From Pristiophorus japonicus (lineage: Eukaryota), in assembly GCF_044704955.1 (NCBI RefSeq), contig NC_091999.1, positions 26,288,001 to 26,352,000 on the forward strand: a stretch of DNA of 64,000 bases. Direction: 5' to 3'. The position numbers and the translations under genes were made by a program. How positions within the stretch are numbered: position 1 is the stretch's first letter; each line of letters begins with the position of its first letter. Under the pieces are notes generated by a model that was not told where the DNA came from, ran no database searches, and saw nothing but the letters and a program-made list of their open reading frames with translations. Positions 1-64,000 of the stretch are shown one piece after another.

Positions 1-285
1 GAGGCCTTTTTGTAAATAATCACAGAAATAGATGTCCCAGATTAGAGTATTGAGCGTCAGAGACACAATAAATGTTTCCCCATCAACACAGCATAGAAAT
101 AAAGATAGACAGAAATGCAAATCTCTCAACAGACTTCAGCAACATTTGTTTTTTGGTACATTTCACTAAATTTTATTAGAATAAAGGAAAGATGATACCC
201 ACGGACAGAATGAGGAAATACTCCTTCTCGTCAGCATGTACAGCAATATCACGAATGTGCTAGTGGAGGATTATGCTTAAAGGTG

Positions 286-500
286 TACCTGCCCTGTGAG
301 TGTATGATGGGACATTGTAGAGGGAGTTTTACTCTGTATCTGACATATGATGTACCTGCCCTGGGAGTATGTGATGTCGTAGTATAGAGGGCACTTTACT
401 CTGTACCTGACGCATGCTGTACCTGGCCTGGGAATGTTTGATAGTGCGGTGTAGAGGGCGTTTTATTTTGTAGCTAACACATGCTGAACCTGGCCTGGAA
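286..500 (+). repeat. ~65-bp dispersed minisatellite (cctgccctgggagtgtttgatgggacagtgtagagggagctttactctgtatctaacccgtgctgta)
   Basis: About 3 diverged tandem units; same family at ~16.6, 20.9-21.3, 31.9-32.1, 33.3-33.9 and 61.6-61.8 kb. Confidence 0.85.
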
Positions 501-794
501 GTTACAGAGTTTAGTGCAGTAATAACTGAGACAGGGTCCAGTGGAATATAAACAGAGACATGTTCTAGTTCAGTAATGTAAAAGGTTGGGGCTAGTGTAA
601 TATAATCTATGTCCTGGTCTAGTTTAATATAAACAGAGACAGGGTCTTGTGCAATAGGAACAAAGGCATGACATATTCCAGTAATATCTGATACCGGGCC
701 TAGTACAATATTAATAGTTCTAGTGCAGTAATAACTGAGATAGGACACCGTGCAGTAATTACTGATGCAGGGACATTTCTTTATTGTCTCCTGG

Positions 795-1200
795 CATATG
801 GGTGTGGGTGTCGCTGGCAAGGCAAACATTGATGGTCTAGCCCTAATTGGCCTTGAAAATCAGGTGGCGAGCTGCCACCCTTGAACCGCTGCAGTCCATG
901 TGGTGATGGAACCCCCAAATTGTTCGGGAGGGGTTCCACGAATTTGACCCAGCGACTATGAAGGAACGGTAATAAGTTTCCAAGTCAGGATGATGTGTGA
1001 TTTGGAGGGATACATGGAGGTGATGGTGTTCCCATGAGCACGCAACCCTTGTCCTTCTAGGTGGAAGAGGTCGCAGGTCTGGAAAGGGCTGTCGAGGATG
1101 TCTTGGGGAGTTGCTGCAAAGCATCTTGGGAATGTTAATCACTGCAGGCATGGTGCACCGTTGGGGGAGGGAGGGAATATTTAACGCGGTGGATGGGGTA
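795..1200 (-). mobile_element. Non-LTR retrotransposon (CR1-like) 3' fragment
   Basis: Degenerate ORF2 C-terminus-like translation on the minus strand; paralogous copy at ~16990-17395. Confidence 0.55.
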
Positions 1201-1289
1201 AAATAAACTTGAGAATGGTCTACTGTAGTGTAGTGGAGTATTTCTTTCTCCTCGTCACACATTGCTTTTTCTCCCATCTTTGTTTCATC

Positions 1290-2700
1290 AGAAAACTTGG
1301 CTATGTTACTCTCGATCCCTTCTTTAAAGTCGGTAGATTGTATATAGATGGGGTCCCAGCACTGATCCCTGCAGCACCCCACTATTTACTGATTGCCAGC
1401 CCTAGAATGATCCATTGATCCTGACTCTCTGTTTTCTGTTAGTTAGCTAATCCTCTATCCATGTTAAAATATCAGCCCCAACCCCGTGAATGTTTATCTT
1501 GTGCAGTAACCTTTTATGTGGCACCTTGTCACATGCCTTCTGGAAGCCCAAATACATCATATCCACTGGTTCCTCTGTATCCACCCTGTTTTTTACATCC
1601 TCAAAGTATTCCAGAAATTCGTCAAACATGTCTTCCCCTTCATACATCCATGCTGACTCTGCCTGACCGAATTTTGCTTTTCCAAATATCCTGCCACTGC
1701 TTCTTTAATAATGGGCTCCAACATTTTCCCAAGCACAGATGTTACACTAACTGGTTTATAGTTTCCTGCTTTTTGCCTGCAACCTTTCGTAAATAGGCGC
1801 ATTAAATTTGCAGTTTTCCAATCTGTTAATCACCTTAAATCTGTGTCCTTTGTTCTCGATCTTTCCACTAATCGGAACAATTTCTCTCTATCTACTCTGT
1901 CTAGACCCATTATGATTCTGAACACCTCTATGAAATCTCATCTCAACCTTTCTGCTCTAAGGAGAACAATTCCAGCTTCTCCAGACTATCCACGTAACCG
2001 AAGTACCGTATCACAATTGTAAATCTTTTCTGAATCCTCTCTCAAGCCTTACATCCTTCCTAAAAAATTGGACACAATACTCCAGGTGAAGTTCATCATA
2101 ACTTCCTTTCTTTTGTACTCTATGCGTGTATTTATGAAGCCCAGGATCATGTAAGCTTTTTTGTCCATTTTCTCAACCGGCCCTGCCACCTTCAATGATT
2201 TGTGCACATTTACCTTCAGGTCACTGTATTCATGCACCTCCTTTAGCATTGTACATTTAGTTTATTTTTCCTCTCCTCATTCGTCTTATAAAAATGATTC
2301 ATTTCACACTTTTCTCCATTTCATTTGCCCCGAGTGCACCCCTTCCATCAGCATGTCTATGTCCTCTTGAAGTCATCACTATCCTCCTCACTGTTCCCTC
2401 TACTTCCAAGTTTTGTATCATCTGCAAATTTCGAAATTCTACCCTCTACTCCTAAGTCTAAGTCATGAATATAAATGAAGAAACGCAGTGTTCCTAGTAA
2501 CAACCGCTGCAGAATACCACAATATACCTTACCCCAGTCCAACAAAAAATAACTGGTCACCACTACTCTGTGGTTCCTGTCACTCAGCCAATTTCATATC
2601 CATGCTGCCACTGTCCTCTTTATTCTATGTGGTTAAATTTTTCTGGCAAGGATATTATTAAGGCACTTTATCAAATACCTTTTAGAAGTCCACCACATCA
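1290..2700 (-). mobile_element. CR1 LINE fragments (RT region, nested and degraded)
   Basis: Minus-strand ORFs with CR1 RT motifs: GNYKPVSVTSVLGKMLE, QHGCMKGK, FQKACDKVPHKRLL, ISKFADDTKLG. Confidence 0.85.
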
Positions 2701-2849
2701 ACCTTATAAACTGAGACTGGATCTAGCGCAGTAAAAACTGCGACGGGGTCTGGTGTAATGAGAGAAATAATGCCAGATAATTACAGATTTATTAACCTCC
2801 TGCCAGGTACAGGTGCAGTTTCATTTTTACCATCATGGGCACTAATCAT

Positions 2850-3350
2850 AGAAACATAGAAACATAGAAAATATGTGCAGGAGCAGGCCATTCGGCCCTC
2901 CGAGCCTGCAGCACCATTCAATATGATCATGGCTGATCATACAACGTAAATACCCCACTCCTGTCTTCTCTCCATGATCCCTTTAGTAGTAAGGGCTAAA
3001 TCTAACTCCCTTTTGAATATATCCAACGAACTGGACTCAACAACTTTCTGTGGTAGAGAATTCCATAGGTTCACATTTCTCTGGGTGAAGAAGTTTCTCC
3101 TCATCTCTGTCCTAAATGGCTTACCCCTTATCCTTAGATTGTGAATCCTGGTTATGGACTTCCTCAACATCGGGAACATTCTTCCTACATCTAACCTGTC
3201 CAATCCCGTCAGAATTTCATATGATTCCATGAGATCCCCTCTCATTCTTCTAGATTCCAGTGTATATAAGGCTAGTCAATCCAATTTTCTTCATATGTCA
3301 GTCCTGCCATCCCGCGAATCAGTCTGGTGAACTTTGGCTGCACTCCCTCA
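2850..3350 (-). mobile_element. 5'-truncated CR1 LINE with (TTCTATGT)n tail
   Basis: ORF2 C-terminus MRGDLMESYEILTGLDRLD...FFTQRNVNLWNSLP; tail reads agaaacatagaaacatag on +; absent from duplication copy B. Confidence 0.9.
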
Positions 3351-4339
3351 AGGTGTATATCAGTGTTTTCTGGGTGATGCTGAGGCGATCACTAGACGAT
3401 AAAGCGCAGAGACTGGCATCTGGCTGCTCATTATCCTCGGTGTGATTTAATCCAGTTTCACACTGAAACTGCGGACAGAAATGGTCACCTGGTAACAGAA
3501 TCGTCAGAGTGACATCATTTTCTAAACAAGAGCACGCAAGAGAATGGGTTATCAATAAATGTTAAAGCTATTAAACGACCTGTTATTGCATTTTGAATAA
3601 AGAAGAATGCTGAAACATATTGGCTGAAGCTAATCATTTATCTTTCTGGAATGCACAAGTACACATTATGAATGTGAGCAAGTGTTTTGTACACATACAC
3701 ATACATTCACACACACACACACACATATATAAATACACAAACGCACATACATACAAACACACATACACATATAGCAAACACTTTCTGTGTCCTCTTTTCA
3801 GTTGTTCATTTCACAAGGTGAGAATATTTATTCCGGTCGATATTAGGACCCTGCGGCCGCCCATCCGGTGGTGCTCTGAGCTCACGGTTCCAAGCTCTGT
3901 CTTACATAATCAGTGGGCCACGTCACAGCTAAATAGAAAATACTGGACGAAAAACAATCCTTAACGTTAAAGAACTTGGAGAAATAGGCACAGGACAACA
4001 CAAGTGTGATTTAGTAAACTCAAACACACAGATTTTGCCAGTAGTTCAAAGTGCAGTGCACTATTGCTCACCTTCCGTCCTGTCCTTCAATCCCAGTCCA
4101 TTACTGGAAGATTGTTACAAGATTCACCCCATCCTCTCAACACAAATATTACCGTCATAATACCAGATTAATTCAAGATTACACACACGTGTTGATAGCT
4201 GTTAACAAATCTAAACCTATACTTCCAAACAAAAAAGTATTGCATCCTCACAGCCACACATATATACATCTTTATTTTTATTAATATCTGTCGATCTCTC
4301 TTTATATCGTCTGCCTGTGTAATAGACGCATGTGCAAGT

Positions 4340-4950
4340 GGAGAAATAACTGAGGCAGGGTCTATGCTACAAGAAATATATACAGGATCCAGCGCACTAA
4401 CAGTTTAGACAAGATCTAGTGTAAGATGAAGAGAGGCAGGCATTTATTATAATATATTTCAGCCATGGTCAATGGCAGGAATAACTGAGACAGTGCCTAG
4501 TGTAATATAAACAGAGACATGGTGTTGTGTAATATAAACTGAGACAGGGTCCAGTATAATATACACAGGGACCGAGTATAGTGTAATATACACTGAGACA
4601 GGGACGAGTGTAATATAAATAGAGACAGGATCTAGTGTAACATAAACAGAGACAGGGGCTAGTGTATTATAAACAGTGACTGGGTCTAGTGAAATAAAAA
4701 CAGAGACAGTGTCTAGTGTAATATAAACAGTGACTGGGTCTAGTGTAATATAAGCAGAGACAGTGTGTAGTGTAATATAAACAGGGACAGGGTCTAATGT
4801 TATATAAACAGAGACAAGGTCTAGTGTAATATATATAGAGACAGGGACGAATGTAAATTAAACAGAGACAGAGTCCAATGTAATATGAACAGAGACTGGG
4901 TCTAGTGCAGTTATAACTGTGGCAGGGTCCAGGGCATCGATAAACAAGAG
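4340..4950 (+). repeat. 27-bp minisatellite (tctagtgtaatataaacagagacaggg)n
   Basis: Tandem 27-bp period; produces 9-aa repetitive spurious ORFs (YITLDPVSV / YYTRPCLCL). Confidence 0.9.
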
Positions 4951-4989
4951 AAGGGCTGCTGAGAAGATTAGTAAACTGACTACAACACG

Positions 4990-5960
4990 GAGTTAATGGG
5001 GACATTCAAGTGGTTGTGTAAAAATACATTTTGGGTGCAAAAGCAAATTGTGAGGAAGACACTAAAATATTCTCCAAGGAGATATAGACAGGCTAAGTGA
5101 GTGGACAAAACTTTGACAGATGAATTATAATGGTGAAAATCTCAGATTATCCACTTTGGCAGAAAAGAAATAAAGCAAGTTATAATTTAAATGGAGAAAA
5201 ATTGCAAAGTGCTGCGGTACAGAGGGACCTGGTTGTACTTGTGCATGAAACACAAAATGTTACTATGCAGGTACAGCAAGTAATCAGGAAGGCAAATGGA
5301 ATGTTGCCATTTATTGCAAAGGGGATGGAGTACAAAAGCAGAGAAGTCCTGCTACAACTCTACAGGGTATTGGTGAGGCCACACCTGGAGTACTGCATAA
5401 AGTTTTGTTCTCCGGATTTAAGAAAGGTTATACTTGCATTGGCGACTTTTCAGAGAAGGTTCATTGGGTTGATTCCGGAGAAGAGGGGGTTGATGTATGA
5501 AGAAAAGTTGAGTAGTTTGGGCCTATACATGTTGGAGTTCAGAAGAATGTGAGATGATCTTATCGAAACATATAAGATAATGAGGGGGCTCGAGAAAGTG
5601 GATGCAGAGAGGACATTTTCATTCACAGGGGAAACTAAAACTAGGAGGCTTAATCTCAGAATAAGAGCCTGCTATTTAAAACTGATATGAGGAGGAATTT
5701 CTTCTCTCAGAGGGTTGTAAATCTGTGGAAGTCTCTGAAACAGAGAGCTGTGGAGGCTGGGTCATTGAATATATGTAAGGCAGAGATGGGCAGATTTTTG
5801 AGCGATAAGGGAATAAAGGGTTAGGGGGAGCGGGCAGGGCGTTGGAGCTAAGTCCATGATCAGACCAGCCATGAACTTATTAAATGGCAGAGCAGGCTCG
5901 AGGGGCCAAATGGCCTACTCCTGCTCCTATTTCATATATTCTTATGTTCTTGTGTTCTAA
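4990..5960 (+). mobile_element. 5'-truncated CR1 LINE
   Basis: ORF 5130-5552 QRDLVVLVH...LYRVLVRPHLEYC; 3' UTR ending ttcttatgttcttgtgttct. Confidence 0.9.
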
Positions 5961-6084
5961 GGTCTTCGCGTGATATAAAAAAATGCCGTGACCAGTGCAA
6001 TAATAGCTGCGGCAGGAACTAGTGTTTTATAAACCGAGACGGGTCTTAGTGTAATATGAACCGAGACATGATGTCGATATAAAA

Positions 6085-7040
6085 TCACAGAATGGAAGAA
6101 TGATACAGCACATAACGTGCACATTCAGCCCTCTGGTGCCTGTGCCTGCACTGAGTTGAAACAGCTAACCAATTGGTCCCACTATCCCTGCTATTTCCCA
6201 ATAACCCTGCATTATTTCCAATTCAATTATTTACCCAATTCACTTTTGAAATTTATTACTGGAACTGCTTCCAACACCCTGTCAGATAGTGTATTCCAGA
6301 TCATAACAGCTAGTTGTGTATTTCTTTTTCCTCATTTCGCCTCGGGCTCTTTTGCCAAGTTCCTTAAATGAGTGTCATATGGTGACAGACTCATCAGCCA
6401 CTGGAAAATTATCTTCTTATTTAAAGTGTCAGAACCATTCACGGTCTTGAGCATGTTTGTAAAAGCTCCTTTTAACCTTCTCTGCTCTAATGACAACAAT
6501 CTCAATGCCCCGAGTGTCTTCACTTAATTGAAGTCTTTTATCCAAGGTACTATTCTAGTAAATTCCCCAAGCACACTTTCCAAAGCCGTTCAGTCTTTAC
6601 TAAATGTGGCGCTCAGAATTAAACACAATACTCCAGCTGGAGTATAACCAATGTTTTGCAGATGCTTAACAATAAGTTCCTCGCATTTGAACCCTATATC
6701 TCTATTTCTGATTACTAAAGATAGTGTATACCTTTTGCATTCCAGATCAGAACCACTTGTTACATTAAAACATCTCCACATCTCCCTTTTGTTTTTTTTT
6801 TGCAAATTATCTTAAATATGTATCCTCTGGTTACCGACACTCTCAGTGTAAACATTATCTCACTTTTAACCGTATCAAATCCCTTCATAAAAGGAAGGCT
6901 ATGACAGGCAGAGGCATTATTTTCTGATTGCTGCCAGATATTGATTGGTAGATTTTGGTTCGGTTAGGAGATTACGGGCGACGGAACCAAAGCTGGTCGA
7001 TGGAGTTAAGATGCCGTTCATCCGTCATCGATTTGAATAG
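6085..7040. mobile_element. Degraded CR1 fragments
   Basis: LLSLEQRRLKG-type translation on the minus strand plus a CR1 3' UTR-like segment. Confidence 0.6.
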
Positions 7041-7049
7041 AGGCATGAT

Positions 7050-8083
7050 ACAGTTCAGTACTAATTGAGAAAGCGTATCGTGTAATTTAAACAGAAGACT
7101 GATCGAATCCATTAATAACAGAGACAAGACCTAGAGCAATATAAAGAGGAGACGTCGTCTAGTGTAGTAATAACTGCAACAGTGCCTAGTGTAATATAAA
7201 TAGAGACATGGTATAGATTGTAATAACGGAGAGTGCCCAGTGTATTATAAACATAGACATTGCTTAGTGCTTTATAACTGAGGCAAGGTTTCGTGTAATA
7301 TGAGAGATACATACCAGAGGGCAGCAATAAATGAGACAGTATTTAAGATAAGACTATATGAAAAGGGGCACGGTCCAGTGCAGTAATAATTGAGACAAGG
7401 CTGAGTGAAATCTAATCAGAGGCATGGTCTAGTGCAGTGATAACTGAGACAGGGCCTAGTGTAATATAAAGAGAGACGTGTTCTCATGCAGTATAACAGA
7501 GGGAGCATTGTGTAATATAAATAGAGACATGGCTTAGTGCAGTAATAACTGAGGCATGGCCCAGTGTAATATGAAAAGATGCAGGGCCTAGTGTAATATA
7601 ACTAGTCACCGGATCTAGTGCAATAATAAATGAGGCAGGGCATTGTGCAATATTAACATAAACAGACTCTAGTACAGTACTAACGGAGAGAGAACCTAAT
7701 GTAATATGCCACCGACATGGTCTAGTGCAGTAATAACTGAGACAGAGTCCAGTGTAATATAAATTGAGACATTGTCTGATGTAATATAAAAAGAAAAAGG
7801 CTATTGTGTAATATAAGCAGATACATTGTCACGTGTAATATAAACAGTGACACTGTCTTGTGTAATATAAACAGGGAAAGAGTCTAGTGTAATATAAACT
7901 GAGACATTGGCTAGTGTACTATAAACAGGGACATTGTCAAGTGTAATATTAACGGAGACATTGGCTCGTGTAATTTAAACAGCGACATTTTCTAGTGTAA
8001 TATAAACAGTGACACTGTCTAGTGTAATATAAACAGGGGAAGAGTCTAGTGTAATATAAAATGAGACATTGTCTAGTGTAATA
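7050..8083 (+). repeat. 27-bp minisatellite array
   Basis: Tandem 27-bp units; the 'gacattgtctagtgtaatataaac' variant lies next to the ERV LTR. Confidence 0.9.
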
Positions 8084-8581
8084 TGTTGTGGACATTTTTT
8101 CTGAGACTGCATAATATATATAAAGAGAGGTTTATTAAATTGGAGTCAAAGCTTTGGGAGAAGTGTAAAAGGCCCCTGTCTTTGAACCATCTTCTCAAAA
8201 ATTGGTATCTGCAGTGAAGCTCTTTAATCTTACAAATTATGTCACTTTACAACACATGCTTTAGCACTACAAAGCTTTGACTATCGAAGGCTAAGCTTTT
8301 GATATAACCCATCCTGCATTGTGACAGGGCAGTATAAACAAGTGCAGGCTTTTGACACCGGTATAAACAAACATATCCAGCACTTAACTCTCCAGTGTTC
8401 ATTATCTCACTTTCCTATCTGCATTAACTCAAGGCCAGCATACCTTAAAGTCTAACTGTTATTTTTATATCGAGCATAATGCATCAGTATTGTCCCTTAC
8501 AAAATTCATTTAAAGGGGAAAATAAAACAAATGTTTGAACCCGTATACTAGTCCAGTATATGTCAAAAATCCGCTCCAACA
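8084..8581 (-). repeat. 3' LTR of class I ERV
   Basis: Minus strand begins TGTTGG just after the polypurine tract AAAAGGGGGAA (~8585-8595) and ends CCACAACA; AATAAA on minus at 8131-8136. Confidence 0.8.
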
Positions 8582-8794
8582 ATATTCCCCCTTTTGGTCC
8601 TGGATGATGTTTACGAAATCCAGATGACCACAATGATAGTAGCATATATTCGTCCTTTGGGGTATGTTACTTCCCTGATGTTCCGTATGTCCACCTTGCC
8701 TGTAGCTCTAGGCTACCCTTCAAAGATAGTGGTCGGTGTCATTGTCGTCTGTTTCTTCATTCTTGGTGTCTTCAGGTATTTCCATCAGATGTGC

Positions 8795-10024
8795 TTATTC
8801 TTCAGCGATTACACTGGCTACTGGCATCACTTTACAGCAGATATTAAAACACCCGATAATCAGACAGCAAGTAATTATTATTACAACCATAATAATTACT
8901 CCATGCATAAGATAGGACCCCCAGGATCCCCCTAACAGCCAGTCAAACCAGTCAGATCCTCCTGCTGTTATGTATAACTTCTTTACCTCCCTTCTTATGT
9001 GATCAGCGAGGTTGGTTATGTTTTCTGAATTATCAGGAATGTAAGTGCAACATTCAGCTCCAATTAAGGCACATTGTGCATATGGCTACCATTTCAGCCG
9101 TTATGGCCTCCATTGCTTCAGCAGTGCCGTTAACTATCTGTTCCAGTACCCTCTCTAGGTTATGTAATTCATCCATGGTGCGTCCTATCCCGAATGGGAG
9201 CATCATGATCCCAAATAGCCTCTCTACCGCGGTAAGATCTCGTCTTAGTCGACCTGGTGTCTGTACTTCTGCTAAAGTATGTACCCGTCTGACAAAGGTG
9301 ACCACATATCCCAAATAACAAGACCCCCTCCAGTTCTGAGGCAACCAGGTGTAGGCCTTATGCCCGCACACAAAATAAGTGCCATTGTATGCTGTTAGAT
9401 TCGATCCCAATCTCTCTCTCAGCCCCTGTCGCCACCTAATCTTAGGGTCCCAGTCCTGGCTACTTGTCTGATTTTTTAAACCCTCTATTTCGAAGAAGCC
9501 CTGGTTTGTTGTTTCGCTGGCTATTATGTTCCATCTGGTGAGGTTAAAGTATATCCTGCTACAAAACCTGTTTCCTCACTGGTGAGGTCTCTAGTGAAAC
9601 AAATATCAGCGGTGTGACTCCAACTTCTGAGGTGTTGGTCAAAACCAGGAACGGGGGTCGTACCGACCTATTATATTCCGGCTGGTACCATCTGTCAATG
9701 CATCCAAAAGGTAACCCCCCGATCTCCACGTTTCTTTATTCCCACTGTGGTTCCAAGTATCATTTACTTCCCCTGTACCATTTGTCGCATTACCCACTCT
9801 GCTACTTCTGAAATGTTAAGGGAAATTGACCTCAAATGAATGCCGCCTTTGCTATGTATGGGGATGTGCGAACATACCCAGCAACTAGAAAAGTTCTCGT
9901 TTTGTGCATAAACATAAGACATGTACAAAAAGGTATTCACAAGTAACTCTCGTTTCGGTCTAGCTAGCAGGCCGGACCAAACACGAACTATGATAATCGC
10001 ACCGATCGCAATATATAGTTTCAT
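8795..10024 (-). pseudogene. env: Gamma-type env remnant
   Basis: Signal peptide MKLYIAIGAIIIVRVWSG, SU CWVC motif, TYFVCG...W.GSCYLG, furin site RLRR, residual LIGAECCTYIPDNS, hydrophobic TM; frameshifts and deletions. Confidence 0.8.
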
Positions 10025-10313
10025 CTTATTACTCTATAATTAACAAATAGTCAAAGGCAAAATGGCCATATGGCTTGCTTGAAGAATCTCTCGCTGTCAA
10101 TCTGTAAATAGATAAACAACAACAACTAATATGTGTGCTAAACGGCTGGTTCAAAAACTTTAAGCTGGGTCCAATGCTTCCATTGTCCGTTCCCTTTAAC
10201 ATCGATGCAGGCACAAGTGTCCCTGCTGATCATAACCTCATATGGTCGTATCCATTTTTGAGGCAAACCCCGGTTTTTCCCGGGAGGACCCTGACCATAA
10301 TGCGACTTCCTGC

Positions 10314-11105
10314 CTACAGGACTTCAGGGAGCTTTGTAAGCTCTGCTTCCGAGTCTCTTTCTTCCTGATTGTCCCGAACTAATTTATGCATCCCTTTTAA
10401 TTGAGTACTTAGTTCCAAAACACACCGTTTTATTTTGTCTTTTAATGGGCCTACATCGGCCCACCCTGTTATGATGTTCTCTGGTAATTGCATCGCCCTT
10501 CCTGTCATTAGTTTATAAGGGGTTAATCCGGTTGTCCGGTTTGTCGTGGCTCTTAACTTCATCAATATAATGGGTAATACTTCTGTCCACGTTTTTCCTG
10601 ACGTTTGCAAGGCCTTTGCCAGGGCGTTCTTAAGGGTATGGTTCATGCGCTCTACCATCCCAGAACTCTGCGGGTGGTAGGGGATGTGGAATTTTTGTTT
10701 TATGCCCATCAGCTGGCATATTGTTTTTACAATTTTTCCGGTGAAGTGGGTGCCTTGGTCGGAATCTATTTGAAGAGGCACTCCCCATCGGGGAATCACC
10801 TGCGCGGTCAATATCCTTACCACTGTTGAGGCAGTGCAATCACGTGTGGGGAAAGCTTCTACCCACCGGGTAAATTGATCTATAATCACTAGGCAATATC
10901 TTTTTCCATGGGATGGGGGCAAAGGACCTGTGAAATCAATTTGTACGTGTTCCCATGGGCCCCGTGGACGGGGCTTGTGTCCCATTTTAATTTTAATGGG
11001 CCTGCCTGGATTATATTGTGCACACGTAACGCATCGATGGCAATGTTTGGTGATATCTCTCCACATCCCTTTCCACCACCAATCTCTTCCAAGACTCCCG
11101 GTCAT
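10314..11105 (-). pseudogene. pol: Retroviral integrase
   Basis: CVTC zinc-binding half, WEHVQIDFT, IDSDQGTHF, PYHPQSSGMVERMN (DDE core). Confidence 0.9.
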
Positions 11106-13026
11106 GGCCTCTCATCCTGAATGTGACAGGCCATGATGCAACTCCAATAAGGTAATCTGTATGCATTCAGGCGCCATTACCTTGTCGTTTCGTCTCCAAA
11201 CGTTATCCTTCTCTTGCGTTGCGCCCTGCTTTGTCCTCATACCTATTTCCTCCTCAGAAGTGTCCTGGTGTAGTTTCTCAATACTTATCTGTTCGTCTCG
11301 GGCCCCAGCAGCACTGACTTAATTTTAATAATTAAAATCATTATCAATGGAAAGTGTTTTTTACCTCTTCAAATTATTTTTTTTTCAATTAAACCAATAT
11401 CTTTTTCACAGCTGATATCAACTGGTATTTATCCATCGCAAACACCCCTTCTCCCCCATGCTTTCATATAATCGTGTACTACCCCGAATGCATATCTACT
11501 GTCCGTATAGATATTAACAATCATATTTTCCGATAATTCCAGTGCCCGGGTGAGGGCTACCAGTTCTGCCACTTGAACTGACGACCCCCCATTAATTCGC
11601 CCTGATTCAACCGTCTCTGGATCCTGGTTAACTACGGCCCATCCGGTACGAGGTAGTCCCTCTACGTATTTTCGTGAGCCGTCCACAAACAAGGTTTGTT
11701 CTGCGGTTTGAAGGGGGGCATCTTTTATTCTATCCTCTTCCATATCCTCACATAGCTCTTCGCAAAAGCGGGGTTCCCCTTCACCCATCATACCTTCTGT
11801 GGGGTTGTTTCCTACATCACTAATTATGGTTACCGCTTTGTTGGGTGTTCAGAGGACTGCTTCCCACTTTGCCCGTCTCATATTAGATACGGTTCTCAGT
11901 TTTCCTGTGTTTAACATTTCTACCAATTGTGTTTAGTGTGGAGAATGATGTTTCCAGTCATCACCACATGCTCGCTTAATTTTTACCGCCCAAGCTGCGC
12001 AATCTAGCGCGGCTATACATCTGGATAACCCAGTCACCACCGGGCTTTCGGTGGTAGAGTAATAGGCTATAGGTCTCCTTTTATCAGGGATAAAGTTCCG
12101 GCTGTAATTAAAGAGGCCCAGTACCTTCCTCACCCCTCTTACCGTTACTGGTCTAGGCATGTCCTTGACAGCCTTTTTCCTATCCGAGGGCGTTTCTTTC
12201 AGCCCCTTGAGAGGCAGTACCCTAGGTACAGGACCTGGGATTTCCCTACCTGGGCCTTTTTGGGGAGTTAGTGGTGCTAACTCTTTCTTTTAAGATACCC
12301 TTTTCCACTAGCCCTTTTACTATTTCTACAACCGCTGTTCTAGCTTCAGGTCTTATAGGGTATTGTGGCAAGTCCCCCTTTTCTGCCCTCCTCTTGTTCC
12401 CGTGGCAAAGACCTTTTCCTGTTTTATCTTTTTCTTTTGTAAACTGCTAAAGCTTACTGTTTGAGCCTTTTTCAAAAGTCCCTTTTACACCTTCACAGAT
12501 AGCTCACCACTCGCCCAGGGGTTTGACCTGATCCCTGAAGTATTTCTAAATTTAAAACTCTTTTTTTTATACTGAGCTAGAAGCTTTCATGTCAAGGTTT
12601 TACACAAAGGAAAATGGGAGCGTTTTGAACGGCATTCTTTATCTCATTCTTAGACTCAATTTATGTCTTTCAACCCAATTGCATGTTTTCTTTCGACAAG
12701 TAAGTGAGCGTGTCAAACTTTTTTTTTCTTTACTACCGGGACCATGTATTGTTATCTTTTACTCAACAAACCTATCCTTTGTGCATTTCCTAGCTCCGTA
12801 ACTTATATCCACACCTTCGTTTCCAACTTAAAATGTAATACCATAAGGTTCACAGATTCTTAAACTTCCCACATACAGGACAACACTACGAAGGGTTAAA
12901 AACAAACATTTCACTCTGTTTGGAAAGAGTGGGTGGAGCTAAAACAGGCAGCCAACTCCATACCTTCTTAAAACAAGCTTTCATTCATTCCAAAGTCAAA
13001 ATTACTCGAGTACTCTCTTCATTCAA

Positions 13027-13585
13027 AATAGACAGGGACATTGTCAAGTGTAATATTAACGGACACATTGGCTAGTGTAATGTAAACAGCGACATTGTCT
13101 AATGTAATATAAACAGAGACATTGTATAGTGCAATATAAACTGAGACATTGTCTAGTGTAATGTAAACAGAGACAGGGTCTAGTGTAATATAAACAGAGA
13201 CAGGGTCTAGTGTAATATAAAGAGAGACAAGGTCGATTGCAGCAAAAACCAACACATGTCCTACTGTACTTTAAACAGAGACATTGTCTCGATCAGTATA
13301 ACTGAAGCAGGATGCCGCTTTCAAATTTATTAGTGTACTCAAGCTAGCCTCAGTTTATATTATACTCGACCATATCCATGTTTATATTACACTTGACCCA
13401 TTCTCAGTTATTTCTGCACCAGAACATATTTTATTTAAATTATATCTTAGCATATTTTTGTTTATGTTACATAAGTCCCTATATAACTTATTACTGAAAC
13501 AGATCTTTTCTCTGTTTACATAACTCAGGACCTGATTTATATTACACTCGGCCCTGTCTGAGTTATCCACACTGTCTCTGTTTAA
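13027..13585. repeat. 27-bp minisatellite, forward block (13027-~13310) then degraded inverted block (~13330-13585)
   Basis: gtctagtgtaatataaacagagac units followed by tttatattacactcg/ctgtctctgttt units. Confidence 0.75.
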
Positions 13586-14539
13586 GAACAAAAGAAAATA
13601 ACAATTCGGAGCAAGAGTAGGCCATTCGGCCCCTCAAGCCTGCTCCACATTTTAATAAGAGCATGGCTGGTCTCTGACCTCAACTCCACGTTAACTGAAG
13701 TATCACATGCCTGACACTAATCTACTAAATCTCCTCTTAACCTTTTCTACTCGAAGAACAAACCATCTTCTCCGGTTTCTCCACATTAACTGAAATCCCT
13801 CATCTAGGTACCAATCAACTAAATCTTATTTTAACCTTCTCTGCTCCATGGGGAGCAACCCCAGCTTCCCAAGTCTCTCCACATAATTGTAACCCCCATA
13901 CCTGATGCGTTTCCAGTAAATTTATTCTGCACCCTCTGGAAAGACTTCACGTCCTTCCTACAGTGTGGTGCCCAGAATTGGACAAAATACTCCAGCTGGG
14001 GCAGAACTAGTGTTTCTCATCATTCATCCTTGGTACTAATCTGGTAAATCTCCTCTCAGCCTTCTCTGCTGTAAGGAGAACAGCCCCAACTTCTCCAACT
14101 CTGTCCGCGCAGCGAGAGCTTAGGTCCTACCGTCCCGTACACACACTGACAGCGAGCTCCAGGCGGGCACTGGCCTGTCCACAACAGCGAGAAAGGGAAG
14201 GAAAAAACAGCAGCTGAAAGTCGACGATGACTTAAAACAATTTTTAAAATTGTTACGCTTACTTTTTTTTATAAAAAGGAAAAATATCCTGACTGTGCCA
14301 ACTAGAATTTCTACCCTGTGACAGTTCACCAACCAACTCCCTCTCCGGAAAGGTCAACATTTTAATTCTTGTCAGCTTTTTTAGGTGGGCGTGGGGAGGT
14401 TAAATATATATATAATTGCCATTGCTCTCTCTCTCACTTGTTAATATATATGAAAGCCCGTTGAAGGAATTGGCTGCAGAAAATTCCAGCTGAGGAATCC
14501 TCATCAATGGAATCAGAAATACTGCAAAGGGGAAAAAAG

Positions 14540-14860
14540 ACAGGTTTGGGCTGGCAGAGGGAGGGAGGGAGTTAGGAAGGGAACAAGGGATGGATGGAGA
14601 GGTGGAGGGGTGGCGGGATGGACGGAGGTAGGAATGGGTGCACGAGGGAGCGATGGAGGGAGGGAGGAGTGGAGCAAGGGAGATGTAGTGTATTGGACGG
14701 GTGGAGTCCGGCTGGAGGGAGGGAGAGGTGGGTCCAGGGAGGGAGCGATTGATGGAGGCAGGTATGGCGGGCGGGAGGGATAGAGAGAGGGAGGGATGAA
14801 GGGATGGAGGGAAGGAGAGATGGGTGGAGGATGGGAGGGATGGTCGGAGGGAATGATGGT
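14540..14860 (+). repeat. Purine-rich GGGA/GGAT low-complexity tract
   Basis: Dense GGAG/GGGA/GGAT runs; gives Pro/Ser-rich spurious ORFs on the minus strand. Confidence 0.8.
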
Positions 14861-15227
14861 GTATCTTCCAATTTACCCGATCAAAACTTTCCATGATTTT
14901 GAACACCTCTATTAAGTGGCCCAGAACTTGCTCGGCTCTAAGGAGAACAGTTCCAGCTTCCAGCTGCTCCGATGCTGCAGCTCACACAATGTAAATCTCA
15001 AGTTCCATGAGTCCTTCTGCCTCGAGCACTTCCAGATGCTCGCTGCGGAATCACTGACACTTGTTTACGGACCCAGTGTAAATCCCAGTGTGGTAATGAC
15101 ATCTCAGGCAAGATAAGAGAACTCGCGCCTGATGATAAACAGAGTGGTGTAAGACTGGGCTCAGACCTTGAACCTCAGCCATGATGAGCTGAATGGCAGC
15201 ATTTTAAAATACAAGCTGTGATATGTT

Positions 15228-15685
15228 CAAGCCTCGGCTCAGCGGGATCACTCTCGCCTCTGACTCAGAAGGACACAGATACTAAACCCCGCTCGAGACA
15301 TCTGAGCCCATAATCTAAACCGACACGCCTGATGTCAGTACTGTGGGAGTGCTGAATGATCAGAGGTGCTGTCTTTCGGGGCAGATATTAAACTGAGGCC
15401 CCGTCTTCCCATTCAGGTGGATTTAAAGGACTCATGGCACTATCTTAAAGAGCAGAGGAGTTCACCAGGGTTTCCAGCAGAAAAATGTATCCCTCAACCA
15501 ACATCTGAAAAATTGATTATCTCATCATTATACCATTGCTGTTAATGGGATCTTGCTGTGCACAAATTAGCTGCCACGTTTCCTACATTACAACGGTGAC
15601 CACACTTCCGAAATAATTCATTGGCTGTAAAGCACTTTGGGACAACTTGAGGTCATTAAAGGTGCTATATAAATGTAAGGTGTTT
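15228..15685 (+). mobile_element. tRNA-headed Deu-domain SINE (SacSINE1-like)
   Basis: Head ggctcagcgggatcactctcgcctctgactcagaagg, core gggatcttgctgtgcacaaattagctgcc, tail aaggtgctatataaatg; recognised from memory of the family. Confidence 0.75.
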
Positions 15686-16096
15686 CTAAATGTCAACATG
15701 GGAAAACACATGTTGTGATATGTGAAAAGCTCAGATATTACTGTGATTGTCCGACACTCCTCTGCTCACTGCTTTAACGTATTAAGTTTCAATGGATTAA
15801 GTATTCCACTGAATGGAGATCCAGTGGAATAGCAGCCTGTTCAGAGATGTTCCACTGAGTTTGGCAGCAGAACTTTCAGAACTGAATTATTCATTTTTAA
15901 ATTTATTTCCTTTCATATAAATCACATCTGTTCTAATTGAACAAAACGAAAGCCAACGTCATTGTTCGAGATATGTATAATTTTGTCTACCAACTGTCAA
16001 GATTCTTAAAATAAGCCCTTGTTGTGAGTTGAAAAGAATCAATAAGTGAGTCTGTTGATCTTATTTTGCTGCCATGAACATTTCATTGGAACCAGT

Positions 16097-19000
16097 GAGG
16101 CGTTTATGTAAATAAACACAGAAATAGCAGTCTCAGATTAGAGTATTGAGCGACAGAAAGACAATAAATGTTTCCCCACCAACACAGCACAGAAATAAAG
16201 ATAGGGAGAAATGCAAATCTCTCAACAGATTCCAGCAACAACTGTTTTTTGATACATTTCTCTAAATTATAGGTGAATAAAGTAAAGATGATCCCCACGG
16301 ACAGAAAGGGAAAAGATTCTAATCACCGTATATAGTGACATCACAAATGTGTCAGTGGAGACTTCCTGTATCCTCTCCCTCTCCTATTTCCACTTTCCGT
16401 CTTGTCTCTCAAGAATGGATAATTGGCTTTCCCCCAGAACTAGATGTCAACATCCAACAAACGTTTTCCTTGAGCCCTAATCATATGCCTCGAACCAAAT
16501 TGATCAGAAGCGCAGAAGGAGCTTTCATCCAAAATGTGACATGTGCATTTAATTATCTGGCAGTTTTTGATGGGACAATGTGGAGGGATCTTTAAACACT
16601 ATCTAACCCGTGCTTTACCAGCTCTGGGCGTTTTTGATGGGACTGTGTAGAGACAGCTTTACTCTGTATCTGATACATGCTGTACCTGCCCTGTAAGTTA
16701 CATAGTTTAGTGCAGTAATAACTGAGACAGGGTCTAGTTTAATAGAAACAGAGGCATGGTCTAGTTTATTATTATGAAAGAATTGGGCTCGTGTAATATA
16801 AAGAGTGTATTTGTCTAGTTTACTATAAGCAGAGACAGGGTCTTCAGTAATAGGAACAAAGGCATGGCATACTCCAGTAATATCTGAAACAGGGCCTAAT
16901 ACAATATTATTGTATCTAGTGCAATAATAACTGAAGTAGTGGCTCGTGCTGTAAGTAATGATACTGGGACATTGTTTATTGGTCGCTGGCATGTGGGTGT
17001 AGGTGTCGCTGGCAAGGCCAACATTGATTGTCTAGCCCTAATTGGCCTTGAAAAGCATGTGGTGAACTGCCACCTTGAACCGCTGCAGCCCGTGTGGTGA
17101 AGGTACTCCCACAGTGTTAGGGAGGGTGTTCCACGAACTTGACCCAGCGATTAGGAAAGATAGGTAATCACTTTCCAAGTTAAGATGGTGTGTGATTTGG
17201 AGGGTTATGTGGAGGTGATGGTGCTCCCATGAGCCCGGAGCCCTTGTCCTTCTAGCTAGAAAAGGTCATAGGTTTAGAAAGTGCTGTCGAAGAAGTCTTG
17301 GCGAGTTGCTGCAATGCATCTTGTAGATAGTGCTCACTGCAGACATAGTGCGCCAGTGGTGGAGGTAGTAAATATTTAACGTGGTGAATGGAGTAATGTA
17401 AACAGGAATATGGTCTCGTGTAATAAAAACTGAGACTGTATTATAGAATCATAGAATGGTTACAGCACAGAAGATGGCCATTTGGCCCATATAGCCCGTG
17501 CCGCTCTCTGCAAGAGTATTTCAGCTAGTCCACTCGCCCGCCCTTTCCCATAGCCCTGTGAATTTTCTTAATTGAGGTACTTATCGAATTCCCTTTGTAA
17601 TGCCATGAATGACTCACCCTCTGCCACCCTTTCAGGCAGTGCATTACAGATCCTAACCTCTAGCTGTGTAAAAACGTTTTCCTCATGGGAACAGTTTCTC
17701 TCCAGCTACTCTGTCTCGACCCCTTATGATTCTGAACACCTCTCTCAAATCTGATCACAACCTTCTCTGCTCTAGGGCAAACAATCCCAGCTTCTCCAGT
17801 CTATCCACACAACGGAAGTGTCTTATCCCTGGAACAACACGTCAATCTTTTCTGCCCCCTCTGGAAGAGCTTCACATCCTTGCTAAAGTGTGGTGTCCAG
17901 AATTGGACACAATACTCCAGTTGAGGCCTAACCAATGTTTTATACACGTTCATCATAATTTCCTTCCTTTTGTATTCTATGCCTCTATTTATGAAGCCCA
18001 GGATTCCGTATGCTTTTAAAACAATTTTTCAACCTTTCCTGCCATCCTCGATAATTTGTGCAAACATACCCCCAGGTTTCTCTGTTCATCACACGTTTTA
18101 GAATTGTACTCTTTCGTTTATGTTCCCTCTCCGCGTTCATGCTACAAAAATGTATCACATGAAAATTTTCTCCGTTTCATTTGCCACGTGTCCACCCATT
18201 CCACCAGAATATCTATGTCCTCTTGCAGTCAGCACTATCCTCCTCACTGTTCACTATGCTTCCAAGCCATGAATGATATGAACATTTTAAATTGTGCCCC
18301 GTACACCAACATCTACGCCATGAATATAAATCAATATAAGCAGAGTTCCAATTACCTACCGCTGCGGAATACCACTGTATACCTTCCTACAGTCCAAATA
18401 AAAACACTACTTTTTGATTCCTGTCACTCAGCCAATTTCATATCCATGCTGCCACTGTTCTTTTTATTTTATGGGCTTCAACTTTGCCGGCAAGGATATT
18501 ATCAAGACACTTTATCTAACGCCTTTTGGAAGTGGACCACATCAACTATATAAACTGAGACTGGGTATTGGTGCAGTAAAAACTGCGACGGGGTCTGGTG
18601 TAACGAGAGAAACAACACATCAGACAATTATAGATTTATTAACCTCATGCCAGGTACAGGTGCATTTTCATTTTTACCAACACTTACACTAATCATCCAC
18701 AGTAGAGGTAAATCTCAGGAACTTCTGTGTGACGGTGAGGTTATCACTAGACAATAAAGCGGGGGGCTGCTGATTATACTCGGTGGGATTTAATCCCCTT
18801 TCCCACTGAATACAACGACAGACATGGTCACCTTGGTAACGGAATGGTCAGTGTGACATCACTTTCTAAACAAGAGCATACAGGACAATGGGTTATCAAT
18901 AAATTTTAAAGTTATTAAACGACATGCAATTGCATTTTGAATACAATAAAATGCTGAAAAATAATGGTTGAAGCTAATCATTTATCTTTGTGTAATGCAC

Positions 19001-19540
19001 ACATAATGAATGATGTGTTTTGTACACACACACATACACATACACATACACATATAGGAAAAACTTTGTGTGTGCTCTTTTCAGTTGTTCATCTTAACGA
19101 GATGAGAGAATTCGTTCAGGTGGATATTAGGACCACGCGGCCGCCCATCCGGCAGTGCTGTTAGGTCAAGTTTCCAGGCTCTGTCTGACATAATCAGTGC
19201 GTCACGTGACAGCGAACTAGCAAATACTGCAGGAAAAACAATCCTTAATATTAAAGAACTTGGAGTAATTGGCACAGGACAACACACGTGTAAATTAGTA
19301 ACCTTTAAGACAAAGAGTGCCACTAAGTAGTACAAAGTGCAGTGCACTATTGCACACCTTCACTCCTGTCCCTCAATCCCAGTCCACCTCTTGGACATTG
19401 TTACAAAATTCACCACATCTTATCAACACAAATATTAACGAAACAATACCAAATCAAGCAGAAATTGCAGACAGCTCTTGATAGCTGTTAACAAAACTAA
19501 ACATATACTTCAAACCAAAAAATGTATTGCATCCTCACAG
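16097..19540 (+). repeat. Segmental duplication, copy B
   Basis: See copy A; includes CR1 fragments at ~17445-18540. Confidence 0.9.
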
Positions 19541-20900
19541 AGTCGAGTGTAATATTACATAGACAGGGTCTAGTGCAGTATAAAGAGAGCCAAGGTATAA
19601 CGTAATATAAGCAGGGACAGAGCCTAGTTTAATGTAAACAGCAGCAGGGTCTAGTGTAATATAAACAAGGACAGGGCCGTGTGTAATATAAACAGAGACA
19701 GGGTCGAGTGCAATATAAACAGGGCCAGGGTCTAGTGTAATTTAAACAAAGACAGGGTCTAGTGTAATATGAAAATAGACAAGGTCTAGTATAACATAAA
19801 GAGAGACAGGCCTAACATAACGTAAACAGGGACAGAGCCTAGTGTAAAATAAACTGAGACAGGGTCCATTGTATTATAAACCGAGACAGGATCGAGTGTA
19901 ATGTAAACCGAGACACGGTCTACTGTAATATAAACAGCAACAGGGCCTAGTGTAATATAAACAGAGACAGGGTCTAGTGGAATATAAACAGAGGCAGTGT
20001 CTAGTGCAATATAAACAGATACATTGCCTAGTGTAATATAAACAGGGACATGGCCTAGTGTAATATAAAAAGTGACAGGATCTAGTGAAATATAAACAGA
20101 GAGAGGGTTTAGTGTAATATAAATGGAGACGTGGTCTAGTGTAATATAAACAGAGACAGGACCAATCTACCAATCTACTTCATCCACCCAGCTCGTTACA
20201 TCCTTACTTAAAGAAATCCATCAAATTTGTCAAACATGATTTCCCTTTCATAAAACCATGCAGACTCTGCCTGATTGAATTATGCTTTTGTAATTGTCCC
20301 GTTACTGATCCTTAGACTCCAGCATTTTCCCAACGACAGATTTTAGACAAACTCGTCTATAGTTTACTGCTTTTTGTCTACGTCCTTTTTTAGATGGGGA
20401 CAGGATCTAGTGCAATATAAACAGTGTCAGCGTCTGGTATGATATAAACAGTGACAACGTCCAGTGTAATTTAAACAGCAAGAGGGTCGAGTGCAATATA
20501 AACAGAGACAGGGTCTGTGTAATATAAATATAGGCAGGGCCTAGTGTAATATAAATAAAGACAAGTCTAGTCTAATATATAAACAGAGACAGGGTCTAGT
20601 GTAATATAAACAGAGACATGGGCGAGAGTAATATATAAAAAAAGGCAGGATCTAGTGCAGGAATAACTAAGACAGGGCCCTACTTTATATAGACAGAGAT
20701 ACAGTTGAATGTAATGTAAAGAGAAACATGGTTTAGCAGAATGATAACTGAGTCAGGGCCTAGAGGCCATTAAACAAAGACAGGGTATAATTTAATATAA
20801 GCAGAGACAGATTCGAGTGTAATATGAACAGGAACATGGTCGAGTGTACTGTAAACAGAGACAGGGCCTAGTGTAACATAAACAGAGACAGGGTGTAGTG
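19540..20900 (+). repeat. 27-bp minisatellite array interrupted by a CR1 fragment (~20170-20395, minus)
   Basis: Tandem units; the insert encodes the NYRRVCL...QSLHGFMKGKSCLTNL-like RT segment. Confidence 0.9.
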
Positions 20901-20929
20901 TACATAAGAACATAAGAATTAAGAACAGG

Positions 20930-21270
20930 GCACGGTGTAGAGGGGGCTTTATTCTGTAGTAAACCCGTGCTATATCTGCCCTGGGAGTGTTTGCTGGGAC
21001 AGTGTGGAGGGAGCTTTACTCTGTATAGACCAGTGCTGTACTTGCCCTGGGAGAGTTTGATGGGACGGTGTAGAGCAAGCTTTACTCTCTATCTAAACCG
21101 TGCTGTACCTGCCTTGGGAGTGTTTGATGTGACGGTGTTGAGGGACGTTTACTGTTTCTCGAATCGTGCTGGACCTGAGCTGGGACTGTTTGATGGGACA
21201 GCATCAAGGGAGCATTTCTCTGCATAGATCCGCGCTGTACCTGCCCTGGGAATGTTTGATGGCACAGTGT
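20930..21270 (+). repeat. ~65-bp minisatellite
   Basis: About 5 tandem units. Confidence 0.85.
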
Positions 21271-21499
21271 GACATCACTATCCCAGAAAAATTGTATTAT
21301 CAGTGCAACTTCCTGTATATTGCATTTCGTTTTTACCTGTTTGACATCATCACGTCAGCAACACGTAAACAATGGGCGACGTCATTGTTCACAACAATGC
21401 AGCGTCTTCAACGTGACTTTGTCGCCATAGCTAAATCAGTGCGACCTCTGACCCTCAGCCACACGGATTCGTCGATTTGACCTATATAGACACATCTAT

Positions 21500-22350
21500 A
21501 CCCCAGGGTCCAGTGCAGTAATAACCGAGACAGGTCCAATTGTAACATAGACAGAGTGAGGATATAGTGACAAGGTCTAGTGTAAAATAAACAGACACAG
21601 CGTCTTGTGTAATATAAATAGAGGCAGTGTCTAGCGTAACATAAACAGAGACAGGGATTAGTCTAATATAAACAGAGACCGTGTCTAGTGTAATATAGAA
21701 AATACAGGGTCTCGTGTAATATAAGCAGAGACAGGGTCTAATGTAATATAAAAAAAACAGGGTCTAGTTTAATAGTAAATAGAGACAGGGTCGGGTGCAA
21801 TATAAATAGAGACAGGGTCCAGTGTAATATAAATAGAGACAAGGTCTAGTGTAATATAAACAGAGAAAGGACCAATCTACCAATCTATTATAAAGAGACA
21901 GGAGATAGTATAATATAAAGAGTGACAATGTCTAACATAATATAATAAAGGAGATCGTGCTCTAATAATAACTAATACATGATCTATTGTATTAGAAACA
22001 TTTACATATTATAGTGCAATATAAACTGAGACAGTGTCTAATGTAAAATAAGGAGAGACAGGGACTAGTGAAATATTGACAGAAACAGGGTGTACGGTAA
22101 TATAAACAGAGACAGTGTCGAGTTCAGTAGTAACTGAGACAGGTTCTAATGTATTATAACGGAGGGTCTAGAAATGTGATAACTGATACAGAGCCTAGCA
22201 TAATATAAACAGAGACCATGTCTAGTGCAGTGTAACTGAGACAGGATCTACAGTAATAAAATAGATCTTGAGACAAGTGCGGTAATAGCTGAGACAGGGC
22301 ATTGGGCAATCTGAATAGAGAGATGGTCGAGTGCAGTTATAATTAAATAG
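21500..22350 (+). repeat. 27-bp minisatellite array (forward)
   Basis: Tandem units, more degenerate toward the 3' end. Confidence 0.9.
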
Positions 22351-22424
22351 GGTCTAGAGTAATTTAAACATATAGAATGTCAAGAGTAATTTGATAGCAA
22401 CATTCCAGCCATGCAAATCTTCAT

Positions 22425-22535
22425 GTCTGTCTGACTGTCTATCTGTCTGTCTGTCTGTCTGTCGTTCGGTTGGTCGGTCCATCCGTCTGTCCGTCCGTCC
22501 GTCGATTCTTACTTCTATCCATCTATCTGTACTTC
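22425..22535 (+). repeat. (TCTG)n/(TCCG)n/(TCTA)n compound microsatellite
   Basis: Directly visible. Confidence 0.85.
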
Positions 22536-22539
22536 TATC

Positions 22540-23480
22540 CAATATTACACTGGACCCCGTCTCTTTTTATATTACACGAGACTCTGTCCCTCTTTATATT
22601 ACACTTATTACCCGAGACCCTGTCTCTGTTTATATTACACAAGACCCTGTCTCTGTTTATATTACACTAGACTCTGTCTCTGTTTATATTACACTAGACC
22701 CTGTCCCTGTTTATATTACACTAGACCCTGTCCCAGTTTATATTACACTAGACCCTGTCTCTGTTTATATTACTCTAGAGCCAGTCTCCGTTTATATTAC
22801 CCGAGTCCCTGTCTCTCTTTATATTACACAAGACCCTGTCTCTGTTTATATTGTACTAGACCCAGTCTCTTTTTATATTACACTAGACCCTGTCCCTGTT
22901 TATATTACACTAGACCCTGTCTCTCTTTATATTACACGAAACCGTGACTCTGTTTATATTGCACGAGACCCTGTCTCTGTTTACATTACACTGCACCGTG
23001 TCTCTGTTTATATTAAATTATAACCTATCTCTGTTTATATTACACTAGACCCTGTCTCTGTTTACATTACTCGACCCTGTCTCTGTGTATATTAAACTAG
23101 ACCCTGTCTCTGTTTATATTACATTAGATCCTGTCTTTGTTTATATTAAACTAGACCCTGTCTCTTATTATATTACAGTAGACCCTGTCTCTGTTTATAT
23201 TCTTCCAGACACTATCCCTGTTTATATTACACTAGACCCTGTCTCTGTTTATATTAAACTGGACCCTGTCTCTGTTTATATTACACGAGACCCTGTCTCT
23301 CTTTATATTCTTCCAGACACTATCCCTGTTTATATTACACTCGACCCTGTCTCTGTTTACATTACAGTAGATTCTGTCTCAGTTTATATTACACGAGACC
23401 ATGTCTCTTTTTATATTACGCCAGGCACTGTCTCTGTTTATATTATCCTCGACACTGTCTCTCATTTTATTACACCAGAT
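22540..23480 (-). repeat. 27-bp minisatellite array (inverted orientation)
   Basis: (ccctgtctctgtttatattacactaga)n, about 35 units. Confidence 0.95.
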
Positions 23481-24269
23481 CATCTTTCCTTTTCAAATAT
23501 ATATTGATTTCCCTATTTGAAAGTTATGATTGAATCTGCTGCCATAACCCTTTCAAGCACGACATTCCAGTTATTACAACTCGCTGCATAAAACATCTCC
23601 TTATCTCCCGTCTTTTATTTATTTTATCAACCATCTCAATATTTGTCCTCTGGTTACCGATAGACCTGCCGATGGAAACCCTACCTTAATATCAACTCTA
23701 TGAAACCCCTTCACAATTTTAATTCCCCCCGAAGCATTCCCTGCTATAATAAGAATAATCCCATCCTCTCTCGTCTCCACATAACTGAACTCCCTCTGCC
23801 TTGTAGCAATCTCCTCTGCATCTTCGGCAAGAGCCCGACAATCTTCCGAAAATGTGGATTGAAATAAATGCAATCTTTATTTGCCCTTCAGATTATTTCT
23901 AAGGATACATGCTCCCTTCAAATTTGACTGAATGAGAAGCATTAATTATATTGTTTTACTTGTTTTGACAATGCAGACGGTGACTGAAATGCTCAGCAAC
24001 ATCCGTCTCCACATGACTGATGTATCAATATGATCACTGTCGCCACCTGCTGATAAACGATATTTACTGCAAGCCCCAGAGCTTATTTAAACATGATTCA
24101 TAATTCCAACCACAACAACTTGCTTGAACCTTTACCCAGAGGATTTTTTTTAGAGCAGATGATCAGGAAGTATCAAGGGCGGAATATCAAAATTATTGTT
24201 GCAAATTCACCTTCAGCCCATCACACAGAGCCGTCAGATTAGATAAACTTCCATAATGAAATAAAAACC

Positions 24270-25689
24270 TCACAGGAGAAATGGTGCAACCATGGCTAAC
24301 AAGGGAAGTTAAAGATAGTAGTTGATTAAATGAACAGGTTTAGAATGTTGACAAAAAGAGTAGTAAGCCCGACAATTGGGAAGATTTTAGAATTCTGCAA
24401 AAGATGCACATGCAACTGAGAATATGGGAGAAAATATAAAATTAAATAAGCTATCAAAAACCGAAAAAAAGATTGTTAGAGCTTCTACACGTGTATAGAA
24501 AATGACTTAAATTATCGTACTGTACAATACAAAGATAGGTGGTACAGTAAACAGTGAGGAAGAAGTAAGGAGGCTGCAAAGGGATATTGACAGGTTAAGT
24601 GAGTGGGCAAGAACATGGCAGCTTGAGTGTAATGTGGAGAAGTGTGAAGTTACGCACCTTTGTAGGACAAATAGAAACGCAGAATATTTTTTGAATGCTG
24701 AGAAACTGGGTAATGTTGTTATTCAGAAAGACTTGGATGGCCTTGTATACGAATCACAGAAAGCTAAAATCGAGCCAAAGTGAGCAATTCGGAACGCAAC
24801 TGGTAAGCAACATTTTATTGCAAAGGGATTGGAGTATTCGAGCAAAGAAGCCTTCATGCACATATATAGGGCCCTGCTGACACTACACCTGGTATATTGT
24901 GTACAGTTGTGTACTCCTTACCGAAGGAAGGATACACTTGCTTTGGAGAGAGTGCATCTAAGGTTCATCAGACTGACCTGATTCCTGGGACGGCAGCGGG
25001 GGTGGAGGGGGTGCGGGGATGGGGGTGGTGCTGTCCTGTGAGGAGAGATTGAGTATGTAATGTCCATATTTACGAGAAAATCAGAACATAAGAACATTAG
25101 AATTGGGAGCAGGATTAGGCCATACGGTTCCTCGAGCCTGCTCTGTCATTCAACGGGATCATGGCTGATCTTCTACCTCAACTGCACTTTCCTGCACTAT
25201 CCACATATCTGAATGGAAACAAATGCAGGGCTTCGGGGAAAGGGCGGGGAATTGGGTCAATTATACAAAGTACTTCAAGTGTGGTCTAACCAAGTTTAGC
25301 ATAACTTTTGCACTTTTCAATACTATCCCCCTCGAAATAAACCCGAGTTCAGGTATTCTTCTTTTTATGGAATTATTAACCTACGTCGCAACTTTTAGTG
25401 ATGTGTGCATTTGCCCTCTCAGAGACCTTTGTTCCACCATCCCACTTAGATTCTTATTTTAAACGTGATAAGTGACCTCTTTATTTTTCTTACCAAAATG
25501 TAATACCCCATAATTGTCTGTGTTGACATTAATTAGTCAATTCATGTATTCTTGTAATTCGTTGCAGTGTTCCATAGTATTTACACCCCGACCTGCCCGC
25601 CCCACGTGCATTCGGAAATTTAGAAGTTGTGTTTTTGACTCCAAAATCTAAACTGTCAACATAAATTGTGAACAATAGTGGACCCAGCA
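24270..25689. mobile_element. Degraded CR1 LINE fragments, both orientations
   Basis: LQRDIDRLSEWARTWQ / HLVYCVQL-type translations and an agaacataagaacat tail. Confidence 0.7.
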
Positions 25690-25990
25690 NNNNNNNNNNN
25701 NNNNNNNNNNNNNNNNNNNNNNNNNNNNNNNNNNNNNNNNNNNNNNNNNNNNNNNNNNNNNNNNNNNNNNNNNNNNNNNNNNNNNNNNNNNNNNNNNNNN
25801 NNNNNNNNNNNNNNNNNNNNNNNNNNNNNNNNNNNNNNNNNNNNNNNNNNNNNNNNNNNNNNNNNNNNNNNNNNNNNNNNNNNNNNNNNNNNNNNNNNNN
25901 NNNNNNNNNNNNNNNNNNNNNNNNNNNNNNNNNNNNNNNNNNNNNNNNNNNNNNNNNNNNNNNNNNNNNNNNNNNNNNNNNNNNNNNNNN
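25690..25990. other. Assembly gap (N run)
   Basis: 301 N bases. Confidence 1.
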
Positions 25991-26058
25991 TAGCTAGCTA
26001 GCTACGAATCTATCTCTCTATCGATCTATCTATCTATCTATCTATTTATCTATCTATT
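25991..26058 (+). repeat. (TAGC)n/(TCTA)n microsatellite
   Basis: Directly visible, abutting the gap. Confidence 0.85.
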
Positions 26059-27599
26059 ACAGGGTTATGTGCGGTACTGATACTCCAGCTGACTGCTGCT
26101 ATTGACATGGTTTCTGAGACATTGGATATACTTCCTTTCCTGAGATATGGGAACAGTTACACACATTTACACAACGCAAAAAATTAAACTTAACTCCAGT
26201 ACTGTTACTGGGTACATGTGTTTATAAATAGGTCTTTTTACCATGTGAAGGTTTTGAAGTTGGCTTCCAGGCATGCGGTCAGTAGTGAGAAAACTGACCT
26301 TTGATGGACTGGACAGAACCCCACATGCTTCCTGTAAATTACACTGATGTTCGAGGCTCGCTGACGTCAGTCGGTTAGGTTACTGCCAAATATTGTGTGG
26401 GTCAGATTAGCGTGAACAAGAATGGGAGAAAGATGGTATTTAACTATTTGAACATTAAATTATTCAGTCGAACTTTTAAAATAAGAAGCATTTTACTTGG
26501 TATAACATCTCAAGAATGATTTTCCATAAATTCTTAGCTCGCCATATTATAAGATAAGATCGGAAAATAATGAATTGATCCACACGGTATCTAAGGAAAA
26601 CTATTTCCAAATAAAGACCATTCTAGACCATTCAGTCACTTTATTCAGTACAGCATGAAGTGCTGGAGAGAGGTTTAATGGCCTCATCCCACACTGTAAT
26701 AAGATGAGTGAGATTCGCAACGTAACTAAAACAGGTTCAATTGCCTTGAATATTCTCACAGAGAAGTGCCAGCTGCACTTCTTTAATATTCTCACAGAAT
26801 TTTGCGCCTGGTCTAAACTAATGTCTCCATTATTCCAGATTAGTAGCCGCGCAGTGTGCGGTGTAATTTGCGCTGATTTGGATCCCTGAACAAACCCTCT
26901 CATAGCCCGGCTACCATTGGGTGGTGAAATGCCCAGATTGTGATCTGTTTCTGCTGGAGATGAAGCATTTACTCCTGTGATATTCTGTAACATACCGCTA
27001 TGTCCTGATACACCGAGTTCCTGTTACCCGTGTCTGTTACACAGTCGGTCGCTATTAAAGTTAGCTACAAGGATTTGAATGTCGAGGTTTGCTGATCATA
27101 TTATCGGTTCTGATTCACAAGATTCTCTCATAAAACGCAGGTCTGAAGCGGGCGGGACCCATTTTCTTATGTGTCTCCGTCAACTCACTCCTTTATCATC
27201 AGTCAATCGGACTTATTTTACAGCTAATTTTACAAACGGCTGTCTTAGGGTCACAGACTCAGGGGCAGTTAGTGAAATGCAATGAGAGACAATTGCATAA
27301 TGTGAGGAGTATGATCTCATCTCCAGACCAAAAGTGTGTAGCTTTAGCCACGTACACCGTAAAAAGAATCACATTACCCATCTCCCGCATTTGGTTACAT
27401 AGAGTGATAACAATTCAGATTATAAGCGATACTTTATTGGTACAGATGCATGGATAGATAGTGGGAGATGGAGAAACACAAAATGGCAGTGTCTTTAGAC
27501 CCTGATAATGTAATTCAATCTCAGAGATTCACACCCCCTTGAAACAGTGAGAAAATAAAGGGATTTAACTTACAGTCCAGATGTGAGTCCGTTCTGTTC

Positions 27600-27787
27600 A
27601 TGATGCGGAAGGTGTGATGTGGATCCAGAAACCGCCCCTATCTGGGAATCAATGGGCGGCGCCTGTGACCTCGCCCCCATCTCCCGGCTATTTAACTGCC
27701 GGTCATTGCGACCGCAATACAACAGTCTGGAAGTGGGTTTGCTCAGTGAGTTCTTGCCGGAACCATTCATCACACATTGCCAGGAGG
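27600..27787 (+). promoter_or_regulatory. VH promoter region
   Basis: TATA-like TATTTAA at 27689-27695, ~95 bp upstream of the leader ATG; GC boxes and an ETS-like GCGGAAG at ~27605; no ATGCAAAT octamer. Confidence 0.6.
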
Positions 27788-27833
27788 ATGAGGTTGGCGA
27801 TTTCTCTCAGTGTGTTGCTGGTTTTCTTTTCCC
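27788..27833 (+). CDS. IGHV: Ig heavy-chain leader exon (MRLAISLSVLLVFFS-R)
   Basis: ATG, hydrophobic signal peptide, phase-1 donor GTGAGT at 27834; 126-bp intron to ttttcacAG at 27959. Confidence 0.95.
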
Positions 27834-27959
27834 GTGAGTAGTTTTTATTGTCCAATCTCTCACTGTTACTGTCTCAGTGTTAGTTTCTCTCTGGAATGTT
27901 ACAGAGTCAGGAATCATTTCACCAGGATTGATCGTAGGGGTTTTTGATTATTTTCACAG

Positions 27960-28264
27960 GTGTCCAGTCGGATGTGGTGTTGACTCAGCCCGAGGCAGAG
28001 ACCAGGATTCCCGGGGTCTCCCTGAGACTGACCTGTAAAACCAGCGGCTTCGATCTTGGTGGCAGCTACATGTACTGGATCCGCCAGATTCCCGGACAGG
28101 GGCTGGAGTGGCTGCTTCAGTATTACAGTCCATCGAACAAGTATTATGCCGCAGGGATTGCGAGCCGATTTACTGCGTCCAAAGACACTTCAAACAACAT
28201 CTTCGCGCTGGACATGAAGAACCTGAAGAGCGAAGACACCGCCATCTATTACTGTGCAAGGTAC
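27960..28264 (+). CDS. IGHV: Ig heavy-chain V segment (shark IgM-type VH), germline unrearranged
   Basis: VQS|[10 protein letters not shown]...[13 protein letters not shown]...[12 protein letters not shown]...[33 protein letters not shown]; both Cys and the Trp are conserved; open frame. Confidence 0.98.
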
Positions 28265-28303
28265 CACAGCGAGAGGAACCAGGGCTGGACCCGTACAAGA
28301 ACA
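28265..28303 (+). other. V 3' RSS, 23-bp spacer
   Basis: CACAGCG (28265-28271), 23 bp, ACAAGAACA (28295-28303). Confidence 0.92.
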
Positions 28304-28710
28304 GATCGAGAGGGAATTCAACAATTTTCATCATAACCTGACGGTCAGTAAGTGTGACAAATGCAATGTTAACAACAGTGTTCAGAACAAGACCATAAAC
28401 CGCTTCTTACAAAACTAAGACACTGAGAATTCAATGGTGAAAATCTAACACACTAACCCATGTACTGAGGGGTAGTTTTGGTTGTGCTCCTGTTTAATGT
28501 GAGCAGTGTCAGCAATTGCAGAGCTGGAGATGATGCTCGATTCACTGTGCCTGGTACATGCAGGGAGCTGGTTGGAAGTGTGTTCACTTTCTATTGTGTT
28601 GTGTAAACTGTTGGCTAAATTCTAAACTTGATCAGAAGCGAATGTGTATTTGAAGTGAATGTCTATTTGAAGTGTACGTTGAGAGTTAGTACTGAGCAGA
28701 GAGTGAGGGC

Positions 28711-28738
28711 AGTATTTGTGCGGGTTCCTGTCACTGTG
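28711..28738 (+). other. D 5' RSS, 12-bp spacer
   Basis: AGTATTTGT (28711-28719), 12 bp, CACTGTG (28732-28738). Confidence 0.9.
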
Positions 28739-28755
28739 GGACTACAGCAGTGGGC
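28739..28755 (+). CDS. IGHD: DH segment (D1-type), GGACTACAGCAGTGGGC
   Basis: 17 nt between a 12-RSS and a 22-RSS; all three frames open (GLQQW / DYSSG / TTAVG). Confidence 0.93.
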
Positions 28756-28793
28756 CACGGTGGTATACAGAGCGAGCTTACCATACAAAAACC
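28756..28793 (+). other. D 3' RSS, 22-bp spacer
   Basis: CACGGTG (28756-28762), 22 bp, consensus ACAAAAACC (28785-28793). Confidence 0.93.
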
Positions 28794-29108
28794 CCAGACA
28801 TGGAATTTGCACAAACATGCGATCGCTACCACGCCAGGAGCGTCGAAGGAACTGAGGTTTAAGTAAAAATAATAAGTGGAAGTAAGATATATATATATTT
28901 AAATGTATCACATTTTTCTGCTTTATTACTCTTGATTGACATGCTGAATCTGCACAGCTGCTTCAGAAGTATTCCAATCATTTTTTATAAATATAATGAA
29001 CGGTACAAACTGAAATATCTCACTGATTCACTCTTAGGGGAGTCAGAATCAGGCTTTCAAAGCTGCGTGCAAATTAATCTCTGTATTTTACAGTTAACAG
29101 TCCGCCGG

Positions 29109-29136
29109 AGTATTTGACACAACGTGTCTCACTGTG
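29109..29136 (+). other. RSS 5' of JH, 12-bp spacer
   Basis: AGTATTTGA (29109-29117), 12 bp, CACTGTG (29130-29136); no nonamer-like sequence at 22 or 23 bp spacing (agtccgccg / cagtccgcc). Confidence 0.85.
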
Positions 29137-29184
29137 ACGCTATGGACTACTGGGGACAAGGGACCATGGTGACGGTGACTGCAG
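29137..29184 (+). CDS. IGHJ: JH segment (AMDYWGQGTMVTVTA)
   Basis: WGQG motif, 48 nt, phase-1 donor GTAAGG at 29185. Confidence 0.97.
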
Positions 29185-29294
29185 GTAAGGAACATTCACT
29201 CATTCAGTAACTCTTGTATTTGTGTCTTTATTTTATATTTTTGTTTATTTTAATAATTATTTCGTTCACTGAAACTTGGGTTCGGTGGATTTTG

Positions 29295-30490
29295 TTTTGA
29301 GATTTTTTGCAATGCTCAATGTGATTCTGCTGCAAAATGATTATAGAATTCAACAGTTTCTCCACAGAAAATGTTGTTGATGTGATTTGGTGTTTATTCG
29401 CTGACGACTGTGTGCCTGGGTTACTTTAAATACTTTATGGTTGTTACACTGTTTGACGTTTCTGCAATGTTTAATCTCGGTGACCTCTGATTGTTGCAGT
29501 TCTTCTGATCGAATGCAAACATTGTGTTTAAATCTATTTAAAGGAACATTGTAGGCACAAAACAGAAAGCTTAGCGATCAGTAAATAATCTTAAGGAATT
29601 TAATGTTTTTTAATTAAAATTACATTCTCATCAACTGAGCGAATGATCCCGAACTCTCAGATTAAATACGTGAAGTGTTACTGTAATTAAGAACTGAAAA
29701 ATTAATATTTCCAGCCGGAAGATTTAAATTAATATTACTAACATTATTATAATGTAGTAATATCACCAATTATTATTAAATATGCTATAATATGAACATT
29801 AATTTATTCAGCATGATCTGTCAAATCACAATTCTGCTGTCAGTATTTTACATTTCTGTTGAATTCAATCATTAGTTATTTCATTGTTAGGCGGGTTTGG
29901 TGATTGTGTAATGAGATTTTTTGCAAGGATACATTTGATTCTGCTGAAAGAGTTTATAGAATGAAGGGTCTGCTCCATGAAAGATTCTGTCGAGGGATTC
30001 CGCCCCTCAGTGATGTGATTTAGTGTTGATCTGCTGAGGAGAGTTTGTGCCTGTGTTACTCAGAATACCGAGAATTTGTGAAGCAGTTTCGCGTTTCTAC
30101 AATGTTTAATATCGGTGTCAGCGAGCAGCAGCAGGTTTACGCTCGAATGCAATAATGATATATGTTTGAAACTGTTTGGAAACAGATTGTAGGCAGAGAA
30201 CAGGAAGGTGTTAGAAATCATAAATCATTGAAATGTATTTTAACATAACAATTATTGAAGTGATAATTATATATTCAACTATTAATCTATGTTTACGATG
30301 CTGATATTTTATTGTGTGAAATGTAACTAATTACCATATACATAATTAATAAGTGTTTAGGTTGTAGTGGAATTAAATTAATATTAACCAACCGATTATA
30401 ATGCGATACCTCCCAGTGTTATTAAAATATGCTATAAGTTCAATTCTCATTTACTTAATATTATTCGCCTTCCAAAATCCTGCTGTACAC
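29295..30490 (+). repeat. Old ~600-bp tandem duplication at the 5' end of the J-C intron
   Basis: Shared blocks tgagattttttgcaa, tgatgtgattt, caatgtttaat, cgaatgcaa, attgtaggca and aaatatgctataa recur in the same order with ~610-660 bp offset. Confidence 0.8.
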
Positions 30491-31854
30491 TGGGCACCAT
30501 TAAAGAGAGCGGAAACTTTTAGAGGCTGGATACAGTTATTAATTATGCCTGCAATTATTTCACTGACAACAGACTGATTCCAGCGCTGTGTTCAGATTGA
30601 TTAGGGTTTTCAATTACTTGCTACCTCCTGTTTACACAGATGCATGACTGAGCACAATTATTTGTAACTTAAAGCCGTGTTTTATATTGCATTTTTTCCA
30701 TTTAATATATCTGCCGGTGTATGACATTCTTACTGTGCAGCCGAAATTTGTTATTGAATAGATATTGTGTGTTGTTTGATAGAATTATCACTAAACTAAT
30801 CTTGAACACTTTGCAAGACCAAAAGCTGTCTCTCAATAACAAATCTTGGCTGTATTAGTAAGGCTGAAATTCTGCACATTAAGTTAATTTCAAATGTTTC
30901 AGGTAAGTGTGCTTCTGAGGAGGAAGGGCCAGACAGGCACTCAGATTATTTTCAATAATCAGCGAACATGAACATTAATTAGAATGTAACATCAGTGATC
31001 ATTTATTAAACATAAATGATCCCTTGCAATTGCGTTGCATACTGGTTCGTATTATAGTTATTGCAAAACCTCAATGGTTGGAGAGAATGTTTAATTAATT
31101 CCTAAATTAATTTATAAATCAATGCATTTATAACTCGGCTGTGCTGAGTTCGATAAGGTGCCGCTGCAGATTTTAGTGAATTAACTTCCTGTTTTGCCTC
31201 GATGATTTTACACGTTATATTTACTGATGAAAATATATCAAATTAGTGGGTGATCAGGTTTCAATGTAGATGTCTCCTGGATTGTGACATTCTTATTCTG
31301 TCACCGAGTCCCATGCGACAGGCAGCAAATTCCCGTGGAATGTGAATTATTTCCAGATACTTGCTTTCAGGGGAGTTAATTTTTGCACGGTTTAGAAGAT
31401 AGCTGACAGAGATGGGAAAATGGCTGGATGTTGCAGAGTCTCTCAAATTAATATCAGTTTAATTTTAAAAAATTTGCAGAGTTGAGGTGGTTGGAAATTG
31501 ACAAGAAATAAATTAGAAATCAAACAGCTTAATTGAAATTAAGAGATTGAACTGGACTCTCTGCCTGGAGCACCATTGTTGCACCGTTTGTGTTTGTTCT
31601 GTTTCTGTGCGCCTGCTCACTGTGTGAGAATCAGGAGTCCTTCTGACTGGTTGTAAACCTTCTGGGTTGTGATTCTGTATTGCGGAGAGTGTAATTTAAC
31701 TCAGTTATTTAAGGAACTGGTATATGTGAGAAACGTGAAAGATTTAATTTAAGTTTGATGAGTCGCCGCAGAAATGAAATCGGTAACCCAGATTGTGGTA
31801 ATCAGAAGGAGCAGTTCCGAAACACCACGGGAAGACAGTAGAAGGAGCTTTAAT

Positions 31855-32140
31855 CATTTTCTAACCCGGTTGTACCTGCCCTGGGAGTGTTTGATGGGAC
31901 AGGGCAGAAGGAGCTTTACTCTGTATCTAGCCCATGCTGTATGTGCCCTGGGAGTGTTTGATGGGACAGTGTAGAGGGAGTGTTACTCTGTATCTGACCC
32001 ATACTGTACCTGCTCTGGGCATGTTTGATGGGACAATGTAGAGGGAGCTTTACTCTGTATCTTGACCCATGCTGTACCTGCCCTGTGCGGATTGATGGCA
32101 CAGTACAGAAATAATTTTACTCGGAATCTAAACCTTGTTA
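31855..32140 (+). repeat. ~65-bp minisatellite
   Basis: About 4 tandem units. Confidence 0.85.
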
Positions 32141-32381
32141 TATTTGACCCGTCTTACAGGGTAGTGTAGTTTAATATGCATTCATCCTTTGCTTTACATG
32201 ACCTTACAGCGCCAGACAGATCAGTGAAGAGGGAGATTTACTCTATCGAATCTATCTTGTATCTCATTTGAGTGATTTTCTAAAAATATTGAAGAAACTT
32301 CAATCTGCATGTAACTAATTAGTAATGTTTATGCAGTTTGAGCATCAGATAATTATTGAATGAGATTGGTCTGAACCTAAG

Positions 32382-33191
32382 GTTATCCACTTTGGTGGTA
32401 AAAACAGAGAGGCAGACTATTATCTGAATGGTGACAGATTAGGTAAAGGGGAGGTGCAACGAGACCTGGGTATCATGGTACATAATTTATTGAAGGTTGT
32501 CATGCAGGTACAGCAGGCGGTTAAGAAAGCAAATGGCATGTTGGCCTTCATAGCGAGAGGATTTGAGTACAGGGAAGGGAGGTGTTATTACAGTTGTACA
32601 GGGTCTTGGTGAGGCCACACCTGGAGTATTGTGTACAATTTTGGTCTCCTAACTTGAGGAAGGACATTTTTGCTATTGAGGGAGTGCAGCGAAGGTTCAC
32701 CAGACTGATTTCCAGGCTGGCGGGAATGACATATCAAGAAAGACTGGATCAACTAGGCTTGTATTCACTGGAGTTCAGAAGAATGAGAGGGGATCTCATA
32801 GAAACCTTTTAAATTCTGACGGGTTTAGACAGATTAGATGCAGGAAGAATGTTCCCAATGTTGGGAAAGTCCAGAATCAGGGGTCACAGTCTAAGGATAA
32901 GGGGTAAACCATTTAGTACCGAGATTATGAGACACTTCTTCACCCAGAGAGTGGTGAACGTGTGGAATTCTCAGCCACAGAAAGTTGTTGAGGCCAATTC
33001 ACTAAATATATTCAAAAACGAGTTAGATGACGTCCTTACTACTCGGGGGATCAAGGGGTATGGCGAGAAAGCAGGAATGGGTTACTGAAGTTGCATGTTC
33101 AGCCATGAACTCATTGAATGGCGGTGCAAGCTCGAAGGGCCGAATGGCCTGCTCCTGCACCTATTTTCTATGTTGCTATGTTTCAATGTTT
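32382..33191 (+). mobile_element. 5'-truncated CR1 LINE in the J-C intron, flanked by CTAAG direct repeats
   Basis: ORFs LYRVLVRPHLEYCVQFWSP and FFTQRVVNVWNS; (TTCTATGT)-like tail; CTAAG at 32377-32381 and 33192-33196. Confidence 0.92.
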
Positions 33192-33274
33192 CTAAGCTCA
33201 CTTTCCGAACAAACAGTTTCAGGAAAGCAGCGCCTCGTCCGATCTGATGGGTGCTCCAATTTATTTTGGCAATG

Positions 33275-33950
33275 TTGTACCTGCACTGAGACTGTTTGAT
33301 GGGACACTGTAGAGGAAGATTATTCTGTACCTGTCTTGGGAGTGTATGATGGGACAGTGTAGAGAAAGCATTATTCTTTATCCAAGCCTTACTGTACCTG
33401 CCGTGAATGTGTTTAATTAGCAGTGTGGAGGGAAATTTACTTTTTATCTAACTCGTGCCGTACCTGCCCTGGGAGTGTTTGATGTGACAGTGAAGAGGGA
33501 GCTTTACTTTGCAACTGACCCGTGCTTTAACTTATCTGGCAGTGCTTGATGGGACATTGCAGAGATAGCTTTACTCAGTATTTAACCTTTTATTTACAAG
33601 GACGCGGAGCTTAATTGGGTCCTTCAATATCGATTGATCTTCTATTTAATCAGAGCTATATATCAGTGGGTGCGCTTTAATGGATCAGTGTATGGGAAGC
33701 TTTTCTTTGTACTTGTGATAATTGTGCTTAATTAATCGATCAATTTGATAACGCATTTTATGGGGAGATATTTCGTAGCACATCTCTGCAGTTCTTGAGC
33801 TGGGAATGTTTGACGGGATAGTATAGATAACATATTACTCTGTGTGCAACACTTGCTATACCTGTCCTGACCCACACGGCAGCACAGCGGGAGCTTTGTT
33901 CTCTTATCCGTGCTGTATCTGACCTGAGAGTGCTTGGTCAGGCAATGTTC
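33275..33950 (+). repeat. Degenerate ~65-bp minisatellite
   Basis: Units of cctgccctgggagtgtttgatgggacagtg. Confidence 0.75.
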
Positions 33951-34659
33951 AAGGCACCGTTATCTGCGACTAACAGATAGCAGATAAACTACTCATGCCA
34001 GATATAAACAATAAATCGTCCCATTGCCCAGATTAAACAACGCACATTCATTGATGTTTCTATTCTTTCTGAAAAAAATGCCCAATTTTTAATGCGTTAT
34101 TAATGTTTGAACATTTTGAGCATTAGATTACTATTGAAAACGATTGGCCTGATCCTCAGCTCACTTTCAGAACAAACCGTTTCAGGAAGTGAATAACGCT
34201 CCAGAAAGCAGCGCCTGTTCTGATCTGTTGGGAGGCTGTAAGTTATTTTCACAATTTAAATGGAGAATATAGGGACTGCCGCTTCAAATAACCGTCATGG
34301 GGACCTCATGTTTAGAAACATTATTTTGTCCAATTTTTCCTGTAATGTTCAAGGCAGGGAGAAACTTTGATGAGATGCAGCTATTGGCCTGGGTCACAAC
34401 ACAAGGCACACAGTCACTGAGCTGCAATTCTGTGAAACATTTAAAGAGATAGACTCAACCTGCAATAAGTCATCATTCGTAATGAATTTAAGCCTTTCTA
34501 ACAACATGCGATTGACTAATTTGCGTCAGATTTATAAGATCCCTTTATTTTAAATATCCTCTTTCATTTTAACGAACAATAAAAATAGATCTGGTAGAGG
34601 TGTCCAAAATATGAAGCGTTTCCTTCCATTAAATGTAGAAGAACTATTCCCACTGACTC

Positions 34660-35580
34660 GTGTAGAATGATAGTATCTCACAGCACTGAAACAGGCCATT
34701 CAGGCATCGTGCTTGTGCCGGTTCTGAAAGAGCTGTCCAATTTAGCCAAACTCACCAGGGTTTTCCTTGTAAACGTGCACATGAGTCCTCCTGAAGTAGA
34801 GGAGGAACTGCCTGGAGCATTCCTGAAATTACCAACCCTCTGTGTGAAAAAATTACCCCAATTTTCCCTTTTGATCTTTTGCCAATTATTTTAAATCTGT
34901 GATCTTTAGTTACCCACCTACTTTCCAGCGGAAGCAGTTTCTCCCTACTTGCTCTATCAAAACCTGTCATAATGTTGAATATCTCTCTTAGGTCTCCTCT
35001 TAACCTCTGCTCTAAGGAGAACGGCCCAGCTTCTCCAATCTTTCCACATAACTGAAGACCACATCCCTGGCATCATCCTGGTAAAAGCCTCCCCTCTACA
35101 CTCCCCAAGGGCTTGACATCCTTCCTACATTGTTGTTACAGAATTGTGCACAATACGCCAGCTGAGGTCTAACACGTGATCTGTAAGTTTAGCATAACCG
35201 CCTTGTTTTGTAGTCAATGGCCCATTTACAAAGTCATCTATCCCATACGCTTTCATAACTGTCTTACCAGTTTGCCCTGCCCCCTTCAAAGATTTGTGAA
35301 TATGTACATCTAGATCTCTCTATTCGTGCATCCCCTCCAAACAATACTACTTAGATTATACTGCATCTCCATCTTCCACCCAATGTGCATTGCTTCTCAA
35401 TGATTCGCATTAAATTGCAATTGCCATGTCCTGATCCATTTCATTTATCACCCTCATGGAGTCTGCTGCTATCATGCTCACTATTGGCTACGTTGCCAGG
35501 TTTTGCATCACCTTCGAACTTCGAAATTGTATTCCCTATAACCAAGTCCAGATCATTGTTATATAACAAGAACAACAATA
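34660..35580 (-). mobile_element. Degraded CR1 LINE
   Basis: MTGFDRASREKLLPL...HRFKIIGKR translation and upstream RT-like fragments. Confidence 0.7.
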
Positions 35581-36336
35581 GGAATTGAAATGGGCCATTT
35601 AAGGAGAAACTTCCAATTAATCAGTTTTTGGAGTGGTATTTTATTCGGATTATTAATTGAGTGGGAGGGAGGAGGAAACTCAAGGGACATGCAATCAATA
35701 GGATGGAATAGAGCCCAGATCACAGTGCACTGAGGGACATCGCTCTCCCTCAAAAGCTGAGAAAGAAAGGGAGAAATTCGACTCAATCGCGGTTCACCTA
35801 CAGTTTGAATCTTAGAAACTAGACTATGGAAATGCTACCTGTTGAATTATGTGGTAGGCAAATTTAGAGGGTTTTTTGCTAACGTCCGAAGCAGGAATTC
35901 CGCTGTTACTTTGAAGTGCAGTCACTGTTGTTTTCTAGGGATACGCCGCAGGCAATGTGCACAGAGCAAATTTCCCCAAACTGCAATTAAATAAAGGACC
36001 AGAAATGGTGCTGATTGAGAAATAAATGCTGGCCGAAATAGCAGGAACACATCTCTGTTCTTCTATTGTATGGTCCAATGTAGGATTCTTTATTGACGAG
36101 TTGTGTAAAGGTTCTTGTTGTGTAATATGATAGAGCTCGGGGATAGAAAGGTGTGTTCCTGACCAGCGCATTGACAGGTGCTTATCATGGAACTGACAGA
36201 AACTCAAATGCCCGTGTAATCTTTGATGGGGAAATGGTGGAATTACTTTATTCTGCAGTCAAATTTCGAGTTGTTTATTTCTTTTATAATCATGGATTAC
36301 AGAGTCTAACTTGTTCAATGGGCCATTTTTTCCCAG

Positions 36337-36636
36337 TAACATCGTCTCCCCCTACCCTCTACGCCCTGCTCTCCTCCTGTGAACAACCAAGCACCGATGG
36401 CTCCATCACATACGGTTGTTTGGCGATGGACTACTCCCCCGATATCACCAGCCTTTCCTGGAAGAAAGATAAAGTGCCGATCACCACTGGATTGAAGACC
36501 TACCCGCCAGTGCTCAACAAGAAGGGAACCTACACCCAGAGCAGCCAGTTAACCATCACCGAGTCAGATGTGGGGAGCAGCACAATCTATTGCGAGGTTC
36601 GACGTGGTGTGTCGGTCTGGGCCATCACAATGCCAG
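36337..36636 (+). CDS. IGHM: IgM constant exon Cmu1
   Basis: Acceptor tttttcccAG; [17 protein letters not shown]...GCLAMDYSP...W...YCEVRRG; donor GTTAGT; 300 nt, phase 1/1. Confidence 0.97.
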
Positions 36637-36679
36637 GTTAGTGGTGTGGGATACAGGGCAAACTGTGATAAGGTGAGAA

Positions 36680-37315
36680 ATTATATTCAACTTGTATAGA
36701 AATTTGGTTAGACCACACTTAGAGTACTGTGTACAGTTCTGCTCTCCATATCATACTTGGAGTACTGTGCACAGTTGTGGCCTCCAAATCATACTTAGAG
36801 TACTGTGTACAGTTCTGCTCTCCCTATCATACTTATAATAATGTGTACAGTTCTGATCTCCATATTACACTTAGAGTATTGTGTACAGTTCTGATTTCCA
36901 TATAATACTTAAAATACTGTGCACAGTTCTAGTCTCCTTATCACATTTAGAATATTACTCACAATTCTGGTTTCCCTCTCATACTTAGAATAGTGTCTAA
37001 AGTTCTGGTCTCCATATCATACTTAGAATATTATGCACAGTTCCGGTCTCCACATCACAGTTTGAATATTGTACACAGTTCTGTTCTCCATATCACACTT
37101 AGAATATTGTTTGAATTCTGGCTTCCATCACCTACTTAGAATACGGTGTAAAGTTCTGGTCTCCATATCATACTTAGAATATTATGCATAATTCTGGTCT
37201 CCATATCACACTTAGAATACTGTGCATGGTTCTGGTCCCCACATCGCACTTAGAATATTATGCACAGTTCTGGTCTGCCTATTACACTGAGAATAATGTG
37301 CACAGTTCTGCTCTC
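36680..37315 (+). repeat. 38-bp minisatellite derived from a CR1 RT segment (~16 units)
   Basis: (acttagagtactgtgtacagttctgctctccatatcat)n, preceded by the CR1 sequence encoding LYRNLVRPHLEYCVQF. Confidence 0.88.
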
Positions 37316-37433
37316 TGTAAATGCCAGGTTAATGTTAGCCTGACAGCAAATAACCTGTTAAAATATAAGGACACTTTGCATTTCTTAATCATTTATTTTC
37401 TGAGCAATGTCAGTAATATGTTTTTTTTTGAAG

Positions 37434-37751
37434 ATCCTGAACGGGACATCGTTCCTCCAACTGTTCTCCTCACGCTGAGTTCCACTGAACAAATCACCAG
37501 CAGCAGATATGCAAGCGCTGTGTGTTCAATCATCGATTTCCGGCCAAAGTCACTGACCGTGAATTGGCTGAAAAGTGGACAACTCCTGGATTCGGGCTTC
37601 ATCACCTCTCCCGTCTTTAAGGTGAACGGGAACTTCTCGACGGCCAGTCGGCTGACGGTCCCCGCCGAGGAATGGTTCACAAGCTCGGTCTACACCTGCC
37701 AGGTCACTCATCAAGGGGTCATGCAAAGCCGTAACTTCAGCAGATCTCAGG
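37434..37751 (+). CDS. IGHM: IgM constant exon Cmu2
   Basis: [13 protein letters not shown]...[18 protein letters not shown]...YTCQVTHQ...SRSQ; acceptor ttttgaAG, donor GTAAGA; 318 nt. Confidence 0.96.
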
Positions 37752-37884
37752 GTAAGAGGCACAATCCCGGGAGGTTCCAGACCATTCTGAGCGCTGACCT
37801 CAGTCATGACTTTTATTGGAATTAGTAAAAAGCAGAGGACTGTTCCTAATTTCCAATCATGCAGTTTGTGTATTCTTGCGATAC

Positions 37885-38312
37885 AAACTTGCCTTTATAC
37901 AGCGCTTTCAGCGACCACAGACTGAACCAAAGCGCTTGCCAGCCAATGAATTAAGTTGTGAAATGTGGTCACAGTTGTAATTTACAAAGTACGGCAGTCA
38001 TTTAGTGCACAGCAAGCTCCCACAAACAGCAGTGTGATAATGACCATTTTTTTTTGAGTGATATTTTTTGACGGATAAATATTCCCATGCCACCAGGGAG
38101 AACTCCTCTGCTTTTCATTGAAGTAATGCCAGGGTATCTTTTACCTCCACCTGAGAGGACAGACGGATCCTCGGTTTAACAGCTGATCTGACAGACGGCA
38201 CCTCCGATCGTGTGCCATGCCCCCAGTGCTGCACTGGGAGACTCAGCTTACATTTTGTGATCAAGTATCTGGAGTGGGAATTCAATCCAGGATCTTCTGG
38301 TTCAGGATTCCT
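37885..38312 (-). mobile_element. Deu-domain SINE (SacSINE1-like)
   Basis: Reverse complement of the element at 15228-15685. Confidence 0.75.
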
Positions 38313-38499
38313 CATTGATCAGGATTTATTAACCTCGCCGAAGAAGCTTTCCTCTTGCTCTGATGTCAGGCAGTGAGTGAAATGTCCTTAGTCACAGGTT
38401 TATCCTGAGTTGGCTGGTCATATACGGAGTGGCAGTAGGAGTCTGGAACCCTTTCCTGCCAACTGTCCAGGAATCCTGCTAGAATGGGCATCTACCCTA

Positions 38500-39015
38500 T
38501 TCAGAGCACTGAGCCCAATTCTCGGCTCCGCACCTCAGGAAGGATATACATGGAGGCGCTAAACTGCAGGTTTACCCGAATTAAACCGTGGCTAATAATG
38601 TAAAATGAGCAGGAGACGAGTATAGAACGTTAAGAGAGGATCCAATTGAGGTGTTTAAGTTGATAAATGGAATTGATCGAGTAGATATAGAAACATTTAT
38701 TTAGTTTGATGGGAGAGTCCAGAACAAGTAGCAGAAACTTAACATTAGAGTTAGGCCGTGCAGAGGTGATGTTACAAAGGATGGTTTCACAGGAAGAATA
38801 GTGCAAGTCGGGATTTCCCTCCCCAAAAGCTGATGAAGCTTGCTTTCAATTGAAAAGTTGAAAATTGAGATTGATAGATTTTTGTTAGGCAAGGTTATCA
38901 AGGGTTACGTAACCAAGGCGTGAAGATGGTGTTGATTGTTGATCAGCCATGATCTAACTGGTTGGCGGGACAGGATGGATGGACTGAATGGCCACCTCCT
39001 GTTCCTATGTTGCTA
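38500..39015 (+). mobile_element. Degraded CR1 3' fragment
   Basis: LRGDPIEVFK-like translation; ends ctcctgttcctatgtt. Confidence 0.65.
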
Positions 39016-39705
39016 TTAATGCCCTGAGGTCATATTTCACTCTGAGTCTCTCTCACCAGACATGATAAATGTTTAGTAATTACAGAAGTTAACAAACTAC
39101 CTCACATCATTACAAATGATGCCCCACCACAAAGACCCCTTGGAACTCCATTCTCCCGACCTTGCACGACTCATCTGACGGGGGCTGTGACTGGTTCCTG
39201 CACATTTTCACTGCAACAAGAGACCAGAAACTTAACTTTGTTTCCTGTGTCGCATAAATCCTGAAATTAATTTGACACTGGATTTGAACCAGTATAATGC
39301 TGGTGTAAATCTCTTGAACTTCGGGCTATTCGGGCTTCAGCTATTATAACCAGCGGAGATGAATTTGGGTGCAAGGATCTACAGACGGGCTTAAAGGAGC
39401 AAGGGATTTCAGGAAGAGCACTATTCAATGCCTAACACAATTGCGCCCCAATGTATTCCCATTTTACGCCGGGTATTTGCTTCACAGCCCATTACAGGTG
39501 GCTCTGGCTGCAAATACACAAGAAATGTTACAGATCTCCTGGAATCGTTGCCAATTCATTGTCCTTCCAATACCGCCGGTCTTAAAGCAACAGCGAGAGG
39601 TTGATATCTCAAAAGTGATATATCCCCTTGAAAGAGTTAAGGCTAAATATTGGTGCCCTGATTCTGAAGCTGCAGATTTTCCTGACTTTCATTCCTATTT
39701 CGCAG

Positions 39706-40014
39706 TGGATGTCCCATGCAGCGATTCAAAAATCACTCTTCGCCCACCGTCACTGGAACAGGTCTTACTGGAGGCGACGGTGACCTTAACCTGCATCGTG
39801 TCTGACGCTCCTTATGGACTCACCGTGTCCTGGACCCGAGAAAAGGAGGCTTTGAAATCAGAGATTGTTGTCCAACCTGGAGAGGATCCCAACAGTGTGA
39901 TCAGCAACTTAAACATCTCGACACAAGACTGGCTGAGTGGGGATAAGTTCTATTGCGTGGTGAGCCATCAGGATATGCCGACTCCTATCAGAGATTCCAT
40001 TCACAAGGAAAAGG
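39706..40014 (+). CDS. IGHM: IgM constant exon Cmu3
   Basis: [33 protein letters not shown]...W...[13 protein letters not shown]...KEK; acceptor tttcgcAG, donor GTGAGC; 309 nt. Confidence 0.96.
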
Positions 40015-40935
40015 GTGAGCGGGGAGATTGTTGCAATAAGTGAGATACTGTGATTATTTCCAGTGCATGTTCAAGGGCCAATTCATTATATAAAGTGTTT
40101 AATGGGCTACTCTGATCATTCAGTTTGGTAATTCCACGAACTCAGCACTCTGGGACCTGACATTATGTATTTTAGGGGAAACTGGATAAGTCCATGAGCG
40201 AGAAAGGAATAGAAGGGTATGTTATTAGGATTAGATTAAGTGAGCTAAGAGGAGGCTGATGTGGAACATACACACCGGCATAGACCAGTTGGCCAAATCT
40301 CCTCATTCTGTGCAGTAAATTCTATGTAATTTTCCAGACCAATCCTTCAAGATTTCAGAGAGAAGGATTGTGTTCCCTCTGCTGCGGGATGGAACACCAG
40401 AGAGGCCCCAGAGGGGAAAAGGAAAAGCGTTAAAATTTAATGGAGTGTCCATTTCTCTCACATCTAACCACCTGAAATTGGAAGAATTTAAATGAGGAAG
40501 GCGAGTTGTGGGCGCGGTGGTCTCACAGTCCAAACGGGAGAACGGGAAGATTGGAAGCCGAGTGAGGAGGTTTCAGATCGCGGGGGCTGGGTTAGGCAGG
40601 GACCCTGGATCCAGGGGGTAGAGGTAAGGGCAATTGCCACCTGGGTGCAGCGGTCCCCGCCTCGCTATAACTGCAGGGATTTACACAGTGTGTCAAACCG
40701 GACCAGCGACAGTTAAACACCAAATGGTGGTTAAAATAGAAGATTCCAGTCTCATTTAAATATTTTACTCAAATATAATATTACAACCGGGAGTGGGCGC
40801 GTTGAGGTCGGGATTCCGAATTTTACCAATTTAAAAATTTCCACGACCAAAGCCCGCCATCTGTATTGAATTAAAGTTTCCCCATTGTCTCTGGAACTGT
40901 CCAGTTCATTGGCCTTTATTGTAACTTTTCTATAG

Positions 40936-41327
40936 CGAAAGCTCCACGGGAACCAGCCGTATCTGTCCTCCTGCCCTCGGCAGAAGAAGTCTCCGCTCAG
41001 AGGTTGGTCAGCCTCACCTGCTTAGTGAGAGGTTTCTCCCCCCGAGAGATCTTCGTCAAATGGACCGTCAATGACAAGCCGGTGGATTCGGGCAACTACA
41101 AGAACACCGAGGTGATGGCGGAGAACGGCAGCAGATCCTTCTTCATGTACAGCCTGCTATCCATTGCAGCCGAGGAGTGGTCCAGCGGCGCTTCTTACTC
41201 CTGTGTGGTGGGACATGAAGCGATCCCCTTGAAGATCACCAACAGAACCGTCAATAAATCCAGCGGTAAACCCAGTTTCGTCAACATTTCCCTTGTTCTG
41301 ATGGACACCGTCAATTCTTGTCAATGA
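40936..41327 (+). CDS. IGHM: IgM constant exon Cmu4 plus secretory tailpiece
   Basis: [14 protein letters not shown]...[17 protein letters not shown]...[11 protein letters not shown]...NKSS|[20 protein letters not shown]; tailpiece NIS glycosylation site and penultimate Cys; internal donor G/GTAAAC at 41266 for the membrane form. Confidence 0.98.
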
Positions 41328-41355
41328 GAATCTCTCGATTGCATTTCAGTTCTTA

Positions 41356-41371
41356 AATAAAAAACAATAAA
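41356..41371 (+). terminator. Secretory poly(A) signals (2x AATAAA)
   Basis: AATAAA at 41356-41361 and 41366-41371, ~30 nt after the stop. Confidence 0.85.
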
Positions 41372-42129
41372 TGGCTTTTTTTTCCAATCATGAGTTAAAC
41401 ACACAGCCGCTCAATTAACTATGTTTCCTATTTTTGCCAATGTCAGGGCTGTTTATCTGAAGTCGGGTGTTTGCGCGTCTCGCTCCCAAGGCTTGTACAG
41501 CCAGCGCTCCCAGCTCAGATACACCATGCGTTGGAGACTGGGTGAAGTTCTCTCATTACAGGATTCCTGAAAGTAACTTCAGCAGAGAGAGAGTAAAGGG
41601 TAATTTTAACTCACTGTACCTCTCACACCCACCAGCGAGAGGGGAACGGGAAATACGTAATTCACGTAACCCCCACTGCCCCTCCCGCAGGGAGATGGGC
41701 AGTGAACCACTCTCTTTTAAATGCACTAAGTTGCCATCAGTACAATGTCACATTCTAACTCATGGTCTAAAGATTTTAAACTTGTCACATGAGTATTATA
41801 TTCTGATATAACTATTTATTCCACGTAATATTTTTAAATAGGGTTGGGGGTGCAACAGTCCCTGTTAATTGTAACCTAACATGCTGAATTCAATGGGCCA
41901 TATCTAAACTGGTGATTGTATCCTCTGCGGGTTTCTCACAGTTGTGTCCCTGATGTTTCTGAGGCCCATCGGTTGAATTGTTGCATTCCTTCGGCTGACG
42001 TCACATTGTGCCTCACACAGGACACACTTACACAGAGCAGGGAGAATACATGTGGAGGTGAGTTTGTCTGTGTTCATATGTAAGTGTGCTGATGATTTTG
42101 TCTAAGTGTGTGTGTTTTTGTGTAAGTGC

Positions 42130-43420
42130 ACAATTACACACAAACACACATAGACTTACATATAAAGACATACATTAACACTCTGGCACATAATATTATA
42201 CATAACTAGAATATCATGAAAACCATCATTGTCAAATCCAGTTATTGGTACTCTCTAAAACTTTGAACAATAGCAATAATACACGGCAATCTAAACGCAC
42301 ACTTACACAACGGATACTTACACACACTTACACACACATAGACACACACTTCAATCCACACACATACTTACGCAAAACACACCTACACACATAAACACAT
42401 ACATCAATCCACACACAAACTTACGCAAAACACACTTACACACACATAGACACACGCATCAATCCATACACACACACTTGCAAAACAAACTTACACACAC
42501 TTTTACACACATAAACACATACATCAATCCACACACACATTTACACAAAACACATTTACACACACATAAATACACATCAATCAACACACACACTTACACA
42601 AAACACACAAACAGACTTACACATACATAAATACACACATCAATCCACACACACACGTACACAAAACACACACACACTCGTAAACAAACGCATCAATCCA
42701 AACACACATTTACACAAAACACACAATCGCTTACATGCAAATACACAATTGCACTTAGACACACACATTAATCAAAACACACACTGACACAAAACACACA
42801 CACACAAACACATAAACTTACCTGCAAACCCATTGTTACACATAAACACACACACGCTTACACCTAAACATGAACAACACTGCGACATAGCCATACACTT
42901 ACAGGGAAACACACACCTGAACACATTTACACAAGCATGAACACGCATATAAATCCAAACACAAACTAACACAAAACACACACACACAAACTTACAGGTA
43001 AACACAATGTTACACGAAAACTCACACACACACATTTACACCTCAACATAAACAAACGCTTAGACATAACCTTACACATACACTTACAGGGAAACATACA
43101 CATAAACATACATATACACAAGGATACACATACACTTACACATAAGCACACACATGAACACATTTGCACACGCACACACACACACATACACACACACACA
43201 CAAACCCTTAGATATGAACATGTTTACACATAAAAGTACACACACTCACCTACACCAAATCGCACACTCACAATTAAATATAAACACACACACTTACATA
43301 TAAACACAAGCGTTCTTAAACAAAACATAAACAAATATTTCCACACACATACACAATCTTACAACTATACATACGCACAACCCCACAGATCAACACCCTC
43401 ACAGGGAAACACAAACACCG
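42130..43420 (+). repeat. CA-rich low-complexity tract (~1.3 kb)
   Basis: Imperfect (CA)n with recurring catcaatccacaca / cttacaca units. Confidence 0.92.
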
Positions 43421-44108
43421 ACTAATCCAAAACAAGAGATAGTCATACAGTGATAGAGACACTAAAGAGCACAAACAAAAACGTCAGGCTATAGAAGAAT
43501 GTAGAACTAAGATACAGTTTTTGGACGGATAAAGTATCCAACGCTTGGCCTGAATAAATAATTCCTGATACCATAATATATCACATTTTACTATTCTGGC
43601 CTTACACATACATTGGATCAATGTAGTTGTTGCAAACTGACACGTTATTTATGTTCAGAGCATTGCCGTAACAAATAAAAAAACAAGGTACAATTCACAA
43701 CTGATCTCTTACATAGACTCCTTGGCAGCCTCCAACTAAGTAACTACCTTAACCTAGTGGAAAAATAATCGATATCCTGCTGTAAACCTTCCTCGATGTT
43801 TCATCGTATTATTCCCGAAGGATAGATCGTAGCAAAGTCATCCAAAATCATTTAGCCTCTGACATGGAAGAAAAACTATCATATTTTCCAAAACGGACTA
43901 CAGGGGGATCATAAAGGAAGAGCGGCAGTGGAGTGAGGAACAGTGAGAGATTGCTGAGAGTAATTAACTTAACACAAAATATACATTGGAAGTCCAATTA
44001 AAGAAAAAACTAATACCTTAAGGGAAAGAAAAGAGAATATAAAATAATAGTATGATACCCGGGATTAATAAATGATCTGAATATATTTCCTCCCCTACAT
44101 CCCCGTAG

Positions 44109-44236
44109 ATTCCTCAGACCACATCTGGAATGAAGACTATGAGTACGAGAGCGGCAACATCTGGACAACAGCTTCCACATTCATCATCCTGTTCTTCCTG
44201 AGCATTTCCTACAGCGCTGCCGTCACTCTGGTGAAG
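44109..44236 (+). CDS. IGHM: IgM transmembrane exon TM1
   Basis: DSSDHIWNEDYEYESGNIWTTASTFIILFFLSISYSAAVTLVK with the CART motif; acceptor ccccgtAG, donor GTGGGA; in phase with the Cmu4 internal donor. Confidence 0.95.
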
Positions 44237-44376
44237 GTGGGAAGATTCAATCCGCTCACACTTCCATCTGACTGAAGCCGTTTGACAAATCTCTGGATGT
44301 TTCATTAATAAAAACCCTGAGATAAATGACCCGGACCACTAAAATTCCGCTTCATTCTTTTATCCCTCTTTTACAG

Positions 44377-44385
44377 CTCAAGTGA
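44377..44385 (+). CDS. IGHM: IgM TM2 exon (LK*)
   Basis: Pyrimidine tract plus ttacAG, then CTC AAG TGA; AATAAA at 44447-44452 and 44627-44632. Confidence 0.85.
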   Translation, partial: LK

Positions 44386-44737
44386 TGGTCTGAATTTCGG
44401 CCGCCGTGGATGTTCCTCATCTGTTTATCATCTCTCTGTCACTAAAAATAAAATATGTCCTCTTGGTGATTCTCAGAGTAAAATGTCTCAGTTACTAGAT
44501 CCGAATCAGTCGCTGAGAAATATATAACTGGGATTTCCGTCTCTCTGTTTGAAATGTGTGCGATAATTGTGGCTGTAATGTAACTGTATCTGAGAGTTTC
44601 ACTGTGCTTTGTACATTTCATGTGTAAATAAATAACTTTTCTCATTCTTATTCACAAGTGTTCCCTTCCCTTTATGCTGAGCCCCTGTTCACTCGCTCTG
44701 ATGTTTGTCACAACTGTACAGATAGCTGGCAGCTCCG

Positions 44738-45170
44738 ACATAAGAACATAAGAAATAGGAGCAGGAGTAGGCCCTATGGCTCCTCGAGTCTGCTCCATCA
44801 TTCAATAAGATCACGGCTGAACATCGACCTCAACTCCACTTTCCCGCCCAATAGCATATCCCTTGCTTCTCCTAGGGTCCAAAAATCTAACTATTTGAGC
44901 CTTGAATATATTTAGAGACTCAGCATCCACAGCCGTCTGGGGTAGGGAATTCCAAACATTCAAAACCCTCTGAGTGAAGAAATTCCTCCTCATCTCCGTC
45001 TTAAATTGCCGATCCTTTATCCTGAGAGAGTGCTCCCTGGTCCTGGAGTGTCCAGCCGCTGGAAACAAACCTTCAGCATTTAACTTGTCAAGCGCCCTCA
45101 GAATCTTATGTTTCAATCAGATCACCTCTCATTATTCTAAACTCCAGAGAGTACAGACCCAATCCGCCTG
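44738..45170 (-). mobile_element. 5'-truncated CR1 LINE
   Basis: ORF 44811-45116 FFTQRVLNVWNSLPQ; acataagaacataag tail. Confidence 0.88.
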
Positions 45171-45707
45171 TATTCGGTTCTCAATGTATTGCTCAGTTAT
45201 ATTCACTTTGTGTTCACTTTTTTACACTTCCCTGTAAATTGTTTTCTGTGAAATTGTTAATAAATCTGGAATGACAAATTGAAGTAACTTGGATTTTCTC
45301 CATGGCTCCTGTACACCGCTTCATTTTTCCTGTCACACTGTGTTTTATTTGCCTGACAGGTATGTTTCACCCGTTCTGTCTGGGATGTGATTGAACCCAA
45401 GTCCCATTGGTGAATGACCCACGGCGCCACCCAATGTCCCATCGGAGTAAAGACACCTCGACCACTGCCTTGTTGTATCGGTCCCAGAGGCGGAATTACG
45501 GCACAACGACCAGGTGCACCATGCAGTCTCCTCTAATATTATGGTCTGTCACAGTCACATGGCAGGTTCTATTAAAAAACAGGACTCCATTCCGTCACAG
45601 ATTGTCACACTTCAGTACACGGCAGAGTACTTTCACTCTCCCAGGGCAGGTACAGCACGGGTTAGAAACCTGACACAAACGCCCAAATTATCACAACCCC
45701 GGAGAAT

Positions 45708-46235
45708 GGCCCCCAATAGGGTGAGCCTGTGCTGGCGCAAAAGGGTGAGCCTGTGCTGGCCCAATAGGATGAGCCGGGCTGGCCCAATAGGGAGAGCCCA
45801 TGCTGATCCAATATGGTGAGCCCGAGCTGGCCGAATCGGGTGAGCCCGGGCTGGTCCAATAGGGTGAGCACATGCTGGCCCAATAGGGTGAACCCATGCT
45901 GGCCCAATAGGGTGAGCCGGGTTGGTCCAATAGGGCGAGCCCGGGCTGGCTCAATATGGCGAGCCCAGGCTTGCTCAATCGGGTGAGCCCAGGCTGGCCC
46001 AATAGGATGAGTCTGTGCTGGCCCTATAGGATGAGCCCATGCTGGCCCCATAGGTTGAGGCCATGCTGGCCCAATAGTGTGAACCCGCGCTGGCCCAATA
46101 GGGTGAGACGGGTCTGTCCAATAGTGTGAGCCCGGGCTGGCCCAATAGGGTGAGCCGGGCTGGCCCAATAGGATGAGCCGGGCTGGACACATAGGCCGAG
46201 CTTGGGCTGGCCCAATAGGATGAGCCGGGCTGGCA
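45708..46235 (+). repeat. ~24-bp minisatellite carrying a CCAAT box in most units (ggcccaatagggtgagcccgggct)
   Basis: About 22 tandem units. Confidence 0.92.
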
Positions 46236-46299
46236 CAGGGTCACCAGACAACAGTCAGCACAACAAGGCTCCCTGTCAGGGCCCACTGACCTGGTCACA

Positions 46300-46700
46300 A
46301 ACATGTGTCCAATCAAACTGACTGAAGCCCCGCCCATCCATTATCGCTGCCCAAAGGGCCGCGCATGCGCCGCGAGATCCGCTCTGACCAAGATGGCGGC
46401 CACTGAGCCCGCTGCCCAAACCTGACCAAGATGACGGCCGCTGAGCCCGCTGCCCCGGACGCTCACTGACTGGGCCTGGAACCGGGCTGTGATTCGGTTA
46501 TTGGGGACGAGCCCGGGTGTATGTGAAGCGGATGGTGCCGAGTGTTGTCTCTCGGGCCTGGGCCCGCGCTTGGGCTGCGTGTCCCGCCCGGGGTTTATTA
46601 ACGCAGGGAACTATTGGTTCTGCACTTTGTGACTGACCGGAGACAAGCCCCGCCCCATCTGGGCCCGAATCATTCTGTGCATGTGGGGCAGAGAAATAAA
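46300..46700 (+). promoter_or_regulatory. CpG-island promoter (CCAAT, GC box, NRF1, YY1)
   Basis: ccccgccc 46328-46335, GCGCATGCGC 46361-46370, CAAGATGGCGGC 46389-46400; CpG-dense. Confidence 0.7.
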
Positions 46701-47447
46701 ACTTGGGTAAGGCACTTCGGATGGGGGAGGCATGCACTGGGACTGGGGTAAGGCACTTCGGCTTGGGGAGGCGTACACTGGGACAGGGGTAAGGCACTTT
46801 GGCTGGGGGAGGCGTACACTGGGACTGGGGTAAGGCACTTTAGCTGGGGTGGGGGCATGCACTGAGACTGAGGTAAGGCATTTCGGCTGGGAGATGCATG
46901 CACTGGGACTGCGGTAAGGCACTTTGGCTGGGTGATGCATATACTGGGACTGGTGTAAGGCACTCCGGCTGGGGGAGGCCTGCACTGGGAATGACGTAAG
47001 TCACTTCGGCTGGTGGAGGCGTGCACTGGGACTGGGGTAAGGCACTTCGGCTGGGGGAGGCATGCACCGGGACTGGGGTAAGGCACTTCGTTTGGAGGAA
47101 ACTTCCACTGCGACTGGAGTAAGGCACGTTGGCTGGGGGAAGCATGCACTGCGACTAGGGTAAGGCACTTTGATTGGGGGAGGCATATATTGGGGTAAGG
47201 CTCTTCGCCTGTGGGAGGCATATACTGGGACTGGGGTAAGGCATTTTGTTTGGGTGAGGCATATATTCGGGTAAGGCTCTTCGCCTGGGGAGGCATATAC
47301 TGGGACTGGGGTAAGGCACTTTGGCTGGGGGAGGAATGCACTGGGACTGGATAAGGCACTTTGGCTTGGGGAGGCATATACTAGTACTGGAGTAAGGCAC
47401 TTCGACTGGGGAAGGATGCACTGGGACTGGGGCAAGACACTTTGGCT
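46700..47447 (+). repeat. 41-bp minisatellite (ggggtaaggcacttcggctgggggaggcatgcactgggact)
   Basis: About 18 tandem units; GT positions at 46707, 46748, 46789 and onward. Confidence 0.92.
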
Positions 47448-47619
47448 GGCAGTCGCTGTCTTCTGGGAGCTCTGCCTCTGTTGTTTCAGGAAGTCAAAGT
47501 GGATCAAGTTACAATTTGCAAAGTAAATGAGACGTTGGGATGGGCGGTTTCAGTTACACATTCGAGTGACACCTCAGGCTGTGGCTTATCTTCCAAAGGA
47601 ACCAATCATGGAAAAAGGT

Positions 47620-47855
47620 TGGAGCATGGCGGCCATTTTTGCAGTACAAATATGCACGTCCTTTATTAAATCGCTCCCTCCCTCCACCCATCTCTGACCC
47701 CCTGTCTCACCCACCGCGCATGCTCAGCTCACACTGCCTGGCTGATTGACGGCAGCTCCCGACCAATAGGGAGAGCAGTTGTGGAGCTGGAGGTCTGGGT
47801 GGGCGGTTAGTCTTCCAACCAATCAGCGTGTGCAAGGGGTGCGGCTTGTGGCCCC
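47620..47855. promoter_or_regulatory. Second promoter-like motif cluster (YY1, NRF1-like, CCAAT x2-3, GC box)
   Basis: atggcggccatttt, cgcgcatgc, ccaatagg, gggcgg, ccaatcag within ~230 bp. Confidence 0.55.
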
Positions 47856-48394
47856 TGTATTGTGTAGGGTTAATCACATAGGGTTAATTATGATATTTCG
47901 ACATTTACAGTTTGTTTCTGCTTCATGCCTCGTGGAATGTTGTTGATGCAGAGAGAGAGAGAGAGAGAGAGAGACCTTGATGCACACACCAACTTGTTTA
48001 TGGGACGGTCGGCGCCTCGAGGTCTCATGTTTTGTGGAAGAACAGCTGGGGCCTTACTGATTTGGAGTTGGCCATAAACCACATGCACCCATGTTTGTTC
48101 AATAGTATAAAGGAATGGAACTGTCCAGTAGCTCTTTGAACTTCACCTTGGACCGTGATTCGCGTGTGGTGCCGGGACCCCTAAGGCTCCAGACCAGCCG
48201 TCGTTGCGGAGTTCCCGATGGTCCGAAGGCTATGAGCTTTGTTGCATCTTATAATACTTCTCTTTTCTTCTTAAACTGTATTATGTTTATTTTCCCTCAG
48301 TAAACGGTGTTTTATCTTTACTTCAATTGTCTTGTCTCTTATTAAACATTCATCCAGATCCCGAACCTGGGTCTATTATTATCGATCCAAAAAA
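47856..48394 (+). repeat. 5' LTR
   Basis: TGTATTGTGTAGGG...GATCCAAAAAA; direct repeat of 53659-54188; TATAAA and an internal (GA)n. Confidence 0.92.
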
Positions 48395-48397
48395 TGT

Positions 48398-48415
48398 TGA
48401 CGTCACGAACATGAT
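48398..48415 (+). other. Primer binding site, tRNA-Ser(CGA)-like
   Basis: TGACGTCACGAACATGAT matches 16/18 of TGGCGTCACGAACAGGAT, the complement of a vertebrate tRNA-Ser(CGA) 3' end (from memory). Confidence 0.75.
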
Positions 48416-48423
48416 CTGGTAAA

Positions 48424-51400
48424 ATGTTTAAGAGAAAAGACAAGGAGCAGTCTCCTCCTGCGGGAGAGAAGTATAGAATACCAGGGTGGAGCACGTGTGA
48501 TGAGGGTTTTGGCTCTCTTGCCAATGTGCTAGCCCAGTTTGCACCCCCGCAACATTGGGATATGCAGTTATTGGAACAGAGCAAAGATAGAACCGTAGCC
48601 CACAGGAGAAAAGTAGTCCCTCACAAATGGAATGGATTTTGTTGACAGCATTAAGGACGATGTGTAAACAACTTAAGGAAAGTGAGGCAGAAAACCTAGA
48701 GTTAAAAACAGCTGTTAAAGTTTTTGAAAGTCAAAACTCGACTCTCACTGAAGCGGTCCGCACTGCACAATAACGGGTGGACAAGCTCAATGAACAATCA
48801 GAAACTTTAATATGCCATCTGGTGAAAGTAAAAAATTATTAAAAAGCCAGACGATGGAAATTGCAGATAGATCGGTCAAAGGTACGTGCATTGGTAGCTG
48901 GACCCACTTGGGATCCGGCTCATTGGGAAGGAGACATCTGGTACTCCTCTTACTCAGAATATGAGTGGACAGATGGAGAGGGGGGGGACGGGAGGAAACT
49001 AAAAATCCTCCCCCATACGCTCCGAGCACGAAAGCTAGACCCCTTATGACAAATAAGGCGAAACAGCAAGATGGGGAACAGCTGGTAACCACTAGAGGGG
49101 TGCGTGACTTGACCACTAGTGAGTTACAAGAAATAGGGTCTCGATTTCGCAAAAAACCCGAGGAACCATTGTCAGAATGGCTAACCCGGATTTGGGATCA
49201 GGGAGCATCAGGCGTAATATTTAACCCTGAAGAGTTAACAAAACTGAGGACTATGATTACGGACCACTATATCACAGCAGTGCTACGGAATGTCCAGGGA
49301 ACAAGTCGCTATGGGACATGGTTATTATAGGGGTCCAGCAAAAATATCCCTCTCCGTTGATTTGGAAGTGGAGGTAAAACCTTGGAGTACTGTAGGAGAG
49401 GGTGCAATACAATTGCGCAACATGGCAACACAGGGAGGAATATATCACCAACAATATGGGGGGCCAGACCAGGAGCTCTTTACGGCAGGAATGCTGAGCA
49501 GGCTGATGAAGAGTGGCCCTCCTATGATGAGGGGTGCACTACTCGCATTATTGGGACCAGCCCAAGGGCAGCGGGTAGGGGACGCTTTCCTGTTGTTAGG
49601 ACAGTTAGAGGATGTAGAAGATAGTGTGGGAGAGTCGAGAACGGCTAATGTAGAGGGGGATCAGGACCAGCGACAAGGTTCGACCTCTGGGAAAGATATA
49701 GGGTCAGGAAAGAAAAAAAAATAATTTTGCGGAGGGACATGTTCACGGCTTTACTGAAAGCAGGGGTCCCCAAGGAAAAAATTGATGGAATCCCAACAGG
49801 AGCAATGTATTCTATGTGGAAGCAACGCTGCGTCCCGGGAACAGGGAAGGGAAAAAGGAGGGAGGTAAGGGAGACTAAGTCGGATAGCGACAAGTCTGCG
49901 GATGCGGAGAAACCACCTCCCACTAGCCTATACCCCAGCGTAGAAGAGCTGTGGAAGGCTAGTAATCCCCTCGAATGGGGTGTGGCCAGGATCCGGGAGT
50001 ACTCCCCGTTAGAACCACATCAACCCAAGTTCCCGGGGATCTGAGGCCACACATTCCGATTACGATACAGTGGCGGAGCAGGGGCGAACATACAAAGAGA
50101 TGTTGCTTTACTAGACACAGGGGCAGAAGTTACTATTATCCATGGAAACCCTAGGAAACACACAGGGACCCGTGTGATGATTAATGGGTTCGGAGGGGCA
50201 GAAACGCCCGCTGTCCGAACAACTATCAAAATGGCGTTGGGAAATGGGCCTCCGCGCTGGGTAACGGTCTTAATATCGGCAGTAAAGGAACATATTATTG
50301 GGATGGACCTTTTAAAGGGAATCACACACAACAACTCGTTTGGGCGATTCTCATTCGGGATATGGGCGATCACTGAGATTGCAGGGAAGCAAAGTAGGAA
50401 CCAGTGGTAATACCATGGCCATCGCGTATAGTGACTATGAAACAGTACCGCATACCTGGGGGACACAAAGAAATAGGGGAAACCATACAAGGGCTCTTGG
50501 AGGCAGGAATCATTAGACATGTGGTGTCCCCCTACAATAGCCCTGTTTGGCGTGTGCAGAAATCCGACAAAAGTTGGAGGATGACTGCGGATTACCGACA
50601 ACTGAACAAATGTGCCCCTCTCCTGGCAACTGCTGTCCCAGATGTAGTAACTATAACAGAGCGGCTGTCTCAAGAAGGTGCGGAGTGGTATGCGGTAACC
50701 GACCTGGCCAATGCCTTCTTCTCCATTCCAATAGCGAAAGAATCCCAGGACCAGTTTGCATTCACTTGGGAAGGGAGACAATACACGTTTAAAGGCCTAC
50801 CTCAAGGTTACCGACATAGCGCTACCCTATGCCAAGGATTGGTGGCCCGGGACCTGGACATGTGCACGTTGGCTCCTAATGCCTCACTGGCACACTACAT
50901 CGATGATGTACTAATAAGGGATCCCACCGAGGCTGTGGTGTCAGAAGCCCTAGCTACTTTAGTCCAACACATGAGAGACAGGGGCTGGGAGATAAATCCG
51001 AAGAAGATGCAGGGCCCGAGCCAGATTGTCCAGTTTCTGGGGATCCAATGGTCTCGGGGTGAGCGCGTCATACCCGAGCCTGTGAAGAATAACATTCAAG
51101 AAATGGCCACCTCCACGAATAAAACTGAGACACAACGGTTCGTGGGACTATTGAGTTACTGGAGGAGACACAACCCTCACCTCACGATGCTTTTAAAACC
51201 GTTGTATGCCGTAACACGAAAAAAGGCCCACTTCGAGTGGGGAAAGGAACAACATGCAGCCAAAGAAGCCGTAGCTCAAGCTTTACCCCTAGCCCCACGA
51301 GTGCCTGGACAGCCTTTTGAGCTCCAGGTATCCGTTACCAATGATACTGCAGTATGAAGTTTGTGGCAGGTTCAACATGGCACTCGTATATCGTTAGGGT

Positions 51401-53093
51401 TATGGTCTAGAACATTGACAGATGCTGCTGCTCGTTACACTCCATTTGAGAAACAATTATTAGCATGTTATTGGGCCCTTACAGAATCAGAAGGACAGAC
51501 AGGGGACGCCAAAGTCAGTTTAAGACCAGACCTACACATATTATCCTGGGTTCTGTCAGAAAATGAGACACATAAGGTCGGGCGAGTGCAGCAAAGCTCC
51601 ATAGTGCGCTCGAAATGGTATATCGCAGACAGAGCAAGTAAAGGGAAAGAAGGAATCACCCGGCTACATGAGCATGTGGCTGAATACCCACAAACAGTTG
51701 AGAGTGAACTTACGCAGTCGTCTGTCAGTTTAACCAAAGAGTCACCGATCACCTGGGGCGTGTCTTTTGAACAGTTAACACCCGAAGAACGTAGCCATGC
51801 CTGGTTCACAGGTGGCTCAGCGGTCTGGCGAAATGGCTTTCGGCGATGGCGAGCCGCTGCCTTCAATACAAAAACCCAGACAATTGTGCATGATGAGGGC
51901 GTGGGAGGCTCCAGCCAGCAAGCAGAACTAGCAGCTGTAGTCCTTGCGTTAGAAGAGGAACAGCAACAAGTAAACATATATACTGACGCATGGGCAGTAG
52001 CCAATGGTATGGCGGGCTGAATGCGAAACTGGCATGAACATAACTGGCAAATAACTGGGAAAGACTTGTGGGGAAAATACCTATGGGAACAAATATGGTC
52101 CAAAGCCCAGAAGATGAAAATAACTGTATATCATGTGGACACTCACATGAAAAATACTTCAAAGACCTCTGAATATAATAACACCGTTGATAATATAGCC
52201 CGGGTACGGGCTGTCAAAGAGGCGGAAGAGGAAGAATATGGCATAGGCAAGTGGGTCCACCACAAATCTAGATATTTGGACATTCAGGGTACGATACAGT
52301 GGGCACGAAATAGGGGGTTACATTTGACGACGGACGGTGTTAATCAGATCATAAACACCTGTGAAATTTGTCAAAAGGTGAAGCATTTTCCCCAACAACG
52401 ACAACACGGTGCCATATTAAGAGAGGGACTCAACCAGCAGAAACATGGCAAGTTGATGATGTAGGACCTTTACCATTGCAACAACGGTTCCAATATTTGC
52501 TCATTGTTGTTGATACCTATTCTATACTTTTGTTCGCTTATCCAGTGACTAAAGCGAATCAACCAAGTACAATTAAAGGACTGGAGAATTTAATCACATA
52601 CTACAGTGAGCCGGCAGAAGTACAGTCCGATAATGGGTCGCACTTCACAGGTCAAACAGTGCAACGGTGGGCGGTAGACAACGAGATCTATTGGATGTTT
52701 CACAAACCTTACTATCCGCAAGCTGCAGGTTTAATGGAACGCAGGAATGGATTACTTAAACAACAGATTAAAATATTAACTCCCACTAACACATTGCAAG
52801 GGTGGTTAAAGATCTTACCACAAGCAGTGCGCAATCTGAATCACCGACCATTGTTGGGGGGAACTCCCATAAGCCACATGTTAGGCAAAGTTAGTGTCCC
52901 TACTATTGAAAAAGAAAATCAGACTCAGGACACAGTTTGTGAAGGAGGAAAAGTGTGGGTGCAGTACCCCCAGAAACGCTTACAAGCAGGGGAAATCTTA
53001 GTGAAAGGAGAACGAAACACTTATTGTGTGCTCCTGACGGGTCAAGATTTTCCTCTCTCTGTTGACAAGGGTAAATTGACTAAACGGGGCTGA
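48424..53093 (+). pseudogene. gag-pro-pol of class III ERV (disrupted)
   Basis: ORF fragments 48424-50044 (gag), ~50100-50410 (pro), 50404-52464 (RT/RNase H with in-frame TGA stops), 52368-53093 (IN). Confidence 0.9.
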
Positions 53094-53135
53094 ATTAATA
53101 TAATTATGATTCCTCCCACAGGAATTCTGCACAAA

Positions 53136-53561
53136 ATGGCGACTTACCAACTCGTGCTGGCCAGCCTCTGTGTCTCCTTATCTGTGACTGTGCTACTTCC
53201 ATCCTCAAACACAGCATGGGGTGGCGGATAGCTAACACTGATCGTACGCAAGACAATTACTAACCTTCCTCCCACTGTAGACCTAACTCGTTAAGCTCAA
53301 TTTCTAAAAGATAATCAAAAGGTCACTGACGAATTGAGCAAACGAGGGCGTACTCTTCATACTCTGCAAGTTGCTATGAGTTACAGTGAAAGCGCCTTGG
53401 TCAGAGTTGCGACAACTGTCACTGACCTTACGGTACACCATTGGTGGGATATCTTTTACGGATGGTCCCCAAAGACATCTGCCGCTTTGAAGCTGTTACT
53501 ACATCCTATCGTTGTTTTACTCATCGCGTTATTTCTGATATGTATGTATTCTTTGATGTAG
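53136..53561 (+). pseudogene. env: Short env-like ORF (signal peptide plus membrane-proximal region and TM)
   Basis: Acceptor ttcctcccacAG at 53121; a single frame MATYQLVLASLCVSLSV...HHWWDIFYGWSP...HPIVVLLIALFLIC with two internal stops. Confidence 0.7.
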
Positions 53562-53658
53562 ATTGTGGGCGTTGTTCGCGCATACACAATATGTAACTGA
53601 TGCACTACGCTTTCAACTCGATTATATTACTTAGAATGTCTAAATATCAAGATTGGAT

Positions 53659-54188
53659 TGTATTGTATAGGGTTAATCACATAGGGTTAATTATGATATT
53701 CCGACACTTACAGTGTGTATTCTGCTTCATGCCTCGTGGAATGTTGTTGATCCAGAGAGAGAGAGAGACCTTGATGCGCACACCATCTTGTTTATGGGAC
53801 GATCAGCGCCTCGAGGCCTCATGCTTTGTGGAAGAAAAGCTGGGGACTTACAGATTAGGAGTTGTCCATAAGCCACATGCACCCATGTTTATTCAATAGT
53901 ATAAAGGAACGGAACTGACCAGTAGCTCTTTGAATTTCACCTTAGACCATGATTCGCGAGTGGTGCCGGGACCCCTAAGGCTCCAGACCAGCCGTCGTTG
54001 CGGAGTTCCCGACGGGCCGAAGGCCGTGACCTTTGTTGCATCTTATCATACTTCCCTTTTCTTCGTAAACTCTATGATGTTTCCTTTCTCTCAGTAAATG
54101 GTGTTTTATCTTTACTTCATTTGTCTTGTCTCTTATTTAACATTCATCCAGATCCCGAATCTGGATCTATTATTATCGATCCAAAACA
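53659..54188 (+). repeat. 3' LTR
   Basis: TGTATTGTATAGGG...GATCCAAAACA. Confidence 0.92.
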
Positions 54189-56710
54189 CATGCTCGCACA
54201 AGTCTTTTACACAGGTTATAGAATACAAGCAGCTTGTTGGAGCATAAAATGTTTCTGGCTTTCTCAAAAACAATTACTTGTTTTTTTCCCCCATACCCAG
54301 TTCTCACCTTTACGCAATAACACATGTAGGGGCTCTAAGAGGGTGCTTAACCCGGTAGGAAGTTGCCAAAATAGTTGAGAAGTCCCAGGAACGACCTCAG
54401 CTCCATGATGTTCTGTTGCCTGGGCGCGTTCCTGATCGCCTCAGTCTTGACGTCTGTGGGCCGAATGCCGTCCGCCGCGATCTTTCTCCCCAGAAACTCC
54501 ACTTCTGTTGCCATGAAAACGCATTTCGACCTCTTCAGCCGCAGCCCTACGCGATCCATTCGCTGGAGGACCCCCTCTAGGTTTGTAGGTGCTCCACAGT
54601 GTCCCGATCCATGACCAATATGTCGTCCTGAAAGACCACTGTGCATGGTACTGACTTGAGTAGGCTCTCCATGTTTCTCTGGAAGATCGCTGCAGCCAAC
54701 CGAATTCCAAACGGGCATCTGTTGGAGATGAACAGTCCCTTGTGCGTGTTGATGCAGGTGAGGCCCTTCGAAGACTCCTCCAACTCCTGCGTCATGTAGG
54801 CCGAAGTCAGGTCGAGCTTGGTGTACGTCTTGCCTCCTGTCAGCGTCGCAAATAGGTAGTCTGCCTTAGATAGTGGGTATTGGTCCTGTAGCGAGAAATA
54901 ATTAATAGTTACTTTATAATCGCCACAAATCGTGACCGTGCCATCACTTTGGAACAATCGGGCTGGCCCACTCACTGAATTCCACTGGGGAGATGATGTC
55001 CTCGCGTTGCAGCATGTCCAACTCGATTTCCACTCTCTCCCTCATCATGTGAGGTACCGCTCGCAGCTTGTAGTGAATGGGCCGTACCTCTGGGACCAAG
55101 TGGATGAGCACCTTCGCCCCGGTAAAAATGTCTAATGCCTGGCTCAAAAAGGGAAGGATATTTTTAAGAACCTGGCTACATGAGGCCTCATCGACATGTG
55201 ATAGCGCTCGGATGTCATCCCAGTTCCAGCGGATTTTGCCCAGCCAACTCCTTCCAAGCAGTGTGGGGCCATCGCCCGGGACAATCCAGAGTGGCAGTTC
55301 ATGCACCGTGCCCTCATAGGTGACCTTGACCATGGCGCTGCGCAGGACAGTGATGAGCTCTTTGGTGTACGTTCTCAGTTTCGTGTGCATGGGGCTCAGG
55401 GCTGGTATGAGTGCCTTGTTGAACCACAGTCTCTCAAACATCTTTTTACCCATGATGGATTGGCAAGCGCCAGTGTCCAGTTCCATGGCTACGGGTAACC
55501 CATTCAATTTTACATTTAGCATTATAGGTGGACATTTTGTCGAAAATATGTACAGCCCGTGTACTTCAGCATCTGCCTCCTCTCTCTGAGGCTCGAAATT
55601 GCTTTTATCCACCATGGACCGATCTTCCTCTGCCACGTGGTGGTCAGCAGGTTTTGCAGAGCTTGCAGCTCGTCTGCAAGCTCGTTGGAGCAGCCCCATT
55701 GTTCCACAGCTGTTGCAAACATACCCTTTGGAGCGGCATGAATAGGCTGAATGGAAGCCTCCACAACGCCAACAAGGTGTGAATTACCTTGCATTGATCC
55801 TTTGTTGCGGACTCTGAGTCATCTGGGTCACCTGAGGCCTTCTGGCAATTGCAAACACGTGGTTTCTGCCCTGTACATTTCTGCTCACAAACACAGTTCC
55901 AATTAATTTGTGAACATTGATAGCACTTGTGTGCTGAGAGATTTGTTTGGTGTTATCACTGACGGACATAAACGCCTGTGCTATTTCAATGGCCTTACTG
56001 AGGGTCGGTGTCTCTAAAGTCAAAAGTTTTCGTCAGATGGTCTCGTGGCCAATGCCCAGTACAAAAAAGTCTCCGAGCAGCTGCTCCAGGTAGCCATCAT
56101 ATTCACATTGTCCTGCAAGTCGCCTTAGCTCGGCGATGTAGCTCGCCACTTCCTGACCTTCAGATCGCTGGCACATGTAGAACCGATATCACGCCATCAG
56201 CACGCTCTCCCTCGGGTTAAGATGCTCCCGAACCAGTGTACACAGCTCCTCATACGACTTATCTGTGAGTTTGACTGAAGCCAGAAGATTCTTCATGAGG
56301 CTGTAGGTCGGTGCCCCGCAAACCGTGAGGAGGTCTGCTCTCCTTTTCGCAGCGCCTCCTTCTCCGTCCAGCTCATTGGCTACAAAGTAATGGTTTAGCC
56401 GTTCGACATAGGCTTCCTAGTTCCCATCCTCCAAGACCTTCTCCAGGACGCCAACAGTTTGCTGCATCTTTCCATTGGATTTGCATACTCGTCGCCAGTT
56501 ATTGTGTTCCTAACAGAGATGAGACTGCACACAGGGAGGTTAAAGTAACAGTGACCTCAGTCTTTATTAAGGCATTCCAGAATGAGGAACAGGCCTTAGG
56601 GGCCGGCTTATGTACAGTGCTCCCAAGGGATGCTGGGATCCCTTGGGACTTCAGGGGATGTGCTCCCTGTTGGCAGAACATGGGAGTGCATGCTTTACAG
56701 ATGCACAACA
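54189..56710 (-). mobile_element. Gypsy/Ty3 LTR retrotransposon, 5' half only
   Basis: 5' LTR 56500-56710, PBS TGGCGACGAG (56488-56497, tRNA-Ser-like), gag with CCHC-like knuckles, protease MELDTGA, RT FQDDILV, ELRSFLGLLNYF; cut at the start of RNase H by the ERV LTR. Confidence 0.92.
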
Positions 56711-57555
56711 CACCCCTCCCCCAACTCGGGCTCCCACCCCTCCTCTCCCCAACTCGGGCTCTCTCCCAGCTCAACTCGGGCTCCCTACCCTCCCCCCACA
56801 ACTCGGGCTCCCTCCCCTCCCACCCACCACACTCTGGCTCGGGCTCCCTCCCCTCCCGACTTGGGCTCCTTCACCCTCCCCTCTCCTACCGACTCGGGCT
56901 CCTACATCCTCCCCTCCCCCCCGACTCGAGCTATCACCACACCCCCCCCCCCGCAACTCAGGCTACTCCTCTCCCCCACAACTGGCGCTTCTCACCTCCC
57001 CCAATTGGGGTTCCTCCCCAGCCCCCAACTCGGGCTCCTCTCCTCCCCACAACTCAGGCTCCTCCCCTTCCCCCTCTCCCCAAATAACTTGGGCTCCCCC
57101 CTCCCCCACTCCCCCAACTCGGGCTCTCCCCCTCCCTCACCCTCTCCCCCAACACGGGCTCTCCCCCTCCCTCTCTCCCCCAACTCTGGCTCTCCCCCTC
57201 TTCCCCAACTCGGGCTCTCCCCCTCCACCTCTCCCTCAACTCGGGCTCCCCCTCCCCCTCTCCCCAAACTCGGGCTCCCCGTCCCTCTCTCCCCCAACAC
57301 GGGCTTTCCTCCTCCCCCTCCCCCGCAATTCGGGCTCCCCCCTCCCCCTCAATCGGGCTCTAACCATCTACCCCAACTCGGGCTCTTCCCCTCCCCCTCT
57401 CCCCCAACTTGTGCTCTCCCCATCCCCCCTCCCCAACTCAGGCTCTCCCTCTCCACCCCTCTCCCCCAACTCGTTCTTTCTCCCTCCCCCTCTCCCCCAA
57501 CTCCGGCTCCCCCAACCCCGTCTCTCCCCCTCCCCCAACTCGGGCTCGCCCCCTC
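56711..57555 (+). repeat. C-rich variable-length minisatellite (ccccaactcgggct core)
   Basis: About 30 cores separated by pyrimidine runs; G-quadruplex-prone on the minus strand. Confidence 0.9.
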
Positions 57556-57558
57556 CCA

Positions 57559-58040
57559 CCTGAAGGTACTGACTCTTTCTGGGTTCAGTTCTACACTCAC
57601 TGGTTCCCCTCCCCTGAAGGTACTGGCTCTGGCTGGGTTCAGTTCTACACTCACTGGCTTCCCTCCCCTGAAGGTACTGACTCTGGCTGGGTTCAGTTCT
57701 ACTCTCACTAATTCCCTTCCCCTGAAGGTGCTGACTCTGGCTGGGTTCAGTTTTACACTCACTGGCTCCCCTCCCCTGAATGTACTGACTCTGGCTGGGT
57801 TCAATTCTACACTCACTGGTTCCCTTCCCCTGAAGGTACTGACTCTGGCGGGGTTCAGTTCTACTCTCACTAGTTCCCTTCCCCTGATGGTGCTGACTCT
57901 GGCTGGGTTCAGTTCTACACTCACTGGTTCCCCTCCCCTGAAGGTGCTGGATCTGGCTGGGTTCAGTTCTACACTCACTGGTTCCCCTCCCCTGAAGGTA
58001 CTGACTCTGGCTGGGGTCAGTTCTACACTCACTGGTTCCT
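57559..58040 (+). repeat. 54-bp minisatellite (cctgaaggtactgactctggctgggttcagttctacactcactggttcccctcc), ~9 units
   Basis: 18-aa periodicity in the spurious ORF; a 63-bp variant occurs at 63440-63655. Confidence 0.92.
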
Positions 58041-58239
58041 CACTGTTTGTGAAATGCTCCTGACACTTTATTAAACACACACAGCAGAAGCCCATGAATG
58101 TGATGCGAGATCACTGACTCATGAACAGCCAGCAGTGTGGAGCCTCCTGAGGATTCGATCCCTTTACGGCCAGTATTTACAGGAGCTGGGACACGGGAAA
58201 TGATACATTTGTTCACTAAAAATAGTAATGTCTAATTAA

Positions 58240-59350
58240 TTTACAGACGCTCCCTGACCAATCCCCATTTTCCCTCCATTTGCACACGCTCCCTGACCGG
58301 TCCCCATTTCTCCATTTACGGACACTCCCTGTCCAGTCCCCATTTCTACCCCATTTACAGATGCTTCCTGACCAGTCCCCATTTCTCCTCCATTTACAGA
58401 CGCTCCCTAACCGGTCCCCATTTCTCCATTTACAGACACTACCTGACCGGTCCTCATTTCTCCTCCATTTACAGACACTCCCTGACCGGTCCTCATTTCT
58501 CCACCATTTACAGACACTCCCTGATCAGTCCCCATTCCTCCTCCATTTACAGATGCTCCCTGACCAGTCACCATTTCTCCATTTACGGACGCTCCCTAAC
58601 CAGTTGCTATTTCTCCTCCATTTACAGACACTCCCTGACACTCCCCATTTCTCCTCCATTTACAGACGCTCCCTAACCGGTCCCCATTTACAGACACTCC
58701 CTGACCGGTCCTCATTTCTCCTCCATTTAAAGACACTCCCTGACCGGTCCTCATTTCTCCTCCATTTATAGACACTCCCTGACCAGTCCTCATTTCTCCT
58801 CCATTTACAGACACTCACTGATCAGTCCCCATTCCTCCTTCATTTACAGATGCTCCCTGACCAGTCCCCATTTCTCCATTTACGGACGCTCCCTGACCAG
58901 TTGCTATTTCTCCTCCATTTACAGACACTCCCTGACCAGTCCCCATTTCTCCTCCATTTACAGACACTCCCTGACCAGTCCCCATTTCTCCTCCATTTAC
59001 AGACACTCCCTGACCAGTCCCCATTTCTCCCCCATTTACAGACACTCCCTGACCAGTCCCCATTTCTCCTCCATTTACAGACACTCCCTGACCAGTACCC
59101 ATTTCTCCTCCATTTACAGACACTTCCTGGCCACTCCCCATTTCTCCTCCATTTACAGACACACCCTGACCAGTCCCCATTTCTCCTCCATTTACAGACA
59201 CGCCGTGACCAGTCCCCATTTCTCCTCCATTTACAGACACTCCCTGACCCCTCCCCATTTCTCCTCCATTTACAGACGCTCCCTGACCAGTCCCCATTTC
59301 TCCTCCATTGACAGACACTCCCTGACCAGTCCCCATTTATCCCCCAGTTG
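58240..59350 (+). repeat. 39-bp minisatellite (ccatttacagacactccctgaccagtccccatttctcct)
   Basis: 13-aa periodicity LHLQTLPDQSPFL; about 29 units. Confidence 0.93.
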
Positions 59351-59609
59351 CAGACACTTCCTGACTCGCTGGGGATTTCCCAGCACTTCCTGGTGGTCCC
59401 AGAGTCTGTGTCTGAAACTGGCGGGTGGTGGTGAGGCGGCGGATAATGCGGAGTGTTGTCTCTTAAACTCCAGGAGGAAACGGGACCTTTGTGTTGTGGC
59501 TTTAAACAGATGGAACCCTGTGGGGTGGAGCAAACATTGCATCATCTGTTAGTGAAATGGATTCATTCAGGACAGGCAGCAGGGTTTCAGGAAATCACAC
59601 AGTGCAGTG

Positions 59610-60360
59610 AGAAAGGAAATAAATGTTGTGTAGATGGATTGTCAAAAGGTGTTCGATAAGGATGCCGGACAGGAGGCTTGTTGATCAAATTAAGGCTCAC
59701 AGTATTAAAGGGAGTGGGGCAGCATGGAAAGGAAGTTGGGTCAAGGGCAGAAAACAGAGAGTGGCGGTTAATGGAGGTTCTTCAGACTGGGGGGATGTAA
59801 ACAGTGGTGTCCCCAGGATAAGTGTTGGGACCATTGCTCTGCTCAATATAGAGAAATGATCTGGGCTTGGGTATATGGGGCACATGATCAAAATCTCCAG
59901 GGAACACCAAAAAGGGCTCATGGCTAACTGTGAAGAGGAGTTTAAGTGCCTTCATTGTCAATACACAGGTTAATAATTGGGCAGGTAGATCTGAAATGAA
60001 AGTTAATGCAGAGAAATGTGCTGCGATATATTTCGGGAGGAAGAAAAAGGGAGGAAATGTATATTAAATGGTAAAACTTTCAATGGAGTAGAGGAGCAGA
60101 GAGATTTAGGGTTTTAGGATTCCAGCTAATTCCATGTCTTATTGAGGATCGAGAGACGAGTGTTAGAACACAAGAACATAAGAAATCGGAGCAGGAGTAG
60201 GCCATCTGGCTCCTCGAGCCTGCTCCGTCATTCAATAAGATCATGGCTGATCTAATCCTGGCCTCAAATCCACTTCCCTGCCCGCTCCCCATAACCCTTC
60301 ACTCCCTGATCGCTCAAAAATATGTCTATCTCCACCTTAAATATATTCAATGATTATTAT
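59610..60360. mobile_element. CR1 fragments (+ RT piece, then - 3' end)
   Basis: W.KGRKQRVAVNG...SGVP translation; acaagaacataagaa tail at ~60170. Confidence 0.75.
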
Positions 60361-61609
60361 GAGAAACATTAATATTTTAAGAAATATAACTTGAGCAGAT
60401 TCTCTGTGCTCTACCACATCAGAGTAAAGATGCAAGTCCCGCGTGTCCACAGTAACTGGATTGAACCTCGGGTGCCCTGAGCTTGATCTACGGTGTCTCT
60501 AGTCCCCACTGTCCTCTTACATCAGTCACTCCTCACTTTTATACCCTGCACTGATCCACCTCTGGCACTGGACTCTTCTTTGTCTTGTCTGCTGGGTTTG
60601 GGCAGGATACGAGGAAAAGATAGCTGGAACGTCTCTAATCCGTGATTTACAAGGACACTTTCCCTGGTTCCCAGCAGTTACTTTTCTTCAGTAATTTTCT
60701 CATTATCCCTAAACTCCCCTGCCTGCTGTTAGTTGTTAGTTCTTATAGTTTCACAATTATAGGTATAAGCATCACGCGTTATATTCTAATCTATTGTGTT
60801 ACTCACTCTTGTTTAAGCTTACATTCTGGTTACTCACAGACAAACCCTGTTCATTCCCCGAGCTGATTACAGATTGCAACAGTGAGTTCAGTGAATGGAA
60901 TGTCTGATCAGTGTTGTCAAGGTGACCTGTCTGCAGTGAATCGATTGTTTGAGTTTCTAACTCAGACTAAACTTATCTTTCCCATGATGCTCATTGAAAT
61001 CAAAGTCAATGTATTTTAGCCATTTTATGTTGATAACGTGGTTAAAGAAGCACATGGGGTCCTATGGTTTATAAATAGGGGTGTGGAGTACAAAAGGGCA
61101 GAGGTCATGTAAACCTGCACAAATCATTGGTTAGGCTGCAGTTCGAGTATTGTGTCAGGTTTTGGGGATCTTACACCAGGAAGGATATCGAGCCCATGGA
61201 GAGGGTGCAGAGTGATTCACTGAGATAATACCAGGGAAGAGAGGCTTTAGTTAACAGGGCAGATTGGAGAAACTGGGACTCTTTTCATTAGAACAAAGGG
61301 TCATTGGAGATCTGAGGGAGGTGTTCAAAGTTTGATCGGTATGTGACGAAAAACTATTTCCACCAGTCGGTGAGTCAGCAACTCGAGGGCATCAAATTCA
61401 AATCATCACCAAAAGGCTCAGACCCAGGGGTGAGCTATCGAACACACTGTACAACAATGTTCGGGACACTCACTGGCTCTCCGGATCTGTGTCCAGGGGA
61501 GGAACTGATGGGTTTTCCTTATCTTTGGCTTAATTGATGTTCTCATCGAGGTGATGGATGTCAGTGTTTGGGAAAGGGTCATTCTGAGCACCTTGTGTCT
61601 GCCTAAAGC

Positions 61610-61835
61610 ACTTCCAGGGCAGGTAAAGCACGGGGTTAGATACAGAGTAAAGCTCTCTCTACACTTTCCCAACAAACATTCCCAGGGCAGGTACAGCACG
61701 GGTTAGATACAGAGTAAAGCTCTCTCTACACGGTCCCATCAAAACTCCCAGGACAGGTACAGTACTGGTTAGATACAGTGTAAAGCTACCTCTACACTGT
61801 CCCATCAAACACTCCTAGGACAGGTACTGCACAGG
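61610..61835 (-). repeat. ~65-bp minisatellite, inverted orientation
   Basis: (cccagggcaggtacagcacgggttagatacagagtaaagctctctctacactgtcccatcaaacact)n. Confidence 0.85.
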
Positions 61836-62324
61836 ATTGCTGCAATGTCAGTGTTGCCATCTTTCACATGAGTCGTTCAACCGAGGCCCCATCAGCTCTC
61901 AACCAATATCACTCAAACAGATTCTCTGGCCATTGCTGTTCATTGCAGCTTGCTTTGTGCAAATCATCTGCTGCATTTCCTATACTACAACAGTGAATGC
62001 ACTTCAAATGTACTTTGGTGTTGTTGCACTTCATTGGCTGTAAAGCACTTTGAGGTCATGTGAGGTGCTGCATAAGGGCAGGTCTTTGTTAAATGAAGGA
62101 GAAAAGATCCAAAAAAGGAACAGTTAGTAACAGGACAACAATTAGTCGCCACTTATATTGGAGAAGTCAAGGAATCGACACACTGTGTGTTGGAACCAAA
62201 GCTGATTTATTTGTCAGATATCCAGAACATTAAATCCTGCCCAGTTACAGGGGAAACACAGCCCGACTGTCAAAATGAACACGATTCAGTCCTGATGTGA
62301 TCACAGCATAATTGAACCCTGCAG

Positions 62325-63114
<790 letters not shown>

Positions 63115-63439
63115 TTAAAGCTCTTTCCAAAGGCAGTGCCATGGAACACTCTCACCCGGCTGTGTGTGTCTCAGTGATTTTGCAGTTACACTGATGTTTG
63201 GAATATTTGCCTGCAGGCAGAACAGACAAATATTTCTCCTTCCACTTTCAAAGGCCGATGATATTCATGTTGCGGTGGATCAAGTGACTCTGTGAGATCT
63301 TGGTGATGTTTGGTTCCAGTTTCCCATCTGCAAATCTTCCCCTTCTAATCCCCTGAAAAAGGAGTTTACAAAAGTCATCCCTACTCCCCATGCTGAAATC
63401 CAAACCCATTACTTCATTGCCAACATTTATTCCTTCATG

Positions 63440-63655
63440 CTGAAGGTATTGACTCTGGCTGGGTTCAGTTCTACACTCACTAGGTCCTCTCCCTCTCCTC
63501 CCCTGAAGGTGCTGACTCTGGTTGGATTCAGTTCTACACTCACTGGTTCCCCTCCCTCTCCTCCCGTGAAGGTGCTGACTCTGGCTGGGTTCAGTTCTAC
63601 ACTCACTGGTTCCCCTCCCTCTCCTCCGCTGAAGGTGCTGACTCTGGCTAGGTTC
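63440..63655 (+). repeat. 63-bp variant of the 54-bp minisatellite
   Basis: About 3.5 units, in the ZNF intron. Confidence 0.85.
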
Positions 63656-63915
63656 TAGTTAGGCCACAGCTAGAGTACTGTGTGCAGTTCTGGTCACCAC
63701 ATTACAATTAAGATGTGATTGCACCACTCAGGGTACAAAGATTTACGAGGATGTTGCCTGGACCTGAGAATTTTAGCTATGAGGACAGATTGGATAGACT
63801 GGGGTTGTTTGTTTCGGAAAAGAGGACGCTGAGCGGAGACCTCACTGAGGTGTATAAAATTATGAGGGGCCTAGATAGAGTGGATAGGAAGGACCTATTG
63901 GCCTTAGCAGAGGTG
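63656..63915 (+). mobile_element. CR1 fragment
   Basis: RPQLEYCVQFWSPH...QRFTRMLPG...LSGDLTEVYKIMRGLDRVD. Confidence 0.85.
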
Positions 63916-63917
63916 TC

Positions 63918-64000
63918 AGCTGTGGCTCAGTGAGTCAGAAGGTTGTGGGTTCAAGTCCCACTCCAGAGACTTGAGCACAAAAAATCTAGGCTGACACTCC
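63918..64000 (+). mobile_element. Deu-SINE tRNA-derived head (runs off the window)
   Basis: gtggctcagtg...ggttcaagtcccactccagagacttgagc with A-box and B-box-like motifs. Confidence 0.7.

Follow-up and report, generated by a model that had tools for sequence, protein, structure and literature searches.

A one-D IgM heavy-chain cluster of shark type with a 12-bp recombination signal on JH

Described immunoglobulin clusters and the anatomy of the one-D locus

Antigen-receptor loci vary in which segment bears the 12-bp and which the 23-bp recombination signal sequence (RSS). The grammar V-23 / 12-D-23 / 12-J, with a 12-RSS on J, is that of TCR beta, TCR delta and IgNAR. In the canonical elasmobranch IgM minilocus, VH-D1-D2-JH-Cmu, as described for nurse shark groups 1-5 (PMC2435157), a single leader and VH with a 3' 23-RSS are followed by a D1 with a 5' 12-RSS and a 3' 22-RSS, a D2 between two 12-RSSs and a JH with a 23-RSS. 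The segments lie a few hundred bp apart, and an intron of ~7 kb leads from J to four Cmu exons, a secretory tail and TM exons. Shark and skate clusters that are already joined in the germline have been described as VD-J, VD-DJ and VDJ forms (PMC5192425, PMC4279169), and V-D-DJ intermediates are found somatically in nurse-shark lymphocytes (PMC2435157).

In this study, we analysed a window of 64 kb of DNA, the whole stretch presented above, which contains one Ig cluster; its V-to-J part occupies 28265-29184. Direct reading and an RSS scan gave the order V-23RSS, 12RSS-D-22RSS, 12RSS-J (Table 1). The cluster resembles the canonical minilocus in its leader and VH with a 23-RSS, its D1-type segment with 12/22 signals, the spacing of its segments, the length of its J-Cmu1 intron and its Cmu, secretory-tail and TM exons. 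It differs from that minilocus in having no D2 between two 12-RSSs and a 12-RSS rather than a 23-RSS on J, so that two joins replace three and a direct V-to-J join is 12/23-legal. Like the germline-joined clusters, it has lost an intersegmental region together with the facing RSS pair, at RSS borders: D2's 3' RSS, the D2-J spacer and J's 23-RSS are all absent, and a D2-bearing relative exists (see below). Its J side also resembles the DJ half of a VD-DJ cluster, in which a 12-RSS precedes the J-bearing block. Unlike in those clusters, V and D are free, and in place of a coding joint with letters of both segments there is an untrimmed J and no letter of D2, which amounts to a swap of signals and not to a fusion of coding segments. 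The configuration is also that of a somatic V-D-DJ intermediate after the D2-J step, but joints made somatically retain letters of D2, gain N/P letters and have a trimmed J, whereas the joint in the window is clean and recurs in diverged paralogues. The spacer grammar is like that of TCR beta, TCR delta and IgNAR, although the spacer 3' of the D measures 22 bp and a single D stands against the three of IgNAR. The likeness implies no homology: V, J and C are of IgM type, with no TCR or NAR homology found, and it is shark IgM that V and C match. In the literature searched, which excluded the original horn-shark paper, we found no account of an open one-D IgM cluster whose J bears a 12-RSS; by that literature, the cluster would be a further variety of germline-rearranged shark Ig cluster.

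Table 1. Features of the IgM cluster, in coordinates of the window
Feature	Position	Strand	Basis and remarks
Leader exon	27788..27833	+	ATG to donor GTGAGT; in phase with V exon (..FFS R VQS)
VH exon, open, ending TGTGCAAGGTAC	27960..28264	+	Pfam V-set E=1.8e-14; 64-75% identity to shark IgM VH proteins
V 23-RSS: CACAGCG, 23 bp, ACAAGAACA	28265..28303	+	direct reading and scan
D 5' 12-RSS: AGTATTTGT, 12 bp, CACTGTG	28711..28738	+	direct reading, scan, pattern count
Single D, D1 type, 17 nt	28739..28755	+	no stop in 3 frames: GLQQW / DYSSG / TTAVG
D 3' 22-RSS: CACGGTG, 22 bp, ACAAAAACC	28756..28793	+	direct reading and scan
D-J spacer, homologous to D1-D2 intersegmental DNA	28794..29108	+	D2-bearing contig matches to 29136; homology presumed to extend over the spacer
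12-RSS of J, very probably D2's 5' RSS by origin: AGTATTTGA, 12 bp, CACTGTG	29109..29136	+	reading, nonamer scoring, contig ends at 29136 and 29130
JH, 48 nt, full length, encoding AMDYWGQGTMVTVTA	29137..29184	+	donor GTAAGG next; 14 nt 5' of Trp codon
Cmu1 exon	36337..36636	+	C1-set E=2e-11; in phase with J
Cmu2 exon	37434..37751	+	C1-set E=3e-16
Cmu3 exon	39706..40014	+	C1-set E=1.8e-9
Cmu4 exon, secretory tail and stop	40936..41327	+	C1-set E=8e-23; 65-89% identity to shark/chimaera IgM
TM1 exon (..NIWTTASTFIILFFLSISYSAAVTLVK)	44109..44236	+	open frame, splice borders

The original prediction had placed a single D between V and J and, in front of J, a nonamer-12 bp-CACTGTG signal whose nonamer agrees with that of the D at 8/9 and which has no counterpart at 22/23 spacing. 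Both points were borne out to the base. When nonamers were scored before the J heptamer at spacers of 8-30 bp, the score peaked solely at a spacer of 12, with 6/9 to the consensus and 8/9 to the D's nonamer; at 21-24 bp it reached at most 2/9 to the consensus, and JH has no 23-RSS. The pattern AGTATTTG, 13 free bases and CACTGTG occurs twice in the 64 kb, precisely at the 12-RSSs of D and J, against a mean of 0.01 in shuffled sequence (two matches in 0/100 shuffles). Between 28794 and 29108, the RSS scan found no second RSS-flanked D, no relic RSS or nonamer, no signal joint and no head-to-head heptamers. The ACTACAG..GTGGG core of the single D is common to nurse-shark D1.

The J segment, collinear with human JH4, starts ACGC and has 14 nt before its Trp codon. 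Germline JHs of the nurse shark likewise have 14 nt before that codon and start ACTA or ACGA (ACTATTTTGATTAC, ACGAATTCGCTAAC) (PMC2435157). Since the 5' length is the same, J has lost nothing at its 5' end and contains neither D2 nor N letters, and its 48 nt match the nurse-shark germline JH length, in agreement with the predicted full-length J that starts AC without D2 or N residue.

The remaining parts of the cluster are intact, as had also been predicted. The leader, V, J, Cmu1-4, secretory tail and TM1 are all open and in phase with AG/GT borders, and frames, splice sites and Pfam domains agree; TM2 was not located. V and Cmu4 are 64-89% identical to proteins of several sharks and a chimaera, and V and C are of IgM type. 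Judged from its reading frames and domains, the cluster is complete and apparently a working IgM heavy-chain minilocus of shark type. A TATTTAA box lies at ~27690, upstream of the leader, and no canonical octamer (ATGCAAAT or ATTTGCAT) occurs within ~300 bp upstream of the leader (27500-27787). The V end ...GCAAGGTAC (28250-28264) and the J start ACGC (29137-29153), joined directly via their shared AC, would read CARYAMDYW in frame.

Breakpoints and paralogues in public shotgun contigs

Public sequencing runs provided independent views of the junction. Sampled words of the stretch were found at 39-44% in four runs from one sample of organism A and at 5-7% in runs of two related organisms. The V exon had no match when metagenomes were scanned with it, and in the public run search no RNA run contained the stretch. 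Contigs were mapped to the stretch at 85% likeness, at which many paralogous IgM clusters fall on it. The contigs sum to genome length and their depth is similar across exons and spacers, which suggests that the runs are shotgun DNA. From long paralogue-specific contigs, single-copy depth was taken as ~20 in run X1, ~10 in X2 and 2-6 in X4. A reading of the V(D)J-like joints in these contigs as somatic or as RNA was dropped, because contig totals equal the genome, exons and spacers have even depth and depths scale with coverage; the joints are those of germline-joined paralogues.

Contigs that end their match at the junction locate the breakpoints on both sides. On the left, two organism A contigs, one in X1 with 130 further letters and one in X2 with 55, follow the window as far as 29136, where the heptamer ends, and past this point they read GTACAGTGGGTGG and then CACAGCA, that is, a D-sized segment and a heptamer. 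The segment ends TGGGTGG, as does nurse-shark group 5 D2. On the right, the match of other contigs begins no earlier than 29130, the heptamer's first base, and continues through J into its intron; ahead of it stand 10 unlike letters in organism A and 21 in organism B. These contigs suggest that canonical JHs of the species begin at the base where J begins in the window. Because a contig goes on into a D2-like segment after 29136, a relative of the cluster, either a paralogue or an allele, has D2 where the window has J. The breakpoints at 29136 and 29130 bracket the heptamer, and D2's 5' signal is thus fused exactly to J. This is what the original prediction had proposed for JH, together with an alignment in which the 5' side should lead into D1-D2 DNA and the 3' side into J; on public contigs of the same organism that alignment came out positive, the 5' side continuing into the D2-like segment and the 3' side being J. 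We consider it very likely that the fusion of D2's 5' signal to J lies in inherited DNA.

The copy in the window and the family to which it belongs are represented differently in the runs. Each run has 30-40 contigs at least 99% identical to the stretch; the positions given here are those of the longest contigs in each run. No independent read showed the junction of this exact copy, the best run having 44% of the words and the contigs listed over the D-J spacer being 91-96.5% identical; we infer that this copy, too, is in its germline state. The same junction is found in a sister subfamily. A contig of 261-266 nt over 28914-29173/29176, ~91% identical to the window, has the same RSS-to-J junction plus an extra TG (CACTGTG TG ACGC), at a depth of 182/126/41 in X1/X2/X4, which is ~10x single copy and scales with run coverage. 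A diverged contig with the same junction at ~10x depth indicates that the D2-less junction is inherited, is old enough for ~9% divergence and has been multiplied. The layout is not unique to this cluster: a multi-copy family of paralogues has it as well. A further contig has V and D joined (28261 to 28739, with AA between) at depths of 173/139/33, and its variant letters continue through the D 3' RSS. It belongs to the same depth class as the ~91% RSS/J contig and precedes it, and one D2-less subfamily is thus also VD-joined. The additional TG in the sister subfamily corresponds neither to a P-nucleotide of J nor to the start of D2; N addition and (TG)n slippage are both possible sources, which leaves the ancestral junction uncertain and the mechanism undecided by this TG.

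Several other germline-joined paralogues appear among the shotgun contigs over 27700-29500 (X1, X2, X4, X9). In addition to the VD form with AA between, at ~10 copies, there are D-J joined paralogues with 8-12 letters between the segments (28742/28743/28754 to 29136-29145), at one to four copies, and a VDJ-joined form in organism A; organism B has another VDJ-joined form. In organism B, the D1-type segment is 3 nt shorter at 28745, in a single contig that accounts for all the depth. The J contig of organism B has no match upstream of the heptamer, and the D2-less layout was not seen among organism B contigs.

Origin of the junction

In a hybrid joint of V(D)J recombination, one partner contributes its intact RSS and the other its coding end, and if the two RSSs have the same orientation, the intervening DNA is deleted. 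Such joints are known as rare somatic or in-vitro by-products, and none is known to us to have been reported as a gene form fixed and duplicated in the germline. They were reportedly described by Lewis et al. in 1988 and by Melek et al. in 1998. The junction in the window has their form: an intact RSS of one segment, heptamer included, abuts the full-length coding end of its 12/23 partner.

In the model that we consider most likely, RAG, acting in germ cells, cut at D2's 5' 12-RSS and at J's 23-RSS, which would have been a legal 12/23 pair in the same orientation, and the signal end was then joined to the J coding end as a deletional hybrid joint. Such an inherited deletion would have removed D2, D2's 3' 12-RSS, the D2-J spacer DNA and J's own 23-RSS, and would have left the 12-RSS formerly before D2 abutting an untrimmed JH. 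The product would then have been inherited and duplicated, with V and D joined as well in one subfamily. RAG activity in shark germ cells is documented (PMC2193156), and the other joints seen in contigs of this genome are of RAG type, with trimmed ends and added letters. We infer a role for RAG in the loss of D2, which is favoured by breakpoints at RSS borders, by a genome full of RAG-type germline joins and by the documented germline action of RAG in sharks. For the full statement, an inherited loss of D2 by a RAG hybrid joint, we hold the chances to be evenly balanced. Two other routes were considered and rejected. Inversion by standard joints between D2's 5' RSS and the J RSS should leave a head-to-head signal joint and place D2 on J in inverted orientation, neither of which is seen, and duplication of a D1 unit as the source of the J RSS is contradicted by V-D and D-J spacers without similarity beyond the RSS itself.

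A hybrid joint and a deletion from heptamer to heptamer give identical sequence and are indistinguishable here. The latter would be a RAG-independent germline event, by slippage, microhomology-mediated end joining or unequal crossing-over, between the direct CACTGTG heptamers of D2's 5' side and of J. It agrees with breakpoints that bracket exactly the shared heptamer and with a window junction at which no letters were added or lost, and the sister subfamily's extra TG lies within a run of TGTG, as slippage gives. A homology of seven bases, however, is short for an event that deletes a few hundred bp, and the many RAG-type germline joins in the genome make RAG a ready agent at exactly these sites. 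We regard this explanation as rather unlikely, though one to be taken seriously.

The original prediction had judged that a hybrid joint or a heptamer deletion fits better than an ordinary D2-J coding joint, and the full-length J and published joints support that judgement. For a germline coding joint to give a V-D-DJ cluster of this appearance, D2 would have to be fully chewed back and nothing added, with J left whole. The D2-J join is a normal step in sharks, with V-D-DJ intermediates occurring somatically (PMC2435157), VD-DJ germline clusters are described (PMC5192425), and D2 is occasionally lost entirely in somatic joints. Nevertheless, three rare outcomes are needed together. By our count, the supplements of PMC2435157 show 23 somatic D2-J joints of the nurse shark, 4 in Figure S1 and 19 in Figure S11. 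J escaped trimming in 1/23 of them, D2 and/or N/P letters are present in 23/23, and an untrimmed J without D2 or N letters is found in 0/23. In addition, a remnant of D2 next to its 5' RSS would begin GT...; no such remnant is present in the window, and the letters in the sister subfamily are TG. Since none of these published joints is like the window junction, an ordinary coding joint is unlikely, and we consider it an improbable source of this cluster.

An artefact, either a collapsed assembly or a somatic lymphocyte allele caught in it, is very improbable. The junction of the exact copy is the one missing from independent reads, at a word share of 0.44, and there is an N gap at 25690-25990. 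On the other hand, 27.7-29.5 kb is free of gaps and anomalies, a diverged, multi-copy paralogue shows this junction in contigs of three runs whose depths scale with coverage, and somatic joints would carry N letters and trimming and stay below contig depth. It is just as hard to credit that the one-D layout with a 12-RSS on J is ancestral in the lineage and that D2 and the 23-RSS of J came later, since, although TCR beta/delta and IgNAR have the same grammar and the one-D form is common in the shotgun contigs of this genome, two D segments per IgM cluster are described in sharks and skates, a 23-RSS on JH is general to jawed-vertebrate IgH, the mammalian locus included, and the same organism has a D2-bearing paralogue with a look-alike upstream flank.

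Predicted consequences for assembly, and surroundings of the cluster

Whatever agent removed D2, the arrangement of signals predicts how the cluster would be assembled. In lymphocytes, assembly would proceed in two steps and not three, from V-23 to 12-D and from D-22 to 12-J. A direct V-to-J join would also be 12/23-legal, and D-less joins could arise unless joining is restricted beyond the 12/23 rule, as it is in TCR beta. The CDR3 of a one-D cluster would contain at most one D, with two junctions and not three.

The cluster points to a simple heritable route by which one germline event shifts a signal from D to J. The shift would alter the joining rules, replacing three obligatory joins with two and allowing V-to-J. 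Should the family be expressed, shorter and less diverse CDR3s are expected from it than from two-D clusters of the same animal, and the comparison would test within one species what the second D contributes. If RAG made the junction, a by-product of V(D)J recombination would have been fixed as a gene form. The most far-reaching account, which we advance tentatively and think somewhat more likely to fail than to hold, is that a germline RAG hybrid joint gave rise to a TCR-like V-23 / 12-D-22 / 12-J form of IgM, which was kept, multiplied to at least 10 copies, gave VD-J derivatives and is expressed with one-D, perhaps D-less, CDR3s. If it is true, the family would be a natural case of the recombinase itself rewriting the grammar of recombination signals.

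Retroelement-type ORFs flank the cluster at 48965-53090 (+), 9057-12289 (-) and 54350-55783 (-), with reverse transcriptase (PF00078), integrase core (PF00665, twice) and aspartyl protease domains among them. Long tandem repeats at 4462-5005, 19789-20179 and 22376-23530, on both sides of the region upstream of the cluster, translate as VYITLDPVS-like units. Downstream of Cmu4/TM1, low-complexity blocks at 42295-43230, 45636-47549 and 56329-59549 are CA/TG-rich and GC-rich (at most 59% GC) with strong strand skews. An open frame at 62328-62852 (-), beside repeat-rich DNA, encodes at least 4 C2H2 zinc fingers (PF00096, E=6e-31).
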